Source of the DNA: Acidobacteriota bacterium | GTDB lineage: Bacteria; Acidobacteriota; UBA6911; RPQK01; JAJDTT01 | Length of the DNA stretch: 64,000 bases | Assembly (NCBI GenBank): GCA_965209055.1 | Contig: OZ242374.1 | Span: 1,696,001-1,760,000 of the forward strand | Direction: 5' to 3' | The notes under the pieces: model-generated | What the model was told of the DNA's origin: nothing | The model's input: the letters and a program-made list of their open reading frames with translations, nothing else | Database searches by the model: none | Shown: positions 1-64,000 of the stretch, one piece after another | Position numbering within the stretch: the stretch's first letter is position 1 | How the letters are laid out: each line of letters opens with the position of its first letter | Translations under genes and position numbers: made by a program

Positions 1-1217
1 TCCCGGATGTAGGAGAACTCCCGGCTCCGGCCGGCTCGAACCAGGGCGTTTCGCCGCCCCGAATTGAAGGTTCCGGTGGGGAAGGTGGACTGGAGATGTC
101 CATGGTAGTCGCCCACCTGGGCATGGACGGCATCTCGCAACGGCCGTTCCGCTCCCCGGCTCACCCAGTCCATCAGGTCCCGGCCCTGCACGTAGTCGGG
201 AACCGGAATGCCGGCCAGGGAGAGGAAAGTGGGGAAAAGATCCACCAGATCCACGAGGCCGGGGATCCGGATTCCCCGGCGGGCCGTCAGGTTCGTGGGC
301 GGGCGGATCACCAGCGGGACGTGGGTCAGGCACTCGTACGGAACCTCGCACTTCTCGAAGAGTCCCTTCTCCCCCATGAAATCGCCGTGGTCGGAGGCGA
401 AGACCACCCAGGTGTTCTCCAGCAGGTCCCGTTCGGCCAGGGCCTGGAAGACCCGATTCATCTGGTCGTCCACGTAGCGGATCATGCCGTTATAGACGGC
501 CACCACCTTCTTGAGATCGCGTTCCGATGCCTCATCGGTCCTGACTTCCCTGAGGGCCTGGCGCTGCCAGGCGGGCCTCGCCCCGTCGTGGTCCATCACC
601 GGGAGAACGACCTGGTCCGGGTCCACCAGGGAATCGTAGGGAGGAGGCACAAAATAGGAGGGATGGGGGTCGTTGAAGGAGAAGTGGAGAAAGAAGGGCA
701 TGCGGGATCGTCGCGCCGTGTCGATCATGCGGATCGACCGGTCCGCCAGCAGCGCCGAATGTCCCTCCTCGGGAGCGCATTCGATAGCTCCGCACGACCA
801 GCCCACGTCCTTTCGGCCATGCGAGTACTTGGTCTCCAGAGCGCGGGCCAGGGGCCCCGGCTCACGCAGGTCCACCTGCTCGTACCAGCCGCGGCTCAGG
901 TTGCGCCCTTGCTCGAAATGACCCGCCACCGCCGTGTAGTAACCGGCTGAGGCGAAGAGCTCGGACATCTGAGGCAGGTTCAGAGGGGCCTTGTTCTGCC
1001 AGCAGGTGACCTGGTGGACCAGAGGGTGGACGCCGGTGAAGACGGAGGCGCGGCTGGGAGTGCAGATGGTGCTGGCGGCATAGGTCTCGGGAAAAGTGAT
1101 TCCTTCCGCGGCCAGGCCTCCCATGAAGGGGCAGGAGATCAGCGAGTTCCCCAGAATGGGGGCCGCCGAGGCCTTGAGTTGATCGGCGGTGATGTAGACG
1201 AGGTTGGGCTTGTCCAT
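1..1217 (-). CDS. Sulfatase-family hydrolase (3' end runs off the window)
   Basis: Manual translation from ATG 1217: MDKPNLVYITADQL...ICTPSRASVFTG, containing the formylglycine sulfatase motif CxPSR. Confidence 0.85.
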   Translation of the reverse strand, partial: MDKPNLVYITADQLKASAAPILGNSLISCPFMGGLAAEGITFPETYAASTICTPSRASVFTGVHPLVHQVTCWQNKAPLNLPQMSELFASAGYYTAVAGHFEQGRNLSRGWYEQVDLREPGPLARALETKYSHGRKDVGWSCGAIECAPEEGHSALLADRSIRMIDTARRSRMPFFLHFSFNDPHPSYFVPPPYDSLVDPDQVVLPVMDHDGARPAWQRQALREVRTDEASERDLKKVVAVYNGMIRYVDDQMNRVFQALAERDLLENTWVVFASDHGDFMGEKGLFEKCEVPYECLTHVPLVIRPPTNLTARRGIRIPGLVDLVDLFPTFLSLAGIPVPDYVQGRDLMDWVSRGAERPLRDAVHAQVGDYHGHLQSTFPTGTFNSGRRNALVRAGRSREFSYIR

Positions 1218-1261
1218 CGTCTTCAACTCGAGTGGACTCTGCCGGTCCTGTGAGCTTCCCC

Positions 1262-3088
1262 TCAATTCGGCACGATCCGATGGGTCGCCGTCGCCATCCT
1301 TCCGGTGAGACTCTGGCGGACTACGACGACCAGGTCGTGGGGCCCGTCCGGCGTGACACCTGCTGCCATGGGGACGAAGTGCTTGTAGCGGAGGAACTTG
1401 GCCAGGTCCTGCTGGTTGAAGTCCAGGTCGATCTTCTCGACGAAGTAGAAATTTTCCCCGACCCATTTCCCGGAGTCGTCGAAGAGTGCCCCGAACATCT
1501 CGATGACGCACTGGTTCTGTCCGCCCTGGGATCTGAAGATGAAGGCTCCGGTCGGGATTCGGGCCTGGACCTGCACTTGACCGTTCCGGTTCAGGACCTG
1601 AGTATCGACCGGAAAGTCCTGGAACAGATCGGGGAACTTGAACGCGTTGGCCAGATCGACGGTTTCGGCTTCCCTCGGGTCCTCTTCGACGTAACCTTCC
1701 CGGTACCGCAACCGGACGCCTCTTCTCTTGACCTTCACCTTGATCTTGTGGAACTTGCCCTTCTTCCGAATCGAGGTCGGTACGTATCCCATGAGGTAGT
1801 ACCGGCTGCCGTCCCGGTAGGCGCTGCGGATCGGGCGTTCCAGGTCGTTGTCGTCGGCGAACCAGAGCCCGCCGGTCTCCATGGAGAGGGAGGCCAGAAA
1901 CTGGTGGGGGGACGTAATGTCCTCGGTGGAATAGGTCGGGTAGAGATAGTTGGCCGAACCTCTGTGTTCAGGGTTGCCGATCGCCGGGACCATCAGCCCT
2001 CGGGGATCGATGCTGTACACCGAAACCTGGGCTCGATTGGCCTGGCGTACGGCCGACCCAAGCCGGTTGAGCAGGTGGGAGGCCTCGGAGGCTCCCGCCA
2101 TGTAGTTGCTGGCTGCCAGATGGATCAGGGTGATCTGTCCCGGCGAGTAGGTGATGGCTCGCTGGAAAATCAGGTGGCTGACAGTCCGCTTGGCGTCGAG
2201 AGGATAACCCTTGGAGAAGTAGATCAACTGCTTTCGTCCCGGCAGAGAGCCCAGATGCCGGGAGAGGGCGCCAATGGCGGCGCAGGTGAAGTCCACTTGC
2301 AGCTCGACCTTCACCAGGAGAGCGCGGCCGTAGTCCGCTGCTTCGGAGATGGCTCCATCCAGATTCGGATCGAGTCTCTGCTCTCCGGCCCCGGTCTGAC
2401 CGGGATCGAAAGTGTCCAGGGCTCCCGCTTCCATGCGGGCGAATGCATAGTCCATCTGCTCGATGAACTTGGCGATGCTGGTCTCCTCAAAATCCCTGGC
2501 GACCAGTTGGTCGAGGGTGGCGTCCAATCGGGAAATGTCGCTGGTGAAGGGCATTTCGACTTTAAACTGCGGCCGAATGCTGGCCACCATCACCTGGTCG
2601 GTGGGAGCCAGTTCGGAGCGGGCGAACCGTCGAATGGATTCCTTGACCCGTTCCAGCCCATGAAAGGACATGGACTGCAGGTCGAACAGGAAGACGAAAT
2701 AGCCCCTGTCCTGCGGGGTCGTGGGGAGGGTCCTGGCGGCGAGGGCCGGTGCCGGAACGGAGCCCGTTTCGACTTCCGAAACCAGTTGTTCCTCGGACCC
2801 GGCTCTCTTGCGCAGGTCGAAGAAGGTCAGGCGCTGGAGCTTGCCGTCCTCGAAGACCTGGATTTCCTCGGGTTTCAGGTCATGAACGAACTGTCCCCGC
2901 TTGTCGGTGACCACCAGGTCGACGAGGACGACCTCGGATTGGGCCCGGAAAGAGGGGACCGGCTCCTGCTGGGCATCGACGGGAACCAGAGTGAACCCCA
3001 GGAAACCGACGGCCCATGACAGGCGGCGAAATCGCATGGCGGCAACAGAAAGGATTGCGAGTCCGTTCACAGAATACAGGCGGAACAT
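1262..3088 (-). CDS. VWA domain protein, acidobacterial type (start uncertain)
   Basis: Signal peptide, then VLVDLVVTDKRGQFVHDLKPEEIQVFEDG, LPGRKQLIYFSKG, YYLMGYVP...GKFHKIKVKV...RYREGY. Confidence 0.8.
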   Translation of the reverse strand: MFRLYSVNGLAILSVAAMRFRRLSWAVGFLGFTLVPVDAQQEPVPSFRAQSEVVLVDLVVTDKRGQFVHDLKPEEIQVFEDGKLQRLTFFDLRKRAGSEEQLVSEVETGSVPAPALAARTLPTTPQDRGYFVFLFDLQSMSFHGLERVKESIRRFARSELAPTDQVMVASIRPQFKVEMPFTSDISRLDATLDQLVARDFEETSIAKFIEQMDYAFARMEAGALDTFDPGQTGAGEQRLDPNLDGAISEAADYGRALLVKVELQVDFTCAAIGALSRHLGSLPGRKQLIYFSKGYPLDAKRTVSHLIFQRAITYSPGQITLIHLAASNYMAGASEASHLLNRLGSAVRQANRAQVSVYSIDPRGLMVPAIGNPEHRGSANYLYPTYSTEDITSPHQFLASLSMETGGLWFADDNDLERPIRSAYRDGSRYYLMGYVPTSIRKKGKFHKIKVKVKRRGVRLRYREGYVEEDPREAETVDLANAFKFPDLFQDFPVDTQVLNRNGQVQVQARIPTGAFIFRSQGGQNQCVIEMFGALFDDSGKWVGENFYFVEKIDLDFNQQDLAKFLRYKHFVPMAAGVTPDGPHDLVVVVRQSLTGRMATATHRIVPN

Positions 3089-3168
3089 TTTATCAGGCCC
3101 GGTCTTCTGATGACGCCGGGATTTTCCCGAGGTCCGCCTTTGCCGAAAAGCTCCGGTATACTCGAGTC

Positions 3169-3693
3169 GTGAGATTCATCTTTCCGGCCGTTCTGGCCTG
3201 GGTGGCCATATTGCCTGGAACGGTTTTGGCTCAGGATTCAGAACCGCCGATTTCGGCACGGAACTTTCTCTGGGTCAACCAGGATTTCTGCACCGCCGGA
3301 CAACCGACCCACCAGGACCTGATCCGGCTGAAGCAGAAAGGGGTCCAATCGGTCTTGAACCTGCGGACCACCGCCGAGGATCCCGGCGTGGCGAAAGAGG
3401 GAGCTGCCGTCAAGGCGCTGGGACTCAACTATTTCCATCTGCCGGTGGACTCGAGTCACCTGACTCCCAAGTTGGGAGACGAGTTTCTGCGGATCGTCTC
3501 GGACGAGTCGAACCGGCCTCTCTTCATCCATTGCGCCAGCGCCAACCGGGTCGGAGCGTTCTGGATTCTTCACCGGGTGGTCAACCATGGCTGGAGCCTG
3601 GCCGAGGCGGAGGAGGAGGCCCGGAAGATCGGCCTCCGGTCCCGGGAGTTGCTGGAGTTCGCCCGGAAATACCTGGAACGGGCTGGCCACTGA
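3169..3693 (+). CDS. Exported tyrosine-phosphatase-like / sulfur transferase domain protein
   Basis: Signal peptide; AGQPT, VLNLR and HCASANR (Cx5R) motifs. Confidence 0.75.
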   Translation: MRFIFPAVLAWVAILPGTVLAQDSEPPISARNFLWVNQDFCTAGQPTHQDLIRLKQKGVQSVLNLRTTAEDPGVAKEGAAVKALGLNYFHLPVDSSHLTPKLGDEFLRIVSDESNRPLFIHCASANRVGAFWILHRVVNHGWSLAEAEEEARKIGLRSRELLEFARKYLERAGH

Positions 3694-3710
3694 ATTCCTG
3701 GAGGTCTGAT

Positions 3711-6566
3711 ATGCGCTGGAATCTGGGGCTGACCTTGCTTTTTCTGTCTTGCGCCGTTGCGGCCCGGGGCCAGACCGGGCCCAAGATCTGGCAGGAATCC
3801 AGCTTCGAGGATTTCGCCGACGGCCGCTTCGGAGACGGCGGCGCCAACACCTACGTTTCGCGGCGGGGGCGCATCCAGTTGGTGAATCGGTGGGATCTGA
3901 ACCAGGACGGGTTCATCGACCTGGTCTTCTCCAACACGCATCCCCACAAGGAGAAGATGGACGCGGCCATCTACTGGGGAAACGGCAGGGACTTCGACGT
4001 GTCCCGGCGCTCCTTCATTCCCAACGACGGCGCCCAGTGGGCGGCCTCCGGCGATCTGAACGGTGACGGGCGGATGGATGTCGTCTTCCCCAACTATACC
4101 AACGGAACTTGGGACGGCATGGATTCGTTCGTCTACTTCGGCGGGATCGAAGAATTGAAGACCCGCCGCGACGATTCGGCGTGGGGTTTCCACCCCTTTT
4201 CCAGGAAGATCTCCCTTCCGTCTCGGGCGGCCCAGGGAGCCGCCGTCGCCGATCTGAACCGGGACGGGCACCCTGACGTGATTCTGGCCCTGTCCGCCGG
4301 GTTCTGGGAATACCGCGTCGGCTTTCGGGACGGCGGTTACGATTCACCGTCCCGGGTCTTCTGGGGGTCGGCGCAGGGACCGGACCGGGAGCGCTATGTG
4401 GACGTCCCGGCGCTGGGGGCCTCGGACGCCGCCGTCGCCGATCTGAACCAGGATGGATGGCCCGATCTCATTCTGGCCAACCAGGAGGACAAGGGGAACC
4501 AGGACATCGACTCCTATGTCCTGTGGGGAGGGGAGAAGGGTTTCAGTCCCCAACGCAAGGTGGATCTTCCGACCCATCAGGCCTTTGCCGTGGAACCGGC
4601 CGACGTGAACGGCGACGGCCGCACCGATCTGGTGTTCGCCAACGGGAAGGGACCGGCTTCGTTCGTCTATCTCAACGGCGAGGAGGGCTTCTCGGCCGAC
4701 CGGCGCCTGGAGCTTCCCACCAGCGACGCCCGGGACGCCGCCGTCGCCGATTTCAACGGCGACGGCCACCAGGACATCTTCTTCACCAATCACCAGTCCC
4801 ACGGAAACCCGCTCACCCATTCCTATCTGTACTGGGGCTCTGAGGATGGGTTCTCCGAGGACCGGCGCCAGGATTTCGAGACGGTGGGAGCGTGGGGCGC
4901 CTCGGCCGCCGATCTGAATCGGGACGGGCACGTGGACCTGGTCATCTCCAACTACAAGGAACACTTTTCGTTCGAGGTTCCCTCCTATATCCAGTGGAAC
5001 TCGGAAGAGGGGTTCGCTCCCACCCGCCGCACCTCCCTCTTCACAACGGGAGCGGTGGGCAACCTGGTGACCGACTTCGACGGCGACGGGCACCTCGACG
5101 TCCTCTTCAACAACACGGTGGCGCGAAGCCGGGGCGGGGACAGTCCCATTTTCGTCTATTGGGGAGATGCGCACGGCCAATACAGCGTCGATCGGCGGAT
5201 CTCGCTGCCCGCCGTCGATCCCTATGAATGGGGATCGGCGGACCTGGACGACGACGGCTGGACCGATCTGGTGGTCTCCAACTTCGGCGAGACGGTCAGG
5301 TGGCGCCAGGAAAGCCACATCTACTGGGGTGACAGGCAGGGGTTCCACGCCGGCAAGCGATCCGCCCTGATGGGACGCGGCAGCGCCGGCGTGAGCATCG
5401 CCGATCTGGACCGGGACGGATGGCTGGACGTGGTCCTGTCCAACGTCCCCAGTGAGGAGTTGGCGGAAACGGGAGCCTTCGTCTACTGGGGCGCCGGCGA
5501 AGGGTTCGTGGTTACCGAGCGGCTGGAGCTGGACAACGGACCCACCGGCATCCCCGCCATTGCCGACCTGAACCGGGACGGACACCTGGACCTCCTGTTC
5601 TCGGCCAACGCGGAGGGCGTCCCCATCTATTGGGGCGACGGAAGCCGGGGCTACTCCTCGTCGCGCCGCAGTATCGTGCCCGGATCGGCCGGCCTCCGGG
5701 GCGTGGAAGTCGCCGATCTGAATCGGGACGGAGTGCTGGACCTGGTGCTGAGCCGCTCCATCGAAGCGGGCTCCCGGGCGACCACCGGGTTCGTCTATTG
5801 GGGTGCGGGGGAGGGAGAATACTCGGCCGGCCGGCGCACCGAATTCGAGATCGAGGGGACCAACCTGATCACGGTGGCGGACGTGAACCAGGACGGATGG
5901 CTGGACCTGGTGTGCCCCAACTACAACACCGGATCGAGCCGGGCGACACTCTCACGGGTCCATCTGGGCGGACCCGACGGGTTCGACCCGAAGCGGATGT
6001 TCAAGCTGCCCACCAACTCGGGGGCCGGAAGCATGGTGGCGGACTTCAACCAGGACGGATACGCCGACATCCTCTTCGTCTGCCATCGTTCCGAGGGGGA
6101 TCCCAACCGGATCGGCTCCTTCGGCGATCACGTCACCAACTCCTTACTCTACTGGGGAGGAGGCGACGGCTTCCGGGCGGACCGCCGTCTGGAGATCCCG
6201 GTCCGCGGACCCCATAACGACTCGGGAGTGGACCTGGGCAACATCTACGACCGGCGTTTCGAGTTCGACTACGTCTCGTCGGCGCACTCGTTCTCGGAGG
6301 GCCGTCCGGCCAACCTGACCTGGAGGGCTCAGACGGCCCATGGCAGCCGGGTGCGTTTCCAGATCAGAACGGCCGAGTCGGAAGAAAAATTGGACGGCGC
6401 CGCGTGGCGGGGACCCGGCGGTCCGGCGACTTTCTTCGAGCATCCCGCCGCAATCCCGGATACGGACCCCTCACATGCGGTGATTCAATACCGGGCGACT
6501 CTCCATCCGGCCGCGACGGGAGTCGTATCGCCGATCCTGGAAGAAGTCGTGGTGCTGTTCCGGTAG
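3711..6566 (+). CDS. Secreted FG-GAP/VCBS repeat protein
   Basis: RBS GGAGG, signal peptide, many ADLNxDGxxDLV repeats each followed by YWG. Confidence 0.85.
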   Translation: MRWNLGLTLLFLSCAVAARGQTGPKIWQESSFEDFADGRFGDGGANTYVSRRGRIQLVNRWDLNQDGFIDLVFSNTHPHKEKMDAAIYWGNGRDFDVSRRSFIPNDGAQWAASGDLNGDGRMDVVFPNYTNGTWDGMDSFVYFGGIEELKTRRDDSAWGFHPFSRKISLPSRAAQGAAVADLNRDGHPDVILALSAGFWEYRVGFRDGGYDSPSRVFWGSAQGPDRERYVDVPALGASDAAVADLNQDGWPDLILANQEDKGNQDIDSYVLWGGEKGFSPQRKVDLPTHQAFAVEPADVNGDGRTDLVFANGKGPASFVYLNGEEGFSADRRLELPTSDARDAAVADFNGDGHQDIFFTNHQSHGNPLTHSYLYWGSEDGFSEDRRQDFETVGAWGASAADLNRDGHVDLVISNYKEHFSFEVPSYIQWNSEEGFAPTRRTSLFTTGAVGNLVTDFDGDGHLDVLFNNTVARSRGGDSPIFVYWGDAHGQYSVDRRISLPAVDPYEWGSADLDDDGWTDLVVSNFGETVRWRQESHIYWGDRQGFHAGKRSALMGRGSAGVSIADLDRDGWLDVVLSNVPSEELAETGAFVYWGAGEGFVVTERLELDNGPTGIPAIADLNRDGHLDLLFSANAEGVPIYWGDGSRGYSSSRRSIVPGSAGLRGVEVADLNRDGVLDLVLSRSIEAGSRATTGFVYWGAGEGEYSAGRRTEFEIEGTNLITVADVNQDGWLDLVCPNYNTGSSRATLSRVHLGGPDGFDPKRMFKLPTNSGAGSMVADFNQDGYADILFVCHRSEGDPNRIGSFGDHVTNSLLYWGGGDGFRADRRLEIPVRGPHNDSGVDLGNIYDRRFEFDYVSSAHSFSEGRPANLTWRAQTAHGSRVRFQIRTAESEEKLDGAAWRGPGGPATFFEHPAAIPDTDPSHAVIQYRATLHPAATGVVSPILEEVVVLFR

Positions 6567-6678
6567 GGGATTCGCTCCCGGCATCTGCAACCGGGGAGAC
6601 TCTACGATTTCCATCCGGAGACGGTGGGACTCGTTCTCAACGTGACTGATCTCCACAAAACCTCGGTACCGAAGTAGC

Positions 6679-7086
6679 CTACGCGCTTCGCGGTGTCACC
6701 AGTTTCACTGCAGGGAAGTAGGTCTGGTATCGCCTTGTGTCTCTGGTGAGAAGTGTCAGTCCTTGTGTCTCGGCGTGCGCGCCGATGTAGAAATCCGGCA
6801 GCGGCGATGCCCGCACACCTCCGGCTCGGCGATACTGGATAAAGGCTCTCGCCGCGAGGAATCCAGCTTCGTACGGTAGCTGAAAACGCACCAGCATAAG
6901 GGAGTTCAGGTAATGATCCAATTCTCTGGGATCGGTGAAAGAGACGGATGTCTCGGCGTAGATGATCGGGTTGATTCCAACGACTCCGGAGACCAGAGAA
7001 TCACGTATTGCGTGCTCCGACCAGGGACGCCAGACCGGGTCGTCCGAGAGGATGTCGAGCAATACGTTGGTGTCGACCAGAAACAC
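6679..7086 (-). CDS. vapC: PIN-domain toxin (VapC family)
   Basis: MFLVDTNVLLD...PDFYIGAHA...LLTRD. Confidence 0.85.
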   Translation of the reverse strand: MFLVDTNVLLDILSDDPVWRPWSEHAIRDSLVSGVVGINPIIYAETSVSFTDPRELDHYLNSLMLVRFQLPYEAGFLAARAFIQYRRAGGVRASPLPDFYIGAHAETQGLTLLTRDTRRYQTYFPAVKLVTPRSA

Positions 7087-7317
7087 TCAGTCGTCCCCGC
7101 GCGTGAGCCGCATCACATCATCGGTACTGAGTCCTCTGTCCGCGACGCCGCGTGCGTCACGGAGGCGCTGCTCGATGAGAGCTCGTTTGCTCAACACGGG
7201 ACGAATCAACACTCCACCGTCGGACTCTTCGAAGGCCGCCTCCGTATTGGGGAGCAGTCCGAACTTCAGCCTGAATCGCTGGGGGATCGTCACCTGACCC
7301 TTGGATGTAATTTTCAT
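7087..7317 (-). CDS. AbrB/MazE-family antitoxin
   Basis: MKITSKGQVTIPQRFR; directly upstream of the PIN toxin. Confidence 0.85.
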   Translation of the reverse strand: MKITSKGQVTIPQRFRLKFGLLPNTEAAFEESDGGVLIRPVLSKRALIEQRLRDARGVADRGLSTDDVMRLTRGDD

Positions 7318-7455
7318 TGTAAGAGTATTACCAGCTATAGTCTTACAATCAAGTCCCATCGAGTGATGGTGTATGCGGATCGGTGATGTCAGCATGCCTT
7401 TAGCGAATTTCGGATTATCGGATCGTGTGAAGGCAGAAAAAACCGCAATCCGCCG

Positions 7456-8499
7456 TCAGCCTTGAATCCCGTAAATCTCCATGGCGGTCCCGCCGCGAAT
7501 CTGGGCGATGTCGCTTTCGCTCATGTACGGGCACCGCTCCTTGATGTAATCGAACTGGTGCAGGTACTGCTCGACGGTGGGAAGGTCCACGTGGGTGTAC
7601 TCGGAGCCCCACATGAGCTTGGACGGGCCGAAGGTGTCGTAATACGCCTTGAGGACCGCATCTCCGGGGCCGTACATGTCGGACCGGTGCTGGAGTCCGG
7701 GGAGGATCTCCATGACCACGTTGTAATTCTTGACCAACTCGACGACCGCGTCAGGAATTCGGACGGAGCCGTCGTCCTGCACGCAGCTTGGCGGCCAGTA
7801 ACCATGAATGATGACCACCTTGAGATCCGGAAACTTCTTGAGCACGTTCAAGAGGCCTGGCCCCAGGGTCTTGAAGTTGTACGAATAGGAAGTGACGCAG
7901 GCGGGAACACCCAGTGACTGGACCAGTTCCCATTGAGGGTCGTAACGGGAGTGGTCGAAGTGGTGGAAGGGGTCGGGAGTGCCCCACTCCTTGGGGTCCA
8001 TCCCCATTTCCACCCTCTGCTCCGGCGGCCAGCAGTCGTAGTACCACCCCTTGAACCCCCATTCCTCGATGTGTTTCTGGATCAGCTTCAGCCCGCGGTC
8101 ACCGGGCAGCAACCGTTCGTCGATCTTGCTGATGGCGACGAACCGGCCCGGATGCTCCTTCATCATCCGGCGGTGGTACCGGTGCAGGTAGAAGGCGCAC
8201 TGGAGCACCTGCATGTCGATGCCGACGGAATCCATCAGGTAGAGGTTGTCCCGGGCGCCCATCCCGTACTTCCAGTTCTTCCTGTACTCGCCCTCCAGGT
8301 CCTGAATCTCAACCTGGCTGATGTGGCCATGCGCATCGATCTTCATGGGTGTGTCGTCTTTCCTGGTGTGACTTGAGATACCGGCGCTTCTCGCCTCGGC
8401 TCCGGCGAGGTGGGCCGCGGCGGCGGTCCCCAGGGCCTGGGCGGATCGGTGAAGGAAACCGCGGCGCGTCTGGCCGCCGTCAACTCGAGAACTGGACAC
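7456..8499 (-). CDS. Amidohydrolase-family protein with Tat signal
   Basis: TRRGFL, IDAHGH, FGPSKLMWGSEY. Confidence 0.75.
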   Translation of the reverse strand: MSSSRVDGGQTRRGFLHRSAQALGTAAAAHLAGAEARSAGISSHTRKDDTPMKIDAHGHISQVEIQDLEGEYRKNWKYGMGARDNLYLMDSVGIDMQVLQCAFYLHRYHRRMMKEHPGRFVAISKIDERLLPGDRGLKLIQKHIEEWGFKGWYYDCWPPEQRVEMGMDPKEWGTPDPFHHFDHSRYDPQWELVQSLGVPACVTSYSYNFKTLGPGLLNVLKKFPDLKVVIIHGYWPPSCVQDDGSVRIPDAVVELVKNYNVVMEILPGLQHRSDMYGPGDAVLKAYYDTFGPSKLMWGSEYTHVDLPTVEQYLHQFDYIKERCPYMSESDIAQIRGGTAMEIYGIQG

Positions 8500-8571
8500 G
8501 GGTCACCTCCTGGAATACGGAACGTCACTGGTCTGAATCGGAATGGAAGATACGGAATACGACGCTTCGCA

Positions 8572-10287
8572 TCAATATTCCGGGCGGAGTTCGCGGCGGG
8601 AGTCCGATTGTCCGCCTCTCTGACCGGCGGTCCTGACCCATCCCTGCGGCCGGAGCACGACGTCCAGGAAACTGGTCCGATCATTCTGAATCATGACCAA
8701 TTTCGGTCGAAACGTCACCAGTTCCGTCTGGGTCATCTCGGGGCGCGAATAAAAGCTCAAGGAGTAGAGGCCCGTTGGGATTCCTTCAAGGATGAATCGG
8801 CCCTCCTGGGAAAAGCTCCGGAAGATCCCCAGATCGAAACCATCCTTCCTCAATACGATGGTGAAATCCCGCACGGGGTTGCCATCCGTGTCGGCGACAT
8901 TGCCCTCGATCCGTCCTCCGCCCTTGACCCGAAGATCGATGTTGGACTGATAGGCGCGGATCACCTTGGCCTCGGTGATACCGAGTCCCACATGAAGGGC
9001 CGTGGCGTAGATGCGAAAGGGATATTCGCTGGCCTGGTAGGTCTGTGTCGGCTCAGATCTGTCGATCTTCCGGGTGACCGGGGAGACGACGCCCTTGCCG
9101 CTCTCCAGGGCGGTCCCGATCACGAAGGGATTCGCCACGGATTGTCCCTTGCTGTCATAGACGCGCACCGTGAAGCGCCGATACTTCTTGAATTCCTCCA
9201 GGACGGGAAAGATCTCGGTGTCCTGAGTCACCTCGTGGGTCTGCCAGTAGGTCTTGTGTCCCTTGATCTTGACCTCCAGTGTGACGTCGCCTGGAGGCAA
9301 AATGAATTCGAAAAAGCCGCCGCCGCCAGTTGTGGAGTCGGCAAATCCCATTCGTCCGGAATTGGCCTTGACTGCCAGGTCAACGGTTGCGCCGGAGAGA
9401 GAATGTCCATCCCCGTCCGAAACCCGGCCCGAAAGCCGGACCAGCTCGTCCAATTCCGTCACGACGATTTCGAGAGGCGACGAAGTGGGAACCTGCACGT
9501 CGTCCTCAAACGGCTCGTGGGAAATCGAGTGAACGGAGAGTCGATAGGTGCCCTCCGGTATCTCCAGAGAGAAGGAGCCGGCCTGATCGGTCTCGGAATA
9601 GCCCGGTATCCCCATTCTTCTCAGGTAGCGGTTCCGGATCTGGACCGGCGCAGTTGGGGATTCTGTCGGGTCCGAGGAACGGACATTGCGCCTCCCGCGT
9701 GGAATGTCCAAAGAAACTTGAGCCCCCGGAACGCCGTGGCCTGCACTGTCACGGACCGATCCGGTCACGAGTAACCCCGGCGGATTCCTGGGGGTCAGGA
9801 GAACGGTGCACCGTGACTCCGATCCTTCGGCGGCGAAGCCGACATGGTCGGGAACGTACGCGGGGTGGTTGGCCCAAACCCAGTACTGGCCGCGGTCCAG
9901 CTCGAAATAGGCCCTTCCATCGGATCCGGTCTGTTCCGACAATTTCTTGGATCGCGACCACACTTGTGCGACCTGAACCGAGGCTTCCGGCAAGGGAGAC
10001 TGCGTTTCTTCGTCGACGACCAATACCTCGAGGCGGGTGGGTGCATCGGTCCATTCGCCCGATCTCTTCGAGGTCCGGATTGGCGGAACCCCGCGGGCCC
10101 TGCCGATTCCGCTGCCGTCTGGCAGTCGCGGAGGCTGTACGCGTCCATCTTGTGAAATCCGGGCTTGGCCGCCGGAGTGAGAAGCCGATTTCGGCGCGGA
10201 GTCCCGATTCTGATGGTCGATTCGGAAGAGCAGAAAAACCAGAATGACTGCCGCTGCAAGCAGGAGGAGCCAGCGGGCTGGACCCAT
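8572..10287 (-). CDS. Membrane-anchored carboxypeptidase regulatory-like domain protein
   Basis: N-terminal TM helix; repeated GxVxDxxGxPxxGAxV motifs. Confidence 0.65.
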   Translation of the reverse strand: MGPARWLLLLAAAVILVFLLFRIDHQNRDSAPKSASHSGGQARISQDGRVQPPRLPDGSGIGRARGVPPIRTSKRSGEWTDAPTRLEVLVVDEETQSPLPEASVQVAQVWSRSKKLSEQTGSDGRAYFELDRGQYWVWANHPAYVPDHVGFAAEGSESRCTVLLTPRNPPGLLVTGSVRDSAGHGVPGAQVSLDIPRGRRNVRSSDPTESPTAPVQIRNRYLRRMGIPGYSETDQAGSFSLEIPEGTYRLSVHSISHEPFEDDVQVPTSSPLEIVVTELDELVRLSGRVSDGDGHSLSGATVDLAVKANSGRMGFADSTTGGGGFFEFILPPGDVTLEVKIKGHKTYWQTHEVTQDTEIFPVLEEFKKYRRFTVRVYDSKGQSVANPFVIGTALESGKGVVSPVTRKIDRSEPTQTYQASEYPFRIYATALHVGLGITEAKVIRAYQSNIDLRVKGGGRIEGNVADTDGNPVRDFTIVLRKDGFDLGIFRSFSQEGRFILEGIPTGLYSLSFYSRPEMTQTELVTFRPKLVMIQNDRTSFLDVVLRPQGWVRTAGQRGGQSDSRRELRPEY

Positions 10288-10318
10288 TTTTCGCCTCCGG
10301 ACGGTTCTTCAAAGGAGT

Positions 10319-10394
10319 TGGAGGCGGCGACCGGATTCGAACCGGTGAATGGAGGTTTTGCAGACCTCTCCCTTAGCCACTTGGGTACGCCGCC
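10319..10394 (-). tRNA. tRNA-Cys(GCA)
   Basis: Canonical cloverleaf GGCGGCG...CT GCA AA...GGTTCGAATCC...CGCCGCC T CCA; TATAAT upstream. Confidence 0.95.
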
Positions 10395-10521
10395 ACCGTT
10401 TCCGTCCATTATAGGAAACGCCGGAATCGGAACTCAAATGGTGCGAATTCCGTGTCCCGGCGGAATTCTTGACCGGTTGCGGCATTTCCAATAGCTTGCA
10501 GCTCATGCTGGCGGGGACTCC

Positions 10522-11673
10522 GTGAGAACTCTCGTTCGGGAATTGGGGAATCGTCTTGAGCGGGTCCACTCGTCCGGGCTCTACCGGTCCCTCGAGGACG
10601 CGTCCCCCGAGGCCGTGGATTTCTGTTCCAACGACTACCTGGACCTGTCCCGCGATCCGCGGCTGAGGACGTTCCTGATCGAGCGTTTGCAAGACGAGCC
10701 CGAGTCTCGTCCCGTCTCGGCACCCTCCTCCCGGCTGCTGCGGGGAAACACGCCGCACCACCGGCTGCTGGAAGAGAAGCTGGCCCGGTTCAAGGGGACC
10801 GAAGCCGCCCTGGTGTTCCCCAGCGGCTACCAGGCCAACATGGGTCTCCTTTCCGCCCTCATGGGCCCCCGGGACCGGGTGGTGTCGGACCGTCTCAACC
10901 ACGCCAGCATCATCGACGGAATTCGTTTGAGCGGGGCGCGGAAGGTCATCCATCCCCACCGGGATCTGGAGGCGGTGCGAGCCGCTCTCGCGACTCCCCA
11001 TCCCCGCGGCCGAACCTTCCTGGTCACCGAGTCCCTCTTCAGCATGGACGGGGACATCGCGCCCTTGGACCAATATGCGGACCTGGCGGAGGAGTGGGGA
11101 GCGGACCTGATCGTGGATGACTCCCATGCCACCGGGCTCTTCGGCGCCGGTCGAGGGTCGGGCCTGACGGAGCATTTCGGGATCGAGAAGCGCGCCGCCT
11201 CCATCGTTTCGGGGTGCGGCAAGGGCCTTGGAGTGGCCGGCGCGTTCGTGGCCGGCCCCCGAACGGTGATCGAGTACCTGGTCAACGCCTGCCGCAGCTT
11301 CATCTTCACCACCTCCACGCCGCCCCTTCTCCTCTACGCGTTGGAGGCGGCGTTGGAGATCGCCGGGAGCGACCCGGGACGGCGGGAACGGGTACTGAAG
11401 CTCTCTCGCCTCCTGCGGCGCCGGTTGAGATCTCTGGACCTGGATACGTTGGACAGCGCCGGTCCCATCGTTCCGGTCATCCTGGGAGACAATCGCCGCG
11501 CCCTTGCCGTCGCCCAACGGCTTCGGGAGCAGGGGCTGGACGTGAGGGCGCTCCGTCCCCCCACGGTGCCGGCCGGCACCGCTCGGCTCCGGATCTCGGT
11601 TCACGCCAACCATTCTGTCGAGCAGTTGGAACGGCTTTGCCAGGCTCTTGCCGAGGCGCTGGAGACCGTGTGA
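10522..11673 (+). CDS. bioF: 8-amino-7-oxononanoate synthase
   Basis: DFCSNDYL, SGYQAN, NHASIIDG, ESLFSMDGD, RPPTVP; clustered with bioD and bioA. Confidence 0.9.
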   Translation: MRTLVRELGNRLERVHSSGLYRSLEDASPEAVDFCSNDYLDLSRDPRLRTFLIERLQDEPESRPVSAPSSRLLRGNTPHHRLLEEKLARFKGTEAALVFPSGYQANMGLLSALMGPRDRVVSDRLNHASIIDGIRLSGARKVIHPHRDLEAVRAALATPHPRGRTFLVTESLFSMDGDIAPLDQYADLAEEWGADLIVDDSHATGLFGAGRGSGLTEHFGIEKRAASIVSGCGKGLGVAGAFVAGPRTVIEYLVNACRSFIFTTSTPPLLLYALEAALEIAGSDPGRRERVLKLSRLLRRRLRSLDLDTLDSAGPIVPVILGDNRRALAVAQRLREQGLDVRALRPPTVPAGTARLRISVHANHSVEQLERLCQALAEALETV

Positions 11674-12365
11674 TGCAGGTCTTGGTCACTGGAACGGGGA
11701 CCGAAATCGGCAAGACGGTCGTCTCCGCCGTTCTCCTGGCCCACTGGGCGGGACGGACGCACGTGACCTACTGGAAACCGGTCGCCACGGGAGCGGAGGA
11801 GGGAAGCGACAGCCAGGAGGTGGCTTCCCTGGCGGGTCCGGAGGTGCGGATTCTGAAGGAGTGCTACCGTTTTGGTCCGCCCCTTTCTCCTCACCTGGCG
11901 GCCCGCCTGGCGGGAGTCGAGATCGAGCCGGAACGCATCCTCTCCGCCTACCGGCGTTATCGGGAGTCCGTGGACGACGGTCTTTTGGTCGTGGAGGGGA
12001 TCGGAGGCCTCCTGGTGCCCCTGACCGATCGCGGATATCTCCTGGCCGATATTCTGAAGGGGCTGGATATGCCCTGCCTCGTGGTCGCGTCCAGTCAACT
12101 CGGGACCATCAACCACACTCTGCTGACCCTCGAAGCGCTCCGTTCCAGGGACCTGAGCCTGGCGGGAGTGGTCCTGAACGGGCCCGCCAACCTGGAGAAT
12201 CGGCGGGCCATCGAGCGGTTCGGCCGGACCCGTGTCGTGGCGGAGTTGCAACCCCTCGATCCCCTCTCCCGCGAGACCGTCGCGCGAGCGGCCTCCGAAT
12301 TCGATCGGGACAGGATGCTGGAGCGCTGTCTCCTGGGGTCCCGGCCGGGCGCCGGAACGCAGTAG
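11673..12365 (+). CDS. bioD: Dethiobiotin synthase
   Basis: VTGTGTEIGKT, KPVATG, VEGIGG, LGTINHTLL; ATG overlaps the bioF stop. Confidence 0.92.
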   Translation: MQVLVTGTGTEIGKTVVSAVLLAHWAGRTHVTYWKPVATGAEEGSDSQEVASLAGPEVRILKECYRFGPPLSPHLAARLAGVEIEPERILSAYRRYRESVDDGLLVVEGIGGLLVPLTDRGYLLADILKGLDMPCLVVASSQLGTINHTLLTLEALRSRDLSLAGVVLNGPANLENRRAIERFGRTRVVAELQPLDPLSRETVARAASEFDRDRMLERCLLGSRPGAGTQ

Positions 12366-12381
12366 GTTAGAGTATTCGGCG

Positions 12382-13710
12382 ATGGGAGATTTCGGCGGCT
12401 GGGTGTCCCAGGATCGGAAATACGTCTGGCATCCGTTCACCCAGATGCAGACGGCGCCTCCTCCCATCCCCGTCGAGCGCGCCGAAGGGATCTACCTCCA
12501 TACCCAGGACGGCCGCCGGTTGCTGGACGGCATCTCCTCCTGGTGGGTCAACATCCACGGACACAACCATCCTCGTCTCAACCGCGCGTTGGAGGAACAG
12601 GCTTCGCGGCTGGGGCACGTGCTGTTCGCCGGATGCACCCACGAACCGGCGGCACGGTTGGCTTCCGAGCTGGTCCGCCGGGCGCCGGCGGGGTTGTCAC
12701 GCGTCTTCTTCTCGGACAACGGATCCACCTCGGTGGAGGTGGCTCTGAAGATGTCCTACCAGTATTGGAAGAACCGCGGCGAGACCCGCGATCTCTTCAT
12801 CTCTCTGAAACATGCCTACCATGGCGACACCCTGGGTGCCATGGGGGTGGGGGGAGTGGACGCTTTCCACGCCCAGTTCGCGGACCTCCTGGTGAAGCAG
12901 CTCCAGACGCACTCTCCCACCTGCCGGACCTGTCCGGTTGGACGGACCCGCGCCACGTGTCACATCGAGTGCACCGGCCGGCTTGAGGACCTCCTGCGGG
13001 AGACGGGTCACCGGGTGTCGGCGGTGATCGTGGAGCCCATGGTTCAGGGCGCCGGGGGAATGATCATCTGGCCGGTGGAGTTCCTGAACCTGGTCCGGGA
13101 GCTGACCCGCCGTCACGGAATTCTGCTCATCGCCGACGAGGTCTTCACCGGCTTCGGGCGGACCGGAAAGATGTTCGCCTGCGAGCATGGACCGGTGACG
13201 CCCGACCTCATGTGCCTCTCCAAGGCCCTCACCGGAGGGTATCTCCCCCTGGCCGCCACCCTGGTGACCGAGCCCCTGTACCAGGCGTTTCTGAGCGAGG
13301 ACCGGGGGCGGGGGTTTCTGCACGGACATTCCTACACCGCCAATCCCCTGGGATGCGCAGTTGCCCTGGAAAGCCTGGCCCTTTTCGATGAGGAAGAGCG
13401 GCTGGAGCGAGTGGCTCGATTGGCAGAGCTCTTCTCGGAGCGCCTGGCCCGCATGGCGCGGCTGCCTGGAGTGGCGGAGGTTCGCGGGATCGGAGGGCTG
13501 GCGGTGATGGAGCTGGAGGCCGAGGGAGAGGCGGGCTACCTCGACTCTCGAACTCCCCGGTTGATCCAGGCCTTTCAGGAGAAGGGCCTTCTGCTGCGTC
13601 CTCTGGGGAACGTCCTCTATTTCCTGCCCCCTTACGTCATCGAGGATCGGGAAGCGCACCGCGCCTTCGATGTTATCGAGGAAGTCCTGGTCTCTATCGC
13701 TCAACATTGA
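12382..13710 (+). CDS. bioA: Adenosylmethionine-8-amino-7-oxononanoate transaminase
   Basis: WHPFTQM, SSWWVNIHGH, YHGDT, SKALTGG. Confidence 0.92.
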   Translation: MGDFGGWVSQDRKYVWHPFTQMQTAPPPIPVERAEGIYLHTQDGRRLLDGISSWWVNIHGHNHPRLNRALEEQASRLGHVLFAGCTHEPAARLASELVRRAPAGLSRVFFSDNGSTSVEVALKMSYQYWKNRGETRDLFISLKHAYHGDTLGAMGVGGVDAFHAQFADLLVKQLQTHSPTCRTCPVGRTRATCHIECTGRLEDLLRETGHRVSAVIVEPMVQGAGGMIIWPVEFLNLVRELTRRHGILLIADEVFTGFGRTGKMFACEHGPVTPDLMCLSKALTGGYLPLAATLVTEPLYQAFLSEDRGRGFLHGHSYTANPLGCAVALESLALFDEEERLERVARLAELFSERLARMARLPGVAEVRGIGGLAVMELEAEGEAGYLDSRTPRLIQAFQEKGLLLRPLGNVLYFLPPYVIEDREAHRAFDVIEEVLVSIAQH

Positions 13711-13839
13711 GGTTTCATTCTTCATCCTGTCCCGCCGGCAATCTCGCCTTGGGGCGGTTTGCTTTCCGATTTGCGGCTGTGCTAGCCTCCATTCCTGGTT
13801 GCGTTGTCGCAACCGGTGTCCGCCGACCATTGGAGGGAG

Positions 13840-14139
13840 ATGGCTAGACTTCGACCGAGACCTTTTCGTCGTAGACCGCGTAAGCGCAAGAGACCACAGA
13901 AGAGACGGGACGAGCCGAAGGAAAAGAAGTCCGACGCCATCGAGGTCACCGGAACCGTAACGGAACCGCTTCCCAACGCCATGTTTCGCGTCGAGTTGGA
14001 GAACGGACACGTGGTTCTGGCCCACGTTTCCGGAAAGATGCGCCGTCATTTCATCCGGATCCTCCGCGGCGACCGCGTCATGGTCGAACTTTCACCCTAC
14101 GACCTCACCCGGGGCCGTCTCACCTACCGGTACAAATAA
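13840..14139 (+). CDS. infA: Translation initiation factor IF-1 with basic N-terminal extension
   Basis: [24 protein letters not shown]...SGKMR...SPYDLTRGR; RBS GGAGG before ATG 13840. Confidence 0.9.
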
Positions 14140-14147
14140 GCTCCCCG

Positions 14148-15623
14148 ATGACCGAGGGACGCACCGTGACCTCCCGGATCCTGATCGCCCTCTCCGTACT
14201 GTTGCCTCCGGTGGGCCTGGTACTGGTGTGGGCGCGGTCCGGCTGGAGGACAAGGAACCGGTTGCTGGCAAGCCTCGCGCTCCTGGCATTGACCTGGGTC
14301 TACGTGTTTCAGGCGGTGGGTCTGAGCATCGAACGGGACGGCACCGGTTGGCGTCCGCTGGTCTCCATTTCGCCGGTCTGGTCCCGGTACGCAACGGCCG
14401 AGGGAGCATCCGCTTCAGGCGGGGCTCACGCTGCTCCTGCATCGGATGTCCGGAGCTGGACCGGGTTTCGGGGGTCGGACCGGGACAGCCGCTACCTGGA
14501 GGGAGAGATCCGGACCGCTTGGCCCGGTGATGGACTCCCGCTGCTCTGGAGGCGGCCGGTGGGAGGCGGATACGCTTCCATCGTCGCCGGTTCGGGGCTT
14601 CTCTTCACCATCGAACAGCGGGGCCCCCAGGAGGTCGTGGCTGCCTATGATCCGGACACCGGCGCTGAGGTTTGGACCCATGGCTGGGACGCCGAGTTCC
14701 AGGAGACCATGGGAGGTGACGGGCCCCGGGCGACTCCCCAGTGGCACGACGGTCGACTTTACGTCCTGGGAGCCACCGGCGAGTTCCGTTGCTTCGATGC
14801 CGCCAGCGGGAAAGTTCAATGGGGGTTGAACATCCTCTCGGACAACAGCGCCCGGAATCTGGTTTGGGGCATGTCCGCCTCACCCCTGATTACGGGTGAC
14901 CAGGTCATTCTCCTCCCCGGCGGGGCGTCGGACCGATCCGTCGTCTCCTATCATCGGCTCACCGGCAAGTTCCTCTGGGGAGCGCTCAGCGACAAACAGG
15001 CGTATGCCGCGCCGATCGTAGCCGACCTGGCCGGGCGGGAGCAGTTGCTGGTGGTAACGGCCGAGCGAGTCGTGGGACTCGACCCGACGGGTGGCGAGCT
15101 GCTCTGGGAGTATCCCTGGGTCACCTCCTACGACGTCAATTCCGTGGAACCTCTGTTGCTGGGAAACGACCGGTTCTTCATCTCCTCCGGTTACGGCCAC
15201 GGGGCGGCGGTGCTGGAGATCGGACGGGGCGAGGACGGCTACGCCGTGAAGACCGTCTGGAAAAACAAGCGAATGAAGAACAAGTTCAACGGCTCGGTCC
15301 TCCATGAGGGTCATGTCTACGGTCTGGATGAGGCCATCCTGGCTTGCGTGGACGTAACCACGGGAGAGAGGAAGTGGAAGGGAGGCCGCTATGGTTACGG
15401 CCAGATCCTTCTGGCCTCGGGCCATCTGGTGGTGTTGACGGAGCGGGGCGATCTGGTTCTGGTCGAGGCCAACGCGGAGGAGCACCGCGAGCTGGCGCGA
15501 TTTTCGGCGCTGACCGGAAAGACCTGGAACTATCCCGTCATCGTCGCGGGCCGTCTCCTGGTGAGGAACCAGACCCAGATGGCCTGCTACGACGTGAGCC
15601 CGAGTCCGAAAGACCCCTCATAG
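14148..15623 (+). CDS. PQQ-binding-like beta-propeller protein
   Basis: WTGFRGSDRD, GPRATP and repeated ...TGxxxW motifs. Confidence 0.75.
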   Translation: MTEGRTVTSRILIALSVLLPPVGLVLVWARSGWRTRNRLLASLALLALTWVYVFQAVGLSIERDGTGWRPLVSISPVWSRYATAEGASASGGAHAAPASDVRSWTGFRGSDRDSRYLEGEIRTAWPGDGLPLLWRRPVGGGYASIVAGSGLLFTIEQRGPQEVVAAYDPDTGAEVWTHGWDAEFQETMGGDGPRATPQWHDGRLYVLGATGEFRCFDAASGKVQWGLNILSDNSARNLVWGMSASPLITGDQVILLPGGASDRSVVSYHRLTGKFLWGALSDKQAYAAPIVADLAGREQLLVVTAERVVGLDPTGGELLWEYPWVTSYDVNSVEPLLLGNDRFFISSGYGHGAAVLEIGRGEDGYAVKTVWKNKRMKNKFNGSVLHEGHVYGLDEAILACVDVTTGERKWKGGRYGYGQILLASGHLVVLTERGDLVLVEANAEEHRELARFSALTGKTWNYPVIVAGRLLVRNQTQMACYDVSPSPKDPS

Positions 15624-16988
15624 AGCCCACGGCTTCCGATACTCCCGGTGCAGGAGTCCGTTGGCCTCGTCGTCGCCCAAGACCCGTTCCCTGGCGCCGT
15701 CCCACCGGATCCGCCGTCCCAGGCGGAGGGCGATATTCCCCAGATGCGGAGTCGAGGTGGATCGGTGGCCGATTTCCACGTCCGAGATGGGCTTCTTCCG
15801 GGTTCGAACGCAATCCAGGAAGTTCAGGACGTGGCTGAAGTGCTGCTCGGAGCCGGGAGCCGTCCGAAATCCGGCTCTTCCTTCACTGGAACTCCACTCC
15901 CGCCTGCGTCGATCAGGTGTCTTCTGATCCAGCATCCTCAGGTAGCGGGGCCGCTGGGCGACTGCCGTCCCTGCCGTCTCGGGCCGGATCTCGAAGCCGC
16001 CGCGATTCAGATAGAGGGTCCCGTCGGTGCCGAAAAACTCGATGCCGTAGCCTCGACCCGCGGGACCGCGGGCGTTCCCGACCCTGTGGGAGAAGGAGGC
16101 GATGAATCCGGGATACTCGTAAAGGACCTCCAGCGTATCGGGCGTCTCCCGGTTGTCGTCGATGCAGAAGTTGCCCCCGACGGCGGTGGCGGCCAGGGGA
16201 GCGTCGACCTGCATGGCCCATTGGACGATGTCCAGATGATGCGTTCCCCAATCGGTGAGCATCCCTCCAGAGTAGTCCCAGAACCACCGGAACGTGTGGA
16301 TGAAACGGTTTCCGTTGAAGGGGGCCTTGGGCGCCGGACCCAGCCAGAGATCCCAGTCCAGACCCGGCGGGGGTTCCGTGTCCCGGGGCCGGCCCATCCC
16401 GGCCGGACTCTCGTTGCCGTAGTTCCAGGTGTTGACCCGGCTCACCTTGCCGATGGCCCCCTCCTCGACCAGCTTGACGGCCTCCTGGAAGTGCTCGCCG
16501 GAACGCTGTTGCGTCCCCATCTGGACGATTCTTCCGTTGCGGCGAGCCGCCTCCACCATTTTCCGTCCTTCGTAAATGGTCAGGGAGAGCGGCTTCTCCA
16601 CGTAGACGTCCTTCCCGGCGTCGCACGCCATCACGGTGGGCAGCGCATGCCAGTGATCGGGCGTGGAGACGACGACCACGTCCACCTCGTTGAGGTCGAG
16701 GACCTGCCGGAAGTCCTTGTAGCCGGCCGCCTTTCCTCCCTCCTGGTCGGCGGTCATCTGCAGAGTCAGGTCGCGGTTGTGATCCCAAACGTCACAGACG
16801 GCCGCCGCCCGGACCTGCCCCGACCGGAGGAAGTCCCTCATATTGCTGCGCCCCATGCCCCCGGTCCCGACGAAGGCGCAAATCAGCCGGTCATTGGCCC
16901 CGAGGGGACCTCCCTTGCCGGTCTGGAGAGCGGGAGCTCCAGCGACTGCCGCCGCCGATGCCACGAACTTGCGTCTGTTCATCTTCAT
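15618..16988 (-). CDS. Gfo/Idh/MocA oxidoreductase with Tat signal
   Basis: NRRKF, TPDHWHA, YVEKP, GTQQRS. Confidence 0.85.
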   Translation of the reverse strand: MKMNRRKFVASAAAVAGAPALQTGKGGPLGANDRLICAFVGTGGMGRSNMRDFLRSGQVRAAAVCDVWDHNRDLTLQMTADQEGGKAAGYKDFRQVLDLNEVDVVVVSTPDHWHALPTVMACDAGKDVYVEKPLSLTIYEGRKMVEAARRNGRIVQMGTQQRSGEHFQEAVKLVEEGAIGKVSRVNTWNYGNESPAGMGRPRDTEPPPGLDWDLWLGPAPKAPFNGNRFIHTFRWFWDYSGGMLTDWGTHHLDIVQWAMQVDAPLAATAVGGNFCIDDNRETPDTLEVLYEYPGFIASFSHRVGNARGPAGRGYGIEFFGTDGTLYLNRGGFEIRPETAGTAVAQRPRYLRMLDQKTPDRRRREWSSSEGRAGFRTAPGSEQHFSHVLNFLDCVRTRKKPISDVEIGHRSTSTPHLGNIALRLGRRIRWDGARERVLGDDEANGLLHREYRKPWAL

Positions 16989-17088
16989 AACTGGAACTCC
17001 TGGGCTGGGCTTCGCTACGATGCCTAAACTCTAATGTATAATTCCGGCATCGAACAGAGCAGGGTTCTCCGACATCGAGGCTGACACT

Positions 17089-17595
17089 ATGAATTGGAAC
17101 ACCTTCCGCCGACTTCCTGATGATGCCCGAGTCTGGATCAGTGGTTTCGAACGTCCGCTCGGTCCGGCCGAGCAGGAGACGGTCCGGGCGGGAATGGAGC
17201 GCTTTGCGGCCGGTTGGGCGTCGCACCAGGTCCCGGTCGAGTCCGCATTCGAGATCGTCCAGGATCGCTTTCTGGTGATCGCCGCCTGTACCCCGGGTTC
17301 AGTGTCCGGTTGCTCCATCGACAGCATGATGAGGAATATGCGGGACCTGTATTCGGCCGTCGGTGTCGCGCCTCCCGCCGGCAACCTCGTCTACTTCCGT
17401 GATGAGACCGGCCGGATCCAGTCCATCGACCACCTGGAGTTCCGTGACGTGGCCGACTCGGGCCGGCTCAAGCCGGACACCCGGGTGTTCGATACGATGA
17501 TTCAGAACCTGGGGCAGTTGCGAGCCGGCCGGTTCGAACTCCCCTACCAAGAGGCGTGGCACTCCCGGGCGTTTCCTCTTCCCGTCACCGCGTGA
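17089..17595 (+). CDS. Conserved hypothetical protein; its 3' end marks the island boundary
   Basis: ARVWI...WASH...SGCSIDS; the last ~115 nt are duplicated at 29101-29216. Confidence 0.65.
   Translation: MNWNTFRRLPDDARVWISGFERPLGPAEQETVRAGMERFAAGWASHQVPVESAFEIVQDRFLVIAACTPGSVSGCSIDSMMRNMRDLYSAVGVAPPAGNLVYFRDETGRIQSIDHLEFRDVADSGRLKPDTRVFDTMIQNLGQLRAGRFELPYQEAWHSRAFPLPVTA
17481..17595 (+). repeat. Left copy of diverged direct repeat bounding the island
   Basis: About 84% identical by eye to 29101-29216 over the first 100 nt. Confidence 0.85.
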
Positions 17596-17624
17596 GTCTG
17601 CCGGCGAGCCGGGGATTCTGGCCG

Positions 17625-18023
17625 CTACGCGGAAACTCGAGCGTCGCGATCTTTCTCACTGAAAGCCTTGATGGGGACGTCCAGAAGAATCTCCGAATAC
17701 GGTACACGCGGGACCACGCGGCCCCGATCTCCCTTTTCCAGACGCACCAGACCGTAACGCTCCATCGTGTGCAGCGTTCGGGACAGATTGGAACGGGCAC
17801 GCCCTGAGCGCTCGGCCAGTTCGGCAATCGAGGCCGGCTTCTCCTCCGTAATCATCCTTAGTAGCGCGCGGTTGCGATCGGACAGGACCTTGGCAAAGCT
17901 TTCGAGAGAAGGAAACCACACCTTGGGTTCGCCTCGTCCCGGCCGATGCTCGGCGCGCGCAATGGCCAAGGTTCAGGCCTCCATCTCTCCATAACCGGCA
18001 ATGCCGACTCGCAATGTCTTCAT
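17625..18023 (-). pseudogene. HTH antitoxin-like regulator with in-frame TGA at codon 17
   Basis: MKTLRVGIAGYGEMEA*TLAIAR...FPSLESFAKVLS...SIAELAERSGRARSNLSRTL; stop at 17973-17975. Confidence 0.7.
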
Positions 18024-18361
18024 GGCGTCACTCCGCTCTCTGCCAACACGGCCTCGACCTCCGTCCGGAAATCCGCAAGCAACTGGGCCGCATCGCGATA
18101 CTCATAGGGCCGGATGGTCCGATGACGGTGTCGGTGATCAGGGGCCAACCTCCGGCGTCCCGCCGGTCCCGCTGGCGAAGGGACCGGATGAGCGTCATCG
18201 AATCCGACCAGTCGCGTGCCTCCGGGTCCATGAAGCGTCAGCGCGTACATGAGCCTTTGTGGCTTCTCCAGGGTCGGAGGAATACGCTTGACGCGAAAGC
18301 GCACCCAGCGCTCCCCAGCCGGATCGATCACGAGAACCTCCTCGTCCAGATCCAAAAGCAT
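18020..18361 (-). CDS. Putative toxin partner (DUF6516/TumE-like); start uncertain
   Basis: YALTLHGPGGTRLVGFDDAH...DHRH; overlaps the start of the HTH gene. Confidence 0.55.
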   Translation of the reverse strand: MLLDLDEEVLVIDPAGERWVRFRVKRIPPTLEKPQRLMYALTLHGPGGTRLVGFDDAHPVPSPAGPAGRRRLAPDHRHRHRTIRPYEYRDAAQLLADFRTEVEAVLAESGVTP

Positions 18362-18623
18362 ATCCAGGCTTGGATCGCGCAGCGGCCTCGCGTTTTTGGA
18401 GTATCACATACTGATACTCTGTTCCTAGTCGTCTGGGAGGTGACCAGAGTGACCCGAAAACGGAATTGTCCTTCTTTTCGCTGTCCCCTTCCTGAGTCGG
18501 GACGAAGCGAAAGGCGCGAAAGATAGGGAACGCGGGAAGGGACTCCAGGAGTTGGCGGCCGGATATTAGGCCGGTTCCGAAATCAGCGGCTTCTAGTCAG
18601 CACGGTCGTCGGGGCCTCGAATT

Positions 18624-18651
18624 ATTGTCGGTAACGTACGTTACCGTAAAT
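18624..18651 (+). other. dif-like site 1
   Basis: ATTGTCGGTAA-CGTACG-TTACCGTAAAT (11-6-11). Confidence 0.5.
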
Positions 18652-18797
18652 GGTTGTGGCCGGACCGCTGCCCGATCTCGCCCCCCTCAAGCCCGTCCGT
18701 GGTGACGTCGCCGCGCCTACGCCCGGGCCGTCGGGTGGTTTCTCGAATTCTGTGAGCGCGAGGACGTGGAGATCCACCGGGTCACGCGGGGCCGGAT

Positions 18798-19574
18798 GTG
18801 GAGCCCACCGGAAGGAGAGATCCCGGAGGGAGTCGGTATAGGCAGGAGTGGAGTCGTTTGGCCCTTGATAAGCTCCTACAGTGGACGAACATAGTCTACA
18901 TGGTGTCCGTGGGGACCGCCGCCGTCGCGACGTTTGCGATCTACCATTTGTCCGCGCGTGTCAACGCTGCCAAAGATCGCGAGCTGGAACAGTACCGAAC
19001 CGAGTCCAGGATCAAGATAACCGCCGCGCAGGCCGAAGCCGCCGAGGCGAGAAAGATCGCGGAATCCGAGCGCCTCGCGCGAGCGGAGATGGAGTCCCAG
19101 ATCGCCGTCGCCGAGGCCCGCGCCGCAGAGGCGAATGCCGTCGCCTCGCAAGCACAGCTAGAGCTTGCGAGGCTCAAGGAGCCCAGGACCATAGCGCCGG
19201 AGGACCAAGAGAAGATCATCGTCGCCCTGAAGGAATTCGCGGGACAAAATTTCGGCTTCTCTGTGTTTCCAGACCCGGAGTCGTTATCACTCCTTCGAGC
19301 TCTTGACGCCATGCTGAAATCGGCCGGATGGATTAGAGTGCCGGCCCAGATCGGCGATATCGTCGTCGACGCCGCCGGAAACACCGCCGGAACGTCACAC
19401 GACTCCGGCGTGGCTGCATTCGTCGGTCCGGAAAACCGTAACGCGAGGGTTGCACTACTGACTCTAAGCAAGGCTCTCACGGTCTCAGGAATTCCCTGCA
19501 AACCGAGCCGGACTGAACAGCTACGAGACAAGACCCCCAAGGCAATAATCATCAACGTCGGAAAGAAGCCGTAG
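18798..19574 (+). CDS. Hypothetical protein (TM helix plus coiled coil); start uncertain
   Basis: 258 aa ORF with an N-terminal hydrophobic segment and an Ala/Glu-rich helix. Confidence 0.6.
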   Translation: MEPTGRRDPGGSRYRQEWSRLALDKLLQWTNIVYMVSVGTAAVATFAIYHLSARVNAAKDRELEQYRTESRIKITAAQAEAAEARKIAESERLARAEMESQIAVAEARAAEANAVASQAQLELARLKEPRTIAPEDQEKIIVALKEFAGQNFGFSVFPDPESLSLLRALDAMLKSAGWIRVPAQIGDIVVDAAGNTAGTSHDSGVAAFVGPENRNARVALLTLSKALTVSGIPCKPSRTEQLRDKTPKAIIINVGKKP

Positions 19575-19761
19575 CCGATGGCGTTGGATGGAGTGCCGAC
19601 CCTGCACCCGGTAAGGCGGAAGAATGTCTCCCAATCTCTGACGGTCGAGAAGTTCCACCGGGAGTGCCTGCGGATGGCGGAGTTCCCGCTGGGCGCGCGA
19701 TCGGCGACAGGTCCGAAGGGCCACAGGCGGGCGCAGAGGAAGACGGTCTGGAACCTATTTA

Positions 19762-19790
19762 GCCTACGATAAGTTGATCTTATCGGACCC
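19762..19790 (-). other. dif-like site 2
   Basis: Minus strand GGGTCCGATAA-GATCAAC-TTATCGTAGGC (11-7-11). Confidence 0.5.
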
Positions 19791-19902
19791 TGATCCCTCT
19801 CGGGGGCCTCTGACCCGCTTTTCCTAGGCCGGATTTCCAGGCAGGTCGGCGCTGATTCACGCGCCCCGAGAGAAACGGACAAACCCTCCTCTTCCCCGCA
19901 GG

Positions 19903-19947
19903 GACTCCGTTAATTTCAGTTAACGGATGTTCTCCAGAGACTCGCCG
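19903..19947. repeat. dif-like site 3 / direct repeat downstream of the LRR gene
   Basis: GACTCCGTTAA-TTTCAG-TTAACGGATGT; 19910-19947 matches 27732-27769 at 32/38. Confidence 0.6.
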
Positions 19948-19968
19948 TCCCCAGCTATTCTCGGCAGG

Positions 19969-20559
19969 TCATCGGAGAACTGGAACCACGGGCAAGGTCG
20001 TGAAGATACGGTTGTCGGCGTCCATCTCCAGGGCCAACCCCGTGAACCTCCCGATGTCTGGCACGGTGCAGCGCACGGACCCCTCGAAGTCCGAAGTGAT
20101 GGTCTTGGCGAACAGCTCGTGGATGAACTGCGCCGTCTGTCCGTTGCCGGCTATTGAAATTTCCTGCTCTTCCAATGCCCTGCCGGCGCGCATCAGTTGG
20201 CATGTGACCTTGATCGCATTCTTCGTCAGGTTGCGGATGGCCATCCCTGTGCGAATTCCTCTGATTTGGTGTCGAGCCGGGAAGATTGCATCCTGGACGG
20301 CCTCACTGGCGCCGACTCCTGCGACGCCAATCTCTGGGTGGTCGAACCGCAGGAACCCACCGATTGGACCGTCTGCGACAACCTTCACCGAGCCAGTTGT
20401 CAGATCCCCCCGGCCGTGGGTGGAGATCGTGAGTTCCCCTAGTGGGACCAATGGCGTCTCCACGGTCAAGGCTCCATCGCTCTGGATCTTAAGGCCGATT
20501 ACCAGGTCCAACATCGCCTCAGGAGGAATGAGGGCTCCTTCACCGTCGTAGAATTGAAT
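19969..20559 (-). pseudogene. 3' fragment of the IS-interrupted LRR gene
   Basis: IQFYDGEG... continues in frame from ...GPIHPVIQ at 25361; second copy of the C-terminal domain of the LRR protein. Confidence 0.85.
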
Positions 20560-20598
20560 GGGGATTATACAGTTGACTAGGCACTCCTGCATTCCTGG

Positions 20599-20898
20599 TC
20601 ACTTGGGGTGAGCAATCTCGAAGCTCACGATCAAAGAAGCCTCGTGACTTTCCCCATCGCCCATCCTTTTGGCTTCTCGCAAAGCTCGGAACGCTCTTTC
20701 CATAACCGTGAGGTCCGCCCTCTCAAGTCTACGATTGTTGCAGATAGGACAACAATCGATGCTTTTTGCTCTGAAGGAAGGGCCAGGCCCTTTCAGTGAG
20801 AAGACCGTTTCGCCCTTACACTTTTCATCAGGGCAGATGACCCGCATCTTAAGAATGTCTTGAGCTCCGAAAACAATCCTTTTTTCCTTCACTATCAT
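20599..20898 (-). CDS. Small Cys-rich (possible Zn-ribbon) hypothetical cargo protein
   Basis: CPDEKC...CPIC; TATAAT and GGAGGT immediately upstream. Confidence 0.6.
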   Translation of the reverse strand: MIVKEKRIVFGAQDILKMRVICPDEKCKGETVFSLKGPGPSFRAKSIDCCPICNNRRLERADLTVMERAFRALREAKRMGDGESHEASLIVSFEIAHPK

Positions 20899-20926
20899 AC
20901 CTCCATTATACTAGTATTTTATACAG

Positions 20927-22543
20927 TTATTCGGAAGAATCAGGACACCCTTGTGGAGGATCAGATGCTGAAACGTTTACTGGATCAGTGTCTTTCCAAT
21001 ACGTCACCTTTGCTTCATAGAACTCAGAATAGTTCGGATGTTCAGGCAATTGGAGTTTGTAACCTCTAGGGTGTTTCCAAATGTCATCAGATGGCACCCG
21101 AATAGACTTCTTGTACCAAATAGGTGATCCAGCCCAAGGTCGTTGATAAGTCACTTCCACTGGATCTGCTTCTTCCATTCGTCGGTGATATGCACTGAGA
21201 TTTGGGTTGTCACTACTTGTTGAGCCGGAGAAGGAGCCCGAACCTCCTATCCTTTCGTGCAGGTGTAATTTGGCAGCGGCAAGGCATTGGCTTTCACCGT
21301 ATTCGGTAATCCAAAATATCTGAGCACCGGTTACATAATCGATTATTGGAGCATACCGAGAATTTTGGTGCGCTCGTCTTTTTCCCTCGTACGGAGGGGT
21401 AGGATAAATCTCAATCCTCTGCACGGCGGGTAGTTCTCCTGTTCTGTCTCTTCTAAAAGCTCCGACGTGGAGGGCTTCATCCCCGGAGACGTTATCAGGA
21501 GCATGAGTAGGGCCTACTCCACCATTTTGAGACAGGACATCCCACCAACCGCCTGGAGAACAATCATCTGGAGAAACGGGAGACGGCCCATCCCAAAAAC
21601 GACGCCAACGCAAAGCGTGCCAATCAGCGTTTCCTTGTTCTCGAGGAAACAACTCCAAAACCATTAAGGTTCGAGGCAGGTAGTCTAAATCGTTGTCTAC
21701 TTCAAGCAGATAGTTGGTGAACCTACCAACCACACGACGATTGACTCGATAGAATTCGGAACCCACATTGATCCCAAACTCATAGACTGGTATTACGATT
21801 TCATCAGTCAGGGTACGGACACACTCATGGGTCTCCAAAACTTTGGGATTTAGATGGTCGTATTCTTTAACGGGAGCCAAAGATGCTTCTACACGACTGC
21901 CACGACTGCATTGAGTCTCATCTAGGATAAAACGGTGTATGGAAGATGCTCCTGGACTCAATCCATAATCTCGTATTGGAAGGACGGTTTTGTCTCCGAC
22001 AGGAATGAAAGGCGTCGCAAAGTAACTGCCTGGGTTCTCAATTGGATCGTACTCGGTGATCCTCCATTGTTGGACGCCTTGACAGTCGTTTCCTTTGGTA
22101 TTCGCTTGGAGGTAAGAAAGATGGATAATCTGGCCGTCATGATGATCTTGGTCAAGATCAACACTTAAGTTACATTGCTCATGTATCATATGAGGGATGT
22201 CTCCGTAAGGAGTTGAGAAGACCCCTCCCTTCGCCCCTGTAAGAAACGCAAACGCAATCAAGACCCTCACAACCTTTTTCGATGTGGAGTTCTTTGATTC
22301 GTTCCGGTCCTTAATCCACAAGATAATAGCAATGAGCAAGGCAAAGGGCAGAGCAGTAAATACGAGTGTTGCTAAGATTGCAGCAATACCTAATCCGCTC
22401 AGTGTCAACCCGAGCAGGATAGATCCTAACGATCCGCTGGCGGCAAGTATGACACCACCTGCGATTATAAGAACTGCAACTAACCCGTGTATACCTTCCT
22501 TATTGTTGAGTATCCCTTCGCACATCTCCCGGAAATCTCGCAT
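20927..22543 (-). CDS. Hypothetical membrane-anchored cargo protein, 538 aa
   Basis: Long ORF in lower-GC DNA, RBS GAGGAGG, N-terminal hydrophobic helices; no family recognised. Confidence 0.65.
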   Translation of the reverse strand: MRDFREMCEGILNNKEGIHGLVAVLIIAGGVILAASGSLGSILLGLTLSGLGIAAILATLVFTALPFALLIAIILWIKDRNESKNSTSKKVVRVLIAFAFLTGAKGGVFSTPYGDIPHMIHEQCNLSVDLDQDHHDGQIIHLSYLQANTKGNDCQGVQQWRITEYDPIENPGSYFATPFIPVGDKTVLPIRDYGLSPGASSIHRFILDETQCSRGSRVEASLAPVKEYDHLNPKVLETHECVRTLTDEIVIPVYEFGINVGSEFYRVNRRVVGRFTNYLLEVDNDLDYLPRTLMVLELFPREQGNADWHALRWRRFWDGPSPVSPDDCSPGGWWDVLSQNGGVGPTHAPDNVSGDEALHVGAFRRDRTGELPAVQRIEIYPTPPYEGKRRAHQNSRYAPIIDYVTGAQIFWITEYGESQCLAAAKLHLHERIGGSGSFSGSTSSDNPNLSAYHRRMEEADPVEVTYQRPWAGSPIWYKKSIRVPSDDIWKHPRGYKLQLPEHPNYSEFYEAKVTYWKDTDPVNVSASDPPQGCPDSSE

Positions 22544-22581
22544 GACCCCTCCTCTCGACTTGGGTAGAATGGTGGGATGGA

Positions 22582-22674
22582 GGCAGGGTGGACGAAGATT
22601 GGATTAAGTCGCCCGACTGAAAATCGGGTAGGGTTGAAAGGCCCTCGCGGGTTCAACACCCGTCCCTGCCACCA
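22582..22674 (+). tRNA. Atypical long-variable-arm tRNA with GAA (Phe) anticodon
   Basis: GGCAGGG/CCCTGCC acceptor, GAC/GTC D-stem, CCCGA-CT GAA AA-TCGGG, V-arm AGGGTT-GAAA-GGCCCT, GCGGG-TTCAACA-CCCGT, A73, encoded CCA. Confidence 0.8.
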
Positions 22675-22704
22675 TCAAGCATCAATATATGATACTTCCC
22701 ATAT

Positions 22705-22968
22705 TCACAGGGGCCAGGTTGGGAACGGTGGAGGAGTCAGCCAGACACACTCATCATTGAAGATTCTCAATGTCCAGCCGTTTTCCTTCTCGCGGAACTT
22801 GGCATGAGCTCTCAACGCTCCTCGGTTGAGGGATTTCACTTTCCATAGCACCGCAGTCTCTTTCGAGAGTCTGGCCAGGTCGGCCCAGGTGATTGGGCCG
22901 TGGACTGACATGAGGTGATCGAGGAATCGAACGTGGTGTTTGAATTCGTGGGGTGCTTTGTGGGACAT
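22705..22968 (-). CDS. Small hypothetical cargo protein, 87 aa
   Basis: AGGAGA RBS before ATG 22968 (MSHKAPHEF...). Confidence 0.45.
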   Translation of the reverse strand: MSHKAPHEFKHHVRFLDHLMSVHGPITWADLARLSKETAVLWKVKSLNRGALRAHAKFREKENGWTLRIFNDECVWLTPPPFPTWPL

Positions 22969-23010
22969 CGACGGGTCTCCTACGCTGTCCAGGTGGAATC
23001 CACCGTGGAC

Positions 23011-23209
23011 TGTTGTCTGCAATCAGCACCCCAGTGCAGATAGGGAGCCGGGTCATCGCAGACAACGCATAGGAAGTCGGAAGTGCTCTTCCAGTCCCTG
23101 CCTATTCGCCCCGTCCGATTCATGACGTCGCACGGTTTATAATGCCTTTTGTATTTGGCAGGTGACCCGGCACAGGATGCGCCACGGGAAACCTACGGCT
23201 GTCTGCAAT
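23011..23209 (-). ncRNA. Predicted structured RNA unit, copy A
   Basis: Interleaved pairings GCAGACAGCCGTAGG/CCTATGCGTTGTCTGC and GCCGGGTCA/TGACCCGGC; conserved in copy B. Confidence 0.55.
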
Positions 23210-23373
23210 GCCGATCATAACAGACAGGACTGGAACGCTCAACTGCCGCTACTCTCGGGAACGGCTCCTCCCTACGCGGGGCAGAGCCCGCCATGATCGT
23301 GAGTCCAACAACCACCTCCTACGTTGCCCGAAAAATTAGCAATCAAAACCAAAATGGCGATGCCTCCGAGCGG

Positions 23374-23555
23374 GTTGTCTACGCCGACGATCCCACGTCT
23401 GCACATTGTGGGAGCCGGGTCATTGCAGACAACACGTAGGAAGTGAAGTTGCTACTTATTTACTCAGCAAGGTCATGACTCCTTGCGATTACGAGCTATT
23501 GCATTCAGTAGCTGACCCGGCACACTTGCGGGAGAACCCTTAGCGTTGTCTACGG
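23374..23555 (-). ncRNA. Predicted structured RNA unit, copy B
   Basis: 23410-23444 matches 23043-23077 at 32/35; same pairings with G-U variants. Confidence 0.55.
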
Positions 23556-23666
23556 GTGGATCTTACTGGAAGGAGGGCTGGATTGCAAACCCGCCCCACC
23601 CACAAAATTTTTCGAGCACTCGAAATACTTCTGAGGTTTGCAGTACAATACAGGTTACAACGAAGA

Positions 23667-23747
23667 TGGCAGGCGCCCCAGGCAGGATTCGAACCTGCAA
23701 CCTTCGGCTGCGATACCGTTGCTCATCCATCTGAGCTTCTGGGGCGC
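23667..23747 (-). ncRNA. tRNA-like RNA (Arg-like body, 6-nt anticodon loop containing TCG)
   Basis: GCTC-AGATGGAT-GAGC D-arm, GCAGG-TTCGAAT-CCTGC T-arm, 9 bp GCGCCCCAG/CTGGGGCGC stem; TATAAT at 23754-23759. Confidence 0.65.
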
Positions 23748-23864
23748 TTCGCCATTATAACCTACTCGGAGGGCAGAAAATGCGTCGTGGGAAGAACCGC
23801 AAGCCAGTTGACATTTTAGCCTTGGCAATGCAGAAAGCGCATCAGCAGGTCAGAGACGGGGACC

Positions 23865-24836
23865 TCAATTCTGAGACTCGTCCGACTCATCATCAGCAGT
23901 CAGATCAAGATACATCAGACGACGGCCGACCAGTCCCGCCACGATGTGCTTCATCTGATCAATAGTATCCAGCTCTCGGATATTGTGACGCTTGGCGAAC
24001 TCACTGACGTATCGGTGTAGGTGCTTTTCACTCATCTTGTGGAAAGTGCCCGTGTAGCCGCGTTTTAACATCGACCAAAAGGACTCCATGCCATTCGTGT
24101 GTGCCATGCCTCTGACATACTCGCCTACTGTGTGCTTGACAGATTCCCGTCTATGGCCCATCCAATCGTAGGCTGGATTCTCGTCTGTGTATGATCTCAC
24201 CCACAAGACAGAGTTTTCCAGGATGAACGTGGAAAGTGTTGCCTTGGTTGTATCGGGAACAACCCTAGCCCTGATCTGATTGGTCGGACGATCTTTCATT
24301 CCCACAACTGCGACTTTGCCAACAGACCCTCGACCAGAGAATTGAGCCCGGCGCTTGGCACTCATATTCCGCCTCTTGCCTCCAATGTAAGTCTCGTCAA
24401 TCTCCACCGGCCCGGACAGAGTCTCTGAGTCGTCCTCGGTCCAGGATTGCCGAAGTCGATGAAGCATGAACCACGCTGTGGCTTGTGTCACATCGATGTC
24501 TCGGTGGAGTTTCATTGAGGAGACTCCCTTGAGGTTCGTAATGTAGATGAAGATCGCCAAGGCCCATTTCTGTAACGGGACGTGGGATCTGGCCAAGGTC
24601 GTGCCAGTGCGGACTGAAAAGTAGCGCCGACAGTCAGAACACCAGTAAGGTTGAGGCCGTCGTTTCGGAGTCTCGTTCGTCTTGACGCTGCCGCAATGCC
24701 CACAGCATCGCTCATCGGGCCAGAGTACGGACTCGAACCATTTTTCCGCGGATTCCTCATCCGGGAACATCTTGAAAAGTTGGATCAGTGAGATTCCTTG
24801 TCGGTAAAACTTGCCTGGAGCTTTTGCTTTCTTCAT
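23865..24836 (-). CDS. IS1595-family transposase
   Basis: Zn finger CGHC...CSDC, VEIDETYIGG, YTDE, HTNGMESFWSMLKR. Confidence 0.95.
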   Translation of the reverse strand: MKKAKAPGKFYRQGISLIQLFKMFPDEESAEKWFESVLWPDERCCGHCGSVKTNETPKRRPQPYWCSDCRRYFSVRTGTTLARSHVPLQKWALAIFIYITNLKGVSSMKLHRDIDVTQATAWFMLHRLRQSWTEDDSETLSGPVEIDETYIGGKRRNMSAKRRAQFSGRGSVGKVAVVGMKDRPTNQIRARVVPDTTKATLSTFILENSVLWVRSYTDENPAYDWMGHRRESVKHTVGEYVRGMAHTNGMESFWSMLKRGYTGTFHKMSEKHLHRYVSEFAKRHNIRELDTIDQMKHIVAGLVGRRLMYLDLTADDESDESQN

Positions 24837-24966
24837 TGTCTCCCTCTCAATTTCCTGAACATTTTATCACAGGACCCTGACATTTTTCTGTAGTAAGTCC
24901 TTTGTTATGTTTAGTTTACACAGATTGTCGTGAGGGCAGTACAATAAAACATGATGGCGGAGGGAT

Positions 24967-25075
24967 GGACACAGCGGGGTACGATCCCGCGACCTCCCAG
25001 TTCTAAGTGCCCGTGGTAGGAAAAATTTTGGGCACCAGAGCCGGGTGTTCTGCCAGCATAAAGAACTATGCGGCC
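24967..25075 (-). ncRNA. tRNA-like RNA with 33-nt insertion in the anticodon loop
   Basis: GGCCGCA/TGTGTCC, GTTC/GAAC D-stem, CCCGG/CTGGG, AGGTC V-loop, GCGGG-ATCGTAC-CCCGC; TAGAAT at 25091-25096. Confidence 0.6.
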
Positions 25076-25127
25076 TTCGTCTCCGCCATCATTCTACCAG
25101 ATTTCCAAGGGGAAGGGAAGATGGTGA

Positions 25128-25292
25128 GGCGCAAAGATTCCTGGCTTTCGGCTCTCCCAAGTGGCTTTCTTGTGGCAAGGGCCTGGGCTGGGGTTACATG
25201 CCCTGGAAGATCGCATCAAACTGGGCGCAAAGATTCCTGGCCCGGGCCTGGGGGAACCTGAAGCTGGGCCTAGGCTGGGGTTACGCGCCCTG
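25128..25292 (+). repeat. Two tandem hairpin units with conserved arms and variable cores
   Basis: GGCGCAAAGATTCCTGGC at 25128 and 25224; GGGCCTRGGCTGGGGTTACRYGCCCTG at 25179 and 25266. Confidence 0.75.
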
Positions 25293-25358
25293 TTGACCAT
25301 CGTAGCGGGTTCGATGTCTTTGGTCAATCAGGGGTACCTAGTCAACTGTATAATCCCC

Positions 25359-27526
25359 AATTGAATGACTGGGTGAATCGGGCCCGATGCTACATTCACG
25401 AGCACCAAGTCGGAAGTGATGGAGGAACCGTTGGCGAAATGGGGGAAATGCAAATGCATGTTGTCCTGCGTGCGCATCGGTGGAACCGGAACCACGGGCA
25501 AGGTCGTGAAGATCCGGTTCTGGAAATCCATCTCCAAAGCCACACCGGTGAACAGAGAATCCTCGGGAGCCATGCACCGAACCGATCCCACGAAGTTCCC
25601 CGTATAGGTCTCGGGGAATAATTCATCAATGAACTGGGCCGTCTGGCCGTGTCCAGCCAGCGGGATATCCACGTCGCCACGCAAGTTGTTCCTTTGCGTC
25701 AGTTGGCAACTCACGGTGATCGGATCCTCTCCCCGGTTACGAATCGCCACTCCAGTATTGATTCCTGATTCTTGGCGCCGCACAGGGAAAATCGCGTCCT
25801 GTACGGCTATTCCCGTACCCACCCCGGCGACTCCCATGTCCGAGCTGTCAAAGCGCAGAACTCCCCCGATGGGACCGTCCGCCACAGCCCTTGCCGATCC
25901 CGTGACCAAATCCCCTCGGCCATGGGTCGAGATCGTGAGTTGTCCCAGGGGTTCTATTTCCTTCCGTACGGTCAGGGACCCGTCGGCCCGGATCAAACGA
26001 TCCTCTCCGACATCCACTATGGATGCCGGGTCTATGAGGTTTCCCTCGGCGTCGAAAAAGTAGAGGGCCGGCTGGATGGGAGTGGCTCCAACATTCACGA
26101 ACACCAACTCGGAGCGAATGGACGCCCCGTTGGCAAATTGGGAGAATTCCAAGGAAAGTCCTGCCAGTACAGTCAGCGGCTCGGCAGATCTGATAAACGT
26201 GTAACCAAGACTGCCCCCAAGCTGGAGCGGGAGCTGTGCGATCTCGACGGTGACCGGAGAAGTCGTTCCAGACTGTCGAGCCACCGAATAAACGTCGCTT
26301 GTCTCTCGCCCTGCGGGAATCGTGACGTGGGATGAATCCCCGCGAAGCATGCCGTTGGTTACAATGATCCGCAGACGGATCTCAAAGGGTGCGCCAGTAG
26401 GCACTCTAAGCTGGAATCGGCCTGGAGCCACCCATTCCATAAAAACGTTGATGAGTAGACGATGCGCCGGATTGTTTCTCATCGTGAAAATTTGCATGGA
26501 AGAGAGACCGAAGAAGATGCCATCTGGCAGGCTGGTCAGCCTATTGTTGTCCAGATAGAGAGTTCGTAGTGAGGAAAGACCGGAGAACGCTCCCGCCGGC
26601 AAACTAACCAGTTTATTCCCACTCAGTACAAGCAGTTGCAGTGTAGAAAGTTCAGCGAAGGCTCCTACCGGAAGGGTAGTCAGCGCACTGTCATTCAGGA
26701 GGAGAGTTCGTATTGAGGTGAGGCCGGAGAACGCTCCCGCCGGCAAGCTGGTCAATTCATTCCCGCCCAGATGGAGATGTATCAGCGAGGAGAGGCCGGT
26801 GAAGGCCCCCACCGGCAGGGTGGTCAGCGCATTGTGAGACAGGCGGAGAAGCTTTAGCGAGGAGAGGCCGGTGAAGGCCCCAGCTGACAGGTTCATCAGC
26901 CCGGTCAGCGGCGTGTTGGGAAAGGATGAGTTGGAAGCACTAGCCAGGTTGAGTTCTTGCAGTGAGGAGAGGCCGGTGAAGGTCCCCGCCATCAGCCCGG
27001 TTAGCTTAGTAAATGACAGGTTGAGTTCTTGCAACGAGGGGAGGCCGGTGAAGGCCCCAGCCGGCAGACTGGTCAACTTTGTACTAGACAGATCGAGAGT
27101 TTCCAGTGAGGAGAGCCCGGTGAACACTCCCGCCGGTAGAGTGGTAAGGGGAGTCAGGTTCAAATAGAGCGTTGTCACCGAAGAAAGTCCCGAGAAATCG
27201 CCGACTCTCAACGCTGTCACTGGTGGCGGCGGCCGTCGTTCGCGGCTGGGGTTGTTCCAATCGGGCGAAGAGTAATACCCGCCGTGAAAAAACTCGCCCT
27301 CAATCGCAGCCAGATGAACCTCGGTCACGTCGGTGCAATCATCTATCCCCGACACCAGACTCACGATCTCGTCGCGCACCTCCGGGGTCCTGTCGCAGAC
27401 GGGGACGATCTGAGCTACGACTGGCTCTGACGCGGCCAGCAGGCCCAAGCTCAAGGTGACGGTTAACAGCGAGCTTCTGGATCGCTGCCGGCAACGATGC
27501 AGAATCTTCGAAAAGTGGACTGACAT
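25359..27526 (-). pseudogene. Secreted leucine-rich-repeat protein, 5' part (interrupted by IS1595 element)
   Basis: RBS GGAGGAG, signal peptide, 24-aa LxxLPxGxFxGLxSLxxLxL repeats; the predicted ORF ends in TIR-derived LGIIQLTRYP. Confidence 0.85.
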
Positions 27527-27724
27527 CTGAATGGCTCCTCCAGGTAGACGGTAGCGGCTCATACTGTATTCAGGGATGCAGAGGGGCTCCTGCTGGCCGA
27601 ATTGTAGTCCGGCCCACCGATCCGGTGGCCCGGGGCCGTACCTCGTTTTTTCCTGATGGGGTCACCGAGTCAGGGGGGTGGCCACGATTTCGGGAGTCCC
27701 AAGTCACACCGAGGGAGATGGACG

Positions 27725-27769
27725 ACGGCCATTAATTTCAGTTTACGGACGCGCTCCAGGGTCTCGCCG
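27725..27769. repeat. dif-like site 4 / direct repeat upstream of the LRR gene
   Basis: ACGGCCATTAA-TTTCAG-TTTACGGACGC, same spacer as site 3. Confidence 0.55.
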
Positions 27770-27943
27770 ACTCCGAGGGCCTCCAGAGTCGATTACAAGA
27801 ATTCGAAAGCGGATCCAACACGTAATTTCGGTCGGGACGCTCTCGGAGGGCTTATACTTCTTCTGGGCCGCGTTTCCGGAGGGCCATGAGTTGATCCGGA
27901 GTTCCCAGGTCTCCATGCAATAGGCAGCTTAGGGGCGCATGAG

Positions 27944-28762
27944 GTGAAGCATCCACCACAGTTCGAACGCATCATTGCAGCCCGCCATCCGGTCCACATT
28001 AAGGCCTTCTGCGTTGGTCAGGCAAAAGCTGGCACAGCATCACTCGTCGGACTGTTGTCAGCCAACTACCGTGCTGCCCATGAGCCTGAGCGCGCGGAGA
28101 CGCTTGAGGTCATCCTCCGCGAAGCTCGAGGCGAAATCTCGTCAGCGGCCATGAGGTCCTATCTTCACGATCGGGCCGCGCGGCTCGACCTTGAGTATGA
28201 CGTAGCTTGGGCGAACCAGTTCATCATCGATCACCTGTTGTCCGTATTTCCAACTGCGAGGTTCATCGTCCTGATTCGCGACTGCTACACGTGGCTCCGG
28301 TCGATCATGGGTCATTTAGTTGGCCGCGACGTACCCCGCGACGTTTTGGATTTCCTCCGGTGGTGGTTCAAGCCAGAGCTGCATCCACACAATCCTCACG
28401 ATCAAATTCTTGCGGATCTCGGTCTTTTTTCGATAGCTGCGTATCTATATGCGTGGAACCGGCACGTTGACACGTGCACCGGTTCGATTCCCGTAGATCA
28501 GCGACTGATGCTGCGGACGCACGAGTTGGACTCATCACATCAACGCCTAGCGGAGTTTCTACAGATACCGGTGGGATCGCTTGATAGCGCATCTGGACAC
28601 CGGAATCGCGGCAGGTGGTCGGAGCGGATTGAGTCCCTCGTGGAGCCAGCTTACATTGACGATATGGTCCATTCAGTCTGCGGCGCCAACATGCAGCTGC
28701 ACTTTCCCGAAATCGGAAGCATTCACGACGTTTCGAGATTAGGGGCCGATCGCGGCACCTGA
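27944..28762 (+). CDS. Sulfotransferase-family protein
   Basis: FCVGQAKAGTASL (5'-PSB loop), HEP, ARFIVLIRD...WLRS. Confidence 0.7.
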   Translation: MKHPPQFERIIAARHPVHIKAFCVGQAKAGTASLVGLLSANYRAAHEPERAETLEVILREARGEISSAAMRSYLHDRAARLDLEYDVAWANQFIIDHLLSVFPTARFIVLIRDCYTWLRSIMGHLVGRDVPRDVLDFLRWWFKPELHPHNPHDQILADLGLFSIAAYLYAWNRHVDTCTGSIPVDQRLMLRTHELDSSHQRLAEFLQIPVGSLDSASGHRNRGRWSERIESLVEPAYIDDMVHSVCGANMQLHFPEIGSIHDVSRLGADRGT

Positions 28763-28970
28763 TTTCCCTGTGTCAAGAAAACAAACTGGACCCTTCAGCA
28801 CCACCCATGCCGGTTTCGGGTTTGAGAGGTGATGCTTCCCGGGAGCCGGAGGAAAACGCCGCATCCTCAGCTGACGGGTTCAGCCGGCCCGGCGAGTTCG
28901 CGCGGCCGGCGAGCGAGTTAGACGAGCGTCCCAGCCAGCGCAGATCATCGGGAATCAGGGGCGTGGCTTA

Positions 28971-28998
28971 GAATACGATAAAGTATATTATGCGTATC
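28971..28998 (-). other. dif-like site 5
   Basis: Minus strand GATACGCATAA-TATACT-TTATCGTATTC (11-6-11), resembling E. coli dif GGTGCGCATAA-TGTATA-TTATGTTAAAT. Confidence 0.6.
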
Positions 28999-29100
28999 TA
29001 ATGTGGCCTCTCTGGAGTCAGTCCTGAAGACTCACGTTTCGCTTACCGAAACGCAATGAATCAAGAAGGCGACAGTCTATTCCCCTTAAGATCAAGCCCC

Positions 29101-29216
29101 CCGGGTGTTCGATACGCTCATTCAGAATCTGGGGCAGTTGATAGTCGGCCGCTTCGAACTTCCGTCCCAAGAGGCGTGCCACTGCCGCGTCTTTCCTCTC
29201 GCGGGTCACTGCGTGA
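29101..29216 (+). repeat. Right copy of the island direct repeat (degenerate 3' end of the 17089-17595 gene)
   Basis: Encodes FDTLIQNLGQL..GRFELP versus FDTMIQNLGQL..GRFELP. Confidence 0.85.
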
Positions 29217-29237
29217 TCCTACTGTCGAGGCCGCTCC

Positions 29238-29903
29238 TCACGGGACGCGCCCCGCTACTACCATGTGCCGGTCACCCACGATCCGCACTACCAATTGCGC
29301 CAAGCCCGCTTCCCGTAGCTGATCCGATATTTCATCGGCACGATAGGCGGCCAACAGGGAATGGTAGAAGTCCCGCTGGAGGATCTCCGGTTCGTCTTCG
29401 CAATAGGTTCGAACCAGCTCTCGCGCCCGTCGGCGGCTATTAGGCCGGAGAAGGTCCATGACGAAGACTCCGCTGCCGGAGCGGGACAGCCGGTGGACTT
29501 CCCGCCACAGGATCATCGGGTCGGGCAGATGGTGGAGCAGGCTGTTGCTGACGATGGTGTCGTAGGCGGGCCGGGGGAGGGTGACTCCCGGCAGATATCC
29601 CGAATGGAGTTGTACCCTGTCCTCCACGCCGGCCTCCCGGATGGCTTGCCGGCCGTAGTCGAGCATGGCCTGGGCGGCGTCTACGCCGTGGACTCTACAG
29701 TCCGGGTAAGCATTGGCGACGCGAATGCTGATATCGGCGGACCCACAGCCCAGGTCAGCCACACAGGGTCCGACTTCCAGAACCGGGAACGTGTCCTGCA
29801 TGAGACTCAGGAATCGGCTGTGCGGTTCCTCGAAGTCGGCGTGGGCGTAGGCTCGGGCCTGTTCCTGACCCTCCATCAACTCCGGCTCGGGGACTCGTTT
29901 CAT
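29238..29903 (-). CDS. Class I SAM-dependent methyltransferase
   Basis: ADLGCGSA, SNSLLHH. Confidence 0.85.
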   Translation of the reverse strand: MKRVPEPELMEGQEQARAYAHADFEEPHSRFLSLMQDTFPVLEVGPCVADLGCGSADISIRVANAYPDCRVHGVDAAQAMLDYGRQAIREAGVEDRVQLHSGYLPGVTLPRPAYDTIVSNSLLHHLPDPMILWREVHRLSRSGSGVFVMDLLRPNSRRRARELVRTYCEDEPEILQRDFYHSLLAAYRADEISDQLREAGLAQLVVRIVGDRHMVVAGRVP

Positions 29904-30409
29904 GTTCTACAAGTGCTCCGGTCTCGTAATCTGTCCAAGGTGAGAAAGGTATAGTGGTTGGGGTCCGTTTTTTCCGGTTCATGGACTTCCATCCGGCGGA
30001 CCTCCCAGTGCGACTCGTCATAGCGGGGGAAGTAGGTATCCCCTTCGAAATCGTCAGGAAGCAGGGTCAGGTACATGCGGTCGGCCAGGTTCAAGGTCTG
30101 GCGGTAGACTCCGGCGCCGCCTCCGACGAAGACCTCGTTGTCACCTTGAGCGAAGCGGAGGGCATCTTCCAGGGAGGCCGCCACCTGGACCCCCGCGGGC
30201 GCATAGGAGCGCCGTCCGGTGAGTACGATGGAGATTCGGCCCGGCAACGGCCGGCCGATGGACTCGAAGGTCTTTCTCCCCATGATCAGATGGTGGCCCA
30301 TGGTGAGCCGCTTGAATCTCCGCCAATCGGCCGGGAGCCGCCACGGCAACCGGTTGTCGCGGCCGATGACGCGGTTCCGGGCCATGGCCGCGATGATGGA
30401 CAGCCTCAT
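29900..30409 (-). CDS. folA: Dihydrofolate reductase
   Basis: [11 protein letters not shown]...LPW.LPAD...[16 protein letters not shown]. Confidence 0.95.
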
Positions 30410-31200
30410 ACCGATATGGGTGCCCTGATGTGGGGATGGGGATCGTAGGCTTCCAGCACGAAGTGTTCGTACCGGAAGTCGAATATCGAAGTGATTCGGG
30501 GATTCAGGAGAATGCGGGGCAATGGCCGGGGCCGGCGGGAGAGCTGCAGGCGCGCCTGATCCAGGTGATTCAGATAAAGGTGCGCATCCCCGAAGGTATG
30601 GATGAACTCTCCCGGTTCCAGTCCGCAGACCTGGGCCATCATCCGGGTCAGCAGGGCGTAGCTGGCCAGGTTGAAAGGGACGCCCAGAAAGACGTCGGCG
30701 CTCCGCTGGTAGAGCTGGCAGGAGAGGCGCCCCTCGGCCACGTAGAACTGGAACAACGTGTGGCACGGCGGAAGCTTCATCCGGTCCACGTCAGCGACGT
30801 TCCACGCGCTCACGATATGGCGGCGCGAATCGGGATTCGTGCGGATGGCCTCGATGACGCCGGAGATCTGGTCGATGCGGCGGCCGCTTGGAGTCGGCCA
30901 GGAGCGCCACTGGTAGCCGTAAATCGGGCCCAGATCGCCGTCCCGGTCGGCCCACTCGTCCCAGATGCTCACCTTGTTTTCGTTCAGGTAGGCGATGTTG
31001 GTGTCTCCCGCCAGAAACCAGAGGAGCTCATGGATCACCGACCGGAGATGCAGTTTCTTGGTCGTCAGCAGCGGGAAGCCTTGGGACAGGTCGACGCGCA
31101 TCTGATACCCGAAAACGCTCCGGGTTCCGGTCCCGGTGCGGTCGCTCTTTTCGACCCCTTCCTCGAGAATGTGGCGGAGCAGATCCAGGTAAGCTTGCAT
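30406..31200 (-). CDS. thyA: Thymidylate synthase
   Basis: [26 protein letters not shown]. Confidence 0.97.
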
Positions 31201-31408
31201 GGGCCCGACGGTTCCTGAGCGATTCAATCGCATTGTAGTAAACCGGAGCGACGATCCGCACGCGGCTGGCCCCCAGAAGCTTCGTTGCTGGATTCCCACT
31301 CTTCCCCTGTGTTGCCTGGTTTGAGCCGCCGCATATAGAATCGGTCCGCTCGCCGGTTGAACCGCCATGGTTTCCGGGGGTTCGGGCCGACGGAGAAGGA
31401 ACGCAGGC

Positions 31409-32341
31409 ATGCAACTCCATCCCTTTGGTAACACTGGATTTATGGTTTCTCCCCTTGGTTTCGGAGGGGCTCCGGTCGGCTACTTGGGAGAGGACCTCCA
31501 GGACGTTTCCCGCCTCCTCAACACTCTGCTGGACGAAGGGGTGAACCTCATCGATACCGCCGCCTGCTACCCGGGTTCGGAAAAACTCGTCGGCGCGGCG
31601 GTGAGTCACCGGCGCGGGGATTATGTCCTGGTCACGAAGTGCGGCCATGAAGTTGGGGGGGCCCGCGGACGCGAGTGGTCGGCCCGGCTCGTGACCAACA
31701 CGGTGGACCGGGCTCTGCGGCGCCTCCGCACGGACACCATCGACGTGATGCTGCTTCACTCCTGTCCCCTGCCGGTGCTTCAAAGGGGAGACGCGCTGGC
31801 TGCCCTGGTGCGGGCCCGGGACCAGGGAAAGATCCGCTTCGTGGGCTACTCGGGAGACAATGAAGCCGCCGCCTACGCCGCCGGCCTGTCCGACGTGGCG
31901 GTGGTCCAGACCTCCGTAAACATCTGCGACCAGTCCAATATCGATTCGGTGCTCCCCCGCACCCGGGAAGGGGGACAGGGAGTACTGGCGAAACGGCCGC
32001 TGGCCAACGCCGCATGGAAAAACGTGTCGGACCAGCGGGGCATCTACCAGAATTACGCCAGGTCCTATATGGCGCGTCTCCAGTCCATGGGCTTCACGCT
32101 GGACGATCTGGGGTTCGAGGGCGATCCGGCTCGGGTCTGGCCCGGCATCGCGTTGCGCTTCACGCTGTCTCAGCCGGGAGTTCATTGCGCCATCGCGGGC
32201 ACCACCAGCATTCATAACGCCAGGGCCAATATCCGGGCCGCCGGTGAGGGTCCGCTCGCCGACCCGGTCGTCAAGAAAATTCGCCGGGCCTTTCTCTCCG
32301 CACGGTCACGATCAGGCGAGGACTGGCCGGGATTGACCTGA
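31409..32341 (+). CDS. Aldo/keto reductase
   Basis: [33 protein letters not shown]. Confidence 0.85.
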
Positions 32342-32346
32342 ATCTC

Positions 32347-32925
32347 ATGACTCTCCACCCTGACGACTACGGACCGATTCTGTCGCCGCTGCTGGACCCG
32401 GAACGTCTTCCGGAACTGGGTCCGGGCCGGCCCGACCCCAGGATTCAGGGTCTGTTGGATGCGGTGACGCCGGATGGAGCCTTTGCCCATGCGAATCTCG
32501 TGGACCGGGAAATGGCCCGTGCCTGTCTGGCGGGCCTCTGGCTCCACCATGACCATCTGGACCGCTCCCACGCCGTCAGTCAGACGATTCACTCGGCCAC
32601 CGGAAGCTACTGGCATGGCATCATGCATCGGCGGGAGGGAGACTACCCCAACGCCAAGTACTGGTTTCGCCGGACCGGGGAGCATCCGGTCTTTCCGGAC
32701 CTGGCTCGGAGCGCCGGGCGGATGACGGCCGGTGGCGGGGCCGATGCCGAACGGCTGAGCTCCGGAGAGCGCTGGGACCCCTACGCCTTCGTGGATCTGT
32801 GCCGGGACTGTGTCTCAGGCCGTTCAGGAAGCACGGCGCTCTGCAGCCGGGTCCAGCGTCTGGAATGGGAACTCCTCTTCGACTTCTGTTACCGCCACGC
32901 CACGGGAATCAGGATCGACTCCTGA
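32347..32925 (+). CDS. Conserved hypothetical protein
   Basis: YWHGIMHRREGDYPNAKYW motif; operon position. Confidence 0.65.
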   Translation: MTLHPDDYGPILSPLLDPERLPELGPGRPDPRIQGLLDAVTPDGAFAHANLVDREMARACLAGLWLHHDHLDRSHAVSQTIHSATGSYWHGIMHRREGDYPNAKYWFRRTGEHPVFPDLARSAGRMTAGGGADAERLSSGERWDPYAFVDLCRDCVSGRSGSTALCSRVQRLEWELLFDFCYRHATGIRIDS

Positions 32926-32955
32926 GTCGTTGGAAGCGAACAGCGAGGAACTGAA

Positions 32956-33789
32956 ATGGTACGACTTCAGGACCAGGTTGCCGTCGTGACCGGAGGCGCC
33001 CAGGGTCTGGGAGGCGCCATCGCCCGCGGCTTGGCGGCGGAAGGAGCCTCGGTTCTGATCGCCGACATCGATCTGGACGAGGCTCACAGGAATGTCGAGC
33101 AGATTCAGGTAGCCGGCAATTCCGCGCTGGCGCTGCGGACCGACGTCAGCCGGAGAGAAGATCTGCAGGCGGCCGTGGAACGGGCGGTTCGGGAATGGGG
33201 AAGGCTGGACATCCTGGTCAACAACGCCTTTGACGTGTCCAGTGCCGGGACCGGAGGAGCCGTTCAGGTTTCGGAAGAGGACTGGGATGCCGGAATGAAC
33301 GTCATGGTCAAGGCCATCTACCGGGCGGTCAAGCTTGCGGTGCCCGAGATGATCAAGACCGGTGCCGGAAGCATCGTCAACATCTCTTCGGTCCATGGCC
33401 TGCTGACGGCTCCCGGGTTTCTGGTGTACGAGACGGCCAAAGCCGCGGTCATCGGCATGACCCGGCAGATGGCCTGTGAATTCGGCCCCGCAGGGATACG
33501 CGTCAACTCGATTCTGCCCGGTCACATGGTGACGGAGCGGCTCCAGCCCATGTGGGACGAGAACCCCTCCGGGCATGCCTACTTCCAGGATCAGTACCCC
33601 GTCGGCCGCTTGGGCACTCCGGAGGACATCGCCAATGGCGCGGTTTTCCTCTGCTCGGAGGAAGCCTCCTTCATCACCGGCCACGCTCTGGTCATCGACG
33701 GTGGTCTCTCCATCCAGCTTCAGGAGAATTTCGGAGTTCGCCAGGGCCGGTACATGGCGGAGCACCCGGAGACCCGGATCCCCGAATAG
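32956..33789 (+). CDS. SDR oxidoreductase
   Basis: TGGAQGLG, NNA, YETAK. Confidence 0.9.
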   Translation: MVRLQDQVAVVTGGAQGLGGAIARGLAAEGASVLIADIDLDEAHRNVEQIQVAGNSALALRTDVSRREDLQAAVERAVREWGRLDILVNNAFDVSSAGTGGAVQVSEEDWDAGMNVMVKAIYRAVKLAVPEMIKTGAGSIVNISSVHGLLTAPGFLVYETAKAAVIGMTRQMACEFGPAGIRVNSILPGHMVTERLQPMWDENPSGHAYFQDQYPVGRLGTPEDIANGAVFLCSEEASFITGHALVIDGGLSIQLQENFGVRQGRYMAEHPETRIPE

Positions 33790-33877
33790 GTTCACCCGCA
33801 TTGCGCCGAGCCGGAGAGCGGACCCGCTGCCGGATTTCCGCGCGGCATTCGCCACACGTGCGGGGTAGGATTCCGCC

Positions 33878-34810
33878 ATGAATCTGTGGCTTTTGGCTGG
33901 CGTCCTGGCCGTAACGGCTTCCTCGATCCAGGGTCAGGACCGAATCCGCGTCGGCGCCTGGAATATCGAGACCCTGGGATCGCCCGACAGCCGGGACTAT
34001 CTGCGCAAGTCTCCTTCCAACGGATACGGTGTGCCTCGGGAGCCGGCGGAGCTGGCGGAACAGATCGAGGTACTGCGGCTCGACGTGTTGGCTCTTTCGG
34101 AGATCGACGACACCGATGCACGTGAAGGCTCGATGACGAACCGGGTGCTGGATGAGGCGTTCCGGATCCTGAATCGGCGTGCCGGCAATGACTGGGATTA
34201 TCGGCTGTTTCCCAAACGGATCCGCCGATATAGCTCCCAACACACGGGTCTGGCCTGGAACCGGCAGCGAATTCGCGCCGTGGGCAGGCGTTTCCGGGTC
34301 CCTGTCGCCGACGTCACTCCACGCCGGTACTTCGAATGGGACCGGCATCCCCACGCCATGAAGTTCACCCGAGGAAACGGACGAACCGATTTCGTCGTGA
34401 TTCCCATTCACATGAAGGCGGGGAGGAATGATGCGGCTGTGAAGCAGCGGCGGAGCGAAGCGGAGGCGCTGGTCCGGGAGTTATCCGAGATCCAAGAACA
34501 TTTTCAGGATCGGGACATCATTCTCATCGGCGACTTCAATATGATTCGGCGCAGTGAACCGGCGGGCCGCGTTTATCGGAAAAAGGGAGGCCTGTTCGAT
34601 CTGAACTATTCGGATCGATCGACCCATATCGCCGATCTTCCCTTCGACCGGTGCTACATACCGAGGGCGCAGCGGGAGAACGAGTTCGCGGGTGTCACCC
34701 AGTTTCGGATCGTTGCACCGCCGGCGGGGGAGCGGAGGCGGTTCCGCCGGGAGTTTTCCGATCATTGGCCCATCGTTCTGGAGTTTGCGGAGTTGGCGGA
34801 CGACGATTGA
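33878..34810 (+). CDS. Exported endonuclease/exonuclease/phosphatase family protein
   Basis: WNIE, HMKAG, IGDFN, SDHWP. Confidence 0.8.
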   Translation: MNLWLLAGVLAVTASSIQGQDRIRVGAWNIETLGSPDSRDYLRKSPSNGYGVPREPAELAEQIEVLRLDVLALSEIDDTDAREGSMTNRVLDEAFRILNRRAGNDWDYRLFPKRIRRYSSQHTGLAWNRQRIRAVGRRFRVPVADVTPRRYFEWDRHPHAMKFTRGNGRTDFVVIPIHMKAGRNDAAVKQRRSEAEALVRELSEIQEHFQDRDIILIGDFNMIRRSEPAGRVYRKKGGLFDLNYSDRSTHIADLPFDRCYIPRAQRENEFAGVTQFRIVAPPAGERRRFRREFSDHWPIVLEFAELADDD

Positions 34811-34816
34811 GTCGCG

Positions 34817-34966
34817 GGAGGGGCAGGCGGTTTTCCTACCGCCCCGTGTTTGCTTGCCTAATTGGATGGGGAAAGCGTAGAGGGGGGACTGCCGTCCCCC
34901 CTACCCCCCCCAAGAGGGCGACTAAAAGTCGCCCCTCCCATCGGCGGTAGGAAAACCGCCGCTCCA
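34817..34966. repeat. Cluster of REP-like palindromes
   Basis: GGCGGTTTTCCTACCGCC (34826-34843) and its inverted copy (34943-34960); hairpins preceded by GTAG/GGAG. Confidence 0.6.
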
Positions 34967-35015
34967 GGCTTTCACCCTCGACTGCTAACCTCTAATCTGT
35001 TTTTCGGAGTCGATT

Positions 35016-35861
35016 TTGTCTGGAGGCCAAAATCGTTTGCCCCTGCGGGTTTCGTTCATCGAGTTCCTCAACGCGGTGCCGCTGGGATGGGGATTCCTGG
35101 AGGGCCGCCACGCCGGGATCCTGGATGTCGCCTTCGACGTCCCTTCCGAGTGCGCCCGCCGGCTGGCCGCCGGCGAGGCGGACGTGGCGCTGATCCCGGT
35201 CATCGAGTGCTGCCGGATCCCGGGGTTGAGAGTCCTTCCCGATATCTGCATCGCTTCCCGGCAGGAGGTCAAAAGCGTCTTTTTCGTAAGCAAGCTGCCC
35301 ATATCCCGAGTCTCCCGCCTGGCCCTGGACCGGTCCAGTCGCACTTCCGTCGCGCTTCTGAAGATCATTCTGGAACGGTTCCATGGCTGCGGACCCATCG
35401 AGTACGTGGTGGAGGATCCGGACCCTGAAAAAATGTTGGAGCGTTACGATGGAGCCCTGGTCATCGGAAACGCCGCCTTGCGGGTCTCCGGCAGTTCTCA
35501 CCGCGTTTACGATCTGGCCGCCGAGTGGTTCCGGTTCACGGGTCTTCCCTTCGTGTTCGCCGTCTGGGCGGTGCGTCCCGAGGTGACGCTGGGGAACCGG
35601 CTTCGCCTCTTTTACGAATCCCGGGAGCGGGGACTGCGGTCGATGGAGGACATTTCCCGGCGACACGCCGGGAGGCTGGGCCTGGAGGTGGCGGAGATGC
35701 GAAAATACCTGCTCAATCTCAACTACGTCCTGGATGGCAGCAGCCGTCGCGGCCTGGCAACCTTTCTCGATCTGGCCCGCGAAATGGGACTGATTCCGCC
35801 GGCAGCGAAGCTGGAATACTATCCCCTCCCAGACTCGCTCCAAGCCGCAATCAAAGGTTGA
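35016..35861 (+). CDS. mqnA: Chorismate dehydratase (futalosine menaquinone pathway)
   Basis: FLNAVPL, VKSV, SRTSVALL, IGNAAL, TGLPFVFAVW. Confidence 0.8.
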   Translation: MSGGQNRLPLRVSFIEFLNAVPLGWGFLEGRHAGILDVAFDVPSECARRLAAGEADVALIPVIECCRIPGLRVLPDICIASRQEVKSVFFVSKLPISRVSRLALDRSSRTSVALLKIILERFHGCGPIEYVVEDPDPEKMLERYDGALVIGNAALRVSGSSHRVYDLAAEWFRFTGLPFVFAVWAVRPEVTLGNRLRLFYESRERGLRSMEDISRRHAGRLGLEVAEMRKYLLNLNYVLDGSSRRGLATFLDLAREMGLIPPAAKLEYYPLPDSLQAAIKG

Positions 35862-37030
35862 TGCGGGTTCGAACGGGTCTTGACCACTTTCTGGAACAAC
35901 GCCTGGACCTGGTGGCCGGCAAGCGGGTCACCGTCGTCGCCCACGCCGCCTCGGTGGACTCCCGCCTCCGCAACATCGTCGACCTCTTCCGGCATCATCC
36001 CGGGATCGACCTGGTTTCGGTCATGGGCCCGCAGCACGGAATCTACGGCGAGACCCAGGACAACATGGTGGAGTGGGAGGGTTACCGGGATCCGGACTCG
36101 AATCTGCCCTTTCGCAGCCTGTATGGAGAGACCCGGCGGCCCACCCGGTCCATGTTGTCGGAAACCGACATCCTGGTGTTCGACCTGCAGGACGTGGGAG
36201 CCCGCTACTACACGTTCATCCACACCCTGGCCCTGGTCCTGGAGGCGGCGGGAGAGTCCGGAAAGGAGGTCGTGGTCCTGGACCGTCCCAATCCCATCGG
36301 CGGCGTCCGATTGGAGGGTCCCGTGCTGGACCCGGCCTTCCGTTCCTTCGTGGGGTTGCATCCGCTGCCGATCCGGCATGGGATGACCGTGGGAGAGATC
36401 GCCGGCTACCTGAACTCGGAGTTCGAGTTGGGATGCCCGCTCCAGGTGGTCCCCATGCAGGGTTGGAATCGGGAGATGTATTTCGAGGAGACGGGCCTGC
36501 CCTGGGTCATGCCCTCTCCCAACATGCCCACGGTGGAGACGGCCCTGGTCTATCCGGGCCTCTGCCTGCTGGAAGGGACCAACGTCTCGGAGGGGAGGGG
36601 GACCACGAGACCCTTCGAGTTGTCGGGAGCTCCCTGGATCCGGGCTCCGGCACTGGCCGCGGAACTGGAATCGGCCCGGCTTCCGGGAGCCCGCTTCCGG
36701 CCCCTCTATTTCATTCCCACCTTTCACAAATGGGCCGGCGAGCGGGTGGGGGGAATCCAGATCCACGTCACCGACAGAGCCCGGTTCCAACCCTTTCTGA
36801 CCGGACTGGTTCTGGTGCATCTGTATCGGGAGTTGAGCGGCGGAAGATTCGAGTGGAAACCGCCGCCCTACGAATACGAGACGGAGAAGCTCCCCTTCGA
36901 CATTCTTTGCGGTACGGACCGTCTCCGGCTCCAATTGGAAGACGGAACGGCGCCCCGGGATGCGGCCCGGGAATGGCAGTCCCAACTCGAGGTTTTCGAC
37001 CAAGTGCGGCGGCGGTATCTGCTCTACTGA
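35861..37030 (+). CDS. Exo-beta-N-acetylmuramidase NamZ (DUF1343) family
   Basis: PQHG, FDLQDVGARYYT, LDRPNPIGG, PSPNMPT, SEGRGTTRPFE. Confidence 0.85.
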   Translation: MRVRTGLDHFLEQRLDLVAGKRVTVVAHAASVDSRLRNIVDLFRHHPGIDLVSVMGPQHGIYGETQDNMVEWEGYRDPDSNLPFRSLYGETRRPTRSMLSETDILVFDLQDVGARYYTFIHTLALVLEAAGESGKEVVVLDRPNPIGGVRLEGPVLDPAFRSFVGLHPLPIRHGMTVGEIAGYLNSEFELGCPLQVVPMQGWNREMYFEETGLPWVMPSPNMPTVETALVYPGLCLLEGTNVSEGRGTTRPFELSGAPWIRAPALAAELESARLPGARFRPLYFIPTFHKWAGERVGGIQIHVTDRARFQPFLTGLVLVHLYRELSGGRFEWKPPPYEYETEKLPFDILCGTDRLRLQLEDGTAPRDAAREWQSQLEVFDQVRRRYLLY

Positions 37031-37055
37031 CTTCTCGGGAGAAGAGAATCGACGA

Positions 37056-37769
37056 ATGCCGGAGGAGAGCCGCTTGGAGATCGAGGCCAAGGTTCCTCTC
37101 GAAGTGGAGGACCTGGATGGCGTGCGCTCCAGGCTGCGGGAGATCGGGGCTCGCCTCGGCACACCCCGCCTCCGTGAAGAGAACACCCTGTTCGACTTTG
37201 CCGATGGAAGACTGGAAAAGGCCGATTCCGCCCTCCGGGTCCGGACCTTCGGCCGGGCGTGCCTGCTGACCTACAAGGGAAGGTCGCGGGAGCACGCCTT
37301 CCTGAAGTTGCGGGAAGAGATCGAGACCCGCGTGGAGGACCCCGACGCCCTGATCAGGCTGCTGGAGCTTCTGGGGCTTCGAAAGGCCTTTCACTACTGG
37401 AAGTATCGCGAGATCTACAGCCTGGAATTTCCATTGGGGACAGTCACTGTCACGCCGGACGAGGCGCCCGCCCTATTGGGGACAGTCCCTTTGGAGACGC
37501 CATTGGAGACGGACATGGGCGCGGACATGGGGACAGTCCCTTTGGCGACAGACACCGTCGTGGGGACGGACATGGGGACAGTCCCGTTGGGGACAGTCAC
37601 CGTCGCGCTGGATGAGACGCCCATCGGCTTCTTCGCCGAGGTCGAAGGCCCGGAGGAATCGATTCGGGCGGTGGTGGAGCTCATGGGTTGGGACCCGGCG
37701 TCATTCATTCGTGAGAGTTACCCCAAGTTGTATCGGGAGCACGGCCTCGGGGCCCCGGAAACAGAATGA
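37056..37769 (+). CDS. CYTH-family (class IV adenylate cyclase-like) protein with 51-aa repeat insertion
   Basis: EIEAK, ENTLFD, LRVR, REEIE, KYRE, LDETPIGFFAEVEG. Confidence 0.8.
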   Translation: MPEESRLEIEAKVPLEVEDLDGVRSRLREIGARLGTPRLREENTLFDFADGRLEKADSALRVRTFGRACLLTYKGRSREHAFLKLREEIETRVEDPDALIRLLELLGLRKAFHYWKYREIYSLEFPLGTVTVTPDEAPALLGTVPLETPLETDMGADMGTVPLATDTVVGTDMGTVPLGTVTVALDETPIGFFAEVEGPEESIRAVVELMGWDPASFIRESYPKLYREHGLGAPETE

Positions 37770-38776
37770 AGGCAATGATTCTCGCGGCCGGGCTGGGCAG
37801 CCGCCTGCGTCCGCTGACCTGGCTCCGGGCCAAGCCGGCCGTTCCCCTCTTGAACCGTCCCCTGATCCGCCATGCCTTCGACCTGCTGGATTCCCTGCGG
37901 ATCGGGGAGGTGGTGGTGAACCTGCATCACCTGGGCCGATCGGTGACCGGGGCGTTGGAGGGGGTGACGCCGAAGGTGCGCTATTCACCGGAAACGGAAA
38001 TCCTGGGCACGGCCGGAGCCGTGGGGCGGGTCCGGGATTTCTGGGGGACGGAGCCCTTCGTGGTCTGCAACGGGAAGATCTATTTCGAACAGGATCTGGG
38101 TCCGGTTCTGGCCACCCACTGCCGGAGCGGCGCGCTGGCGACCCTGGTCCTGGTGCCGCGGAAACCGGAAGATCCCTTCCGGCCCGTCTTCCTGGCCGGA
38201 GACGGGCGGATTCGAGCCTTCGGACAGGATCTGCCGGGACGGGCGGACGGGCCCGGCTACGTGTTCACCGGCGTCCAGATCCTCTCCGCCGCCGTTCTGG
38301 ACCTGATTCCGGAGGGCCCCTCGGACCTGGTCAAGCAGATCTACGAACCGTTGGTGGCCCGGCGCGGACCCGTCATGGGATTTGTCAGCCGGGCTCACTG
38401 GTTCGAGTGCAGCACCCCCGAGCGGTACCTGGAAAAGTCGATGGGACTGCTTGCCCGAAGGGGTCTGAACCAGCTCCCGGAGCATTCCGGAGGGAAGAAT
38501 TGCCGGAGCGTGGTTCTGGGGAGCGGCGTCCGGGTCCCGGAGGGAACCGCTCTTGAGCGCTGCGTGATCTGGGACGGCGCCCGCCTGGGCTCCCGTTGCC
38601 GGCTGCGGGACTCGATCGTCGCCGGCGAGGTGGAGATTCCCGCGGGGACCCGGCTGTCCAACGTCGTGGTGACACCCCCCTTCCCGGCGCCGCTTCGGCC
38701 CACCGGCGAGACCCATCCGGACTACTGGACCTGGCCGCTGGAAGGACCCTGGCCGGGCAAGGAGTCGGTTCCGTAG
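37766..38776 (+). CDS. Sugar-phosphate nucleotidyltransferase (MurU-like)
   Basis: MKAMILAAGLGSRLRPLT...KP; adjacent to an AmgK-like kinase. Confidence 0.75.
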   Translation: MKAMILAAGLGSRLRPLTWLRAKPAVPLLNRPLIRHAFDLLDSLRIGEVVVNLHHLGRSVTGALEGVTPKVRYSPETEILGTAGAVGRVRDFWGTEPFVVCNGKIYFEQDLGPVLATHCRSGALATLVLVPRKPEDPFRPVFLAGDGRIRAFGQDLPGRADGPGYVFTGVQILSAAVLDLIPEGPSDLVKQIYEPLVARRGPVMGFVSRAHWFECSTPERYLEKSMGLLARRGLNQLPEHSGGKNCRSVVLGSGVRVPEGTALERCVIWDGARLGSRCRLRDSIVAGEVEIPAGTRLSNVVVTPPFPAPLRPTGETHPDYWTWPLEGPWPGKESVP

Positions 38777-38811
38777 AGGGCCACCCCGCTGCGGTAGAGT
38801 GAGCCTGAGCC

Positions 38812-39810
38812 ATGCACTTGGACGAGGGGGTTCAGCAGTTTCTGGAAAAGGAGCTTCCGGGCGCCGGAGCCTGGGGAATCCGGAAGCTGAAGGGAGACGC
38901 TTCCACCCGCGAATACTTCAGGTGCAGGGTCCCGGACTCGGAGACCGCCATCCTGACCCTGTACCCGGAACCTTTCGACCCGGCTGAGTCGACCTACCTT
39001 CAGGTCTATCGGATGCTCCGCCGCATCGGTCTGCCGATCCCGCGGATCCACGCCGTCGACGGAGACCTGGGCGCGGTGCTGCAGGAAGACCTGGGCGACA
39101 TGACCCTGGAGCGGCGCCTTCGCGGGGCGGGAACCCGGGAGCGGAAACGGCTGCTGTGTCAGGCCGCCCGGCACCTGATCGTCCTCCAGCGGAAGGGGCC
39201 CCAGGCGGCGGATCCGGATTGGCCGGTTCTGCAACTGGCGTTCGATCTGGAGAAACTGACCTGGGAGCTCCAGTTCTTCCGGCGGCACTTCCTGGAGGGT
39301 TACTCCTCCGTCCGCGTCGAGCGGGAGAAGCTCGCGTCGGAGTGCCTGGCGCTCTGCGGCGAGCTCGCCGAGGCCGAGCGGTTCGTCTGCCACCGGGACT
39401 ACCAGGTCAGGAACCTGATGCTGAAGGAGGGACGGGTCTACATGATCGACTTCCAGGACGCCCGCCTCGGACCCCAGGCGTACGATCTGGTGTCTCTCCT
39501 GTTGGATTCCATCGCTCTGCCTCCCGGCGAGGTCGAGGAACTCGTGGACTTCTACCTGCAGGGAGGATCCCCGGCGGTGGACGCCGGACGGTTCCGGCGC
39601 CAGTTCCATCTCGCGGCCATTCAGAGACTTCTGAAGGCGTTGGGCACCTTCGGGTACCAGGCCGGCGCACTGGGGAGAGAGGCGTACGAAGCCTACATTC
39701 CGGGCACCCTGGAGCGGGTCGCCGCCGCCTTGAAGACGATTCCCGAGTTCCCCTATATTCATGCTCTGGTCGAGGCGCAGGTGGCTGCTGCAGGGCGGGA
39801 TTCATGCTGA
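38812..39810 (+). CDS. Phosphotransferase, AmgK-like
   Basis: [42 protein letters not shown]. Confidence 0.8.
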
Positions 39811-41099
39811 CCCAGGTCTATATTCGAGACGTTCCGTCCCACGTGGGCCGCGAGGTCAGCATCAAGGGCTGGCTCTACAACAAGACCCACAAGGGACGAT
39901 TGTGGTTCCTCCTGGTCCGGGACGGTACCGGCGTGATTCAGTCGGTCCTGTTCAAGGGAAATGTGGCCCGCGAAGTCTTCGATGCCGCCGAGGCTCTGAC
40001 CCAGGAATCCTCCCTGCAGATTACCGGGACGGTCCGGCGGGACAAGCGGGCGCCCGGCGGCTACGAGCTGGACGCCAGCGGGATGGAGGTGGTGCAGATC
40101 GCGCAACGCTACCCCATCACGCCCAAGGAGCACGGGACCTCCTTCCTCATGGACCACCGGCATCTCTGGCTGCGGTCGTCCCGGCAGCACGCGATCCTGC
40201 GGATACGGCATCAGTTGATCAAGGCCGCCCGCGACTTCTTCGACGAGCGGGGATTCGTGCTGGTGGACACGCCGATCCTGACTCCCGTCGCGTGCGAAGG
40301 GACGACGAATCTCTTTCCGGTGAAGTACTTCGACACCCCGGCCTACCTGAGCCAGAGCGGGCAACTGTACAGCGAGGCCTCCTGCATGTCCTTCGGCAAG
40401 GTCTACTGCTTCGGCCCCACCTTCCGCGCCGAGAAGTCCAAGACCCGCCGGCACCTGATGGAGTTCTGGATGGTGGAGCCGGAAGTGGCCTACGCCGATC
40501 TGGACGACATCATGGTCCTGGCCGAGGAGTTCGTCTCCTACCTGGTGGCCGAAGCCCTGAGGGAAGGGGAGGAGGAACTGTCGATCCTGGGCCGCGACAC
40601 GGGACCGCTGAAGAAGGTGACACCTCCGTTTCCCAGGCTCACCTACGCCGAAGCCTTCGATCTGCTGGAGCGGGAGGGCAGCGAGACGCCCCGGGGAGCG
40701 GACCTGGGGGGAACCGACGAGACCATCGTCTCCTCCCAGTTCGACCGGCCGGTCATGGTTCACCGCTATCCCGCCGCCGTCAAGGGTTTCTACATGGAAC
40801 CGGATCCGGAGAACCCCGACCTGGCGCTCTGCATGGACATGCTGGCGCCGGAGGGATACGGGGAGATCATCGGGGGAAGCCAGCGGATCCACGACTACGA
40901 ACTCCTGATGGAAAGGGTGCGGGAGCACGACCTCCCCGTGGAACCACTCTCCTGGTACCTGGATTTGCGGAAATACGGCAGCGTGCCCCACTCCGGGTTC
41001 GGCCTGGGAATCGAACGGGTCCTCTCCTGGATCTGCGGGATTCCCCACGTCCGGGAGACCATTCCCTTTCCCAGGATGCTCCACCGGCTGTTCCCTTGA
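39804..41099 (+). CDS. asnS: Asparagine--tRNA ligase
   Basis: [42 protein letters not shown]. Confidence 0.95.
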
Positions 41100-41187
41100 C
41101 CCGCATTGTTCTGCGATGAGCGGCTCCTTGCCCCGGGATGGAGACGCGGCCCTTTCAATTGGTATGATTCATCTACCGAGGGAACTC

Positions 41188-42144
41188 ATGGAGACCCGTC
41201 TGCTGGACGGCAAGAAGGTCGCCGCCCGGATCAAGAGTGAACTGTCGCAGGAGATCCGGACGCTGACGTCGGGCGGCGTGGTTCCGGGTCTGGCCACGGT
41301 CCTGGTGGGGGACAATCCGGCCTCGCGCTTCTACGTGGCCAGCAAGACCCGGGCCTGCCGGGAGTTGGGAATGCATTCGAAAGCGGTGGAGCTCCCGGCG
41401 GAGACCACCACCGAAGAGTTGCTGGCGGTCGTCCAAAGGCTCAACGAAACGGACCGGATCGACGCTATCCTGGTGCAGATGCCCCTGCCCTCCCACATCG
41501 ACACCGAGCGCACGCTGATGGCGGTTCGGCCGGACAAGGACGTGGACGGGTTCCACCCGGTGAATACGGGGAGACTCTGCTCCGGAAACCCGGGCCTGGT
41601 GCCCTGTACGCCGCAGGGAATCATGGAGTTGCTGTTCCGCGAGGGGATTCCCCTCCGGGGGGCCGAGGCGGTGGTGGTGGGAAGGAGCAATATCGTGGGC
41701 AAGCCCATGTTTTTTCTGCTGCTCCAGGAACATGCCACGGTCACCGTCTGCCATTCCCGGACCCGGGACCTGCCCCAGGTCTGCCGCCGCGCCGATATTC
41801 TGGTCGTCGCGGTGGGCCGGCCGGCTCTGCTCACGCGGGACTACATCAAGAAGGGCGCCGTCGTCGTCGACGTGGGAGTCAACCTGCTCCGGGACCGGGA
41901 CGAGGTCATTCGCCTTTTCGGCGATGGTTCGCGCAAACTGGCGGCGTTCGACAAGAGGGGCTCGGTGCTGGTGGGCGACGTCCACCCCCAGGCCGCGCCG
42001 GGATGGGCCGCGGCGGTGACGCCGGTGCCGGGAGGCGTCGGCCCCTTGACCATCGCGCTTTTGATGAAGAATACGGTTCGAGCCTGCCGGCAACGACGCG
42101 GGAAAACCGGTACGGTCTCTAAATCGATCGTGGGGGAATCATGA
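41188..42144 (+). CDS. folD: Methylenetetrahydrofolate dehydrogenase/cyclohydrolase
   Basis: KDVDGFHP, PCTP, GRSNIVGKP, TPVPGGVGPLT. Confidence 0.95.
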   Translation: METRLLDGKKVAARIKSELSQEIRTLTSGGVVPGLATVLVGDNPASRFYVASKTRACRELGMHSKAVELPAETTTEELLAVVQRLNETDRIDAILVQMPLPSHIDTERTLMAVRPDKDVDGFHPVNTGRLCSGNPGLVPCTPQGIMELLFREGIPLRGAEAVVVGRSNIVGKPMFFLLLQEHATVTVCHSRTRDLPQVCRRADILVVAVGRPALLTRDYIKKGAVVVDVGVNLLRDRDEVIRLFGDGSRKLAAFDKRGSVLVGDVHPQAAPGWAAAVTPVPGGVGPLTIALLMKNTVRACRQRRGKTGTVSKSIVGES

Positions 42145-43112
42145 ACGAATTCAGGAAGACCATCGGACTTTGGGTCATCGCCGCTTGCCTGCCGTTTCTG
42201 GCCGCCTCGTCGGTTCAGGTGAGTCAGGTCAAGAAGGTCAAAGTCGGCAAGGCGCCCAACTTCTCCGTCCTGGGCGAAGACGGGCGTTACCTCTTCGTGA
42301 CCAACTTCGCCTCGGACGAGGTCTCCATCGTGAACACCGTCACCAACCGGGAGGAAAGGACCTTCTACGCCGGCTTCAAACCGCTGGGAATCGCCATTTC
42401 TCCCAGCGGCGACCGGATCTACGTCACCAACTTCCAGTCGGGTCTTGTGAAGGTGGTGGACGGAAGGACCTACCGGATCACCGATGACATCAAGGTGGGC
42501 GGGATGCCCACGGACGTGGTGGTGTCTCCCCGGGGGCACACGATCTACGTGGCCAATTACGGCCGGGGCCGCATCGGACGGGTCGACTTCATCGATACGG
42601 CTTCCCACCGGGTCACCAAGTCGGTGGAAGTGGGCGTGCGCCCGCTGGTGGCCGCCATCTCTCCCCTGGGCGAGCAGTTGTACATTCCTTGTGCCGGCTC
42701 CAACGACCTCTATGTGATCGACGCCAACGAAGGCCGCGTGATCAAGGAGATCCCGGTCGGGATCGGTCCCGACGGCATCGTCCTGACACCCGACGGCGAA
42801 CGCCTGCTGGTGGCCAACAGCGGGACCAACGACCTTTCGGTGGTGGACCTGCTCGACATCGAGGAGACACGCCGGGTTCGGGTGGGCGAGCAACCCTTCT
42901 CCCTGACCGTGAACGACCAGGGCTACGTCTTCGTGGTGGAGAGCGGGAGCCGTACGATATCCATACTGAGTCCCGAGCTGAACAAGGTACGGACCGTCGA
43001 AGTCGGGAAGAAACCCATCGACATACAGGTTTCACCCGACGGCCGCTTCGTCTACGTGACGGACGAGAAAGAAAATCGGGTCATGGTGCTGCGAGTCTCC
43101 GGACTGGGTTGA
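42141..43112 (+). CDS. YVTN/YncE beta-propeller protein
   Basis: Repeated YVTN/YVAN and VGxxP motifs; signal peptide. Confidence 0.85.
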   Translation: MNEFRKTIGLWVIAACLPFLAASSVQVSQVKKVKVGKAPNFSVLGEDGRYLFVTNFASDEVSIVNTVTNREERTFYAGFKPLGIAISPSGDRIYVTNFQSGLVKVVDGRTYRITDDIKVGGMPTDVVVSPRGHTIYVANYGRGRIGRVDFIDTASHRVTKSVEVGVRPLVAAISPLGEQLYIPCAGSNDLYVIDANEGRVIKEIPVGIGPDGIVLTPDGERLLVANSGTNDLSVVDLLDIEETRRVRVGEQPFSLTVNDQGYVFVVESGSRTISILSPELNKVRTVEVGKKPIDIQVSPDGRFVYVTDEKENRVMVLRVSGLG

Positions 43113-43215
43113 GGCTCCGGCGCGGCTCGAGTGGCCCGCGCAGCCGGTGGAATCTGCACTTTCACCCGATTCGGAGACGATGACCCCGATTTGAGGGATC
43201 CGGGAGGAGGGTGTC

Positions 43216-44448
43216 ATGGGCAACGAGAGACCTGGCAGAGGCTCCGGTGAAGCCAGCCGGCGAAAATTCCTGAGTATCGGCGCGGCGGTCGGCGGCGCTC
43301 TTTTGGCGTGTTCGGACTCGGCGGACACACCCGCCGGGGGCGGGGTGAAACGCACCGGCAAGCCGCCGGATGAGTATGGCGAGCGCTCGCCGTTCGAAAA
43401 GTCCATCCGGAAGGGATCGCTTTCGAAATACCCTGAAGCCGGCTCCACGCGGACGCCGCTCCAGGACTCGCACGGGATCATCACGCCCTCCTCGCTGCAC
43501 TTCGAACGCCATCACGCGGGAGTTCCCCTGATCGATCCCGCCGAACACCTCCTGTTGATTCACGGCCTGGTGGAACGTCCGTTGATTCTCACCATGGACG
43601 AGTTGAAGACCTTCCCGTCGGTGTCGCGGATCCATTTCATCGAGTGTTCCGGCAACAGCCGCGGCGAATGGAAACCGAAGAAGGGCTCCACCGCACAGAT
43701 CAGCCACGGCATGGCGAGCTGCAGCGAGTGGACGGGAGTTCTGCTGTCGGTCCTGTTGGATGAGGTCGGCGTGAAGCCCGAAGCCATCTGGCTCATCGCG
43801 GAAGGAGCCGACGCCTGCAAGATGCACCGCAGCCTGCCGCTCGACAAGTGCCGCGACGACGTGATCCTCGCCTACGGGCAGAACGGAGAGGCGATCCGTC
43901 CGGAGCAGGGGTACCCGCTACGTCTGGTGGTGCCCGGTCACGAGGGGAACATCAACGTCAAATGGGTCCGGCGGCTGATGTTGGCGGACCAGCCTGCGAT
44001 GGGACGGGAAGAGACGTCGAAGTACACGGACGTTCTGGCCAACGGCAAGGCCCGGCAGTTCAGCCTTACGATGGAGGCCAAATCGGTGATCACGCGCCCC
44101 TCCGGAGGGCAGAAGTTGGCGGGACAGGGAATCGTCGAGATTACCGGGCTGGCCTGGTCGGGCCGGGGATTGATCGAGCGGGTGGAGGTTTCCACCGACA
44201 ACGGAGCGACGTGGACCGACGCAGCCTTGCAGGAACCGCGTCACCGGATCGCATTCACCCGCTTTCGTCTGCCCTGGACCTGGGACGGCACACCGGCGGT
44301 GATCCTTTCCCGGGCCACGGACGAGACGGGTTACGTCCAACCGACCGTGGAAGCTCTGATGGAGGTGCGAGGCCCGAACTCCGACTACCACAACAACGGG
44401 ATCAAGTCCTGGAAGATCGCCGCCGACGGGAGTGTGACCCATGTCTGA
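43216..44448 (+). CDS. soxC: Sulfite dehydrogenase molybdopterin subunit
   Basis: Tat signal, GIITPSSLHFERHH.G, IECSGN, QNGEAIRPEQGYPLRL. Confidence 0.88.
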   Translation: MGNERPGRGSGEASRRKFLSIGAAVGGALLACSDSADTPAGGGVKRTGKPPDEYGERSPFEKSIRKGSLSKYPEAGSTRTPLQDSHGIITPSSLHFERHHAGVPLIDPAEHLLLIHGLVERPLILTMDELKTFPSVSRIHFIECSGNSRGEWKPKKGSTAQISHGMASCSEWTGVLLSVLLDEVGVKPEAIWLIAEGADACKMHRSLPLDKCRDDVILAYGQNGEAIRPEQGYPLRLVVPGHEGNINVKWVRRLMLADQPAMGREETSKYTDVLANGKARQFSLTMEAKSVITRPSGGQKLAGQGIVEITGLAWSGRGLIERVEVSTDNGATWTDAALQEPRHRIAFTRFRLPWTWDGTPAVILSRATDETGYVQPTVEALMEVRGPNSDYHNNGIKSWKIAADGSVTHV

Positions 44449-44998
44449 TCGCGGCAGAGGATTCTGGCCGGTGTTCGTCCTGGCCGGTCTGTTGGTGAGC
44501 GCCGGCGCCGCCCAGTCGCCGACGTACAAGGTCGGGCGCACACCGACGGCGGACGAGGTCAAGGCCCTGAGCATTACGATATTTCCGGACGGAACGGGAC
44601 TTCCTGACGGCAGCGGCACCGCCGCCGAGGGCAAGGAAGTCTATGCCCGCCGGTGCTCGGAATGCCACGGCACCACGGGCCAGGGCGGGGAGTCGTCGGC
44701 GCTGGTGGGCGGGCAAGGAAGCCTCGCGACCGCCAAGCCCTTGAAGACGGTCGGCAGCTATTGGCCCTACGCGACGACGCTGTGGGACTACGTGAACCGC
44801 ACCATGCCTTTCCACAATCCGGGCATCCTGACCGACGACCAAGTCTATGCCGTCGTGGCGTACGTTCTACACCTGAACGAAATCGTGGCCGAGAACGAAG
44901 AGATGAACCGGCGGACGCTCCCCGGCGTCCGGATGCCGAACCGGGACGGATTCGTAAACGACGACCGCCCCGACGTCGGCCCCGAATCTGAGAAGTAA
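44441..44998 (+). CDS. Cytochrome c (SoxD-like, single CxxCH)
   Basis: CSECHG, KTVGSYWPYATTLWDY, MPNRDGF. Confidence 0.8.
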   Translation: MSDRGRGFWPVFVLAGLLVSAGAAQSPTYKVGRTPTADEVKALSITIFPDGTGLPDGSGTAAEGKEVYARRCSECHGTTGQGGESSALVGGQGSLATAKPLKTVGSYWPYATTLWDYVNRTMPFHNPGILTDDQVYAVVAYVLHLNEIVAENEEMNRRTLPGVRMPNRDGFVNDDRPDVGPESEK

Positions 44999-45013
44999 GC
45001 GATCTCCCCCCCC

Positions 45014-45128
45014 GGATAACAAGGGACAGTCTCGATTCCGTACGTACGATTCCGTAACAAGGCGGATAACAAGGATAACAAGGGACAGTCTCGATCTTGC
45101 GCAAGGGATAACAAAGGACAGTCTCGAT
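45014..45128 (+). repeat. Three copies of GGATAACAA(G/A)GGACAGTCTCGAT downstream of the RAYT gene
   Basis: Copies at 45014, 45073 and 45106. Confidence 0.85.
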
Positions 45129-45332
45129 TCCGGACTGGAACCGGAACGAGTCATGACGCCATAAGAAGCCTGTCCGGAAGCGGAGCAGTGACTATTTGCA
45201 CATGGGTGGAACTCCGGAGGACCACCCACACGCTACGGGGAGAAATTCAGTCTGGTGGGCGGTTCCACCGATCTGGGTCGTTCGGGCCCGGGTCCCGCAG
45301 CGGCAGATGCGACGGTCGGAGCCCAGGTGAGT

Positions 45333-46268
45333 CTACGTGACAAACGCGTTTGAGCGTTGCTCTCGCAGGGAATACAGCACTCCGTCCAGTTGGGGGATGG
45401 GGTGTCGGCGACGTCGATATCGACCTTGCTGCCGATATGCCTCCAGCAGCTGCGCCACCTTCTCCGCCGGCCCGACGGCTATTCCGTCCGTCAGGAATCG
45501 CAAACGCCGACGAAAAGCTCCGGCGCGGGTAAAGCCACGGCGCTGCTCCTGCAGGACAACCCACCCGGGGATCGCCGCCTGGTTGTCCCGGGTGGGGACG
45601 GCGCCTCGATAGTACAAGCGAGCCCGGTAACTGCCGTAGACATCGGTTCCCGGAGCCGGCGGGAACAGTTCCTCCAAGGGGATCAGGTCCTGATCCTGGC
45701 CGGTGACTCTCCAGCGGGCCGAGCCCCACTTCCACTGCTCGGGCCGGTTGACCATTCCGGCCCGGACGGCATTGAGTTCCACGTATAGGACGGCGTCCTG
45801 CACGGCTTCAAGTCCCATTAGCTCCGGGTTCTTGAACCGGTCACCCCACAAGTGGCCCCGCCGTCGAAACGTGCGGTTGTACCACCGGGCATAGAACCCG
45901 CCCACGTTCGCCATCAGTTTGGACACGTCAAAGAGACGCTCATTGAACGTCTTCCAATCGGCGTCGGTCCAATCGGCGGTATTTTTCTCGGTCTTTCGTC
46001 CATAAAGCTTGTGGGCGCTCTCCTTCAACTCCTGTCGGGACAAGGGGCGGGGTTTTTCAAAATGGACGATGAAGTGGTAATGGTTGCCCATGATCTGGAA
46101 AGCGGCCAGACGGCACCGGTAGGCGTTGACGTAGAACAAAATCATGTCCAGGAGTTTCTGACGGGCTTGCGGGTCTTCGAAGGGGAACCAATCGGGCGAG
46201 CCGGCGACACGATTGGTGATGTGGTAGAAGGCGGCGTCCGTGCTCTTGTGTCGTGCGGTTCGGGCCAT
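45333..46268 (-). CDS. REP-associated tyrosine transposase (RAYT-like, Y1 HUH)
   Basis: YHITNR, MGNHYH, GHLWGDRFK, YVELNAVRAGMV...WKWGS. Confidence 0.8.
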   Translation of the reverse strand: MARTARHKSTDAAFYHITNRVAGSPDWFPFEDPQARQKLLDMILFYVNAYRCRLAAFQIMGNHYHFIVHFEKPRPLSRQELKESAHKLYGRKTEKNTADWTDADWKTFNERLFDVSKLMANVGGFYARWYNRTFRRRGHLWGDRFKNPELMGLEAVQDAVLYVELNAVRAGMVNRPEQWKWGSARWRVTGQDQDLIPLEELFPPAPGTDVYGSYRARLYYRGAVPTRDNQAAIPGWVVLQEQRRGFTRAGAFRRRLRFLTDGIAVGPAEKVAQLLEAYRQQGRYRRRRHPIPQLDGVLYSLREQRSNAFVT

Positions 46269-46370
46269 GGCTACGGTCTTCGGTCAAGCGGACTTGAGGG
46301 GGAGACGTTTTGTGCCCCTGATGACAACAACGATTCAGAATTGGAAACGGCGAAGGAAACTGGGAAAAAA

Positions 46371-46415
46371 CAGACTGTCCCCTTCTGGAAGAAGCAGACT
46401 GTCCCCTTCTGGAAG
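46371..46415 (-). repeat. 24-bp-period tandem repeat carrying the same core, inverted relative to 45014-45128
   Basis: CAGACTGTCCCCTTCTGGAAG twice. Confidence 0.8.
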
Positions 46416-46488
46416 GAACAGGAGAACCTCGGCATCAGGACGATGCCCGCTCTTATCTCTCTTCTCCCGGGTCATCTCTTCTCCCGGG

Positions 46489-47472
46489 TCAATCCTCCTG
46501 CGCGACGGCGGCTGCCTCCAGATCGATTTCCTCCTGCTTGCGAATCGAGTAGTAGACGATCCCCGGCAGGGACGACAACATCATCACCACGAAACCGAGC
46601 AGGGACAGAGTTACGGACATCTCGGCCGGAACTCCCGCCTGGGAGAAGAGCAGATAGTAGGCGCTCTCGCGAAGACCGATCCCGTTGATGGTGAGAGGCA
46701 CCATGATGGTCAGGTTGATCAAAGGCACGAAGACCATGAAGAGTGAGAATGGAGCTTCGATCCCGATTCCCTGGGCCGTCACCCAGACCACCGCCACCGC
46801 CCCGGCCTGGATGGGAAGCGACACCACGGCGACAGAGGCCATCTTGCCCGAATTCCGCTTCAGGGCGTCCAGGCCCTGGTAGACGAGCTCCATTTTCCGG
46901 GTCAGGGAATGGAAGCCGAACCTCTGCACCATGCAGGTCATCCGGCCGTGGGTCCAAGAGTGGAACAGCATCACGTTGGCCACGGCATACACGGCGCACG
47001 CGGCAAGGAAAATATGGAGGGACGAAAGTCCGGCGATCTGTTGGGGGACGACGAGGGAGGCGGCGAGACCGATGAGCAACAGGCCGCAGAGGCCACCGTT
47101 GCGTTCCAGCATGCTGGTGGTGAGAGTCGTGGACATGCCTCGACCCGTACCCTTGGACAGATAGTAGGCGCGAAAGACATCTCCGCCGATGGCCGAGGGC
47201 AGGAACAGGTTGAAGAAGGCGCCGATGAAGACGAGCTTGGTGAGCGGATACCAACGCTGGCAGATGTTGAAATTCTCGAGAACGATTCTCCAACGGAACG
47301 CCGAAAGCAACAGTGTGAGGATCTGAATCGAAACCGCCAGCAGCAGGAATTCGGGACGGGCGCCGGCTACGACGTGGAGCAACCGGGTCAGGTCCAGGCG
47401 GCTCAGAACCAGACCCAGAAAGGAAAAGCTCAGGATCAGCTTCAGGATCAGCTTGACCCGAGCTTGCGGCAA
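46489..47472 (-). CDS. Lysylphosphatidylglycerol synthase TM / flippase-like protein (start uncertain)
   Basis: RW, FFNLFLPSAIGGDVFR, PLTINGIGLRE; multiple TM helices. Confidence 0.75.
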   Translation of the reverse strand: MPQARVKLILKLILSFSFLGLVLSRLDLTRLLHVVAGARPEFLLLAVSIQILTLLLSAFRWRIVLENFNICQRWYPLTKLVFIGAFFNLFLPSAIGGDVFRAYYLSKGTGRGMSTTLTTSMLERNGGLCGLLLIGLAASLVVPQQIAGLSSLHIFLAACAVYAVANVMLFHSWTHGRMTCMVQRFGFHSLTRKMELVYQGLDALKRNSGKMASVAVVSLPIQAGAVAVVWVTAQGIGIEAPFSLFMVFVPLINLTIMVPLTINGIGLRESAYYLLFSQAGVPAEMSVTLSLLGFVVMMLSSLPGIVYYSIRKQEEIDLEAAAVAQED

Positions 47473-47480
47473 CCTTGAAG

Positions 47481-50174
<2,694 letters not shown>

Positions 50175-50236
50175 GTCTCCTCGTAGTCTATCACGCGGAT
50201 ATCAGCGGACCGGTTTTTCGCATCGTGGAAAACCGC

Positions 50237-52891
50237 TCACAGCGATTTCGCTCCGAAGCCCTCCAGGGTCCAGCCCACAACCCATCGGGAATGGTTGTCG
50301 TGCCCGGAAGCTGCGTTGTCGGCATCGACGGGGGCCACCGACTCGAGATTGGACTCCCGGAGAAATTCTTCCATCTGCGAACGATGCCCATACATGGCCA
50401 CCAGGAAGCGAATGGGATCGACCTGGGCCAGCAGTTCGGTCTCATAGGCGTCGATGCCGTCGGCGCCCCCCTTGATCAGTCCTAACGCCCGTTTCAGGCC
50501 AGGCACGAGATTGGTCAGACCGGCGCCGCCCCGGGGAACCAGGAGGCTGCCGTCCTGCGCATTGACGTGGGTCCAGGAGTGGGTCCCGCCGGCGCCGATG
50601 TAGGCCGAGGCGCCCATGCCTGCCACGATGGGAATCCCATAGAGGCGTCCCAGATCCAGATAGGGACAGATATCCTGGCCGGCCTGCCCCCTGAGGTCCT
50701 GCAGCGGGTCGAGCTGGACCTGGTCGACAAGCTTCTCGCGGCACCAGCGCTCCACGTCCAGACCCTGCGCCAGGTTGTGGAACAGACCCGCCGCCGGGAT
50801 GCGCACGGCCACGGGAACGGTCCGATCGAGGGCGGCGAGTCCGGCCTTCAGGTCGCGCAGCACCTGGGTGAAGAAGTCCGCCCGCCAGCGGACCCAATCG
50901 CGGTAGGGCCGTCCGGCGGAGACGTCGATCTTTCTGGGGTCCACCCCGGTCGCCTTTCGATAAGCCGCGACCATCTCAGGGTTGTAAAGGAGCATGGGGA
51001 CCTGGCGGTCGCATCCCACCAACAGGCCGTCCGCCCCCCGCTCGGCCACCTCCAGCAGGATATCGACCCGTTCCTTCCGGACCTGGGGGAAGTAGTAGCT
51101 CAATCCCCTGGAGTCGGAACCGTCCTTGGCGATCCTCCACCATTGCTGATGCCGCCGGTAAAACTCGCTGGCGAATATGCCTCCGTAGCGGTCGGCGCCA
51201 TAGTGGCGCTGCATGGCCAGCCAGGGCCAGACCTGCGCGCGGCAGTCTTCCCGGGTCCCGTTGACCTGGGTCAAGGCATCGTATTCGTTGATCATGTGGA
51301 TGCGCCGGCCGTAGTCGTGGGGGGAAAAATCCCGGTTTTGCTTCGCCTCCTCGTAGGAAGCACAGGGGAAACGGGTCGTCCGGGGAAGCCGGCTGTGGTA
51401 CTCGACCCATGACCGGCCCACCGACCAGCCGATGGCCCCGAATCCCAATTCGGACTGTCCGCAGGCGATGCTCCGAAACTGGTCCGGAAGGAGCCGGGCC
51501 CAGACCACGTCGAAGTAACAGGCCCAGTCGTTCACCGCCGACAGCGGCGTTGGCGGCGAAGACATCCGGTTCTTGAGCTTCCGGGCCGATTGGGGCGTGA
51601 CCGGAACCAGCCGCAGGAGGGTGGCCATGCCCCGCTGTTGGCCGGCCTTCTTCCAGTCGAGCCACCTCCCGGGATCGCCGGCAGAGTAGAAACGAATGAC
51701 TTCTCCGGTCAGATCCGCGGCGGTGACGAAGGTCTCCTCCCCCAACTGGGTCGGCGGAGCGTCCCGAATCAACCCTTCCCGGCCCACCTGAACGTGCAGA
51801 CCCGAACCTCCCGTCCCCAGGAAGACGGCATAGGTCCCCTCGACGGGTGGACGAAAGGTCGCGGGAGGGGAGGTGTAGTCCCCTCTCCCCACCAAGGCGA
51901 CGCCCTCATTGGGAAGTGGTTTCCATTCCCAGGATTCCGCGTCGAGGGGACTGTCCCCCCAACGGCCGTGGGCGCGCCGAAAGTTGCGGACCCGGATCTC
52001 GGGACGCCCGGGGTCGATCCGAAGACGCCAAGTGGCCAGGGGGGTGAGCGGGAGACTGTCCGGCGGCCCGGTTCTCCGCCGGTAGTCCAGGGCGGGGCCG
52101 TCCGGCCAGAGCCGCCCACCCACCTTGGGCAAAAACTGCACCCGGTAATTCCCGTCGGGCCAACCCTCGACCGGCACCGGAACCTTCCGAATTCCCTCTT
52201 GGCAAGTCAGCGTCAGCTCCCTGGTCCAGAGGGACTTGCCGGAGGCGTCAAAGATCCTCATCTCGCCCTCGACTCGCTCCGGTCCGGCGCCGGGACGAAC
52301 CTCTGCCAACAGGGAAAGACGATCCTGGTGGAGGAGGACGTCCGGGTGCATCCGAAGCGAGATCAGATTGGCGGAGGCCAGCTTGGGATCGAATACGACC
52401 CGCTCCGGTCCGCCGTCGACGAAACGCAGGGCCTTGACCGGGAGCCCGCCCTCGCCCATCCCCAGCCGTTCGGTCGTCACCTCCCGGCTGAGTTGCTGGC
52501 GGAAAACCCAGGTCTTCGTCCAATCGCGGACTGTCACCTGGAGTTCGATCCGGTAGCCGCGAAAATAGACGGCGCCCGCTTCAAATTCGTAACGGCCGGG
52601 AGCGGTCAGAGGTCCCAGGTCGAAGCTGATCCGGCGCCGGAACGATCGAGTCTCGGTGACGGTCCGGCCGAACGGCAGACGCCGGGTCACCCGTCCCTGG
52701 AACTCCAGGTCTCCAGGCTCGAGAACGGTGAAGCTCAAACGATGGTGGACTCCCGGAACCAGCTGCAACTCCCGGCCGGCCGGATCGAGGTCCACCCCAT
52801 CGAAGGAGAGCTTCACCCCGGCAGGGGTTTCGGCGGCCACGGGAAGTGGGATCAGAATGCACAGAATCGAAAGACGTCTCCAGGTCCTCAT
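50237..52891 (-). CDS. Large secreted hypothetical protein, possibly glycoside-hydrolase-like
   Basis: Signal peptide; C-terminal ...PQVR...ADGL...WVRWRADFFT...QGLDVERW pattern. Confidence 0.5.
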   Translation of the reverse strand: MRTWRRLSILCILIPLPVAAETPAGVKLSFDGVDLDPAGRELQLVPGVHHRLSFTVLEPGDLEFQGRVTRRLPFGRTVTETRSFRRRISFDLGPLTAPGRYEFEAGAVYFRGYRIELQVTVRDWTKTWVFRQQLSREVTTERLGMGEGGLPVKALRFVDGGPERVVFDPKLASANLISLRMHPDVLLHQDRLSLLAEVRPGAGPERVEGEMRIFDASGKSLWTRELTLTCQEGIRKVPVPVEGWPDGNYRVQFLPKVGGRLWPDGPALDYRRRTGPPDSLPLTPLATWRLRIDPGRPEIRVRNFRRAHGRWGDSPLDAESWEWKPLPNEGVALVGRGDYTSPPATFRPPVEGTYAVFLGTGGSGLHVQVGREGLIRDAPPTQLGEETFVTAADLTGEVIRFYSAGDPGRWLDWKKAGQQRGMATLLRLVPVTPQSARKLKNRMSSPPTPLSAVNDWACYFDVVWARLLPDQFRSIACGQSELGFGAIGWSVGRSWVEYHSRLPRTTRFPCASYEEAKQNRDFSPHDYGRRIHMINEYDALTQVNGTREDCRAQVWPWLAMQRHYGADRYGGIFASEFYRRHQQWWRIAKDGSDSRGLSYYFPQVRKERVDILLEVAERGADGLLVGCDRQVPMLLYNPEMVAAYRKATGVDPRKIDVSAGRPYRDWVRWRADFFTQVLRDLKAGLAALDRTVPVAVRIPAAGLFHNLAQGLDVERWCREKLVDQVQLDPLQDLRGQAGQDICPYLDLGRLYGIPIVAGMGASAYIGAGGTHSWTHVNAQDGSLLVPRGGAGLTNLVPGLKRALGLIKGGADGIDAYETELLAQVDPIRFLVAMYGHRSQMEEFLRESNLESVAPVDADNAASGHDNHSRWVVGWTLEGFGAKSL

Positions 52892-53129
52892 CGGTGAGAC
52901 TCCTGTGAAGGTCCGGGCATCGGTCACGCCGTTTTTGTCGGTCCCGGGGATTTCCCCCCGCCGATCCTGACACCCGGCGACGGCTTTTTCCACAGCCCTT
53001 CCACAACCTTTCCTCGCTCGGATCGAGGCGGCGACACAGATATCATGGGAGGGACGGGAAACGTTTCTCGATGGCATGGGACCGTGGCGCACAGGGATGC
53101 CGGCGAGGACCGGACCGGCAAGAGATTCC

Positions 53130-54161
53130 ATGGAAATGAAACTGGCGGGGATTCTGCTGTCGGGACTCGGTCTTATTCTGTCGGCTTCGACTTCCTGCAG
53201 ACAGACTTCCCAACTGGTTCCTCCCGACGAGTACGGTTCCCTCTACCCCGTGACGCTGCGCCTGGAAAACGGCGCGCCCCTTCTCAAGATCGGCTTCAGT
53301 TCGCGGGGGGTCCAGAAACTGACGACCTTGGACGAGCCCGAACTGGACTGGATCTACCCGGGCGCCTACAGCGCCTGGGACTATACGGAGTGGCACTGGT
53401 GGAAGGGGCATCCGTTCGACTTTCGCGCACGCGGATTCGAAAACCCGGCCTACTGGGACTCTTTTCGTCCCCGTTTCCAGGGGAATCCGCGAGTGGATGC
53501 AGGGAGGACGGGCAAGGGATACCTGGGGATCGAATTCGAAAGCGACGGTCTCACGTTTCGACAGGACTATCTCCTGCCCGCCACGGCCGGCCGCGATCGA
53601 GTTCACTGGGACATGATCTTCACCGCCGCCAACTCGACCGGGCGATCGATTGAAGAGTACGGGCATTTTTTTGCCTGCTACACCTCGGTCAACGGCCGGC
53701 GTTCCCACTGGTTCTGGGACGCCGGAGGAGAGTTGGCGCTCTGGGCGGATCGAGGAGTCGGCCATCTGGACGGCTACGTGAGCAGTCCGGAAGCCTATTT
53801 TCAACGAGCAGGGGAAATTCCCCATTGCCCCCGGGGGGACGGCCGCCTGATCGGCACTTGGCATCATCCGGTGCTGGTTTCCCGATCCTCACCCGCGGGC
53901 TGGCGATCAGTGATCCTGCTGGACCCGGAGACCACGGCCGCCGTCACCTGCGGCATGGAGGGGACCGCCATGGACTTCATCTTCTACCCCGGCCACAAAA
54001 GGCGTGTCTTTCCGCCCGAAGACAGATTCCGGTCCCATCTCCGGCACCTCATGGTGAAGCATCCCGGGCTCCCGACGCGGGACCAACTGGAGGACTGGTG
54101 GTCGGAGTTCCAGCAGGCGAGGCCGGATCTCGCAAGGCGGCTGGACGATCTTGGAGAGTGA
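53130..54161 (+). CDS. Exported hypothetical protein
   Basis: Long ORF with signal peptide and host-like codon usage. Confidence 0.55.
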   Translation: MEMKLAGILLSGLGLILSASTSCRQTSQLVPPDEYGSLYPVTLRLENGAPLLKIGFSSRGVQKLTTLDEPELDWIYPGAYSAWDYTEWHWWKGHPFDFRARGFENPAYWDSFRPRFQGNPRVDAGRTGKGYLGIEFESDGLTFRQDYLLPATAGRDRVHWDMIFTAANSTGRSIEEYGHFFACYTSVNGRRSHWFWDAGGELALWADRGVGHLDGYVSSPEAYFQRAGEIPHCPRGDGRLIGTWHHPVLVSRSSPAGWRSVILLDPETTAAVTCGMEGTAMDFIFYPGHKRRVFPPEDRFRSHLRHLMVKHPGLPTRDQLEDWWSEFQQARPDLARRLDDLGE

Positions 54162-54187
54162 CGGGACCAGCGGCCGTTCCCGGCGCC

Positions 54188-55648
54188 TCAATTCCCGGCG
54201 ACGGCGTGAAGGAGCCGGAGCAAACTTTCGCGAACCTTGGCTTCGGCCTCCACCGCCAGATAGCTGGACCGCGCCCGCCAGGTCTCATAGCCCCCCAATT
54301 CGTGCTGCCGGACGGTGGGAAGGTAACCGTTGTATCCATTGGCTAATTCGATCACGAAAGTCGGCCGCAGCGGGCTCTCCTTCTTGATGGCCAGACCGGT
54401 CTCGACGAAGGTCTCGCAGGGTGTGCTGACGATTCCCAGGTCCCCGATGCGGATCGCCTGCAGCCGGACCGGAACCCTTGCCGGATATTCGGCCAGCAGC
54501 ACCGTCTCGCGGGCGTAGATGGCCCGGCGTTCCCGGTAGGGACCGGGTCCCGCGTCTGCCAGGATCTTCCGGGCCCGATCCAGGTCGTCCCGGTCCGGCA
54601 GTCGGACCCCCAGTTCGATTTCCGCCTGTCTGGAAGCCAGATGCACCCAGTCGTGATACTCGATCCTCCGGTAGGCATGATGCGCCGAATCGGCCACGTC
54701 GGCCGCCACCCGCCGGATCTGCTCGAAGGGCCGGCGGCGGACACCCGGCTCGAAGAAGTTGACGTTATTGATGTCGGCGCTGGTTCCGTTGGACATGATG
54801 CCCACGAAGGGAGGATCCACCTCCTCGGCTCCGACGCGCTGCGCGATCTGCGTGGCGAATTCTCCGAAGTAGTCCGCCGAGAGGCCGCCGGGCGCCACAC
54901 CGCCCACGTAGTGCAGCGAGTAATTGGCCAGCAGGGCCAGCGGACGCCCGTCCCGGGACTGCACCGAGAGGACGGGAACCTCCGGGTCGATGGGACCGGC
55001 CGGCGCCAGCAACCGGCTGCTGCCCGACGCCGGATTCATCTGCACGCGATCGGTCCCGGCGTCGAACGGATCCACATACCGGTAACCGGGACGCATGAAC
55101 CAGCGCCGGTTGAAAACCTGACGGGCGTTGTTGCCCACCGCCCAACCGACTCGCGCCGCTTCCAGCCGGGAGGCGGCTTCGATGATGGAAAGGGCGATTC
55201 GATCCTTCAGGAACTCCCGGTAGGCTGCTTCAGGCTCGCTCTGGAAGACTCCGCCGACGGTGACGGCGGAATGAGTGTGGGTTGCCGACACCAGCATGTT
55301 CCCGGCTGGGATGCCGGTCGAAGCCGACGCCTTCTCGCGGGCGGCGTCGATGATGTCCCGGGGAATCATGCAACTGTCGACGACCACGATGGCGATCCGG
55401 ACCGTTCCGTTGTCCAACACCAGGGCGCGCGAGTTGAGGGGATCGTGGGCCTTCCCTGCCGAGCGGTCGCTCATGCTCCCGTTGGACGAGACCGGAAAAG
55501 TCCGGGGAGTGACGTCGATCACCGAGGCGCCGGCACGCAGGGCCTTCTCCTCTCCGTGAGCTTCGGATGGCCGGCCCGTTCCCATCAAGCCCAAAACCAC
55601 CAGACCGGAGACAGGAAGCCACCGCCGCAAAGTCGAATTCAATTTCAT
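54188..55648 (-). CDS. Neutral/alkaline ceramidase-like protein
   Basis: HDPLNSRALVL, SATHTHS, SADYFG, ELANGYNGYLPT...GGYE. Confidence 0.75.
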   Translation of the reverse strand: MKLNSTLRRWLPVSGLVVLGLMGTGRPSEAHGEEKALRAGASVIDVTPRTFPVSSNGSMSDRSAGKAHDPLNSRALVLDNGTVRIAIVVVDSCMIPRDIIDAAREKASASTGIPAGNMLVSATHTHSAVTVGGVFQSEPEAAYREFLKDRIALSIIEAASRLEAARVGWAVGNNARQVFNRRWFMRPGYRYVDPFDAGTDRVQMNPASGSSRLLAPAGPIDPEVPVLSVQSRDGRPLALLANYSLHYVGGVAPGGLSADYFGEFATQIAQRVGAEEVDPPFVGIMSNGTSADINNVNFFEPGVRRRPFEQIRRVAADVADSAHHAYRRIEYHDWVHLASRQAEIELGVRLPDRDDLDRARKILADAGPGPYRERRAIYARETVLLAEYPARVPVRLQAIRIGDLGIVSTPCETFVETGLAIKKESPLRPTFVIELANGYNGYLPTVRQHELGGYETWRARSSYLAVEAEAKVRESLLRLLHAVAGN

Positions 55649-55889
55649 CGTTCGCCACTCCCGAAAGATTCGGAGCGAAAAGGTCGCCCCAAGAGTTTCC
55701 TCACCCGCACGAATCAGATTCTGGCCACGGGGAACTTATTTCTCAACACCCGGAGTCCAGGATGTTCGACTGATCCTGAAGGCCGTTGGTAATCGCCCGG
55801 CGGCCACCGGGCGATTACCGGCACGGAAAACGCACCCTCCGCGGCAGTGTAGCCCCGGCCGAAAAGCGGAGATTCGCCGCCCCGCTCCT

Positions 55890-56500
55890 TGCCCAACTCC
55901 AGACTGTCCCTGTTTGAGTCTCCCCCATTTCCGGACTGTCCCCATTTCCACGAGATCGGGACTGTACCCATTTCCACCCTGAGATCCAGACTGTCCCCAT
56001 TTCCCGCATTTCCCCCAAGACTGTCCCCATTTCCCCCATTTCCCTGCCCAACTCCGGACTGTCCCTGTTTGAGTCTCCCCCATTTCCAGACTGTCCCCAT
56101 TTCCCTTTCCACGAGATCCAGACTGTCCCCAACTCCCCCCAGATCCAGACTGTCCCCAACTCCCCCCCATTTCCGGACTGTCCCCATTTCCACGAGATCG
56201 GGACTGTCCCCATTTCCACGAGATCGGGACTGTCCCCATTTCCCGAGATCGGGACTGTCCCCATTTCCCGAGATCGGGACTGTCCCCATTTCCACCCTGA
56301 GATCCAGACTGTCCCCATTTCCCCCATTTCCCTGCCCAACTCCGGACTGTCCCTGTTTGAGTCTCCCCCATTTCCAGACTGTCCCCATTTCCCTTTCCAC
56401 GAGATCCAGACTGTCCCCAACTCCCCCCATTCCCAGACTCGAAATCTAGACTGTCCCCATTTCCAGGGACCCGAGACTTGAGATCCAGACTGTCCCCATA
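55890..56500. repeat. Array of about 20 co-oriented GACTGTCCC cores
   Basis: 19 exact copies plus one GACTGTACCC, with related C/T-rich linkers and higher-order duplications. Confidence 0.9.
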
Positions 56501-56572
56501 TCCAGGGACCTGGCTCCCGGCTTGGAGCGGACGGCCTCGACAGGTAGTCTTGATGGAAACCTGGGTCGTGGA

Positions 56573-57751
56573 ATGAAGAGAGTGATGTCCGGACGCGATG
56601 CCGGCAAGCGGCGAGACCCACGCCGTCCGGGTACGGTGGTGCTGGCCATGGGGTGGTTGGCCGGTTGCGCCCTGGCTCCGGAGGCGGAGTCCCCGGACAG
56701 CGGCTTCAGCATCGCCGAGAGCGGAGAAGAGATCGTCATCTCGGGACCGGCCCTGGAGGCCCGGATCCGGAAGCAGGGCTACGTCAGCGGAGTGGCCGGA
56801 GGTTCGTTCCTGGACCGGAAGACAGGCTTTCGCGACGCCGGACATGGTCTCCATATCGCCGACTTCCTGCTGGAGCCGGGCAGCGCCGATTCCGATGGTG
56901 GTCAGCCCCCCGATGAGTTGCGCTACCTGGATGACCCTCTCATCCATGGATTGCGCCCCAAGCGGATCGTGGAGGGTCCCCAGATCTGCACCCGGGCGCG
57001 GCGCCTCTCGCCCCGGCTGGTGGAGGGCCCGGACTTCGTGGCGGTCACCATGGACTTCACATACACCGTGGCGGCGCCGGGAAAGCAGCCGGGATCGAAG
57101 TGGACCCAGACCATCGTGTTTCCGGCCGGCGCGCGTTACTTCGTGTCCAGCGACCGGATCGATTCGGTCAACGACAGCGACTCCCTGTTCCTCCGCATCG
57201 ACATGCCCGGCCACATCAAGCACCGGGGGGGAGACGTCTTCAGCGAGGTCTACCTGAGCTACTTCGGCAAGATTCCGGCGGACCGGTTCCTCACCGATTT
57301 CGGTCCGGACGGCAGTTTCAACTATCGGACGGACCGGAATGAACGCCCCTCGAGATTCATCCGCGCCTACCGGTTGCGGGACCCGGAATCAGGGCGGGAC
57401 GGACCCTGGCTCGCCGGGATGACTCTCGATCCGGACACCGTATACGAAGCTTGGTGCCATCAGCGGGGTTACGTCTGCATGATCCAGGAGCTGGGCGGTC
57501 ATCCGATCCGGGCGGGAGAATCCTTCGGCGCCGCCTACGTCGTCGGCTACTTCGACTCCATCGACGAGATGAACCGGGTCTACGACCGCTACGCGGGTCA
57601 CCGCGGACTCTTCGTGGACCGGAATCGGTGGCGGCTGACGAAACGGGTTTCGGGGAGCGAAAGGGAGGCAGGGGCTCCCCTTGTGGATGCCCTCTTCGGT
57701 CCAAACCGGAGCAGATTGCGGCATTTCAAGGGTCCGGGAGGTGGAGGATGA
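56573..57751 (+). CDS. Hypothetical protein, possibly a lipoprotein
   Basis: LAGC lipobox-like motif; long ORF. Confidence 0.6.
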   Translation: MKRVMSGRDAGKRRDPRRPGTVVLAMGWLAGCALAPEAESPDSGFSIAESGEEIVISGPALEARIRKQGYVSGVAGGSFLDRKTGFRDAGHGLHIADFLLEPGSADSDGGQPPDELRYLDDPLIHGLRPKRIVEGPQICTRARRLSPRLVEGPDFVAVTMDFTYTVAAPGKQPGSKWTQTIVFPAGARYFVSSDRIDSVNDSDSLFLRIDMPGHIKHRGGDVFSEVYLSYFGKIPADRFLTDFGPDGSFNYRTDRNERPSRFIRAYRLRDPESGRDGPWLAGMTLDPDTVYEAWCHQRGYVCMIQELGGHPIRAGESFGAAYVVGYFDSIDEMNRVYDRYAGHRGLFVDRNRWRLTKRVSGSEREAGAPLVDALFGPNRSRLRHFKGPGGGG

Positions 57752-60078
57752 TACGAATGGTTTCCGCGGTCCTGGCCGCCGCAATACTGTCTGTGAGCCT
57801 CGCCGCGGGTACCGGAAGCCGTCTGCCCGGAACCCGTCCGCTGCGGATGAAAGGGGACCTGTCTCTGCAATTGGTGGAGGACATCGACCGGTTCCTGCTG
57901 CGGCGGATCGCCGATTCGCCACAAGTAAGAGGACGACTCTGGAGCTGGGACTACTCGTCCCCGCAGGCGTACCTGGAATCGATCGAGCGCAACCGGGATC
58001 GATTTCGGCGGCGCATCGGCGCGGTGGACGACAGACTCCCGGTGCAGGACCTGGAGTTGGTGGGGACTCTCACCCGTCCGTCCCTGGTGGCCGAAAACAG
58101 GCGGCTGGGTGTGTACGCCGTCCGCTGGCCGGTCCTGGACGGCGTGGACGCGGAAGGGTTGCTGTTGGAGCCTGCCGGAAAAGCCAGCGCCCAGGTCGTG
58201 GTCATCCCCGACGCCGACTGGACACCCGAGATGTTGGCCGGCCTGGACCCGCAGACGCCGCCCCGGCTTCAGGCCGCCCGGATTCTGGCGGAGGCGGGTT
58301 GCCGGGTCCTGGTGCCGGTGCTGATCGACCGCAGGAACACCTGGTCGGGAAACCCCAGGGTCCGGATGAGCAACCAGACGCACCGGGAATTCATCTACCG
58401 GCAGGCCTATTTCATGGGGCGGCATCTGCTCGGTTACGAGGTACAGAAGGTCCTGGCGGCCCTGGACTACTTCGCCCGCAACGTGTCCGGCGCGGCGGGC
58501 TTCGACACTCCTCTGGGGATCGCCGGCCACGGGGAGGGCGGCCTGGTCGCCCTCTATGCCGCCGCATTGGATCCGAGGGCGCGGGCCACTTTGGTGAGCG
58601 GCTACTTCCAACCGCGGGAGGGCGTCTGGCAGGAGCCGGTCTACCGCAACGTCTGGGGCCTGCTCCAGGAATTCGGGGACGCCGAGATCGCGAGCCTGAT
58701 CGCGCCCCGCGCACTGATGGTGGAGGCCTCCCGCGGTCCGGAGGTTCCCGGCCCTCCGCCGCCTCGAAACGGCCGCATGGACGCGTCGTCCGGCAAGCTG
58801 GAGACTCCGCCCCTGGACGGTGTCCGGGCCGAGTTCCGGCGGGCCCGCGAGCATTTCAAACGGCTCGGCTTTCCGGACCGCCTCCGGCTGGTCGTCAGCG
58901 GCTCCGGAAAGGGCCCCCCGTTCTCCCCCGAAGCACTTGAGGAACTGCTCTCAGCCCTGGACGGCGGACTCACCCTTCCCGGTGAGATCACCCGGACGGA
59001 GCCACTGCGGGATCGGCGTGCCGATTTCGACCCCGCGACGCGGATGGAGCGCCAGTACCGGCAGTTGGTGGAGCATTGCCAGCAACTGATGAGACTCGGT
59101 TCCTTTCGGCGCCGACAGTTCTGGTCCGGGGCGGACGCCTCGTCCCTGGACCGATGGGCTCGAACCTCGCGCCAATACCGGGCGCACCTGTGGCATGAAA
59201 TCATCGGATGGCTTCCCCCGGCCAGCGTCAAGCCCAATCCGCGGACGCGCCAGATCTACGAAACGGACCTTTGGAAGGGTTACGAGGTGGTGCTCGACAC
59301 TTGGCCCGGCGTCTTCAGCTACGGCGTGATCCTGGTGCCCGGGGATCTGAAACCGGGAGAACGGCGCCCCGTCGTAGTCGCCCAGCATGGCCGGGCCGGG
59401 AGACCGCAGGACGTCTGCGACCCGGCGAAAGACCAAGCCCCCTACCATGCCTTCGGCGCCCAACTGGCCGACCGCGGTTTTGTCGTCTACGCCCCTCAGA
59501 ATCTCTACATCGGCGAGGAGAAGTACCGCGCGTTGCAGCGGAAGGCGAACCCGCTCAAGCTGACTTTCTTCGCGCCCATGGTGCGCCAACACCAGCGGGT
59601 CCTGGAGTGGCTCGCCACGCTCCCCTTCGTCGACGCCGATCGCATCGGTTTCTACGGGCTCTCCTACGGCGGCAAGTCGGCCATGCTGATCCCGGCGGTG
59701 CTGGAGAACTATGCGCTTTCCATCTGTTCCGGCGACTTCAATGAGGAGGTCTGGAAACATGTGAGCATCGATCTCCCCTACAGCTTCATGTTGACCAAGC
59801 AGCATGAGCACAGCGAGTTCGATTTCGGCGAGAAGTTCAATTACGCCGAGATCGCCGGCCTGATCGCACCCCGGCCCTTCATGGTGGAGCGGGGGCATCG
59901 AGACGGCGTGGGGGAGGACGAGTGGGTGGCCTTTGAATACGCCAAAGTGCGCCGCCTCTATGTGAATCTGGGAATCGGGGACCGGACCCGGATCGAGTAC
60001 TTCGACGGAGGCCACGAGATCCACGGCAAAGGCACTTTCGAGTTCCTCCACCGGCACCTGCGCTGGCCGGCACGTTGA
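57748..60078 (+). CDS. Two-domain alpha/beta hydrolase (dienelactone hydrolase-like)
   Basis: GHGEGG and GLSYGG nucleophile-elbow motifs; FDGGHEI. Confidence 0.75.
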   Translation: MIRMVSAVLAAAILSVSLAAGTGSRLPGTRPLRMKGDLSLQLVEDIDRFLLRRIADSPQVRGRLWSWDYSSPQAYLESIERNRDRFRRRIGAVDDRLPVQDLELVGTLTRPSLVAENRRLGVYAVRWPVLDGVDAEGLLLEPAGKASAQVVVIPDADWTPEMLAGLDPQTPPRLQAARILAEAGCRVLVPVLIDRRNTWSGNPRVRMSNQTHREFIYRQAYFMGRHLLGYEVQKVLAALDYFARNVSGAAGFDTPLGIAGHGEGGLVALYAAALDPRARATLVSGYFQPREGVWQEPVYRNVWGLLQEFGDAEIASLIAPRALMVEASRGPEVPGPPPPRNGRMDASSGKLETPPLDGVRAEFRRAREHFKRLGFPDRLRLVVSGSGKGPPFSPEALEELLSALDGGLTLPGEITRTEPLRDRRADFDPATRMERQYRQLVEHCQQLMRLGSFRRRQFWSGADASSLDRWARTSRQYRAHLWHEIIGWLPPASVKPNPRTRQIYETDLWKGYEVVLDTWPGVFSYGVILVPGDLKPGERRPVVVAQHGRAGRPQDVCDPAKDQAPYHAFGAQLADRGFVVYAPQNLYIGEEKYRALQRKANPLKLTFFAPMVRQHQRVLEWLATLPFVDADRIGFYGLSYGGKSAMLIPAVLENYALSICSGDFNEEVWKHVSIDLPYSFMLTKQHEHSEFDFGEKFNYAEIAGLIAPRPFMVERGHRDGVGEDEWVAFEYAKVRRLYVNLGIGDRTRIEYFDGGHEIHGKGTFEFLHRHLRWPAR

Positions 60079-60135
60079 TTTCCGGCCAACCGCTTCCCTC
60101 CTCTGCAAGTTGGAGAGATAATACCGTCAAGTTCC

Positions 60136-60615
60136 ATGTCGGCACGACGTTCCCTGAAGTTGCCCGTCATCACGGTCTGCCTGCTGATCCTGGCCGCTTG
60201 CAAAGCGCCTCCCGGGACGCCGGAGCCCGTTGCCGTTGAGCAAGAGGATTCGAACCGGGATGGGAGGATGTTCCGGGCGTTCCACCACATCGGGCTTCCC
60301 ACCGAAGATCCCCAGCCTGACGAAACCTATGTGGAAGAGACCAAGGTCTGGGTGACCGATCCGGCCGATCATCCGTTCCGCGTCGAGTATCTCCGTTACG
60401 AGGCCGACTCGCCCGTCACCGGACCCTTGCGGGAAAAGGCTCACGTGGCCTATCGCGTCGAAGAACTCAAGACGGCGCTCGAAGGCAAGGATCTGCTCCT
60501 GGAGCCCTTCACCCCCATGCCCGGCCTCAGCGTCGCCTTCTTCGAGGAGGACGGGGTCGTGATCGAGTACATGCAATTTGAAGGGGGCGCCACCGAGTTC
60601 GACGACCTGAATTGA
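60136..60615 (+). CDS. VOC-fold-like protein
   Basis: FHHIGLP...HVAYRV...VAF...IEY. Confidence 0.6.
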   Translation: MSARRSLKLPVITVCLLILAACKAPPGTPEPVAVEQEDSNRDGRMFRAFHHIGLPTEDPQPDETYVEETKVWVTDPADHPFRVEYLRYEADSPVTGPLREKAHVAYRVEELKTALEGKDLLLEPFTPMPGLSVAFFEEDGVVIEYMQFEGGATEFDDLN

Positions 60616-60635
60616 GGACGGGCCGAATCGCGGAA

Positions 60636-61571
60636 TCAGGAGAACAGGCTCTGCAGCGTGACCTCTTCCTGCCGGGCCAGCGAGCGCTTGCCCGCTTCCA
60701 GCGCCGCGATGACTTCGACCTCCTCCTCGATGGGCACCGACTCCTCACCCGTCCGGACGTAGTCCAGGACCGCTTGCAGCAGGTGCCAGTAGAGGTCGCT
60801 CAGATCGGGCTTCACCGTGCGCCAACCCTTCTTGCCGAAGAGGCTGATCTGATACCCGGAACGCATCCACTGCCGCTCCCCCACCATCAACACCACGTCG
60901 CGGTGGTCGGCGAACCGGATCCGGACCACGTTCAGGCCGGGCTGGCCCACGTTCACGGCCGAAACGGCGCCCCCTCCCAGCACGGCATAGATCATGGAAA
61001 GGGCGTGGATGCCGTAGTAGATCAGTTCGTTGGCGCAGACGGCCTGGGCCAGATAGACGGGGCCCAGTTCCGGCAGTTGCGCTCTCAGCCGCAGGATATC
61101 CGGAACGAACCTCAGAGAACTGGCCGACATGAACGGAGTCCCGGTCTCGCGAGCCACGTCCGCCACCGCTTTGGCGCCTCGGGCGCTCATGGCCAGCGGT
61201 TTGTCGCAGAACGTGGGGATTCCGGTTCTCAAGGGATGGATCGCGTACCTGGAATGCTCGCCCGACCCGTCGTCGACGAGGATCGCCAGGTCGACGCCGG
61301 CGGCGCATGCTTCCGGCGTCCGGCAGACGGTGGGAATGTTGCAGGCGGCGGCCAGACGTCGGGCCCAGACCCGCTCCTGGTCCCACACCTTGACCACCCG
61401 GGCGCCCTTGATCCGTTTCCGGGCCCGGACGAAGGTCCAGTCGTACTTGCGGACTTCCGATTCGTCGAACCCGTTGAAGGTGGAGGCGAAGGCGGTCCCG
61501 TGATGGGAGCCGGGCCTTCGGGGTTCCGTCCCGTAGCGATAGGTGGCCGCCGAGATGAGACCGATGCGCAC
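60636..61571 (-). CDS. Gfo/Idh/MocA-like oxidoreductase
   Basis: FCDKPLA, SASSLRF, YYGIH. Confidence 0.7.
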   Translation of the reverse strand: MRIGLISAATYRYGTEPRRPGSHHGTAFASTFNGFDESEVRKYDWTFVRARKRIKGARVVKVWDQERVWARRLAAACNIPTVCRTPEACAAGVDLAILVDDGSGEHSRYAIHPLRTGIPTFCDKPLAMSARGAKAVADVARETGTPFMSASSLRFVPDILRLRAQLPELGPVYLAQAVCANELIYYGIHALSMIYAVLGGGAVSAVNVGQPGLNVVRIRFADHRDVVLMVGERQWMRSGYQISLFGKKGWRTVKPDLSDLYWHLLQAVLDYVRTGEESVPIEEEVEVIAALEAGKRSLARQEEVTLQSLFS

Positions 61572-61724
61572 GCTGTTGCTCCCTTCGCGCCGGGGGGCCG
61601 GCTTGACTCGCCGTGACGCGCCAACCTATTCTGCCACAACACTATATCCGGGGAGATCCGAAGATCCCCCCCCGCTTCGTCCGGCGCCGGGCGGTACCCG
61701 GCGCATCCTTCCGGGAGCAGGAAC

Positions 61725-62744
61725 ATGGACAAGACGAGATACGGAGTCATCGGGCTGGGCTGGTTCGGAGAGAAGCACCTGGAAGCGCTCACCGGCAATC
61801 CGGGCGTCGAGATCCATGCCCTGTGCACCCGGACCCCGGAACGGCTGGCCCAGGTCGCCGAACGCTTCCAGGTCCGGAGGACCTACACCGATTATCGCGA
61901 GATGCTGGCCGATCCGGGGCTGGACAGCGTCAGCATCACCACCATGTGGGACCAGCATCGGGACCCCACTTTGGCGGCGCTGGAGGCCGGAAAGCACGTC
62001 TTTCTGGAGAAGCCCATGGCTTCCACCGTCGAAGACTGCCAAGCCATCGTGGACGCGGCGGCGGCTTCGCCGGGCAAGTTCATGGTGGGCCACATCTGCC
62101 GCTTCAATCCCCGCTACGCCGCGGCCAAGCAGGCGGTGGACGAAGGCCGGCTGGGAAGGATCGTGGCGCTCTACGCCCGGCGCAACCTCCCGGCCTGGAT
62201 CGGGTCCCAGGTGCTGGACAAGATCGGCCCCATCATCGGAGACGGCGTGCACGACACCGACCTCATGCTCTGGTTCACCGGCGCCCGGATCGTCAGCGCC
62301 TATGGCCAGACGGTGGCGGTCCACGGGCACGAGTACCCCGACGCGGGACACGCCATGTACCGTTTCGACAATGGAGCCACCGGAGTGATCGAGGACGTCT
62401 GGTGCCTGCCGGAGAAGACCCCGTTCCAGATCGACGAGCGGATGGAGGTCATCGGCACCGAAGGATCGATTCAGGTCCATGACACCCATCCCAACCTGAC
62501 CATCGTCGACGGGGAGGGGGTCCGCTGTCCGGACACCACCTATTGGCCGGATATTCACGGGGCCTGCACCGGAGCCCTGCGGGAAGAGTTGAACTACTTC
62601 GTCCGCAGCATCATCGACGATACCCCGATCGAGGTGATCACGCCCCAGGAGTCTCTGGAGGCGGTTCGCGCCTGCCTGGCGGCCGAAGAGTCCGCCAGGA
62701 CCGGACAGGTCGTCCATTTGGACCAGGGCGGTTTCGAGCGGTGA
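61725..62744 (+). CDS. Gfo/Idh/MocA oxidoreductase
   Basis: GVIGLGWFG, GKHVFLEKP, HDTD. Confidence 0.85.
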   Translation: MDKTRYGVIGLGWFGEKHLEALTGNPGVEIHALCTRTPERLAQVAERFQVRRTYTDYREMLADPGLDSVSITTMWDQHRDPTLAALEAGKHVFLEKPMASTVEDCQAIVDAAAASPGKFMVGHICRFNPRYAAAKQAVDEGRLGRIVALYARRNLPAWIGSQVLDKIGPIIGDGVHDTDLMLWFTGARIVSAYGQTVAVHGHEYPDAGHAMYRFDNGATGVIEDVWCLPEKTPFQIDERMEVIGTEGSIQVHDTHPNLTIVDGEGVRCPDTTYWPDIHGACTGALREELNYFVRSIIDDTPIEVITPQESLEAVRACLAAEESARTGQVVHLDQGGFER

Positions 62745-62763
62745 AGCCGGGGGGTTGGCCAAC

Positions 62764-64000
62764 ATGACGAAATTCACCCTGGGATGGATCGCCGTCCTGT
62801 TTTCCTTCCTGGCTCAATCCGGTTCCGCCGGCTGGGTCACGGTTCCGGTCCCGGGCACGCACGGCTTCAAGGGCTTCGGCTGGTACCGCACCTGGTTCAA
62901 ACCGCCCCAACGGTTCTTCGCCAAGCACGACCGGGACCTGTGGGGCGAATCGGTGATCTTCAACGTCCGGGGCCTGGCTGGCGCGCACGAGGTCTACGTC
63001 AACGGAAAACGCATCGGCGGCGGCGGAAGCTTTCCCCCCGGATTCGAGGACGGACGGAAGGGCAATCACCAGCACAAGGTCCCGTCCGGCAGCCTGGTGC
63101 CCGAGGCCTGGAACCAGCTCGCGGTCCGGGTCTACTCGCCCGCCGGCGAAGGCGGCTTTCTGGGCGAAGCTCCCTTCCTCATGAACTACTTTCTGGAATG
63201 CGTCTTCGAGGGTCCTTGGGAGTTCCATCCCGGCGATGCGGGCGCCGACTTCGGCGGCGTGCTCGACCGGCGGCCCGAAGGCTCGGCCTTCGACCGGTTT
63301 CGCGAGTCCAACCGGGTGCTGGCGGAGGCGGACCGGTTCGTCCCCGGCCAAAAGCTTCCGCCGCTGGAATCGTTTCGAACGATGATGGCGGCGGACGATC
63401 TCGTGGTGGACCTGATGCTGGCGGAACCGTTGGTGGCGCAGCCGACCCACTTCAGCTTCGATTCCCGCGGCCGCCTCTGGGTCTCCCAGTTCCGGCAGTA
63501 TCCGTTTCCCGCGGGACTCGAGATGATCAGCCGGGACCGCTACTACCGCTCGCACTACGACAAGGTGCCCCCGGCGCCTCCGCTCCACGACCGTGGGCGC
63601 GACGTGATCTCCATTCACGAGGACACCACCGGCGACGGCAGGTACGACCGCCACAAGGTCTTCCGGGACGGCTTGAACATGGCCAACGCGGCCCTGCGCG
63701 GCCGCGGCGGAGTGTGGGTGATGCACACCCCGTACCTGCTCTTCTATCCCGACCGGGACTTCGACGACGTCCCCGACGGGCCGCCGGAGGTCCATCTCCA
63801 GGGATTCGGCCTGGAGGACACCCACGCCATCGCCAACGGACTGGTCTGGGGAATGGACGGGTGGCTCTATGGAACCCAGGGCAGCACCACGGCCTGCCAC
63901 GTGACCCGTCCCGGCATCGACCCGCCGGACGCTCCCGCGGTCTACTACCAGGGCTGCATGGTCTGGCGCTATCACCCCGAGACCCGGCGCTTCGAACTCT
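62764..64000 (+). CDS. PVC-type membrane-bound dehydrogenase-domain protein (5' part, runs off the window)
   Basis: Manual translation: AEPLVAQP...FDSRGRLWV.QF.QYP, EDTTGDG, GFGLEDTHAIANGL.WG.DGWLYG.QGS. Confidence 0.75.
   Translation, partial: MTKFTLGWIAVLFSFLAQSGSAGWVTVPVPGTHGFKGFGWYRTWFKPPQRFFAKHDRDLWGESVIFNVRGLAGAHEVYVNGKRIGGGGSFPPGFEDGRKGNHQHKVPSGSLVPEAWNQLAVRVYSPAGEGGFLGEAPFLMNYFLECVFEGPWEFHPGDAGADFGGVLDRRPEGSAFDRFRESNRVLAEADRFVPGQKLPPLESFRTMMAADDLVVDLMLAEPLVAQPTHFSFDSRGRLWVSQFRQYPFPAGLEMISRDRYYRSHYDKVPPAPPLHDRGRDVISIHEDTTGDGRYDRHKVFRDGLNMANAALRGRGGVWVMHTPYLLFYPDRDFDDVPDGPPEVHLQGFGLEDTHAIANGLVWGMDGWLYGTQGSTTACHVTRPGIDPPDAPAVYYQGCMVWRYHPETRRFEL

What the first reader, a model, noticed from the sequence alone, without database searches (positions are those of the whole stretch)
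20560..25358. IS1595-family transposon carrying a suite of tRNA-like and other structured RNAs
Seen: exact ends (22 bp TIR, 8 bp TSD), an intact transposase, three unknown ORFs, and about 1.5 kb of non-coding DNA holding three tRNA-shaped genes, each with its own -10 hexamer, plus two different duplicated structured units. Known: ISNwi1-group IS1595 elements have GGnnATTAT ends and 8 bp TSDs, and can carry passenger genes. I do not know of a described member with a multi-ncRNA, non-canonical tRNA cargo. Inference: a mobile RNA-based module, for example translation rewiring, decoys for tRNA-targeting toxins or defence nucleases, or RNA control of transposition.
Basis: partly seen in the sequence, partly recalled or inferred. 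Interest (0 to 1): 0.92.

Follow-up and report, generated by a model that had tools for sequence, protein, structure and literature searches.

The report
Transposon carrying odd tRNAs and leader RNAs
A 4.8-kb jumping gene of the IS1595 family carries three tRNA-shaped genes and two copies of a conserved folded RNA that sits in front of passenger genes, giving unexplained "irregular tRNAs" a clean, testable genetic setting.

Summary
Window 20560-25358 is an IS1595-family transposon with exact 22-bp inverted ends and an 8-bp target duplication, inserted into a gene. It carries an intact transposase, three orphan ORFs and three Rfam-scoring tRNA-like genes, each with a TAGAAT/TATAAT box upstream.

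The cargo is not accidental. Two sister transposons, one in the same genome and one in a same-genus genome, have their own 8-bp duplications. They carry the same transposase, a homologue of the 538-aa protein, and 3 and 8 irregular tRNAs.

One window tRNA is a class II tRNA with a Phe anticodon (GAA). It keeps its cloverleaf against its counterpart through 6 compensatory pair changes with none broken. The other two cannot decode normally: one has a 6-nt anticodon loop, the other a 36-nt insert.

"Unit A", one of the two duplicated units, is a real structured RNA on the minus strand. It has 16 copies in 7 genomes of one bacterial family, with 9 of 15 pairs covarying. Each copy lies between a promoter-like box and a passenger ORF. 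It resembles sRNA-Xcc1, a mobile-element RNA, below Rfam's threshold. "Unit B" is only a local repeat.

Function is untested; no RNA data exist.

The parts
20552..20559 (.). left copy of the 8-bp target-site duplication AATTGAAT
   Evidence: read directly; the flanks are contiguous in a paralogue
20560..20581 (+). left terminal inverted repeat (22 nt, exact)
20599..20898 (-). p99, a 99-aa ORF with CxxC...CxxC motifs; orphan
   Evidence: Only one relative was found (97% identity), on the same foreign contig as the p538 and p105 relatives
20927..22543 (-). p538, a 538-aa passenger protein with an N-terminal membrane segment and 7 conserved Cys; function unknown
   Evidence: homologues in both sister transposons; 14 representatives among 1.84 billion proteins; no PDB fold match
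22565..22570 (+). TAGAAT -10-like box of W2
22582..22674 (+). W2: class II (long variable arm) tRNA with anticodon GAA, a 7-nt loop CUGAAAA, T-loop UUCAACA, discriminator A and an encoded CCA
   Evidence: Rfam 44 bits; ARAGORN; 6 compensatory pairs and 0 broken against L027:13081-13169; model R1 scores 114.5 bits
22705..22968 (-). p105 passenger ORF (87 aa from the ATG at 22968; the longest ORF reaches 23022)
   Evidence: homologue in L027 at 10228-10476 (33% identity) and at G000:5262931-5263167
23040..23181 (-). Unit A copy 1: structured leader RNA (P1 of 9 bp, P2 of 6 bp) about 70 nt upstream of the p105 start
   Evidence: model R2 scores 118.6 bits; covariation
23214..23242 (-). promoter-like site (TTGAGC, 17 nt, TATGAT) upstream of Unit A copy 1
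   Evidence: a consensus match only
23272..23406 (-). 44-aa ORF with a hydrophobic core that starts directly after Unit A copy 2; coding status unknown
23407..23531 (-). Unit A copy 2
   Evidence: model R2 scores 111.5 bits
23674..23745 (-). W1: tRNA-like with an Arg-type body (74% identity to host tRNA-Arg), a canonical T-loop and a 6-nt anticodon loop; TATAAT box at 23754-23759
   Evidence: Rfam 48 bits; ARAGORN only at the 90% threshold, with a 2-base anticodon
23865..24836 (-). IS1595-family transposase, 323 aa, intact
24953..25090 (-). W3: tRNA-like core (24966-25075) enclosed in a 10-bp outer helix, with a 36-nt insert in the anticodon loop and a non-canonical T-loop; TAGAAT box at 25091-25096
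   Evidence: Rfam 29.3 bits; relatives L027:9484-9559 and L073:5274-5346
25128..25292 (.). Unit B: a local direct repeat (period about 87-96 nt) with no homologue elsewhere
25337..25358 (-). right terminal inverted repeat
25359..25366 (.). right copy of the target-site duplication AATTGAAT

Best explanation
This is an IS1595-family passenger-carrying transposon. Its cargo is a set of small, separately promoted cassettes.

(1) Irregular tRNA genes. W2 is a fully formed class II tRNA that reads Phe codons (anticodon GAA). It is kept by selection and is most likely transcribed from its own TAGAAT box, matured and used by, or bound to, the translation apparatus. Which amino acid it carries is open. 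Its class II body would suit the synthetases for Ser or Leu, which do not read the anticodon, and that would put Ser or Leu at Phe codons. Its GAA anticodon with A73 could instead attract PheRS. W1 and W3 keep a tRNA shape but cannot decode normally. They are either tRNA mimics or decaying copies.

(2) Unit A is an RNA leader of about 130 nt, transcribed from its own promoter on the minus strand. It lies ahead of passenger ORFs (here p105 and a 44-aa ORF). It probably gates their expression through its closing helix P1, whose 3' strand can also pair with a segment just downstream.

Shown: the ends, the synteny, the RNA folds and the covariation. Inferred: transcription, charging, decoding and regulation.
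For: Transposon: exact TIRs and TSD. Sister elements have their own TSDs, AATCGGAA and AATGGATA.

Conserved order: transposase, then a tRNA-like gene 110-120 nt downstream, then p105 in two of the three elements, then a p538 homologue.

Number of tRNA-likes: 3 in the window element, 3 in L022 and 8 in L027, by Rfam.

W2 against L027:13081-13169: 25 pairs, 6 changed on both sides, 1 on one side, 0 broken, with an identical CUGAAAA loop. In 76 genomes of the order, only these two exceed 100 bits with model R1; the next hits are housekeeping tRNA-Ser at about 70 bits.

No irregular tRNA is more than 75% identical to any of 48 host tRNAs, so none is a recent capture.

-10 boxes: 10 of the 14 tRNA-likes in the three elements have one, 7-22 nt upstream.

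Unit A: 16 copies in 7 of 76 genomes. 97.7% of 219 cells are paired, 9 of 15 pairs carry compensatory changes, 0 of 500 shuffles reach this, and slid controls give at most 2 pairs. 23 G-U cells would be A-C on the other strand. All 16 copies have a TAnnnT-type box within about 60 nt upstream, and an ORF follows.

That the Ser and Ala synthetases, and less strictly the Leu synthetase, ignore the anticodon is stated in PMC11415595 (passages read).
Against: No RNA data exist: no RNA run holds the stretch.

The discriminator base differs between W2 (A) and its counterpart (G), so a fixed amino-acid identity is not conserved.

W1 has a 6-nt anticodon loop. W3 has a 36-nt insert, a C-U mismatch in the acceptor stem and a non-canonical T-loop. 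Both fit decay as well as mimicry.

The family is tiny: three transposons in two genomes of one genus. Kinship therefore inflates every count.

The A9 alignment was fitted to the model, which favours the structure.

The alternative hairpin of Unit A is no more stable than shuffled controls in most copies: only 3 of 16 had at most 6 of 200 shuffles as stable.

The whole-region promoter scan is not above chance: 7 sites against 4.1 +/- 2.1 expected.

The passenger proteins give no functional clue.
Confidence: 0.5

Rival explanations
1. The tRNA-likes are decoys or spare substrates. They would soak up or replace host tRNAs attacked by a tRNA-directed toxin or defence nuclease, protecting the host or stabilising the transposon. 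They would not be used for decoding.
For: The same 17-nt anticodon arm (CCCGGCUGAAAACCGGG) occurs in two unrelated scaffolds within L027 (pair I6), and its loop occurs in W2. This points to the Phe-type anticodon arm itself as the selected part. W1 and W3 keep the tRNA shape without a usable anticodon loop. Mukai et al. found such tRNAs near toxin-antitoxin genes, and charged but unused ones. Unit A relatives precede HNH, HIRAN and Lar-like ORFs, which are defence-flavoured cargo. That phage tRNAs counter anticodon nucleases is recalled, not from a call.
Against: No tRNA-directed nuclease, toxin or defence protein was recognised in the element: the best PADLOC matches have E 0.0087 and 0.034. 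W2 has every feature of a working tRNA, including the CCA end.
Confidence: 0.2
2. The tRNA-likes work in cis on the transposon's own transcripts. They would be RNase P/Z cutting sites, stabilisers or insulators that separate the transposase message from passenger messages.
For: A tRNA-like gene lies 110-120 nt after the transposase stop, on the same strand, in all three elements. Leader and trailer sequences pair to extend the acceptor helix, for example 10 bp around W3 and 7 bp around L027 A1-A3.
Against: W2 and four L027 tRNA-likes lie on the strand opposite the transposase. Ten of the 14 have their own -10 box, often only 7-8 nt from the 5' end, which suggests independent, nearly leaderless transcripts. 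A conserved anticodon loop is not needed for processing.
Confidence: 0.12
3. The tRNA-likes are hitch-hiking or decaying tRNA pseudogenes with no function, and Unit A is a DNA-level site for recombination or transposase binding rather than an RNA.
For: W1 has a one-base-short anticodon loop and an A-A mismatch. W3 has an insert and an acceptor mismatch. The family is small and young, so decay may be incomplete. No expression data exist.
Against: W2 shows 6 compensatory changes and no broken pair. The order of parts is conserved across elements whose transposases are only 56-79% identical. Unit A has 23 G-U cells that would be mismatches in the complementary strand or in duplex-derived DNA hairpins of that strand. 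Unit A keeps a fixed direction towards the next ORF but not towards the transposase.
Confidence: 0.1

Closest known systems
IS1595 family, passenger-carrying group (ISNwi1-like; the group definition is recalled from ISfinder, not from a call)
   Same: It has a DDE_Tnp_IS1595 transposase with a Cys-rich N-terminus, ends beginning GGGGATTATA, an 8-bp TSD and passenger genes. Of 32 related loci, 13 show exact inverted ends of 22 nt or more around the transposase, and nine of the 13 spans measure 2.1-6.3 kb.
   Different: No tRNA lay inside the 8 distant passenger-carrying elements examined. Within 1.5 kb of the transposase in 28 order-level relatives, ARAGORN found a tRNA in only 2, L097 and L105. 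The RNA cargo is thus special to this small clade.
Irregular tRNAs and allo-tRNAs of Acidobacteria (Mukai et al. 2017, PMC5389517; section 16 read. The review PMC7609411: passages read.)
   Same: They are tRNA-shaped genes whose body and anticodon do not match, clustered, from the same phylum by record titles, and near transposon or toxin-antitoxin genes. Some are chargeable but unused in translation.
   Different: W2 has the ordinary 7/5 acceptor/T arrangement, not 8/4 or 9/3. Here the carrier is a delimited transposon with a TSD. Their supplementary figures S5-S7, which show the structures, could not be seen, so overlap with their tRNA types cannot be excluded.
sRNA-Xcc1 (Rfam RF02221), an RNA borne on integrons, transposons and plasmids in Xanthomonas and Xylella
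   Same: The order of helices and conserved loops is the same: P1, P2, AAUACAA, P3, GAAUA, P2', P1'. Both are carried on mobile elements, occur in tandem copies (Xylella copies are about 380 nt apart; here 367 nt apart) and lie upstream of an ORF (symE in Xanthomonas cassettes).
   Different: Only 1 of 16 Unit A copies matches the family, at 37 bits against a gathering score of 53. The window's own copies do not match at E up to 10. Unit A is longer (106-142 nt against 87), lacks the U-tail and occurs in a different phylum.
Deliberately mistranslating bacterial tRNAs (the tRNA-ProX/ProRSx system; PMC10404621 seen as listing and abstract, PMC11415595 passages read)
   Same: A natural tRNA whose anticodon does not fit its body type.
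   Different: Those come with a dedicated synthetase. No synthetase gene is present in this element.
tRNA gene arrays on phages, plasmids and integrative elements (recalled, no call)
   Same: Mobile DNA carrying several tRNA genes, some of them odd.
   Different: Here the carrier is an insertion-sequence-type transposon, with 3-8 genes, most of them non-canonical.

Membership tests
IS1595 family | transposase with the DDE_Tnp_IS1595 catalytic domain | tested here: met
   Pfam PF12762 122.5 bits (cut-off 27); NCBIfam NF033547 176.9 bits (cut-off 75)
IS1595 family | N-terminal zinc ribbon | tested here: inconclusive
   PF12760 scores 23.4 bits, below the 25.4 cut-off; CxxC...CxxC is visible in the translation
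IS1595 family | terminal inverted repeats and an 8-bp target duplication (the definition is recalled) | tested here: met
   22-nt exact TIRs and TSD AATTGAAT; sister elements have TSDs AATCGGAA and AATGGATA
tRNA (Rfam RF00005) | score at or above the gathering score of 29 bits | tested here: met
   48, 44 and 29.3 bits
tRNA (functional decoder) | 7-nt anticodon loop with U33 and a canonical T-loop | tested here: inconclusive
   W2 meets both (CUGAAAA, UUCAACA). W1 fails the loop (6 nt). W3 fails both (36-nt insert, AUCGUAC)
tRNA (functional decoder) | transcribed, processed and aminoacylated | not testable with these tools
   no RNA run is listed
allo-tRNA (Mukai 2017) | 12-bp acceptor branch arranged 8/4 or 9/3 | tested here: not met
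   W2 is 7/5. W1 has a 5-bp T-stem and a 7-bp acceptor extendable to 9
sRNA-Xcc1 (RF02221) | score at or above the gathering score of 53 bits | tested here: not met
   The best score is 37 bits, for L142 only. The window copies have no match at E up to 10
sRNA-Xcc1 (RF02221) | same helices and conserved internal loops | tested here: met
   L142 aligns over model positions 1-87. L142 is a 103-bit member of Unit A
Known riboswitch or T-box classes | match to any Rfam cis-regulatory model | tested here: not met
   none at E up to 1 in the element or in 13 related loci

The most novel reading that the evidence does not exclude
The two RNA cargo types may form one mobile circuit. The transposon would bring its own anticodon-mismatched tRNAs, which recode or poison Phe and other codons or mimic tRNAs. 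Unit A would be a new ligand- or tRNA-sensing leader, a mobile counterpart of a riboswitch or T-box, that switches passenger genes on in response to the state of those tRNAs or of translation. Hints, none of them tests: P1's 3' strand has two alternative partners; Unit A lies beside irregular tRNAs at 3 places, holding 4 of its 16 copies (window, L027, G000:1817273); and the 8-mer ACCCGGCU is shared between W3-family anticodon arms and the 3' strand of P1.
Probability: 0.07. Interest if true: 0.92.

Novelty: new variant of a known kind. Interest (0 to 1): 0.66.

Why it matters
Irregular tRNAs of Acidobacteria have had no explanation since 2017. Here they sit in three delimited transposons that can be cloned whole. 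One member is clearly under selection for a tRNA fold with a Phe anticodon on a Ser/Leu-type body. That makes the rival ideas directly testable: mistranslation, decoy or relic.

Unit A extends a poorly understood mobile-element RNA, of the sRNA-Xcc1 type, to another phylum. It also shows it as a promoter-proximal leader of variable passenger genes (HIRAN, HNH, zinc-ribbon/TM2, p105), with strong covariation. That is the signature of a regulatory RNA whose signal is unknown.

Tried and rejected
Passenger proteins
- p538, p105 and p99 gave nothing in Pfam, NCBIfam, PADLOC or PHROGs.
- Word-index homologue searches found only near-identical copies on one foreign contig.
- The ESM Atlas gave nothing usable.
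- The AlphaFold model of p538 (pLDDT 65.6) had 0 PDB matches at E up to 0.001.

Searches for more elements
- Metagenome scan with the p538 alignment: 202 pattern hits, none confirmed.
- DNA search of the non-coding cargo in 61 genomes: only ordinary tRNA-Arg genes matched W1.
- Unit B: no homologue by nhmmer in the genome or in any locus. Fold z-scores were -0.8 and -1.25.
- ARAGORN at an 80% threshold gave 105 calls in 64 kb and was discarded as noise.

Rejected lead
- The seven 88-nt tRNA-Leu(UAA) genes of the genome are not the same phenomenon. Three of them lie in 4-kb repeats with a tyrosine integrase and an ArdC-like gene, which is ordinary integrative-element behaviour.

Expression and other samples
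- No RNA holder is listed.
- The reads laid were contigs only. No contig joined across the element, so no empty site was seen.
- Sponge-metagenome contigs of a second study hold short pieces of p99, p538 and 23548-23719 with 0-12 differences.

Unit A switch
- Its alternative hairpin was not more stable than shuffles in most copies.

Tools and sources not available
- The Chen 2011 sRNA-Xcc1 paper is not held and is known only through citations.
- Supplements are closed. Mukai's figures S5-S7 may show tRNAs like these.

Literature searches for a described IS1595 with tRNA cargo found none.

The unpublished genome G016 was among those tallied. It had no match that any claim rests on.

Full report
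**The element.** The 22-nt sequence at 20560-20581 is repeated exactly, inverted, at 25337-25358, and nowhere else in the window at up to 3 mismatches. Both ends are flanked by AATTGAAT. The flanking minus-strand ORFs (19969-20592 and 25328-27562) are two halves of one gene. In a paralogue in the same genome, the matching stretches are only 10 nt apart: G000:4354684-4355478 and 4355489-4357017. The element occurs once in the 6.08-Mb genome. The transposase (23865-24836, minus strand) is a full-length IS1595-family protein.

**Coding cargo.** There are three minus-strand ORFs.
- p538 has a membrane N-terminus and seven Cys conserved among its relatives. Only 14 representatives exist among 1.84 billion proteins. 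It was found in 2 of 76 genomes of the order and in 2 of 401 sampled from the phylum. An AlphaFold model (pLDDT 65.6) has no PDB neighbour.
- p105 and p99 have only near-identical relatives. Those lie on the same foreign contig that holds a 93% identical p538.
- I cannot name a function for any of the three.

**Sister transposons.** tblastn found a second copy of the transposase-plus-p538 pair in the same genome.
- The second element is L022:1332-8796. It has exact 22-nt ends, TSD AATCGGAA, a p538 homologue (27% identity), three Rfam tRNAs (55.4, 51.3 and 47.8 bits) and a transposase.
- The closest transposase in the species collection (79% identity) lies in L027, whose record title calls it an Acidobacteriota MAG.
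- L027's element spans 6759-15389, with TSD AATGGATA. It holds eight Rfam tRNAs, a p105 homologue and a p538 homologue.
- In all three elements a tRNA-like gene follows the transposase stop by 110-120 nt on the same strand.
- More distant IS1595 relatives often carry passengers but not tRNAs. None lay inside 8 such elements. Rfam at gathering threshold found 1 tRNA in 20 order-level loci, and ARAGORN found 2 in 28.
- One of those two, L105 from the same genus, is again an irregular tRNA: a UGG anticodon on a body unlike the host's tRNA-Pro.

**The tRNA-likes.**
- W2 (22582-22674, plus strand) is a complete class II tRNA. It has a 7-bp acceptor stem, a 3-bp D stem with GG in the loop, anticodon loop CUGAAAA, a long variable arm, T-loop UUCAACA, discriminator A and an encoded CCA.
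- Its counterpart in L027 differs at about a quarter of positions, yet none of 25 pairs is broken and 6 changed on both sides.
- A model of the pair finds only these two above 100 bits in 76 genomes. Housekeeping tRNA-Ser follow at about 70 bits. The host also has a normal tRNA-Phe(GAA).
- W2 is therefore a selected, redundant reader of Phe codons on a Ser/Leu-type body.
- The Ser and Ala synthetases, and less strictly the Leu synthetase, do not read the anticodon (PMC11415595, passages), so mischarging is plausible. Anticodon GAA with A73 could equally attract PheRS (recalled). The discriminator is G in the counterpart.
- W1 has an Arg-type body (74% identity) and a canonical T-loop, but a 6-nt anticodon loop and an A-A mismatch.
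- W3 belongs with L027:9484-9559 (anticodon GAA) and G000:1817273-1817345 (anticodon GCU). Four of 22 pairs covary in this group. W3 itself has a 36-nt insert in the anticodon loop and a C-U mismatch.
- None of the 16 irregular tRNAs compared is more than 75% identical to a host tRNA.
- Ten of the 14 in the three elements have a TANAAT box 7-22 nt upstream. At 7-8 nt, transcription would start at or next to the mature 5' end (inference).
- Leader and trailer sequences pair around most of them.

**Unit A.**
- The two window copies align with conserved blocks.
- nhmmer found relatives in L027, in L094 and next to the irregular tRNA at G000:1817273.
- Read on the window's minus strand, five sequences support a 9-bp helix P1 stacked on a 6-bp helix P2. 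98.6% of cells are paired, 8 of 15 pairs carry compensatory changes, and 0 of 500 shuffles reach this.
- A model built from them finds 16 copies in 7 of 76 genomes, all in the window's taxonomic family.
- On the 15 distinct rows, 97.7% of 219 cells pair, 9 of 15 pairs covary and slid controls give at most 2 pairs. This alignment is fitted to the model.
- 23 G-U cells fix the strand.
- Ten of the 16 copies lie within 5 kb of an IS1595 transposase listed.
- Every copy has a -10-like box upstream, several with a TTGAC -35 box as well, and an ORF downstream. The ORFs are p105 (2 copies), HIRAN proteins (3), zinc-ribbon/TM2 proteins (3), an HNH nuclease (1), a Lar-like protein (1, weak) and unknowns.
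- The direction towards the ORF is constant. The direction towards the transposase is not.
- In about 11 of 16 copies, the 3' strand of P1 can instead pair with a segment 5-12 nt downstream. My shuffle control did not show this to be unusual.

**Link to a known RNA.** The shortest copy, L142, aligns over the whole of Rfam's sRNA-Xcc1 model with the same helices and the AAUACAA and GAAUA loops. It scores 37 bits against a threshold of 53. The window's own copies do not match. sRNA-Xcc1 is an expressed RNA of about 88 nt in Xanthomonas (PMC2996969, passages). It is carried by integron cassettes upstream of symE (bioRxiv 10.1101/2025.06.18.660453, passages) and occurs in tandem in a Xylella island (PMC12189769, passages). 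I treat Unit A as working like that family, perhaps distantly related to it, but not as a shown member.

**Unit B and the rest.** Unit B is a genuine local repeat with no relative and no special fold. It stays unexplained.

**What is not known.** No RNA run holds the stretch. Contigs from sponge metagenomes of a second study hold near-identical fragments, so the element is not an assembly artefact of one sample. Function, charging, decoding and regulation are all inferred.

**Verdict.** The interpretation as a mobile RNA-rich module is partly supported. The nearest precedents are the irregular tRNAs of Acidobacteria (PMC5389517, section 16) and sRNA-Xcc1. This is a new variant of known kinds, with a small but real chance of being a linked tRNA-and-leader circuit.

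Noticed in passing
window 19969-20592 and 25328-27562 (minus strand): The interrupted gene belongs to a very large paralogous family (leucine-rich repeats plus a repeated C-terminal module). It has dozens of DNA matches per genome across the genus.
   Followed up: partly
G000:C1:475697-479807, and copies near 1991443 and 2524782 (L072): Three repeats of about 4 kb, 90-93% identical, each hold a tRNA-Leu(UAA) without an encoded CCA, a tyrosine integrase with an Arm-binding domain, and an ArdC-like/zincin protein. These are integrative elements at tRNA-Leu. The genome has seven 88-nt tRNA-Leu(UAA) genes in all.
   Followed up: partly
G000:C1:6066994-6068365 (L024): A 1.35-kb stretch is bounded by inverted copies of GGGGATTATAGACTTGACTACA. 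It has no transposase hit and no Rfam hit, so it may be a non-autonomous IS1595 derivative.
   Followed up: no
window 23272-23406 (minus strand): A 44-aa ORF with a hydrophobic core begins at the first base after Unit A copy 2, with no Shine-Dalgarno sequence. The layout recalls small toxins held silent by a 5' structure. This was not tested.
   Followed up: no
window 23644-23649 and 24940-24945 (plus strand); L027 6825, 13466, 14961: A conserved AGTACAAT box lies just downstream of several tRNA-like units and points back into them. It is either a convergent antisense promoter or part of a conserved 3' end signal (ATTGTACT in the sense strand).
   Followed up: partly
L027 9514-9530 and 13125-13141: An identical 17-nt anticodon arm (CCCGGCTGAAAACCGGG) occurs in two unrelated tRNA-like scaffolds of one transposon, on opposite strands.
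   Followed up: partly
L105 2604-2679 (G008, same genus): A canonical-looking tRNA with anticodon UGG, on a body unlike the host-type tRNA-Pro, lies between an IS1595 transposase (42% identity) and a GGGAATTATA-type end. The other end was not found.
   Followed up: partly
L073 5274-5346 and 5607-5757 (G000:1817273-1817754): About 96 kb from the element there is another cluster: a 73-nt class I tRNA with a Ser anticodon (GCU) and an odd T-loop, a Unit A copy, and a HIRAN-domain ORF. It lies beside an IS1-type transposase.
   Followed up: partly
L040 10064-10303: In a Dehalococcoidia genome, an IS1595 relative ends 64 nt before two ordinary tRNA-Ser genes. This is an insertion next to tRNA genes, not cargo.
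   Followed up: no
L036 13908-14032: There is a group II intron domain match (42.7 bits) near another IS1595 passenger element.
   Followed up: no
window 25293-25336: A strong hairpin (TTGACCA...TGGTCAA) directly abuts the right terminal repeat.
   Followed up: no

What the first reader, a model, noticed from the sequence alone, without database searches (positions are those of the whole stretch)
22582..22674. Class II (long variable arm) tRNA body with a Phe anticodon
Seen: a complete 93-nt 7/5 cloverleaf with encoded CCA, A73, anticodon GAA (22619-22621), a 6-bp variable arm capped by GAAA with one unpaired base on each side, and TAGAAT at 22565-22570. Known: bacterial tRNA-Phe has a short variable loop; long arms belong to Ser, Leu, Tyr and Sec; SerRS and LeuRS largely ignore the anticodon; allo-tRNAs are a precedent but fold 8/4 or 9/3. 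Inference: the arm geometry is Ser-like, so it may insert Ser (or Leu) at UUU/UUC codons. GAA is one change from GGA (Ser) or GTA (Tyr).
Basis: partly seen in the sequence, partly recalled or inferred. Interest (0 to 1): 0.85.

Follow-up and report, generated by a model that had tools for sequence, protein, structure and literature searches.

The report
Mobile serine-shaped tRNA reading phenylalanine codons
This is a real, intact tRNA gene built like a serine tRNA but carrying the phenylalanine anticodon; it sits with other anticodon-swapped tRNAs beside a transposase in a strain-specific island, so it may put the wrong amino acid at phenylalanine codons, though its charging is untested.

Summary
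Window 22582-22674 (+) is a 93-nt 7/5 class II cloverleaf with anticodon GAA, A73 and encoded CCA (Rfam tRNA 44 bits). It is not a recent mutant of a host tRNA: identity to each of the 18 own-genome long-arm tRNA genes aligned is at most 62%, and it scores 29.7 bits on a phylum tRNA-Ser profile where true Ser tRNAs score 47-83. Ser is still its nearest type: 28 of 29 nearest neighbours are Ser, and the arm layout matches. It lies in an 11.5-kb low-GC, strain-specific island beside an IS1595-family transposase, a rare Cys-rich protein and two damaged tRNA-like genes. The same module occurs twice more, once in this genome and once in a congener, G005. G005 holds three relatives of the target, one with the same GAA loop plus G73 and the full published bacterial Ser identity set, and two with CAG. 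The four show 11 of 26 stem pairs with compensatory changes. The target has a host-type -10 box. Best reading: a mobile family of Ser-architecture tRNAs with non-Ser anticodons, probably charged by SerRS. A73, A11-U24 and the GAA anticodon leave PheRS charging or inactivity open. No expression or charging data exist.

The parts
22582..22674 (+). Class II (long-arm) 7/5 tRNA gene, anticodon GAA (22619-22621), A73, encoded CCA
   Evidence: family covariation
22542..22570 (+). Promoter-like site: ATGACC, 17 nt, TAGAAT. The -10 box ends 11 nt before the mature 5' end, as in many host tRNA genes
   Evidence: consensus scan; TAGAAT/TATAAT boxes 7-20 nt upstream of many canonical tRNA genes in this genome; near-identical gctagaatgggatgga leader before G005 tRNA 'a'. 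Expression itself is not shown
20927..22543 (-). 538-aa protein P0001: hydrophobic N-terminus, conserved cysteines, no family match; module partner, divergent from the tRNA
   Evidence: no Pfam or NCBIfam match; one faint PADLOC hit, E 0.0087; homologs beside odd tRNAs; 14 hits among 1.84 billion representatives
22705..23022 (-). Small ORF (105 aa), 35% identical to an ORF at the matching place in the G005 module
23674..23745 (-). Second tRNA-like gene: Arg-like body, G73, anticodon loop of 6 nt (AUCGCA), own TATAAT box; missed by ARAGORN
23798..24926 (-). IS1595-family element: transposase ORF 23865-24836 (DDE_Tnp_IS1595, E 2e-35). Extent taken from DNA homology with the G005 copy
24966..25075 (-). 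Decayed tRNA-like gene with about 40 nt inserted in the anticodon loop; relative of G005 tRNA 'e'
   Evidence: (29.3 bits)
17480..17579 (+). Left copy of a 100-nt direct repeat (85%) that bounds the island
   Evidence: synteny break
29100..29199 (+). Right copy of the direct repeat that bounds the island
   Evidence: synteny break; GC 45-58% inside against 63% for the genome

Best explanation
The feature is an intact tRNA gene of a small, horizontally moving family of class II tRNAs. These have the serine-type architecture but non-serine anticodons: GAA here and in G005 'c', CAG in G005 'a' and 'd'. The genes travel in a module with an IS1595-family transposase and a rare Cys-rich protein, and here the module sits in an 11.5-kb strain-specific island. 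The inferred mechanism has four steps. (1) The gene is transcribed from its own host-type promoter and processed to a 90-nt body plus CCA. (2) The host's single SerRS, which reads the long arm and the acceptor stem and not the anticodon, charges it with serine. (3) EF-Tu delivers it to the ribosome. (4) It competes with the normal tRNA-Phe at UUU/UUC, giving low-level Phe-to-Ser substitution. Shown here: the structure, the family, the covariation, the mobile setting and the promoter-like box. Inferred: transcription, serylation and decoding. A73 and A11-U24 weaken the Ser identity of this particular copy.
For: The fold is real. Ser-type arm: U + 6 bp + GAAA + C48, as in host Ser(UGA) and the phylum Ser consensus. 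Nearest neighbours with model R1: Ser(UGA) 67.1 and Ser(GGA) 65.8 bits against Leu(CAA) 61.9 in the own genome; 28 of 29 top loci in 150 phylum genomes are tRNA-Ser. Anticodon-masked profiles: Ser 29.7, Leu 15.0, Tyr no hit. Five of the seven bacterial Ser determinants in Table 1 of PMC9976931 are present: C72, G2-C71, R4-Y69, G30-C40 and the large arm. Family: G005 'c' is 76% identical, has the same CUGAAAA loop, 6 compensatory pair changes against the target, and G73 plus C11-G24, which is the full Ser set. Across the four genes 97% of cells pair and 11 of 26 pairs change on both sides; 0 of 500 shuffles reach this. Model R2 gives the four 95-103 bits, and the next best hit is 73.5. A host-type TAGAAT box lies 11 nt upstream. 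There is one serS gene. The same module occurs at three loci.
Against: There are no expression or charging data: no RNA run was available. G73 and C11-G24 are missing in this copy. The review says G73 acts as a Ser determinant in vivo and blocks LeuRS and TyrRS. The Ser profile score of 29.7 is below all 28 true Ser (47.4-82.6) and within the range that Tyr tRNAs reach on that profile (21-42). The D loop has 3 extra bases, and position 15 is A opposite C48. GAA plus A73 are PheRS determinants. G49.U65 and C50-G64 are two of the three pairs that the review names as EF-Tu antideterminants in E. coli tRNA-Sec. Neighbouring cargo tRNAs are visibly decayed. TTY codons in the module's own proteins align with Phe in homologs, so nothing in the module needs the tRNA. 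The family has only four members from two genomes, and 'a' and 'd' are 98% identical.
Confidence: 0.45

Rival explanations
1. It is charged mainly by PheRS, through G34 A35 A36 and A73. It would then be a supernumerary tRNA-Phe with an unprecedented long arm and would cause no mistranslation.
For: Table 1 of PMC9976931 lists A73 and G34 A35 A36 among the bacterial Phe determinants, and the text names G34 as the strongest in T. thermophilus. The target has all four. A73 departs from the G73 of its closest relative, in the direction of Phe identity.
Against: The host tRNA-Phe keeps the E. coli-type core set: U20, G44, U45, U59, U60 (sequence). The target has A20, U44, A45, C59 and A60. The 3-bp D stem and the long arm are unlike any tRNA-Phe. 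Relatives 'a' and 'd' carry CAG on the same type of body, so the family as a whole is not a Phe family.
Confidence: 0.17
2. It is an inactive relic: cargo of a mobile element that is not expressed, not charged, or rejected by EF-Tu, and is on its way to decay.
For: It lies in a low-GC island. Two neighbouring tRNA-like genes are damaged, one with a 6-nt loop and one with a 40-nt insert. In the other modules 'b' and the Gly-like gene are irregular. It scores below all true Ser. G49.U65 and C50-G64 are present. No close copy was found in 400 phylum genomes by BLAST or in pattern scans of genome, metagenome and viral collections.
Against: All 26 stem pairs are standard or G.U. U8, A14, G18G19, U33, A37, the T-loop UUCRA and CCA are intact. 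Compensatory changes across the family imply selection for the fold after the copies diverged. A host-type promoter box is in place.
Confidence: 0.2
3. It is charged by LeuRS or TyrRS, because A73 removes the G73 block, and gives Leu or Tyr at Phe codons.
For: [quoted passage not shown] All 27 Leu and 25 Tyr tRNAs sampled have A73.
Against: The Leu profile gives 15.0 bits (true Leu at least 54.9) and the Tyr profile gives no hit. It has C48 rather than the U48 that pairs with A15 in Leu, no extra unpaired base 3' of the arm (host Leu has one, host Tyr two), G2-C71 instead of the C2-G71 of host Leu, and A35 instead of the U35 of the Tyr anticodon GUA (TyrRS's reliance on U35 is recalled, not from a call).
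Confidence: 0.08
4. It has a role outside translation, for example as a decoy or antidote against tRNA-targeting nucleases, as a regulator, or as a structural part of the mobile element.
For: The authors of the allo-tRNA paper suggest such roles for inactive allo-tRNAs linked to transposons and toxin-antitoxin genes (PMC5389517, passages read). Odd tRNAs lie 40-50 bp from both ends of the IS.
Against: The encoded CCA, the canonical anticodon loop with U33 and A37, and the full set of tertiary nucleotides are features of a translational tRNA. No nuclease or toxin-antitoxin gene was recognised in the island.
Confidence: 0.1

Closest known systems
allo-tRNAs (Mukai et al. 2017, Nucleic Acids Res, PMC5389517; passages read)
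   Same: Bacterial long-arm tRNAs with many non-Ser anticodons (Phe was seen once there). Tested members inserted Ser in E. coli. Some are linked to transposon-related genes and to runs of irregular tRNAs.
   Different: allo-tRNAs fold 8/4 or 9/3 with a long D stem and a tetraloop. This gene is 7/5 with a 3-bp D stem and a 14-nt D loop. They were reported from Clostridia, Proteobacteria and Acidobacteria.
Human tRNA-Ser-AGA-2-3 G35A (anticodon AAA) variant (PMC12993449 and PMC8599886; abstracts only)
   Same: A serine tRNA body with a Phe anticodon, shown to put Ser at Phe codons.
   Different: It is eukaryotic, a single-base variant of a housekeeping gene with anticodon AAA. It is not a diverged, mobile gene family.
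CUG-decoding tRNA-Ser(CAG) of Candida-clade yeasts (recalled; the Ascoidea paper PMC6041473 was seen only in the listing)
   Same: A Ser-type tRNA with the Leu anticodon CAG, as in G005 'a' and 'd'.
   Different: It is nuclear, vertically inherited and tied to a fixed codon reassignment. No reassignment is seen here.
tRNA-ProX with ProRSx of Streptomyces and Kitasatospora (review PMC11415595, passages read)
   Same: Natural bacterial tRNAs that combine the identity elements of one amino acid with the anticodons of others.
   Different: Those are class I Pro bodies with a dedicated synthetase paralog. Here there is a single serS and a single pheS.
Horizontally transferred tRNA gene arrays (Anabaena L-arrays, PMC8421152, passages read; Mycobacterium arrays, PMC5966550, listing only)
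   Same: Supernumerary tRNA genes that move on mobile DNA; some members are pseudogenes.
   Different: The Anabaena array adds supernumerary functional tRNAs to the host's set (abstract and passages); no mismatch between body and anticodon came up in the passages read.

Membership tests
tRNA (Rfam RF00005) | Covariance-model score above the gathering score | tested here: met
   44 bits against 29
Class II (long-arm) tRNA | Base-paired variable arm and 3-bp D stem | tested here: met
   18-nt variable region with a 6-bp stem; D stem GAC/GUC
Bacterial tRNA-Ser | Discriminator G73 | tested here: not met
   A73. All 28 phylum Ser have G73 once two 1-nt ARAGORN boundary shifts are corrected
Bacterial tRNA-Ser | C72, G2-C71, R4-Y69 and G30-C40 (Table 1 of PMC9976931) | tested here: met
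   G1-C72, G2-C71, A4-U69, G30-C40
Bacterial tRNA-Ser | C11-G24 | tested here: not met
   A11-U24; the three G005 relatives have C-G
Bacterial tRNA-Ser | Long arm in the Ser layout (no extra unpaired base before position 48) | tested here: met
   U44 + 6 bp + GAAA + C48, as in host Ser(UGA)
Bacterial tRNA-Ser | Profile score within the range of true members | tested here: not met
   29.7 bits against 47.4-82.6 for 28 Ser scored leave-one-out. 32 of 42 columns conserved at 90% or more agree
Bacterial tRNA-Ser | Ser anticodon (NGA or GCU) | tested here: not met
   GAA
Bacterial tRNA-Ser | Serylation by SerRS | not testable with these tools
   Needs an aminoacylation assay
Bacterial tRNA-Phe | G34 A35 A36 and A73 | tested here: met
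   determinants
Bacterial tRNA-Phe | Class I body with U20, G44, U45, U59, U60 | tested here: not met
   The host tRNA-Phe has them. The target has A20, U44, A45, C59, A60 and a long arm
Bacterial tRNA-Leu | A73 | tested here: met
   all 27 Leu sampled have A73
Bacterial tRNA-Leu | Leu-type core (A15-U48, one extra unpaired base 3' of the arm) and profile score | tested here: not met
   C48 and no extra base; 15.0 bits against at least 54.9
Bacterial tRNA-Tyr | Anticodon GUA (U35), Tyr-type arm, profile score | tested here: not met
   A35; no hit on the Tyr profile
allo-tRNA | 8/4 or 9/3 acceptor/T branch | tested here: not met
   7/5; U8 faces U65
allo-tRNA | Long D stem with a tetraloop | tested here: not met
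   3-bp stem and 14-nt loop
allo-tRNA | Long arm, non-Ser anticodons, link to mobile DNA | tested here: met

The most novel reading that the evidence does not exclude
The module is a mobile 'mistranslation kit'. A transposase-linked set of anticodon-swapped tRNAs is built on the three identity systems whose synthetases ignore the anticodon. Ser-type bodies carry GAA and CAG. Leu-type bodies carry AGA. In G005 a G3.U70/A73 Ala-type acceptor carries GAA. When expressed, these would deliberately substitute Ser, Leu or Ala at Phe, Leu(CUG) and Ser(UCU) codons of the host.
Probability: 0.2. Interest if true: 0.9.

Novelty: new variant of a known kind. Interest (0 to 1): 0.68.

Why it matters
Natural bacterial tRNAs whose body and anticodon disagree are few: allo-tRNAs, tRNA-ProX and Sec/Cys hybrids. 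Their biology is unknown. Here such genes have the ordinary 7/5 shape, so standard annotation files this one as 'tRNA-Phe'. They sit in complete single-contig genomes of two species of one genus. They recur with a transposase and one rare protein. That gives a defined system in which expression, charging and Phe-to-Ser substitution can be measured. It also warns that anticodon-based annotation hides such genes.

Tried and rejected
Homolog searches that found no copy of the target:
- BLAST of the 93 nt against 40 relatives gave one 30-nt T-arm match only; against 400 phylum genomes it gave nothing.
- Exact patterns: viral contigs, T arm and D arm, 0 hits each. Genome contigs, D arm 0 hits. Genome contigs, T arm 3 hits, none a relative; one is a tRNA-His in a five-tRNA array of a MAG. 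Metagenome, D arm 0 hits. Metagenome, anticodon arm with free anticodon, 7 hits: 6 ordinary tRNA-Ser and one Leu-type oddity. A viral scan for the GAA arm gave 6 hits, none a tRNA.
- Phage and plasmid blastn: no match.
- Models R1 and R2 on 150 phylum genomes: only ordinary Ser tRNAs below 74 bits, or nothing at E 1e-17.

Expression: no RNA holder was listed. The runs laid were contigs only. A second variant, about 10% diverged, in the same sample was not seen over 21972-22775, and sponge-metagenome runs hold low-depth pieces of the neighbouring ORF. Neither says anything about the tRNA.

Rejected ideas:
- Recent G35A mutant of the host Ser(GGA): identity is 60%.
- Derivative of the host Leu(UAA) by U34G: 54-58% identity, Leu profile 15 bits.
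- Recoding of the module's own genes: TTY aligns with F and CTG with L.
- A second SerRS or PheRS: none found.

The function of P0001 stays unknown. It has no family match apart from one faint PADLOC hit, the Atlas returned nothing, and the structure job failed and was then not accepted. No integrase was recognised in the island. Two of the scan's own earlier-findings look-ups, by sequence and by place in this genome, were empty. Literature: searches turned up no report of a 7/5 class II bacterial tRNA with GAA. Supplements of PMC5389517 were not read and might list one.

Full report
OBSERVATION. The sequence at window 22582-22674 (+) is as described. It has a 7-bp acceptor stem GGCAGGG/CCCTGCC, U8 G9, and a 3-bp D stem (GAC/GUC) around a 14-nt loop with A14 and G18G19. 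Then come G26, a 5-bp anticodon stem CCCGA/UCGGG and the loop CUGAAAA with GAA at 22619-22621. The variable region is U + AGGGUU-GAAA-GGCCCU + C. The T stem is GCGGG/CCCGU, the T loop UUCAACA, the discriminator A73, and CCA is encoded. An 8/4 fold is excluded because U8 would face U65. The Rfam tRNA model matches 22582-22671 at 44 bits against a gathering score of 29, E 2.4e-7 (9.8e-8 genome-wide). ARAGORN calls tRNA-Phe(gaa) but starts 5 nt late. The MFE fold has z = -3.09. TAGAAT is at 22565-22570. The genome (6.08 Mb, one contig, 62.8% GC) has an ordinary tRNA-Phe(GAA) elsewhere.

WHICH KIND OF BODY. Against 18 long-arm tRNA genes of its own genome (Ser, Leu, Tyr, Sec, and two Leu-like genes with AGA), identity is 39-62%, with Ser(UGA) best at 62%. 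It is therefore not a recent point mutant of a host gene.

A covariance model made from the target alone (R1) scores host Ser(UGA) 67.1, Ser(GGA) 65.8, Leu(CAA) 61.9 and Leu(UAA) up to 52.7 bits, against 120.8 for itself. In 150 genomes of the phylum the best hit is 73.4 bits. Of the 29 best loci, 28 are tRNA-Ser and 1 is tRNA-Leu.

I then built anticodon-masked profile HMMs from 28 Ser, 27 Leu and 25 Tyr tRNAs of the phylum. The loci searched for these sets include three from the unpublished genome G016. The target scores Ser 29.7, Leu 15.0 and gives no Tyr hit. Scored leave-one-out, true Ser reach 47.4-82.6 on the Ser profile, true Tyr reach 21-42 on it, and true Leu reach 6-18. The body is therefore Ser-like in architecture but lies outside the host phylum's Ser family.

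It agrees with 32 of the 42 Ser columns conserved at 90% or more. The differences are at 3-70 and 4-69, at G15 (A here, plus 3 extra D-loop bases), in the T loop, and at position 73.

IDENTITY ELEMENTS. Table 1 of Giege and Eriani 2023 (PMC9976931; passages read) lists for bacteria:
- Ser: G73, C72, G2-C71, R4-Y69, C11-G24, large variable region, G30-C40.
- Leu: A73, tertiary interactions, A20a.
- Phe: A73, U20, U45, U59, A26:G44, G34 A35 A36.

The target has C72, G2-C71, A4-U69, G30-C40 and the Ser-type arm. It lacks G73 and C11-G24. The review states that G73 of E. coli tRNA-Ser is a determinant in vivo but not for transcripts in vitro, that SerRS reads tertiary shape, and that G73 blocks LeuRS and TyrRS.

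The target also has GAA and A73 for PheRS, but none of the host tRNA-Phe core set U20, G44, U45, U59, U60. It has none of the Leu core features (C48, no extra unpaired base) and lacks the U35 of the Tyr anticodon GUA. Charging is therefore ambiguous on paper. I rank Ser first, then Phe, then Leu or Tyr. The genome has one serS and one pheS.

GENOMIC SETTING. Window 17580-29100 is an island.
- GC falls to 45-58%.
- In congener G001 the flanks 14000-18107 and 29238-33999 lie 1.1 kb apart; in G002-G005 they lie 3-7 kb apart.
- A 100-nt direct repeat (85%) bounds it at 17480-17579 and 29100-29199.

Inside the island, 38 bp from the tRNA and divergent from it, is a 538-aa ORF (P0001). It has a hydrophobic N-terminus and conserved cysteines and no Pfam or NCBIfam match, only one faint PADLOC hit (E 0.0087). 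On the other side lie:
- a small ORF (22705-23022);
- a second tRNA-like gene with a 6-nt anticodon loop (23674-23745, 48 bits);
- an IS1595-family transposase (23865-24836);
- a decayed tRNA-like gene (24966-25075, 29.3 bits).

THE MODULE RECURS. P0001 has a 28% paralog at G000:C1:2734863-2735903 and a 38% homolog in congener G005 at C1:45541-46752. It was found in no other of the 400 phylum genomes searched. Both copies lie beside IS1595 transposase homologs (56% and 79% identical at protein level) and beside odd tRNAs.

The second locus in this genome holds two Leu-type bodies whose anticodon loop reads AGA (Leu profile 46-47 bits, A73), plus a degenerate Gly-like gene.

The G005 locus (L106) holds eight tRNA-like genes:
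- 'c': class II, loop CUGAAAA, G73, CCA.
- 'a' and 'd': class II, anticodon CAG, with U73 and G73.
- 'b': an irregular long-arm gene.
- 'e': class I, GAA, with a G3.U70/A73 acceptor.
- 'f', 'g', 'h': one body with AGC, CGC and GGC.

The G005 module is not at the position syntenic with the window. DNA homology between the two IS copies covers window 23798-24926 only, so the flanking tRNA-like genes lie 40-50 bp outside the IS ends. They may be cargo of a larger unit, or the IS may have inserted into a tRNA cluster.

A FAMILY UNDER SELECTION. The target and 'c' are 76% identical. They have identical anticodon loops, 16 identical pairs, 6 compensatory pair changes and 2 one-sided changes. Over the four class II genes 97% of cells pair and 11 of 26 pairs change on both sides. 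None of 500 shuffles reaches these values, and slid controls give 39-56% paired. This is a small sample, and 'a' and 'd' are 98% alike.

All four genes keep G1-C72, G2-C71, R4-Y69 and G30-C40. Three have C11-G24 and two have G73. A model of the four (R2) scores them 95-103 bits. The next best hit among 40 relatives is 73.5, which are ordinary Ser tRNAs. Nothing reaches E 1e-17 in 150 phylum genomes. On the isotype profiles all four score best, but weakly, for Ser (16-30 bits).

EXPRESSION SIGNALS. Many canonical tRNA genes of this genome have a TAGAAT or TATAAT box 7-20 nt before the mature 5' end. The target has gggTAGAATggtgggatgga before G1. G005 'a' has the near-identical gcTAGAATgggatgga. 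This fits transcription by the host polymerase but is not evidence of it. No RNA run was available.

MECHANISM. The most likely course is as follows. The gene is transcribed and processed. The anticodon-blind SerRS charges it. It then competes with tRNA-Phe at UUU/UUC and gives low-level Phe-to-Ser substitution. A73, A11-U24 and the pairs G49.U65 and C50-G64 may each lower its activity; the last two are among the three pairs named as EF-Tu antideterminants of E. coli tRNA-Sec. Lower activity could be what makes the gene tolerable. TTY and CTG codons in the module's own proteins align with Phe and Leu in homologs, so the module does not depend on recoding. The rival readings are PheRS charging, an inactive relic, Leu or Tyr charging, and a role outside translation.

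COMPARISON AND NOVELTY. The closest known kind is the allo-tRNAs: long arm, 35 anticodons including Phe once, Ser insertion in E. coli, and links to transposon genes and irregular tRNA runs (PMC5389517). The defining 8/4 or 9/3 branch and the Sec-like D arm are not met here. Functional analogues are the human tRNA-Ser G35A (AAA) variant, which puts Ser at Phe codons (abstracts), the yeast tRNA-Ser(CAG), and tRNA-ProX.

Two earlier notes of this scan describe odd tRNAs inside IS1595- and IS1-type elements in other phyla. They are unverified leads that fit the transposase link seen here.

I rate this a new variant of a known kind: 7/5 Ser-architecture tRNAs with GAA and CAG anticodons, in a recurring transposase-linked module. 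The taxon is not named in the data and I did not try to name it.

Noticed in passing
window 23674-23745 (-): tRNA-like gene (Rfam 48 bits) that ARAGORN misses. It has an Arg-like body (3' half of the anticodon stem and the start of the variable loop, GCCGAAGG, as in the host Arg(CCG)), G73, a 6-nt anticodon loop AUCGCA and its own TATAAT box. It lies about 50 bp from the end of the IS.
   Followed up: partly
window 24966-25075 (-): Weak tRNA-like hit (29.3 bits) with about 40 nt inserted in the anticodon loop and a mismatched acceptor stem. It looks like a decayed relative of G005 tRNA 'e' and has a GGTAGAATG box upstream.
   Followed up: partly
G000:C1:2737867-2738174 (-), outside the window: Two tandem Leu-type tRNAs (A73, C2-G71; Leu profile 46-47 bits) whose 7-nt loops UUAGAAA and CUAGAAA put AGA, a Ser anticodon with A34, at positions 34-36. 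A degenerate Gly(GCC)-like gene sits beside them, next to a second IS1595 transposase and a P0001 paralog.
   Followed up: partly
L106 6274-6352 (-) (G005:C1:48273-48351): Class I tRNA-like gene with anticodon loop CUGAAAA (GAA) and acceptor GGGCGCA/UGCGUCC, which gives G3.U70 plus A73, the alanine identity mark. Its T loop UCCGAAG is unusual.
   Followed up: no
L106 6477-6752 (-): Three tandem copies of one class I body (U73, 3-bp D stem) carrying AGC, CGC and GGC (alanine anticodons) without G3.U70. One has C33. Each has its own TATAAT or TAAAAT box.
   Followed up: no
G000:C1:1817273-1817345 (-), outside the window: 73-nt class I tRNA (Rfam 65.5 bits) with the Ser anticodon GCU, C73 and T loop GUCAAUA. 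Its anticodon and T stems resemble G005 'e'.
   Followed up: no
L009 1784-1884 (-) (metagenome contig): Leu-type body (Leu profile 40.7 bits, A73) with loop CUUGGAA (UGG, a Pro anticodon) and a very long arm. ARAGORN does not call it.
   Followed up: no
G000:C1: 477237, 1381642, 1991443, 2104898, 2524782, 3018716: Six tRNA-Leu(UAA) genes, none with an encoded CCA, while Leu(CAA), Leu(CAG), Leu(GAG) and the four class II Ser tRNAs (GCU, UGA, CGA, GGA) encode it. Three of them share an upstream ...ggaggggyggatggat leader.
   Followed up: no
L004 25-458 (MAG contig, genome contigs): Tight array of five tRNA genes (Ser-GGA, His, Trp, Arg-GCG, Cys) with 12-21 nt spacers, on a 2.3-kb contig.
   Followed up: no
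window 19969-20592 and 25328-27562; 26479-27211: The 207-aa ORF is 59% identical to part of the 744-aa leucine-rich-repeat protein in the same island. The LRR gene holds 72-nt tandem repeats. Both belong to multi-copy families in the genus.
   Followed up: no
window 21548-21773, 23114-23164, 24189-24267 (runs X1, X3): The runs that hold the window also hold a second variant, about 10% diverged, of parts of the island at roughly a third of the depth. Sponge-metagenome runs hold low-depth pieces of the P0001 gene.
   Followed up: no

What the first reader, a model, noticed from the sequence alone, without database searches (positions are those of the whole stretch)
23011..23555. Duplicated RNA unit with pseudoknot topology and a competing helix
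Seen: two copies with conserved ends and unrelated cores, except a shared TCATGAC. On the minus strand the order is B (GYAGACARC...AGG), A (TGTGCCGGGTCA), variable core, B' (CCTAYGYGTTGTCTGC), A' (TGACCCGGC), then B2 (GYAGACAAC). B-A-B'-A' is interleaved, and B2 could displace B. Differences in helix B read as G-U pairs only on the minus strand, downstream of the 23759 promoter. Inference: an unrecognised switch, ribozyme or scaffold with exchangeable inserts.
Basis: partly seen in the sequence, partly recalled or inferred. Interest (0 to 1): 0.8.

Follow-up and report, generated by a model that had tools for sequence, protein, structure and literature searches.

The report
Divergent sRNA-Xcc1-like leader RNAs
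Two adjacent copies of a folded regulatory RNA sit inside a jumping gene; they are distant relatives of a known but poorly understood bacterial small RNA, and their pairing pattern suggests how that RNA class switches the next gene off.

Summary
Two about 180-nt units on the minus strand (23553-23374 and 23206-23012) carry the interleaved helices B:B' and A:A' plus a downstream B copy (B2). Their cores are not unrelated: they share two further helices with compensatory changes and conserved loops. A covariance model built from these units and one relative found 16 members in 7 of 61 related genomes. All four nested helices covary, and B:B' is present in 16 of 16 with different sequences. The units are not an unknown class. 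One relative hits Rfam sRNA-Xcc1 (RF02221) at 37 bits, below the 53-bit cut-off. A model built only from this family also finds bona fide sRNA-Xcc1 copies in prophage contigs. Each unit has its own promoter ending just before B. In the full leader, B' is predicted to pair with B2 plus the Shine-Dalgarno sequence of the 87-aa ORF. My best reading is a leader or small RNA whose anti-SD strand B' is contested by B and by B2/SD, as in the phage P1 C4 antisense RNA. The units are cargo of a 4.8-kb IS1595-family transposon that also carries irregular tRNA-like genes. I could not test expression.

The parts
23560..23588 (-). Copy 1 promoter-like site: TTGCAA (23588-23583), 17 nt, TAAGAT (23565-23560); ends 6 nt before B
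   Evidence: Read; coordinates. It has the same position as the -10 boxes before B in other members. The consensus scan did not list it.
23538..23553 (-). Copy 1 B, the 5' strand of P1 (GUAGACAACGCUAAGG)
   Evidence: Duplex with B' is -22.7 kcal/mol; 0 of 200 shuffles do as well.
23513..23521 (-). Copy 1 A (GCCGGGUCA), the 5' strand of the closing helix of the Xcc1-like domain
   Evidence: Helix 1 is 97.2% paired, with 4 of 9 pairs changed on both sides.
23451..23512 (-). Copy 1 helix C (23512-23507 with 23456-23451) enclosing hairpin D (23485-23468, loop AGUCAUGA) and the conserved GAAU..CAA and AAUAAG loop strands
   Evidence: Helices 2 and 3.
23425..23440 (-). Copy 1 B' (CCUACGUGUUGUCUGC), the 3' strand of P1 and the proposed anti-SD seed
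23414..23422 (-). Copy 1 A' (UGACCCGGC), 2 nt after B'
23391..23413 (-). Copy 1 hairpin E (UCCCAC ... GUGGGA)
   Evidence: (helix 4).
23374..23382 (-). Copy 1 B2 (GUAGACAAC)
23315..23325 (-). Copy 1 second half of the B mimic, with an SD-like AACGUAGGAGG; only a 40-aa ORF follows
   Evidence: D4.: -23.2 kcal/mol, 1 of 200 shuffles as good..
23214..23242 (-). Copy 2 promoter-like site TTGAGC-17-TATGAT with a TG extension; ends 7 nt before B
23192..23206 (-). Copy 2 B (GCAGACAGCCGUAGG)
23163..23171 (-). Copy 2 A (GCCGGGUCA)
23097..23162 (-). Copy 2 helix C (23162-23157 with 23102-23097) enclosing hairpin D (23135-23111, loop CGUCAUGAA)
23058..23073 (-). Copy 2 B' (CCUAUGCGUUGUCUGC)
23047..23055 (-). 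Copy 2 A' (UGACCCGGC)
23029..23047 (-). Copy 2 hairpin E (CUCCC ... GGGG); its first base is shared with A'
23012..23020 (-). Copy 2 B2 (GCAGACAAC)
22977..22986 (-). Copy 2 second half of the B mimic, AGCGUAGGAG, which is the SD of the 87-aa ORF; the AUG lies 8 nt downstream
   Evidence: B' with B2 plus this site is -26.3 kcal/mol, 0 of 200 shuffles as good; it is paired in the minimum-free-energy fold.
22705..22968 (-). 87-aa ORF of unknown function, the gene proposed to be regulated
   Evidence: No Pfam, NCBIfam or PADLOC hit. Homologs in G001, G005, G028 and a paralog in the same genome. The G005 homolog also lies downstream of a unit.
20560..25358 (.). IS1595-family transposon that carries the units. 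Its terminal inverted repeats start GGGGATTATACAGTTGACTAGG (20560-20581 and 25337-25358), and it is flanked by the 8-bp target duplication ATTCAATT (minus-strand reading) at 20552-20559 and 25359-25366
   Evidence: Transposase ORF 23865-24836(-) matches DDE_Tnp_IS1595 at 2e-35 and NF033547 at 4.9e-52.

Best explanation
Each unit is a promoter-proximal structured RNA of the sRNA-Xcc1 kind. A 9-bp G+C-rich helix (A:A') closes a domain made of helix C, hairpin D and conserved internal-loop strands. Between helix C and A' lies a 16-nt strand, B'. B' can pair with two rival partners. One is B, at the very 5' end of the transcript; this is P1, which is interleaved with A:A' and so has pseudoknot topology. 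The other is a split copy of B further downstream, B2 plus RCGUAGGAG, whose second half is the Shine-Dalgarno sequence of the next ORF. While B' is held by B, the ribosome-binding site is free. When B' moves to B2/SD, translation of the 87-aa ORF is blocked. Copy 1 has no credible ORF of its own but has the same B' specificity, so it would add a second, trans-acting dose of anti-SD RNA against the copy 2 leader. This is the logic of the phage P1/P7 C4 antisense RNA, where upstream a1/b1 sites, the RNA's a'/b' strands and downstream a2/b2 sites at the ribosome-binding site play the same three roles. Shown here: the helices and their covariation, the family, the relation to sRNA-Xcc1, the three-way complementarity and the predicted energies. 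Inferred: transcription, which conformer forms in the cell, what tips the balance, and any effect on translation.
For: (1) The family is real. Model R1, built from 3 sequences, found 16 matches in 7 of 61 genomes: the window's own genome plus 6 of 14 in its family, and 0 of 46 outside that family.

(2) The nested helices covary. 94.8% of cells are paired, and 16 of 25 pairs change on both sides. 0 of 500 shuffles reach any of the five measures. Slid controls give 30-54% paired.

(3) P1 is general. B:B' duplexes of -14.7 to -33.4 kcal/mol occur in 16 of 16 members, and 12 of 16 are beaten by 0 of 200 shuffles. In the cross-matrix, the cognate B, or a B from the same specificity group, is the best partner in 16 of 16 rows. 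The window's two copies cross-pair at -26.2 and -27.6 kcal/mol.

(4) B' also pairs with the downstream site. Values are -26.3 (0 of 200 shuffles as good) for copy 2, -23.2 (1 of 200) for copy 1, -26.7 (1 of 200) for L072 and -20.1 (0 of 200) for L085. The B' of copy 1 pairs with the downstream region of copy 2 at -27.0 kcal/mol.

(5) The full-leader minimum-free-energy fold has B' on B2 plus the SD. For copy 2 this is -107.8 against -93.7 kcal/mol with P1 forced; for copy 1 it is -92.0 against -79.4. A transcript that stops before the SD folds into P1.

(6) The family is related to sRNA-Xcc1. L072 hits RF02221 over the whole model at 37 bits, E 4e-5. Model R2, built only from this family, hits 16 of 80 prophage loci at E up to 1, and 8 of them below 0.01. 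Of the 11 of those 16 loci that were among the 12 sent to Rfam, all 11 R2 hits lie on an RF02221 match of 54.7-83.6 bits.

(7) The same logic appears in bona fide sRNA-Xcc1. Across 84 units with distinct B' regions, the cognate downstream duplex averages -19.6 against -15.0 kcal/mol for non-cognate pairs. Its median rank is 11 of 84, and it ranks in the top 3 in 22 of 84. In 10 of 16 inspected units the best site ends within 3 nt of an ATG or GTG.

(8) In prophage contig L150, one C4 RNA and six sRNA-Xcc1 matches lie in one array. The C4 RNA and five of the sRNA-Xcc1 copies each precede a paralogous ORF that begins M(T/S)QLP.AVCFSGKSLSIIDRDG.

(9) Published contexts agree. sRNA-Xcc1 lies upstream of symE in integron cassettes (passages of bioRxiv 10.1101/2025.06.18.660453). 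It lies upstream of an ORF6N gene in APSE phage (passages of 10.1101/2020.03.17.996009). Five copies about 381 nt apart occur in a Xylella island (passages of PMC12189769).
Against: In this family the pairing of B' with a downstream site beats shuffles in only 4 of 16 members. In the other 12 it does not; there 12 to 195 of 200 shuffles do as well. The anti-SD step is therefore not a family-wide property here, whereas P1 is.

The energy comparison ignores the A:A' pseudoknot and co-transcriptional folding.

The window copies do not match RF02221 at E up to 10. They also replace its small ACCC-GNAA-GGGG hairpin with a longer hairpin that has a UCAUGA loop.

The R2 hits on bona fide sRNA-Xcc1 are weak (16.7-27.2 bits), and those loci were chosen with a motif that overlaps the model's AAUACAA.

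sRNA-Xcc1 is described in print as an 88-nt trans-acting sRNA with mapped ends (passages of PMC2996969), not as a leader.

The ranks are not independent, because many prophage loci are kin.

The alignment used was fitted to the model.
Confidence: 0.55

Rival explanations
1. The unit is a riboswitch-like sensor. The domain enclosed by P1 (A, C, D and the conserved GAAU..CAA, GAAUAAG and UCAUGA loops) binds a small molecule or a protein. Binding fixes P1, keeps B' away from the SD and turns translation on.
For: The layout is that of an ON switch: a closing helix P1 whose 3' strand is also the anti-SD. The invariant unpaired strands lie inside covarying helices. The same leader precedes unrelated genes, including HIRAN, TM2/zinc-ribbon and HNH-SH3 proteins and secreted proteins, as expected for a shared signal.
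Against: P1 is 15-19 bp, far longer than a typical switching P1. No ligand is suggested by the gene set. Many bona fide sRNA-Xcc1 units lack an upstream B: the median upstream rank is 36 of 84, close to chance. The hairpin D loop differs between subgroups, UCAUGA in the transposon copies and GGGUAGCUCCC in the chromosomal ones.
Confidence: 0.15
2. The unit is a free-standing trans-acting sRNA, as sRNA-Xcc1 is described in print. It would be processed or terminated after hairpin E and act on mRNAs elsewhere. On this reading B and B2 are leftovers of tandem duplication.
For: sRNA-Xcc1 was seen as a single band of about 100 nt with mapped ends (passages of PMC2996969). Copy 1 has no credible ORF. 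Arrays of units without complete ORFs exist.
Against: B, B' and B2 change together between loci, from GYAGACAAC in the window to AGUGCUC in G005. Duplication leftovers would not do that. No U-tract terminator follows hairpin E in either copy. In the bona fide family the cognate downstream sites rank high.
Confidence: 0.12
3. The unit is a processing and stability element. A:A' with an invariant U at -1, a G:C first pair and a 3' N-C-C imitates a tRNA acceptor end and is cut by RNase P, as recalled for the C4 precursor. On this reading P1 is only the precursor fold.
For: In 16 of 16 members the base before A is U, the first A:A' pair is G:C, and CC follows one base after A'. C4 and sRNA-Xcc1 occupy equivalent places in one array. 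The statement that RNase P processes C4 is recalled, not checked in any call here.
Against: The two C after A' are also the invariant pairs of hairpin E, which explains their conservation without RNase P. The Rfam C4 model gave no hit at these loci. This rival is compatible with the best explanation rather than exclusive of it.
Confidence: 0.08
4. The repeats are DNA-level sites: binding or recombination sites for the transposase or another recombinase, or an invertible segment.
For: The repeats lie inside a transposon, and B/B'/B2 are short inverted and direct repeats.
Against: Four further helices covary, and the G-U pairs fit one strand only. There is a promoter directly before B. The family is related to an RNA with mapped ends. 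Other family members lie outside transposons. The transposon's own inverted repeats are unrelated in sequence.
Confidence: 0.02

Closest known systems
sRNA-Xcc1 (Rfam RF02221), first described in Xanthomonas campestris pv. campestris 8004
   Same: Both have a G+C-rich closing helix, then an inner helix with AAUACAA and GAAUA loop strands, a small inner hairpin, a variable strand before the 3' half of the closing helix, and a C-rich tail that starts a hairpin. Both occur in mobile DNA, in tandem copies about 350-380 nt apart, and directly upstream of small ORFs (passages of PMC12189769, 10.1101/2025.06.18.660453 and 10.1101/2020.03.17.996009).
   Different: The window copies score nothing against RF02221, and the best relative reaches 37 of the 53 bits required. 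The domain here is about 134-146 nt rather than 87. Hairpin D is longer, with a UCAUGA or GGGUAGCUCCC loop. A 15-19 bp 5' helix P1 is present in all 16 members, whereas an upstream partner is seen only in a minority of bona fide units. I did not determine the host's taxon. The sRNA-Xcc1 hosts named in the passages I read are Xanthomonas, Xylella, Hamiltonella APSE phage and E. coli.
C4 antisense RNA of phages P1/P7 (Rfam RF01695) with its a1/b1 and a2/b2 target sites (RF03163)
   Same: It is a small structured RNA made from the leader of the operon it represses. Its exposed strands match one site upstream and one site at the ribosome-binding site downstream, and the sequence of these strands sets specificity (recalled knowledge of the immI region). 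In L150 a C4 copy and sRNA-Xcc1 copies precede paralogous antirepressor-like ORFs.
   Different: There is no sequence or model match: RF01695 gave no hit at these loci in the window's own genome. C4 pairs through two loops, whereas here one continuous 16-nt strand pairs with a split target. No antirepressor gene follows the window's units.
Translational riboswitches and RNA switches with a P1 / anti-SD / SD three-strand design
   Same: They share the arrangement of three mutually exclusive strands, with a structured domain enclosed by P1.
   Different: No ligand is known or suggested. P1 is much longer than in known riboswitches. An extra helix (A:A') crosses P1.

Membership tests
sRNA-Xcc1 (RF02221) | Score at or above Rfam's gathering cut-off of 53 bits | tested here: not met
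   The window copies give no RF02221 match at E up to 10. In 15 genomes of the family the best score is 37 bits, at G010/L072, and none exceeds the cut-off.
sRNA-Xcc1 (RF02221) | Architecture: closing helix, inner helix with AAUACAA/GAAUA loop strands, inner hairpin, variable strand, 3' C-rich tail | tested here: met
   L072 aligns to the whole RF02221 model, positions 1-87. The window copies align with L072 under R1 and R2. Copy 2 has AAAUACAAAA and GAAUAGG; copy 1 has GAAUGCAAUA and AAAUAAG.
sRNA-Xcc1 (RF02221) | Reciprocal detection: a model of the new family finds accepted members | tested here: met
   R2 hits 16 of 80 prophage loci at E up to 1, with a best E of 5.9e-4. Eleven of these 16 loci were among the 12 sent to Rfam, and there all 11 R2 hits lie on RF02221 matches of 54.7-83.6 bits. 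The hits are weak, and the loci were pre-selected with a motif that overlaps the model.
sRNA-Xcc1 (RF02221) | The small ACCC-GNAA-GGGG inner hairpin of the consensus | tested here: not met
   It is replaced by a longer hairpin D with a UCAUGA loop in the window and G005 copies, or a GGGUAGCUCCC loop in most chromosomal copies.
sRNA-Xcc1 (RF02221) | A discrete transcript of about 88 nt with mapped ends | not testable with these tools
   No RNA run is listed for this stretch. The ends were mapped only in Xcc 8004 (passages of PMC2996969).
C4 antisense RNA (RF01695) | Match to the C4 model | tested here: not met
   In the window's own genome there were 5 matches at E 1.6-8.5, and none lies at the units.
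C4 antisense RNA (RF01695) | Seed complementary to one upstream site and one site at the ribosome-binding site downstream in the same transcript | tested here: met
   This holds for the window copies, for B:B' and for B':B2+SD. It concerns how the unit works, not membership.
H-type pseudoknot | Two interleaved helices, each supported by covariation | tested here: met
   A:A' is helix 1. B:B' is present in 16 of 16 members with different sequences. The order B, A, B', A' holds in all of them.
H-type pseudoknot | Both helices form at the same time | not testable with these tools
   The folding programs used exclude pseudoknots. The 0-2 nt between B' and A' and the roughly 10-15 nt between B and A make a coaxial stack unlikely; this is geometric reasoning, not a computation.
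Riboswitch | Direct binding of a ligand that changes the fold | not testable with these tools
   No computation is available; see the rival explanation.
IS1595-family transposon (context) | DDE_Tnp_IS1595 transposase, terminal inverted repeats, 8-bp target duplication | tested here: met
   Transposase: PF12762 at 2e-35 and NF033547 at 4.9e-52. Inverted repeats: 31 nt, 94% complementary. Target duplication: ATTCAATT on both sides. The statement that 8 bp is typical of IS1595 is recalled.

The most novel reading that the evidence does not exclude
The whole sRNA-Xcc1 superfamily, filed in Rfam as a trans-acting sRNA of unknown mechanism, may be a widespread programmable cis/trans antisense module of mobile elements, working like phage P1 C4. 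On this reading an exposed strand (B') with locus-specific sequence blocks the ribosome-binding site of the gene just downstream, such as an antirepressor, symE, or here the 87-aa ORF. An optional upstream decoy (B) masks the strand, and extra tandem copies raise the dose. The window would then show its most elaborate form, with a 5' P1 pseudoknotted to the closing helix, in a lineage and on a carrier (a tRNA-laden IS1595 transposon) where it has not been reported.
Probability: 0.4. Interest if true: 0.65.

Novelty: new variant of a known kind. Interest (0 to 1): 0.55.

Why it matters
sRNA-Xcc1 is annotated in many genomes, prophages, integron cassettes and genomic islands. In the papers I could search, however, it is treated as a trans-acting sRNA with predicted targets only (24 papers, 14 papers holding at least 2 of 4 terms; passages read from five of them). 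The three-way complementarity seen here, and again in 84 bona fide units, gives a concrete and testable mechanism, and it links sRNA-Xcc1 functionally to the C4 immunity RNA. If this holds, hundreds of 'sRNA-Xcc1' annotations become predicted translational repressors of the adjacent gene, with a readable specificity code. The window's branch adds a covariation-supported pseudoknotted 5' helix and extends the family beyond what the Rfam model detects.

Tried and rejected
Exact junction pattern. I scanned for GTTGTCTGCNATGACCCGG. It gave 32 stretches in genome contigs and 4 in viral contigs. None of the 36 had the partner motifs, so all are chance matches. About 17 matches are expected by chance for 18 fixed bases; this is my estimate.

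Two-block pattern. I scanned for TGTGYCGGGTCN{85,115}GACCCGGCTCCC. It gave 2 metagenome contigs, both G+C-rich stretches without any other feature of the unit, and 0 viral contigs.

BLAST of the 561-nt region. The window's own genome gave only the locus itself. In 41 genomes it gave only one 31-nt match, in G010; the model later showed this match to be a true unit.

Other checks in the genome. The paralogous IS1595 loci in the window's genome have no unit motifs. Two loose regular-expression scans were either empty or too noisy to use.

Other explanations considered from the anatomy alone and set aside, with no separate test: integron attC site (R''/R' cores do not fit and the helices are interleaved, not nested), retron msr/msd (no reverse transcriptase nearby), bridge or omega RNAs (no IS110, IscB or TnpB gene), T-box, group I intron, HDV-like ribozyme (the element order does not fit and there is no Rfam hit), and target-site duplication of a small mobile element (the inner B' covaries with the flanking copies).

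Searches for accepted members elsewhere. RF02221 gave no match in five named proteobacterial and actinobacterial genomes reached through chance loci. RF01695 gave no hit at the units.

Function of the cargo proteins. The 87-aa, 538-aa and 99-aa proteins gave nothing usable: no Pfam hit, one PHROG of unknown function at E 0.007, one PADLOC hit at E 0.0087, no NCBIfam hit, and for the 87-aa protein a best ESM Atlas score of 0.87 to unnamed clusters.

Expression. No RNA holder is listed for window:22900-23900, so I did not use read laying. This is no evidence either way.

The 2011 RNA Biology paper on sRNA-Xcc1 (PMC3256417) is not held, so I did not see its alignment and any statement about flanking complementarity.
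Full report
WHAT IS THERE

On the minus strand, two units lie head to tail. Copy 1 runs from 23553 to 23374 and copy 2 from 23206 to 23012. Each has B, then A (GCCGGGUCA), a core, B', A' (UGACCCGGC) 2 nt later, a short hairpin E, and B2. B2 repeats the first 9 nt of B, with one changed base in copy 2.

The motifs are far above chance. GYAGACARC occurs 7 times against 1.11 expected, and GCCGGGTCA 7 times against 1.26.

Three things need correcting. First, the cores are homologous. Right after A comes helix C (GCUACU/AGUAGC in copy 1, CCUGCC/GGCAGG in copy 2). Inside it sits a hairpin D with UCAUGA in its loop, flanked by conserved strands GAAU..CAA and GAAUA(A)G. Second, the repeat extends to a Shine-Dalgarno-like GTAGGAG (D4). 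Third, each copy has its own promoter-like site ending 6-7 nt before B (for copy 2; read by eye for copy 1, located).

SURROUNDINGS

The units are cargo of a 4.8-kb IS1595-family transposon at 20560-25358.
- It has 31-nt terminal inverted repeats that are 94% complementary.
- It has an 8-bp target duplication, ATTCAATT.
- It has one transposase ORF, 23865-24836(-).
- It sits inside a gene whose two halves are the 744-aa and 207-aa ORFs.
- G+C falls from about 63% to 51-54% across the 20001-26000 bins, which cover the element.

On the minus strand the order is: a weak tRNA-like stretch, the transposase, a tRNA-like gene (23745-23674), copy 1, copy 2, the 87-aa ORF, an 88-nt 'tRNA-Phe' on the other strand, a 538-aa ORF and a 99-aa ORF.

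A related 8.6-kb transposon in a genome of the same genus (G005, locus L064) has similar inverted repeats and a transposase. It also has an array of tRNAs, one unit, a homolog of the 87-aa protein and a homolog of the 538-aa protein at 35% identity.

A REAL RNA FAMILY

The G005 unit keeps the architecture but changes the sequence. A:A' is GUCGGGUCU/AGACCCGGC, with one compensatory and one wobble change. Helix C is UUGCU/AGCAA and hairpin D is GCGUGG/CCGCGC. B, B' and B2 are entirely different (AGUGCUC, GAGCACU, GAGUGCUC) but still match each other.

Model R1 was built on these three sequences, using helices A, C, D and E. It found 16 matches in 7 of 61 related genomes, all in the window's taxonomic family and none in 46 other genomes of the order. 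Two further copies lie elsewhere in the window's own genome.

On the 16-member alignment, 94.8% of cells are paired and 16 of 25 pairs change on both sides. No shuffle out of 500 reaches the observed values, and slid controls give 30-54% paired. The alignment was fitted to the model, which favours the structure.

P1 (B:B') could not be put in the same model because it crosses A:A'. I tested it sequence by sequence instead. Duplexes of -14.7 to -33.4 kcal/mol are present in 16 of 16 members, and in 12 of 16 none of 200 shuffles does as well. In an all-against-all matrix, the cognate B, or a B from the same specificity group, is the best partner of each B' in 16 of 16 rows. B' ends 0-2 nt before A' in all members. 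The interleaved topology is therefore conserved and selected.

Model R2, built from the 16 members, also found shorter versions in 3 of 148 genomes of other families of the phylum.

RELATION TO A KNOWN FAMILY

The window copies match nothing in Rfam 15 at E up to 10. The unit in G010 (L072), which lacks the long hairpin D, aligns to the whole sRNA-Xcc1 model (RF02221) at 37 bits, E 4e-5 in a 321-nt search and 2.5e-4 per genome. This is below the 53-bit cut-off. The aligned features are our A:A', helix C, the AAUACAA and GAAUA strands, a small hairpin, and the C-rich tail.

To test this link I took a 21-nt motif from the consensus printed and scanned viral contigs. More than 107 stretches matched. 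All 12 loci that I sent to Rfam carry RF02221 above the cut-off, at 54.7-83.6 bits. R2, which has seen no proteobacterial or phage sequence, hit 16 of the 80 listed loci at E up to 1, 8 of them below 0.01. Eleven of those 16 loci were among the 12 sent to Rfam, and there all 11 R2 hits lie on an RF02221 match. R2 aligned parts that were not in the selecting motif: U.UG.CGGG, CCCG.C, and the CACCC...GGGU hairpin.

I conclude that the window's units belong to a divergent branch of the sRNA-Xcc1 kind. By Rfam's own criterion they are not members.

HOW IT PROBABLY WORKS

In the window, B' has two partners. A transcript that ends before the SD folds with B:B'. The full copy 2 leader has its minimum-free-energy fold with B' on B2 plus AGCGUAGGAG, the SD of the 87-aa ORF. 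That fold is -107.8 kcal/mol, against -93.7 with P1 forced. Copy 1 behaves the same way, at -92.0 against -79.4. These figures leave out the pseudoknot.

The B'-downstream duplex beats shuffles in copy 2 (0 of 200 as good), copy 1 (1 of 200), L072 (1 of 200) and L085 (0 of 200). In L072 and L085 the target again includes the SD. It does not beat shuffles in the other 12 members. The anti-SD step is thus clear for the window but is not general in this family, whereas P1 is general.

The two window copies share one specificity. The B' of copy 1 pairs with the downstream site of copy 2 at -27.0 kcal/mol, better than with its own. Copy 1 is followed only by a 40-aa ORF.

The same logic shows in bona fide sRNA-Xcc1. 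In 16 inspected units, the strand before A' matches a split site that ends within 3 nt of an ATG or GTG in 10 cases, and matches an upstream site in the five units of one array. Across 84 units with distinct strands, the cognate downstream duplex averages -19.6 against -15.0 kcal/mol for non-cognate pairs. It has a median rank of 11 of 84 and is in the top 3 in 22 cases, where about 3 are expected. These loci are kin, so this is not a clean statistic.

In contig L150 one C4 antisense RNA and six sRNA-Xcc1 matches lie in one array. The C4 RNA and five of the sRNA-Xcc1 copies stand in equivalent positions before paralogous antirepressor-like ORFs or their 5' fragments.

As I recall it, C4 is made from the leader of the operon it represses. 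It pairs with a site at the ribosome-binding site downstream and has a second matching site upstream. Rfam lists 'a1, b1 targets of C4 antisense RNA' as a family. The window's B, B' and B2/SD map onto that scheme.

What sets the balance between the two conformers is unknown. Candidates are co-transcriptional trapping of P1, a factor that binds the conserved loops, removal of B by processing, or the dose of copy 1. One further observation may bear on processing. In 16 of 16 members the base before A is U, the first A:A' pair is G:C, and CC follows one base after A'. This resembles a tRNA acceptor end, but the CC are also pairs of hairpin E.

GENES SERVED

Downstream genes differ from member to member: HIRAN-domain proteins (3), TM2/zinc-ribbon membrane proteins (3), small zinc-ribbon proteins (2), an HNH-SH3 protein, three proteins with no Pfam family (two or more of which look secreted or membrane-bound by their N-termini), and the 87-aa protein and its homolog. 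Published contexts for sRNA-Xcc1 are symE, an ORF6N protein and tandem arrays in an island (passages of 10.1101/2025.06.18.660453, 10.1101/2020.03.17.996009 and PMC12189769). The 87-aa protein has no recognisable family.

WHAT IS KNOWN AND WHAT IS NEW

sRNA-Xcc1 was found as an 88-nt RNA in Xcc 8004 (passages of PMC2996969) and is cited as a trans-acting sRNA under HrpG/HrpX control; I saw the 2011 paper only as a reference, because it is not held. Two full-text searches found no paper that describes it as a cis-acting anti-RBS leader or links it to C4. One search found 24 papers that hold the name. One search found 14 that hold at least two of sRNA-Xcc1, C4 antisense, antirepressor and isrK. 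I read passages of five papers, not whole texts, and supplements were closed.

The finding is therefore a new variant of a known kind. The new features are a larger domain, a universal pseudoknotted 5' helix, and an IS1595 carrier. It also yields a mechanistic hypothesis that may apply to the whole kind.

LIMITS

No expression data could be obtained. All energies come from nested-structure models. The E-values of R1 and R2 are rough. I did not determine the taxon of the organism.

Noticed in passing
window 20552-25366: A 4.8-kb IS1595-family transposon with 31-nt inverted repeats and the 8-bp duplication ATTCAATT is inserted in a gene for an LRR protein with repeated C-terminal domains. The 744-aa ORF (25328-27562, minus) continues in the 207-aa ORF (19969-20592, minus).
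   Followed up: yes
window 23674-23745(-), 22587-22674(+), 24966-25075(-): The transposon holds three irregular tRNA-like genes. The first scores 48 bits as tRNA in Rfam, is not called by ARAGORN and has an odd 6- or 8-nt anticodon loop. The second is an 88-nt 'tRNA-Phe(GAA)' with a long variable arm. The third is a 110-nt stretch at 29.3 bits. They resemble the irregular and allo-tRNAs that Mukai et al. found near transposon-related and toxin-antitoxin genes (passages of PMC5389517).
   Followed up: partly
L057 332-7796 (own genome) and L064 2441-11077 (G005): Two more IS1595-family transposons have similar ends (GGGGAYTAYA...) and carry tRNA cargo. L057 has tRNA-Ser(AGA) twice plus tRNA-Gly(GCC). 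L064 has tRNA-Ala(AGC/CGC/GGC) as 100-nt repeats, two 91-nt tRNA-Leu(CAG) that score as tRNA-Sec-like (34-37 bits), and an 89-nt tRNA-Phe(GAA). tRNA-laden transposons seem to be a theme in this genus.
   Followed up: partly
L071, L073, L076, L078, 40-160 nt after the unit: A second conserved element lies between the Xcc1-like domain and the ORF in four members. It contains ...CUCUGAGCCAAC..G.CCUGUG.... It is absent from the window's copies. I did not model it.
   Followed up: no
L150 7577-10143: A prophage contig has an array of isrK, C4 and six sRNA-Xcc1 matches. Four of the sRNA-Xcc1 copies are about 382 nt apart. The C4 RNA and five of the sRNA-Xcc1 copies are each followed by the first 45 or so codons of an antirepressor-like gene, and only the last gene is complete (197 aa). 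This is the same 'leader plus gene stump' duplication as copy 1 in the window.
   Followed up: partly
window 25130-25300(-): A direct repeat of about 70 nt (...GTAACCCCAGCCYAGGCCC...CCAGGAATCTTTGCGCC) lies between the right transposon end and the weak tRNA-like stretch.
   Followed up: no
window 17625-18361(-): A TumE toxin-like ORF (PF20126, 5.3e-6) sits next to an HVO_A0114/HTH ORF. This is a likely toxin-antitoxin pair about 2 kb outside the transposon.
   Followed up: no
window 23605-23630: The palindrome TTTCGAG TG CTCGAAA followed by AATTTT lies between the tRNA-like gene and the promoter of copy 1. It may be a terminator that separates the two transcription units. The scan did not call it.
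   Followed up: no
L128 2666-2812: An RT-14 RNA (Rfam RF02921, 49 bits) lies 1.2 kb upstream of a bona fide sRNA-Xcc1 in a viral contig.
   Followed up: no

Follow-up and report, generated by a model that had tools for sequence, protein, structure and literature searches.

Introduction

Irregular tRNAs of Acidobacteria, the allo-tRNAs among them, have been on record since 2017 (Mukai et al., Nucleic Acids Res 2017, PMC5389517; review PMC7609411). In the portions of that work available to us, the allo-tRNAs have 12-bp acceptor/T branches of the 8/4 or 9/3 type and a long variable arm, an extra loop is described between the acceptor and D stems, and some irregular tRNAs carry G3:U70, the main identity element for alanine, and are charged with alanine in E. 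coli (PMC5389517). Other irregular tRNAs are inactive, and ties to transposable elements or toxin-antitoxin loci have been proposed (PMC5389517).

Several other systems share traits with the locus described here. Bacterial tRNA genes can be interrupted in the anticodon loop by group I introns, self-splicing elements of hundreds of nucleotides, while the short, protein-spliced tRNA introns of archaea and eukaryotes are anticodon-loop inserts that pair with anticodon nucleotides. YrlA, a bacterial Y RNA-like molecule that mimics tRNA, has tRNA-like D and T arms together with a long helix, and its termini lie in a helix that replaces the anticodon stem. The use of a tRNA as a scaffold is reportedly the work of Ponchon and Dardel. 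Engineered tRNA scaffolds and aptamer-tagged tRNAs are presented in PMC7590224, and the IS1595-family “transporter IS”, which carry passenger genes, are those of Siguier, Gagnevin and Chandler 2009 (cited in PMC3129680).

Here we analyze a window of 64,000 nucleotides, the whole stretch of Acidobacteriota DNA under study, in which a tRNA-like gene with a hairpin inserted in its anticodon loop (the focal element) is carried by a transposon. The family to which this gene belongs is like the allo-tRNAs of PMC5389517 in its phylum, in anticodons that are at odds with the identity elements and in its linkage to mobile elements, but it has a 7/5 build with a variable loop of 4-5 nt instead of the 12-bp branches with a long variable arm; the additional sequence is in the anticodon loop and not between the acceptor and D stems, and an outer helix sets the family apart from the irregular tRNAs in the available text of that paper. 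None of six motifs taken from the present sequences occurs in the sequence tables of PMC5389517, and carriage within a transposon whose terminal repeats and target duplication are defined was not found described in the accessible portions of PMC5389517 and PMC7609411.

Like the archaeal and eukaryotic introns, the insert is short, sits in the anticodon loop and is paired to nucleotides of the anticodon; unlike them, it has no bulge-helix-bulge, it lies near U33 and not at 37/38, and its bacterial host is without the endonuclease domain. With the group I introns it shares the interruption of a bacterial tRNA gene in the anticodon loop, but its 33 nt are far too few for self-splicing, and no Rfam intron family matches the interval 22000-28000 at E≤1. 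Unlike YrlA, the focal element has its termini at the acceptor side, and Rfam gives it no match other than tRNA; a Y RNA of the YrlA type was considered and rejected. Engineered scaffolds likewise place a hairpin on a tRNA body, but they are designed, whereas the natural insert comes without an indicated ligand or target.

The vehicle resembles the transporter IS in its DDE_Tnp_IS1595 transposase, terminal inverted repeats, 8-bp target duplication and genes unrelated to transposition, and it differs in its cargo of irregular tRNA genes and an orphan cysteine-rich protein; the literature searched, as far as its text was available, yielded no account of tRNAs as cargo of an IS1595-family transposon. 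Next to the irregular tRNAs known since 2017, the interest of the locus lies in the transposon vehicle and the kit of tRNAs in it. The locus provides a genetic frame made of two transposons with defined ends, target duplications and parallel sets of irregular tRNAs, one of which is a natural variant with an anticodon arm rebuilt by a hairpin. It makes addressable whether such tRNAs travel as cargo, whether alanine-type members cause Leu/Phe misreading, and whether decoding is needed for retention.

Genomes and covariance models

The genome that contains the window is designated G000 (98% complete), and G005 is a genome of the same genus with a sister transposon. The counts among 61, 137 and 401 genomes given below include one unpublished genome, G016, on which no specific claim depends. 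Two covariance models were used: R1 was built from the G005 copy of the element and R2 from six aligned members of the family, the focal copy among them. A MAFFT alignment of the focal and G005 homologs was discarded, as the insert misled it.

A cloverleaf with an extended anticodon arm

The focal element lies on the minus strand, from 25092 to 24951, and consists of a cloverleaf within a perfect 12-bp outer helix (Table 1). Read 5’ to 3’ on that strand from 25100 to 24940, the order of its parts is TAGAAT, the 5’ arm ATGATGGCGGAG, a 5-nt linker, the cloverleaf, a 3-nt linker, the 3’ arm CTCCGCCATCAT and a U-rich tail. The hexamer shares 2 nt with the 5’ arm, and 15 nt separate it from the 5’ end of the inner tRNA. 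A preliminary description of this DNA had reported the cloverleaf with its 40-nt anticodon loop and inserted stem, the perfect 12-bp inverted repeat that partly overlaps the TAGAAT, and a position upstream of the transposase on the same strand; all of these were recovered, the two arms being 100% complementary. The motif TATTGTACTGC also follows the second cargo tRNA-like gene of the window and one of the cargo tRNAs of G005.

Table 1. Coordinates in the window of the focal element, its parts, and the transposon in which it resides.
Feature	Position	Strand	Basis or remark
Terminal inverted repeat GGGGATTATACAGTTGACTAGG, transposase-proximal end	25358-25337	-	target duplication AATTGAAT at 25359-25366
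Other terminal inverted repeat	20560-20581	+	identical 22/22 nt; AATTGAAT at 20552-20559
IS1595-family DDE transposase, 323 aa	24836-23865	-	DDE_Tnp_IS1595 2e-35, full-length domain; Zn_ribbon_IS1595 5.9e-5 (Pfam)
Cargo tRNA-like gene 2: anticodon CGC, 6-nt loop	23745-23674	-	Rfam 48 bits; uncalled by ARAGORN
Cargo tRNA-like gene 1: class II body (long variable arm), Phe anticodon GAA	22582-22671	+	Rfam 44 bits
Cargo gene: 538-aa cysteine-rich orphan protein, N-terminal hydrophobic segments	20927-22543	-	
-10-like hexamer TAGAAT; preceding TGG gives the extended -10 form	25096-25091	-	direct reading
Outer helix, 5’ arm ATGATGGCGGAG	25092-25081	-	repeat search: 12 nt, 100% complementary
Outer helix, 3’ arm CTCCGCCATCAT	24962-24951	-	repeat search: 12 nt, 100% complementary
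GTTTTATTG, directly after the 3’ arm of the outer helix	24950-24942	-	
Motif ATTGTACTGC, past the 3’ arm of the outer helix	24945-24936	-	
Inner cloverleaf of the focal element	25075-24966	-	Rfam RF00005, family models R1/R2
Acceptor stem GGCCGCA / TGTGTCC	25075-25069 / 24973-24967	-	C3-U70 mismatch, G5.U68
D arm; stem GTTC / GAAC	25066-25047	-	
Anticodon stem CCCGG / CTGGG	25045-25041 / 25000-24996	-	
Anticodon loop, 40 nt: 7 native nt (CU...UAGAA) and 33-nt insert	25040-25001	-	
Insert hairpin arms GGTGCCC / GGGCACT	25036-25030 / 25012-25006	-	17-nt loop 25029-25013
T arm GCGGG-ATCGTAC-CCCGC; loop AUCGUAC	24990-24974	-	
Discriminator A	24966	-	

In the predicted fold, pairing between UCUG and UAGA joins the insert hairpin to the anticodon stem, which is lengthened to an arm of about 15 bp. 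In this fold the beginning of the insert pairs with U33 to A37, the three nucleotides of the candidate anticodon included; U34, A35 and G36 pair with its first three nucleotides, CUG. The bulges of the extended arm are of 1 nt only, in agreement with the earlier remark that no bulge-helix-bulge is present, and three G.U pairs of the fold are compatible with the minus strand only.

The Rfam tRNA model scores the focal cloverleaf at 29.3 bits, with a gathering score of 29 and 36 nt skipped in the anticodon loop, and no Rfam family besides tRNA matches the element at E≤1. The family models score it at 47.9 bits (R1) and 73.7 bits (R2). ARAGORN does not call the element with default settings, and its intron search, which the preliminary description had put forward as a check, returned 0 genes in 3/3 settings. 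The fold has a z-score of -4.2, and none of 200 shuffled sequences folds equally well; the computed minimum prefers a non-cloverleaf pairing, the cloverleaf lying 5.5 kcal/mol above it. Perfect 12-bp inverted repeats with a loop of at most 150 nt occur at 4 loci (11 k-mer hits) in the window, where 30 shuffles averaged 1.3 hits; since such repeats are not rare in shuffled windows, the outer repeat alone is weak evidence.

A DNA search with the 171-nt element returned only the element itself (1/1 for its own genome, 1/61 for the relatives), so that G000 has one copy of it, and Tandem Repeats Finder reported no repeats between 22600 and 25400. DNA contigs were available for 4/4 sequencing runs: in each, a 2480-nt contig matches 24829-25400 (0 differences) and shows no joint at which the 33 nt are dropped, although the four runs come from one sample of one study, probably the sample of the assembly, and are therefore not independent. 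A minor variant contig, a candidate sister copy, also occurs in these runs. The observation of the preliminary description is confirmed.

An IS1595-family transposon as vehicle

The interval 20560-25358 is a 4.8 kb IS1595-family transposon with passenger genes, located inside an LRR gene. Its limits are defined by the terminal repeats, by the copies of AATTGAAT and by the split gene. The 8-bp target duplication AATTGAAT stands directly outside both 22-bp terminal repeats, and duplications of 8 bp are typical of the IS1595 family. The LRR gene is interrupted exactly at the transposon ends: residues 1431-1728 of a 1920-aa paralog align up to 25358, residues 1726-1919 resume at 20559, and the flanks join as one reading frame. 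The GC content is 0.51-0.54 inside the transposon versus about 0.63 outside, the region of 20-30 kb being below its surroundings. G000 contains one copy of the transposon.

On the strand that both share, 114 nt separate the focal element from the start of the transposase downstream. Both lie within the terminal repeats of a single transposon, and their relation is that of cargo to vehicle. The remaining cargo includes a 105-aa ORF, two further tRNA-like genes and the gene for the 538-aa protein. ARAGORN names the first tRNA-like gene as an 88-nt ‘tRNA-Phe’; it is preceded by TAGAAT, a promoter-like site, and flanked by a leader and a trailer with the complementary GAUGG and CCAUC. The second has TATAAT upstream and is also closed by pairing of leader and trailer. 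The 538-aa protein has no match in Pfam or NCBIfam. Paralogs of it are encoded in the G005 transposon (35%) and in G000 beside a transposase paralog (24%), and among 1.84 billion representatives it has 14 relatives at E≤1e-3. A word-based search gave 1 relative, and protein P0001 is 93% identical to the cargo protein. The cargo protein has the look of a secreted, cysteine-rich protein and not of one that binds RNA.

A sister transposon with a parallel set of tRNAs

The sister transposon of G005 measures 8.6 kb and has related terminal repeats and its own target duplication, TATCCATT; as read from these unlike duplications, the sister copy shows past movement of the transposon lineage. Its transposase, 79% identical to that of the window, is the closest copy. 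Matches to the transposase at E≤1e-40 were obtained in 29 of the 61 related genomes, while the terminal-repeat pattern was seen in 2 of the 401 genomes sampled from the phylum. A tRNA is located within 1.5 kb of the transposase at 2 of the 20 related loci scanned and is absent at the other 18.

The cargo in G005 comprises a cysteine-rich protein and eight Rfam hits to tRNA or tRNA-Sec-like sequences. ARAGORN names six of the eight, as Leu-CAG (twice), class II Phe-GAA, Ala-AGC, Ala-CGC and Ala-GGC, and the three with Ala anticodons carry C3:G70. The homolog of the focal element is one of the remaining two, which ARAGORN does not call; it has the TAGAAT, an outer helix of 11 bp with nearly the same sequence, the cloverleaf, and a normal 7-nt anticodon loop, CUGAAAA. 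A transposase guide RNA was considered and rejected, as this sister copy is without the hairpin; we know of no RNA-guided DDE transposase in the IS1595 family.

The G005 homolog lies downstream of the transposase, whereas the focal element lies upstream of its own. Conservation between the two 79%-identical transposase loci starts at window position 24926, downstream of the focal element, and by our reading the conserved 5’ stretch of the transposase would have a -10-like box of its own, TGATAAAAT. A class II body with GAA, a class I family member and tRNAs with Ala anticodons are common to both transposons, which suggests that the set has been retained.

A small family of class I tRNAs with an outer helix

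Six full members of the family were found: the focal copy, its homologs in G005 and G010, two copies in G004 (G004a and G004b), and a second copy in G000 (G000b, 1817262-1817362, anticodon GCU). G000 also has a 5’-truncated copy at 3164145-3164204. The anticodons are GAA in G005, UAG in G010 (loop CCUAGAA), and CAG and GAG in the G004 copies. When 137 genomes of the class were searched with R2, six members scored at least 73.7 bits, in 4 of the genomes, and everything else scored at most 65.2 bits; these six top scorers are themselves the training set of R2. Only the gap in scores is informative, because R2 also matches ordinary tRNAs in 137/137 genomes, and, of the next matches, the 16 examined all hold ordinary tRNAs according to ARAGORN.

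A metagenome scan with a 20-base T-arm/acceptor pattern yielded 29 loci, none of which attained the family score (at most 49.2 versus 73.7 bits). By eye, 23 of them are ordinary tRNA genes starting with GGGC(C/T)CAT, and 6 are not tRNAs. The pattern GGCGGAG..GGNCGCATAG was tried on the 15 family genomes and set aside; its four occurrences are two copies already known and two chance hits in coding sequence.

The pairings of the cloverleaf are conserved in the homologs, in line with what the preliminary description had proposed to examine by covariation. In the model-fitted alignment, 96.0% of the cells are paired, compared with 77.1 ± 2.3 in shuffles and at most 49.4% in slid controls. Both sides of the pair change in 18 of the 31 pairs, a value that none of 500 shuffles attained, and compensatory pairs occur in all five helices, the outer one included, although the weight of this covariation is limited by the number of sequences (six) and by an alignment that was fitted to the model. 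In the outer helix, 8 of the 10 modelled pairs differ on both sides among the relatives. Its length is 12 bp in the focal copy, 11 in G005 and 8 in both G010 and G004a, and it is weak in G004b and G000b.

Members of the family have 7 bp in the acceptor stem, 5 bp in the T stem and 4-5 nt in the variable loop. Pair 3:70 is G.U in four of the six members and G-C in one; the C-U mismatch is seen in the focal copy only. Three of the four G3.U70 members have A as discriminator, and the acceptor stems of the G004 copies are identical to that of the host tRNA-Ala(GGC). By the G3.U70 identity rule, the intact members with this pair are predicted to accept alanine, and they would do so with Leu or Phe anticodons. 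By these shared sequence features, the focal copy belongs to a small class I family in Acidobacteriota, whose marks are the outer helix, an acceptor stem of the alanine type and anticodons for Leu, Phe or Ser.

The insert and other defects of the focal copy

The 33-nt insert is present in one of the six family members, the focal copy, and in none of its five relatives. With blastn-short, the rest of the genome gave only chance identity or complementarity of 12-14 nt to the insert, with E-values of at least 0.7. The 33 nt correspond to 25038-25006, give or take an ambiguity of 2 nt. If the 33 nt next to U33 are removed, the loop becomes CUUAGAA, near the CCUAGAA of G010; by position, an insertion beside U33 into an ancestor with this loop would be the most economical. 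Which anticodon the ancestor had is uncertain: it may have been GAA, as in the closest relative, or UAG, as simple removal of the insert would suggest.

The canonical T-loop has the consensus U54 U55 C56 R57 A58. The T-loop is AUCGUAC in the focal copy, UCCGAAG in G005, and UUCGAAG or UUCGAAA in the G010 and G004 copies; its independent change in the two transposon-borne copies suggests relaxed constraint. Compared with canonical tRNAs, the focal copy is without an exposed 7-nt anticodon loop, without the conserved T-loop (it has A54 and U58) and without a fully paired acceptor stem.

Were the focal copy simply decaying, its damage should be more scattered than it is.

Discussion

On balance, we favor the reading that the focal gene is a tRNA-derived passenger of an IS1595-family transposon, and that it represents an unspliced, non-decoding and probably decaying irregular tRNA. 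The gene would probably be transcribed from its own TAGAAT box, as the tRNA genes of the host appear to be; the ordinary tRNA genes of G000 have TAGAAT/TATAAT-like boxes 10-18 nt upstream. A consensus promoter scan skips this putative promoter because it has no good -35. If the TAGAAT is the promoter, transcription would start within the 5’ arm of the outer helix, and the full 12-bp helix would then require read-through from a promoter-like site further upstream, at 25327-25299. The RNA would fold as a cloverleaf with an anticodon arm of about 15 bp that ends in the 17-nt loop, with the insert paired to the anticodon nucleotides, and it would stay unspliced; an unspliced RNA could not decode. 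Blocked decoding, together with the C3-U70 mismatch and the non-canonical T-loop, points to a copy that is translationally dead and probably decaying. The anatomy, the family membership and the cargo status within defined transposon ends are results, as are the lack of the insert in relatives and of splicing signals and enzyme of the archaeal type; that the gene is transcribed and its RNA processed, that decoding is lost and that the copy is a pseudogene is our interpretation of the sequence. The preliminary description had taken the element for an unspliced tRNA mimic that possibly acts as a leader of the transposase. The first part fits with a gene that has no bulge-helix-bulge and no Rfam intron match, with an insert too short for self-splicing and with a genome that has no PF01974 match; the second part is not supported.

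The leader reading would have the element act in cis on the transposase mRNA and control the expression of the transposase. It draws on the short distance between the two on the same strand, and on structured, promoter-preceded hairpins upstream of two transposase paralogs, but those hairpins are plain and not homologous cloverleaves. This reading fails on position, because the G005 homolog is downstream of its transposase and because 5’ conservation begins past the element, at 24926, with what we read as a separate -10-like box. The U-rich tail after the outer helix and the 18 of 20 related transposase loci that have no tRNA within 1.5 kb also speak against it, and we consider it very improbable. 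A true intron, of which 33 nt would be cut by an unidentified nuclease and the ends joined by RtcB to leave the anticodon UAG (or CUG), appears to us just as unlikely. Removal of the insert does restore a 7-nt loop close to that of G010, and the genome has a gene for the RtcB ligase; however, RtcB is common in bacteria (a control search was positive in 10/14 genomes), and the site implied is next to U33 and not at the canonical 37/38. The fold contains no bulge-helix-bulge and no pair of 3-nt bulges, and real examples of the bulge-helix-bulge type in the metagenome scan (L149 and L154) look different from the focal element. The PF01974 splicing endonuclease has 0 matches in the 98% complete G000, with a control search positive in 4 archaea, which leaves the focal element without the splicing signals and the enzyme of the archaeal type. 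In addition, the exon parts are themselves defective (C3-U70, A54 and U58 of the T-loop), and the ARAGORN intron search finds nothing. The focal element is therefore unlikely to be a new kind of bacterial tRNA intron. Least credible of all are the readings in which the cloverleaf arose by chance or the 12-bp repeat marks the ends of a miniature inverted-repeat element. Perfect inverted repeats of 12 bp do arise about once per shuffled window and the Rfam score is marginal, but homologs with compensatory changes exist in three other genomes, the element is a single copy, no target duplication stands beside the 12-bp arms, and the sequence of the outer helix varies among relatives, unlike ends that a transposase recognizes.

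A possible, though clearly less probable, alternative to a decaying passenger is a functional tRNA-like RNA that does not decode: a scaffold that displays the 17-nt loop or the long arm, and that could serve as a decoy, a regulator, a partner of a factor of the transposon or the host, or a caged anticodon. The helices are intact except for pair 3:70, with no mismatch in the outer one and a clean hairpin in the insert, so that a selected role other than decoding is possible; the four helices of the cloverleaf have been kept, and the insert hairpin of 6-7 bp stacks on the anticodon stem. The kinds of cargo tRNA shared by the two transposons suggest retention, and irregular tRNAs of Acidobacteria include, in the available text, translation-inactive ones for which other roles have been proposed (PMC5389517). 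Against such a role, the insert is limited to one of six family members and is unique in the genome, no target goes beyond the 12-14 nt of identity or complementarity found by blastn-short (E≥0.7), and the defects of the T-loop and acceptor stem argue for relaxed constraint. Neither is there a partner protein; the cargo protein looks secreted and not RNA-binding. A more speculative idea, which we regard as rather doubtful, is that the two transposons are vehicles of a conserved, mobile kit of mismatched tRNAs for deliberate mistranslation or for decoying enzymes that act on tRNA, in which the focal gene, its anticodon masked in cis by the hairpin, would be a natural ‘caged’ or scaffold tRNA and not a dead one.

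Such a kit would combine acceptor stems of the alanine type with anticodons for Leu or Phe, the Phe anticodon with a class II body of the Leu type, and Ala anticodons with bodies without G3.U70.

Cargo of the transposon and its counterparts

In addition to the focal gene, a tRNA-like gene with a hairpin inserted in its anticodon loop, the IS1595-family transposon carries two other tRNA-like genes and a gene for a cysteine-rich protein, whose positions and main characteristics are compiled in the table below. The trailer of the class II tRNA gene, CCAUC, is complementary to its leader, GAUGG, and a similar gene is found at L065:4664-4752, L065 being the locus of the sister transposon in G005, a genome of the same genus. 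With respect to the transposase, the second tRNA-like gene, for which ARAGORN gave no call, is placed where G005 has its three tRNAs with Ala anticodons.

Features of the transposon and of its insertion site (window coordinates)
Feature	Position	Strand	Characteristics
Class II tRNA gene	22582-22671	+	Long variable arm; Phe anticodon GAA; discriminator A; CCA encoded
tRNA-like gene	23674-23745	-	Anticodon CGC in a 6-nt loop; C3:G70; Rfam 48 bits
Orphan protein gene	20927-22543	-	538 aa; N-terminal hydrophobic segments; seven invariant cysteines
Antisense ORF at the transposase gene's 3' end	23780-23965	+	61 aa
Two short direct-repeat pairs	25128-25292		18 nt (100%) and 27 nt (89%); spacing 87-96 nt
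Split LRR-protein gene	19969-20592 and 25328-27562	-	Divided in two by the transposon

The G005 transposon also contains a 101-nt tRNA match with a very long variable arm (L065:4550-4650, plus strand) and two Leu-CAG genes (L065:2767-2855 and 5256-5343, plus strand), for which the best-scoring model is that of tRNA-Sec, at 34-37 bits, below the gathering threshold.

The search of 1.84 billion representatives returned only 14 relatives of the cysteine-rich protein at E<=1e-3. One paralog is encoded in the G005 transposon, and another adjoins a transposase paralog in G000, the genome containing the window.

Related elements in the same genome and sample

In G000, a second module (C1:2734737-2739500) presents a transposase paralog (58%), followed by tRNAs and then by a paralog of the cysteine-rich protein. 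Its tRNA genes are two tRNA-Ser(AGA) and one tRNA-Gly(GCC); A34 is unusual for a Ser tRNA in bacteria. Terminal repeats were not found for this module. Elsewhere in the genome, a 1.37-kb segment (C1:6066994-6068365) lies between inverted copies of GGGGATTATAGACTTGACTACA, a sequence related to the transposon ends; the segment probably represents a simple IS belonging to the transposon's family.

A lower-depth contig from the same sample has in common with the window the 5' region of the transposase up to position 24964 and the terminal repeat (compared segments, 24829-24964 and 25337-25358), with 726 other letters between them versus 372 in the window, and beyond the terminal repeat its flanking DNA is different. 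The contig may represent a sister transposon whose cargo differs where the focal gene would lie, but the hint is weak, since the joint has only 22 nt on its short side.

The genome, with 63% GC, has six tRNA-Leu(UAA) genes (C1: 477237, 1381642, 1991443, 2104898, 2524782, and 3018716), four of which have near-identical flanks, as though they belonged to a repeated element.

Small features and insertion site

The motif TATTGTACTGC is located 3' of three different irregular tRNA genes (window 24936-24946 and about 23640-23655, and just after L065:2858), and its opposite strand reads as a -10-like TACAAT directed back into the tRNA gene. The direct-repeat pairs are placed between the focal gene and the terminal repeat. 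The peptide RKPVDILALAM of the 61-aa antisense ORF is conserved in G005; the ORF could be a small gene, or the similarity could reflect mere conservation of the IS end. At the insertion site, the upstream ORF of the split LRR gene reads through the target duplication and on into the terminal repeat before it ends. The window has further perfect inverted repeats, with arms of at least 12 bp and loops of about 100 nt, at 34826-34843/34943-34960 (18-bp arm) and at 51834/51940.
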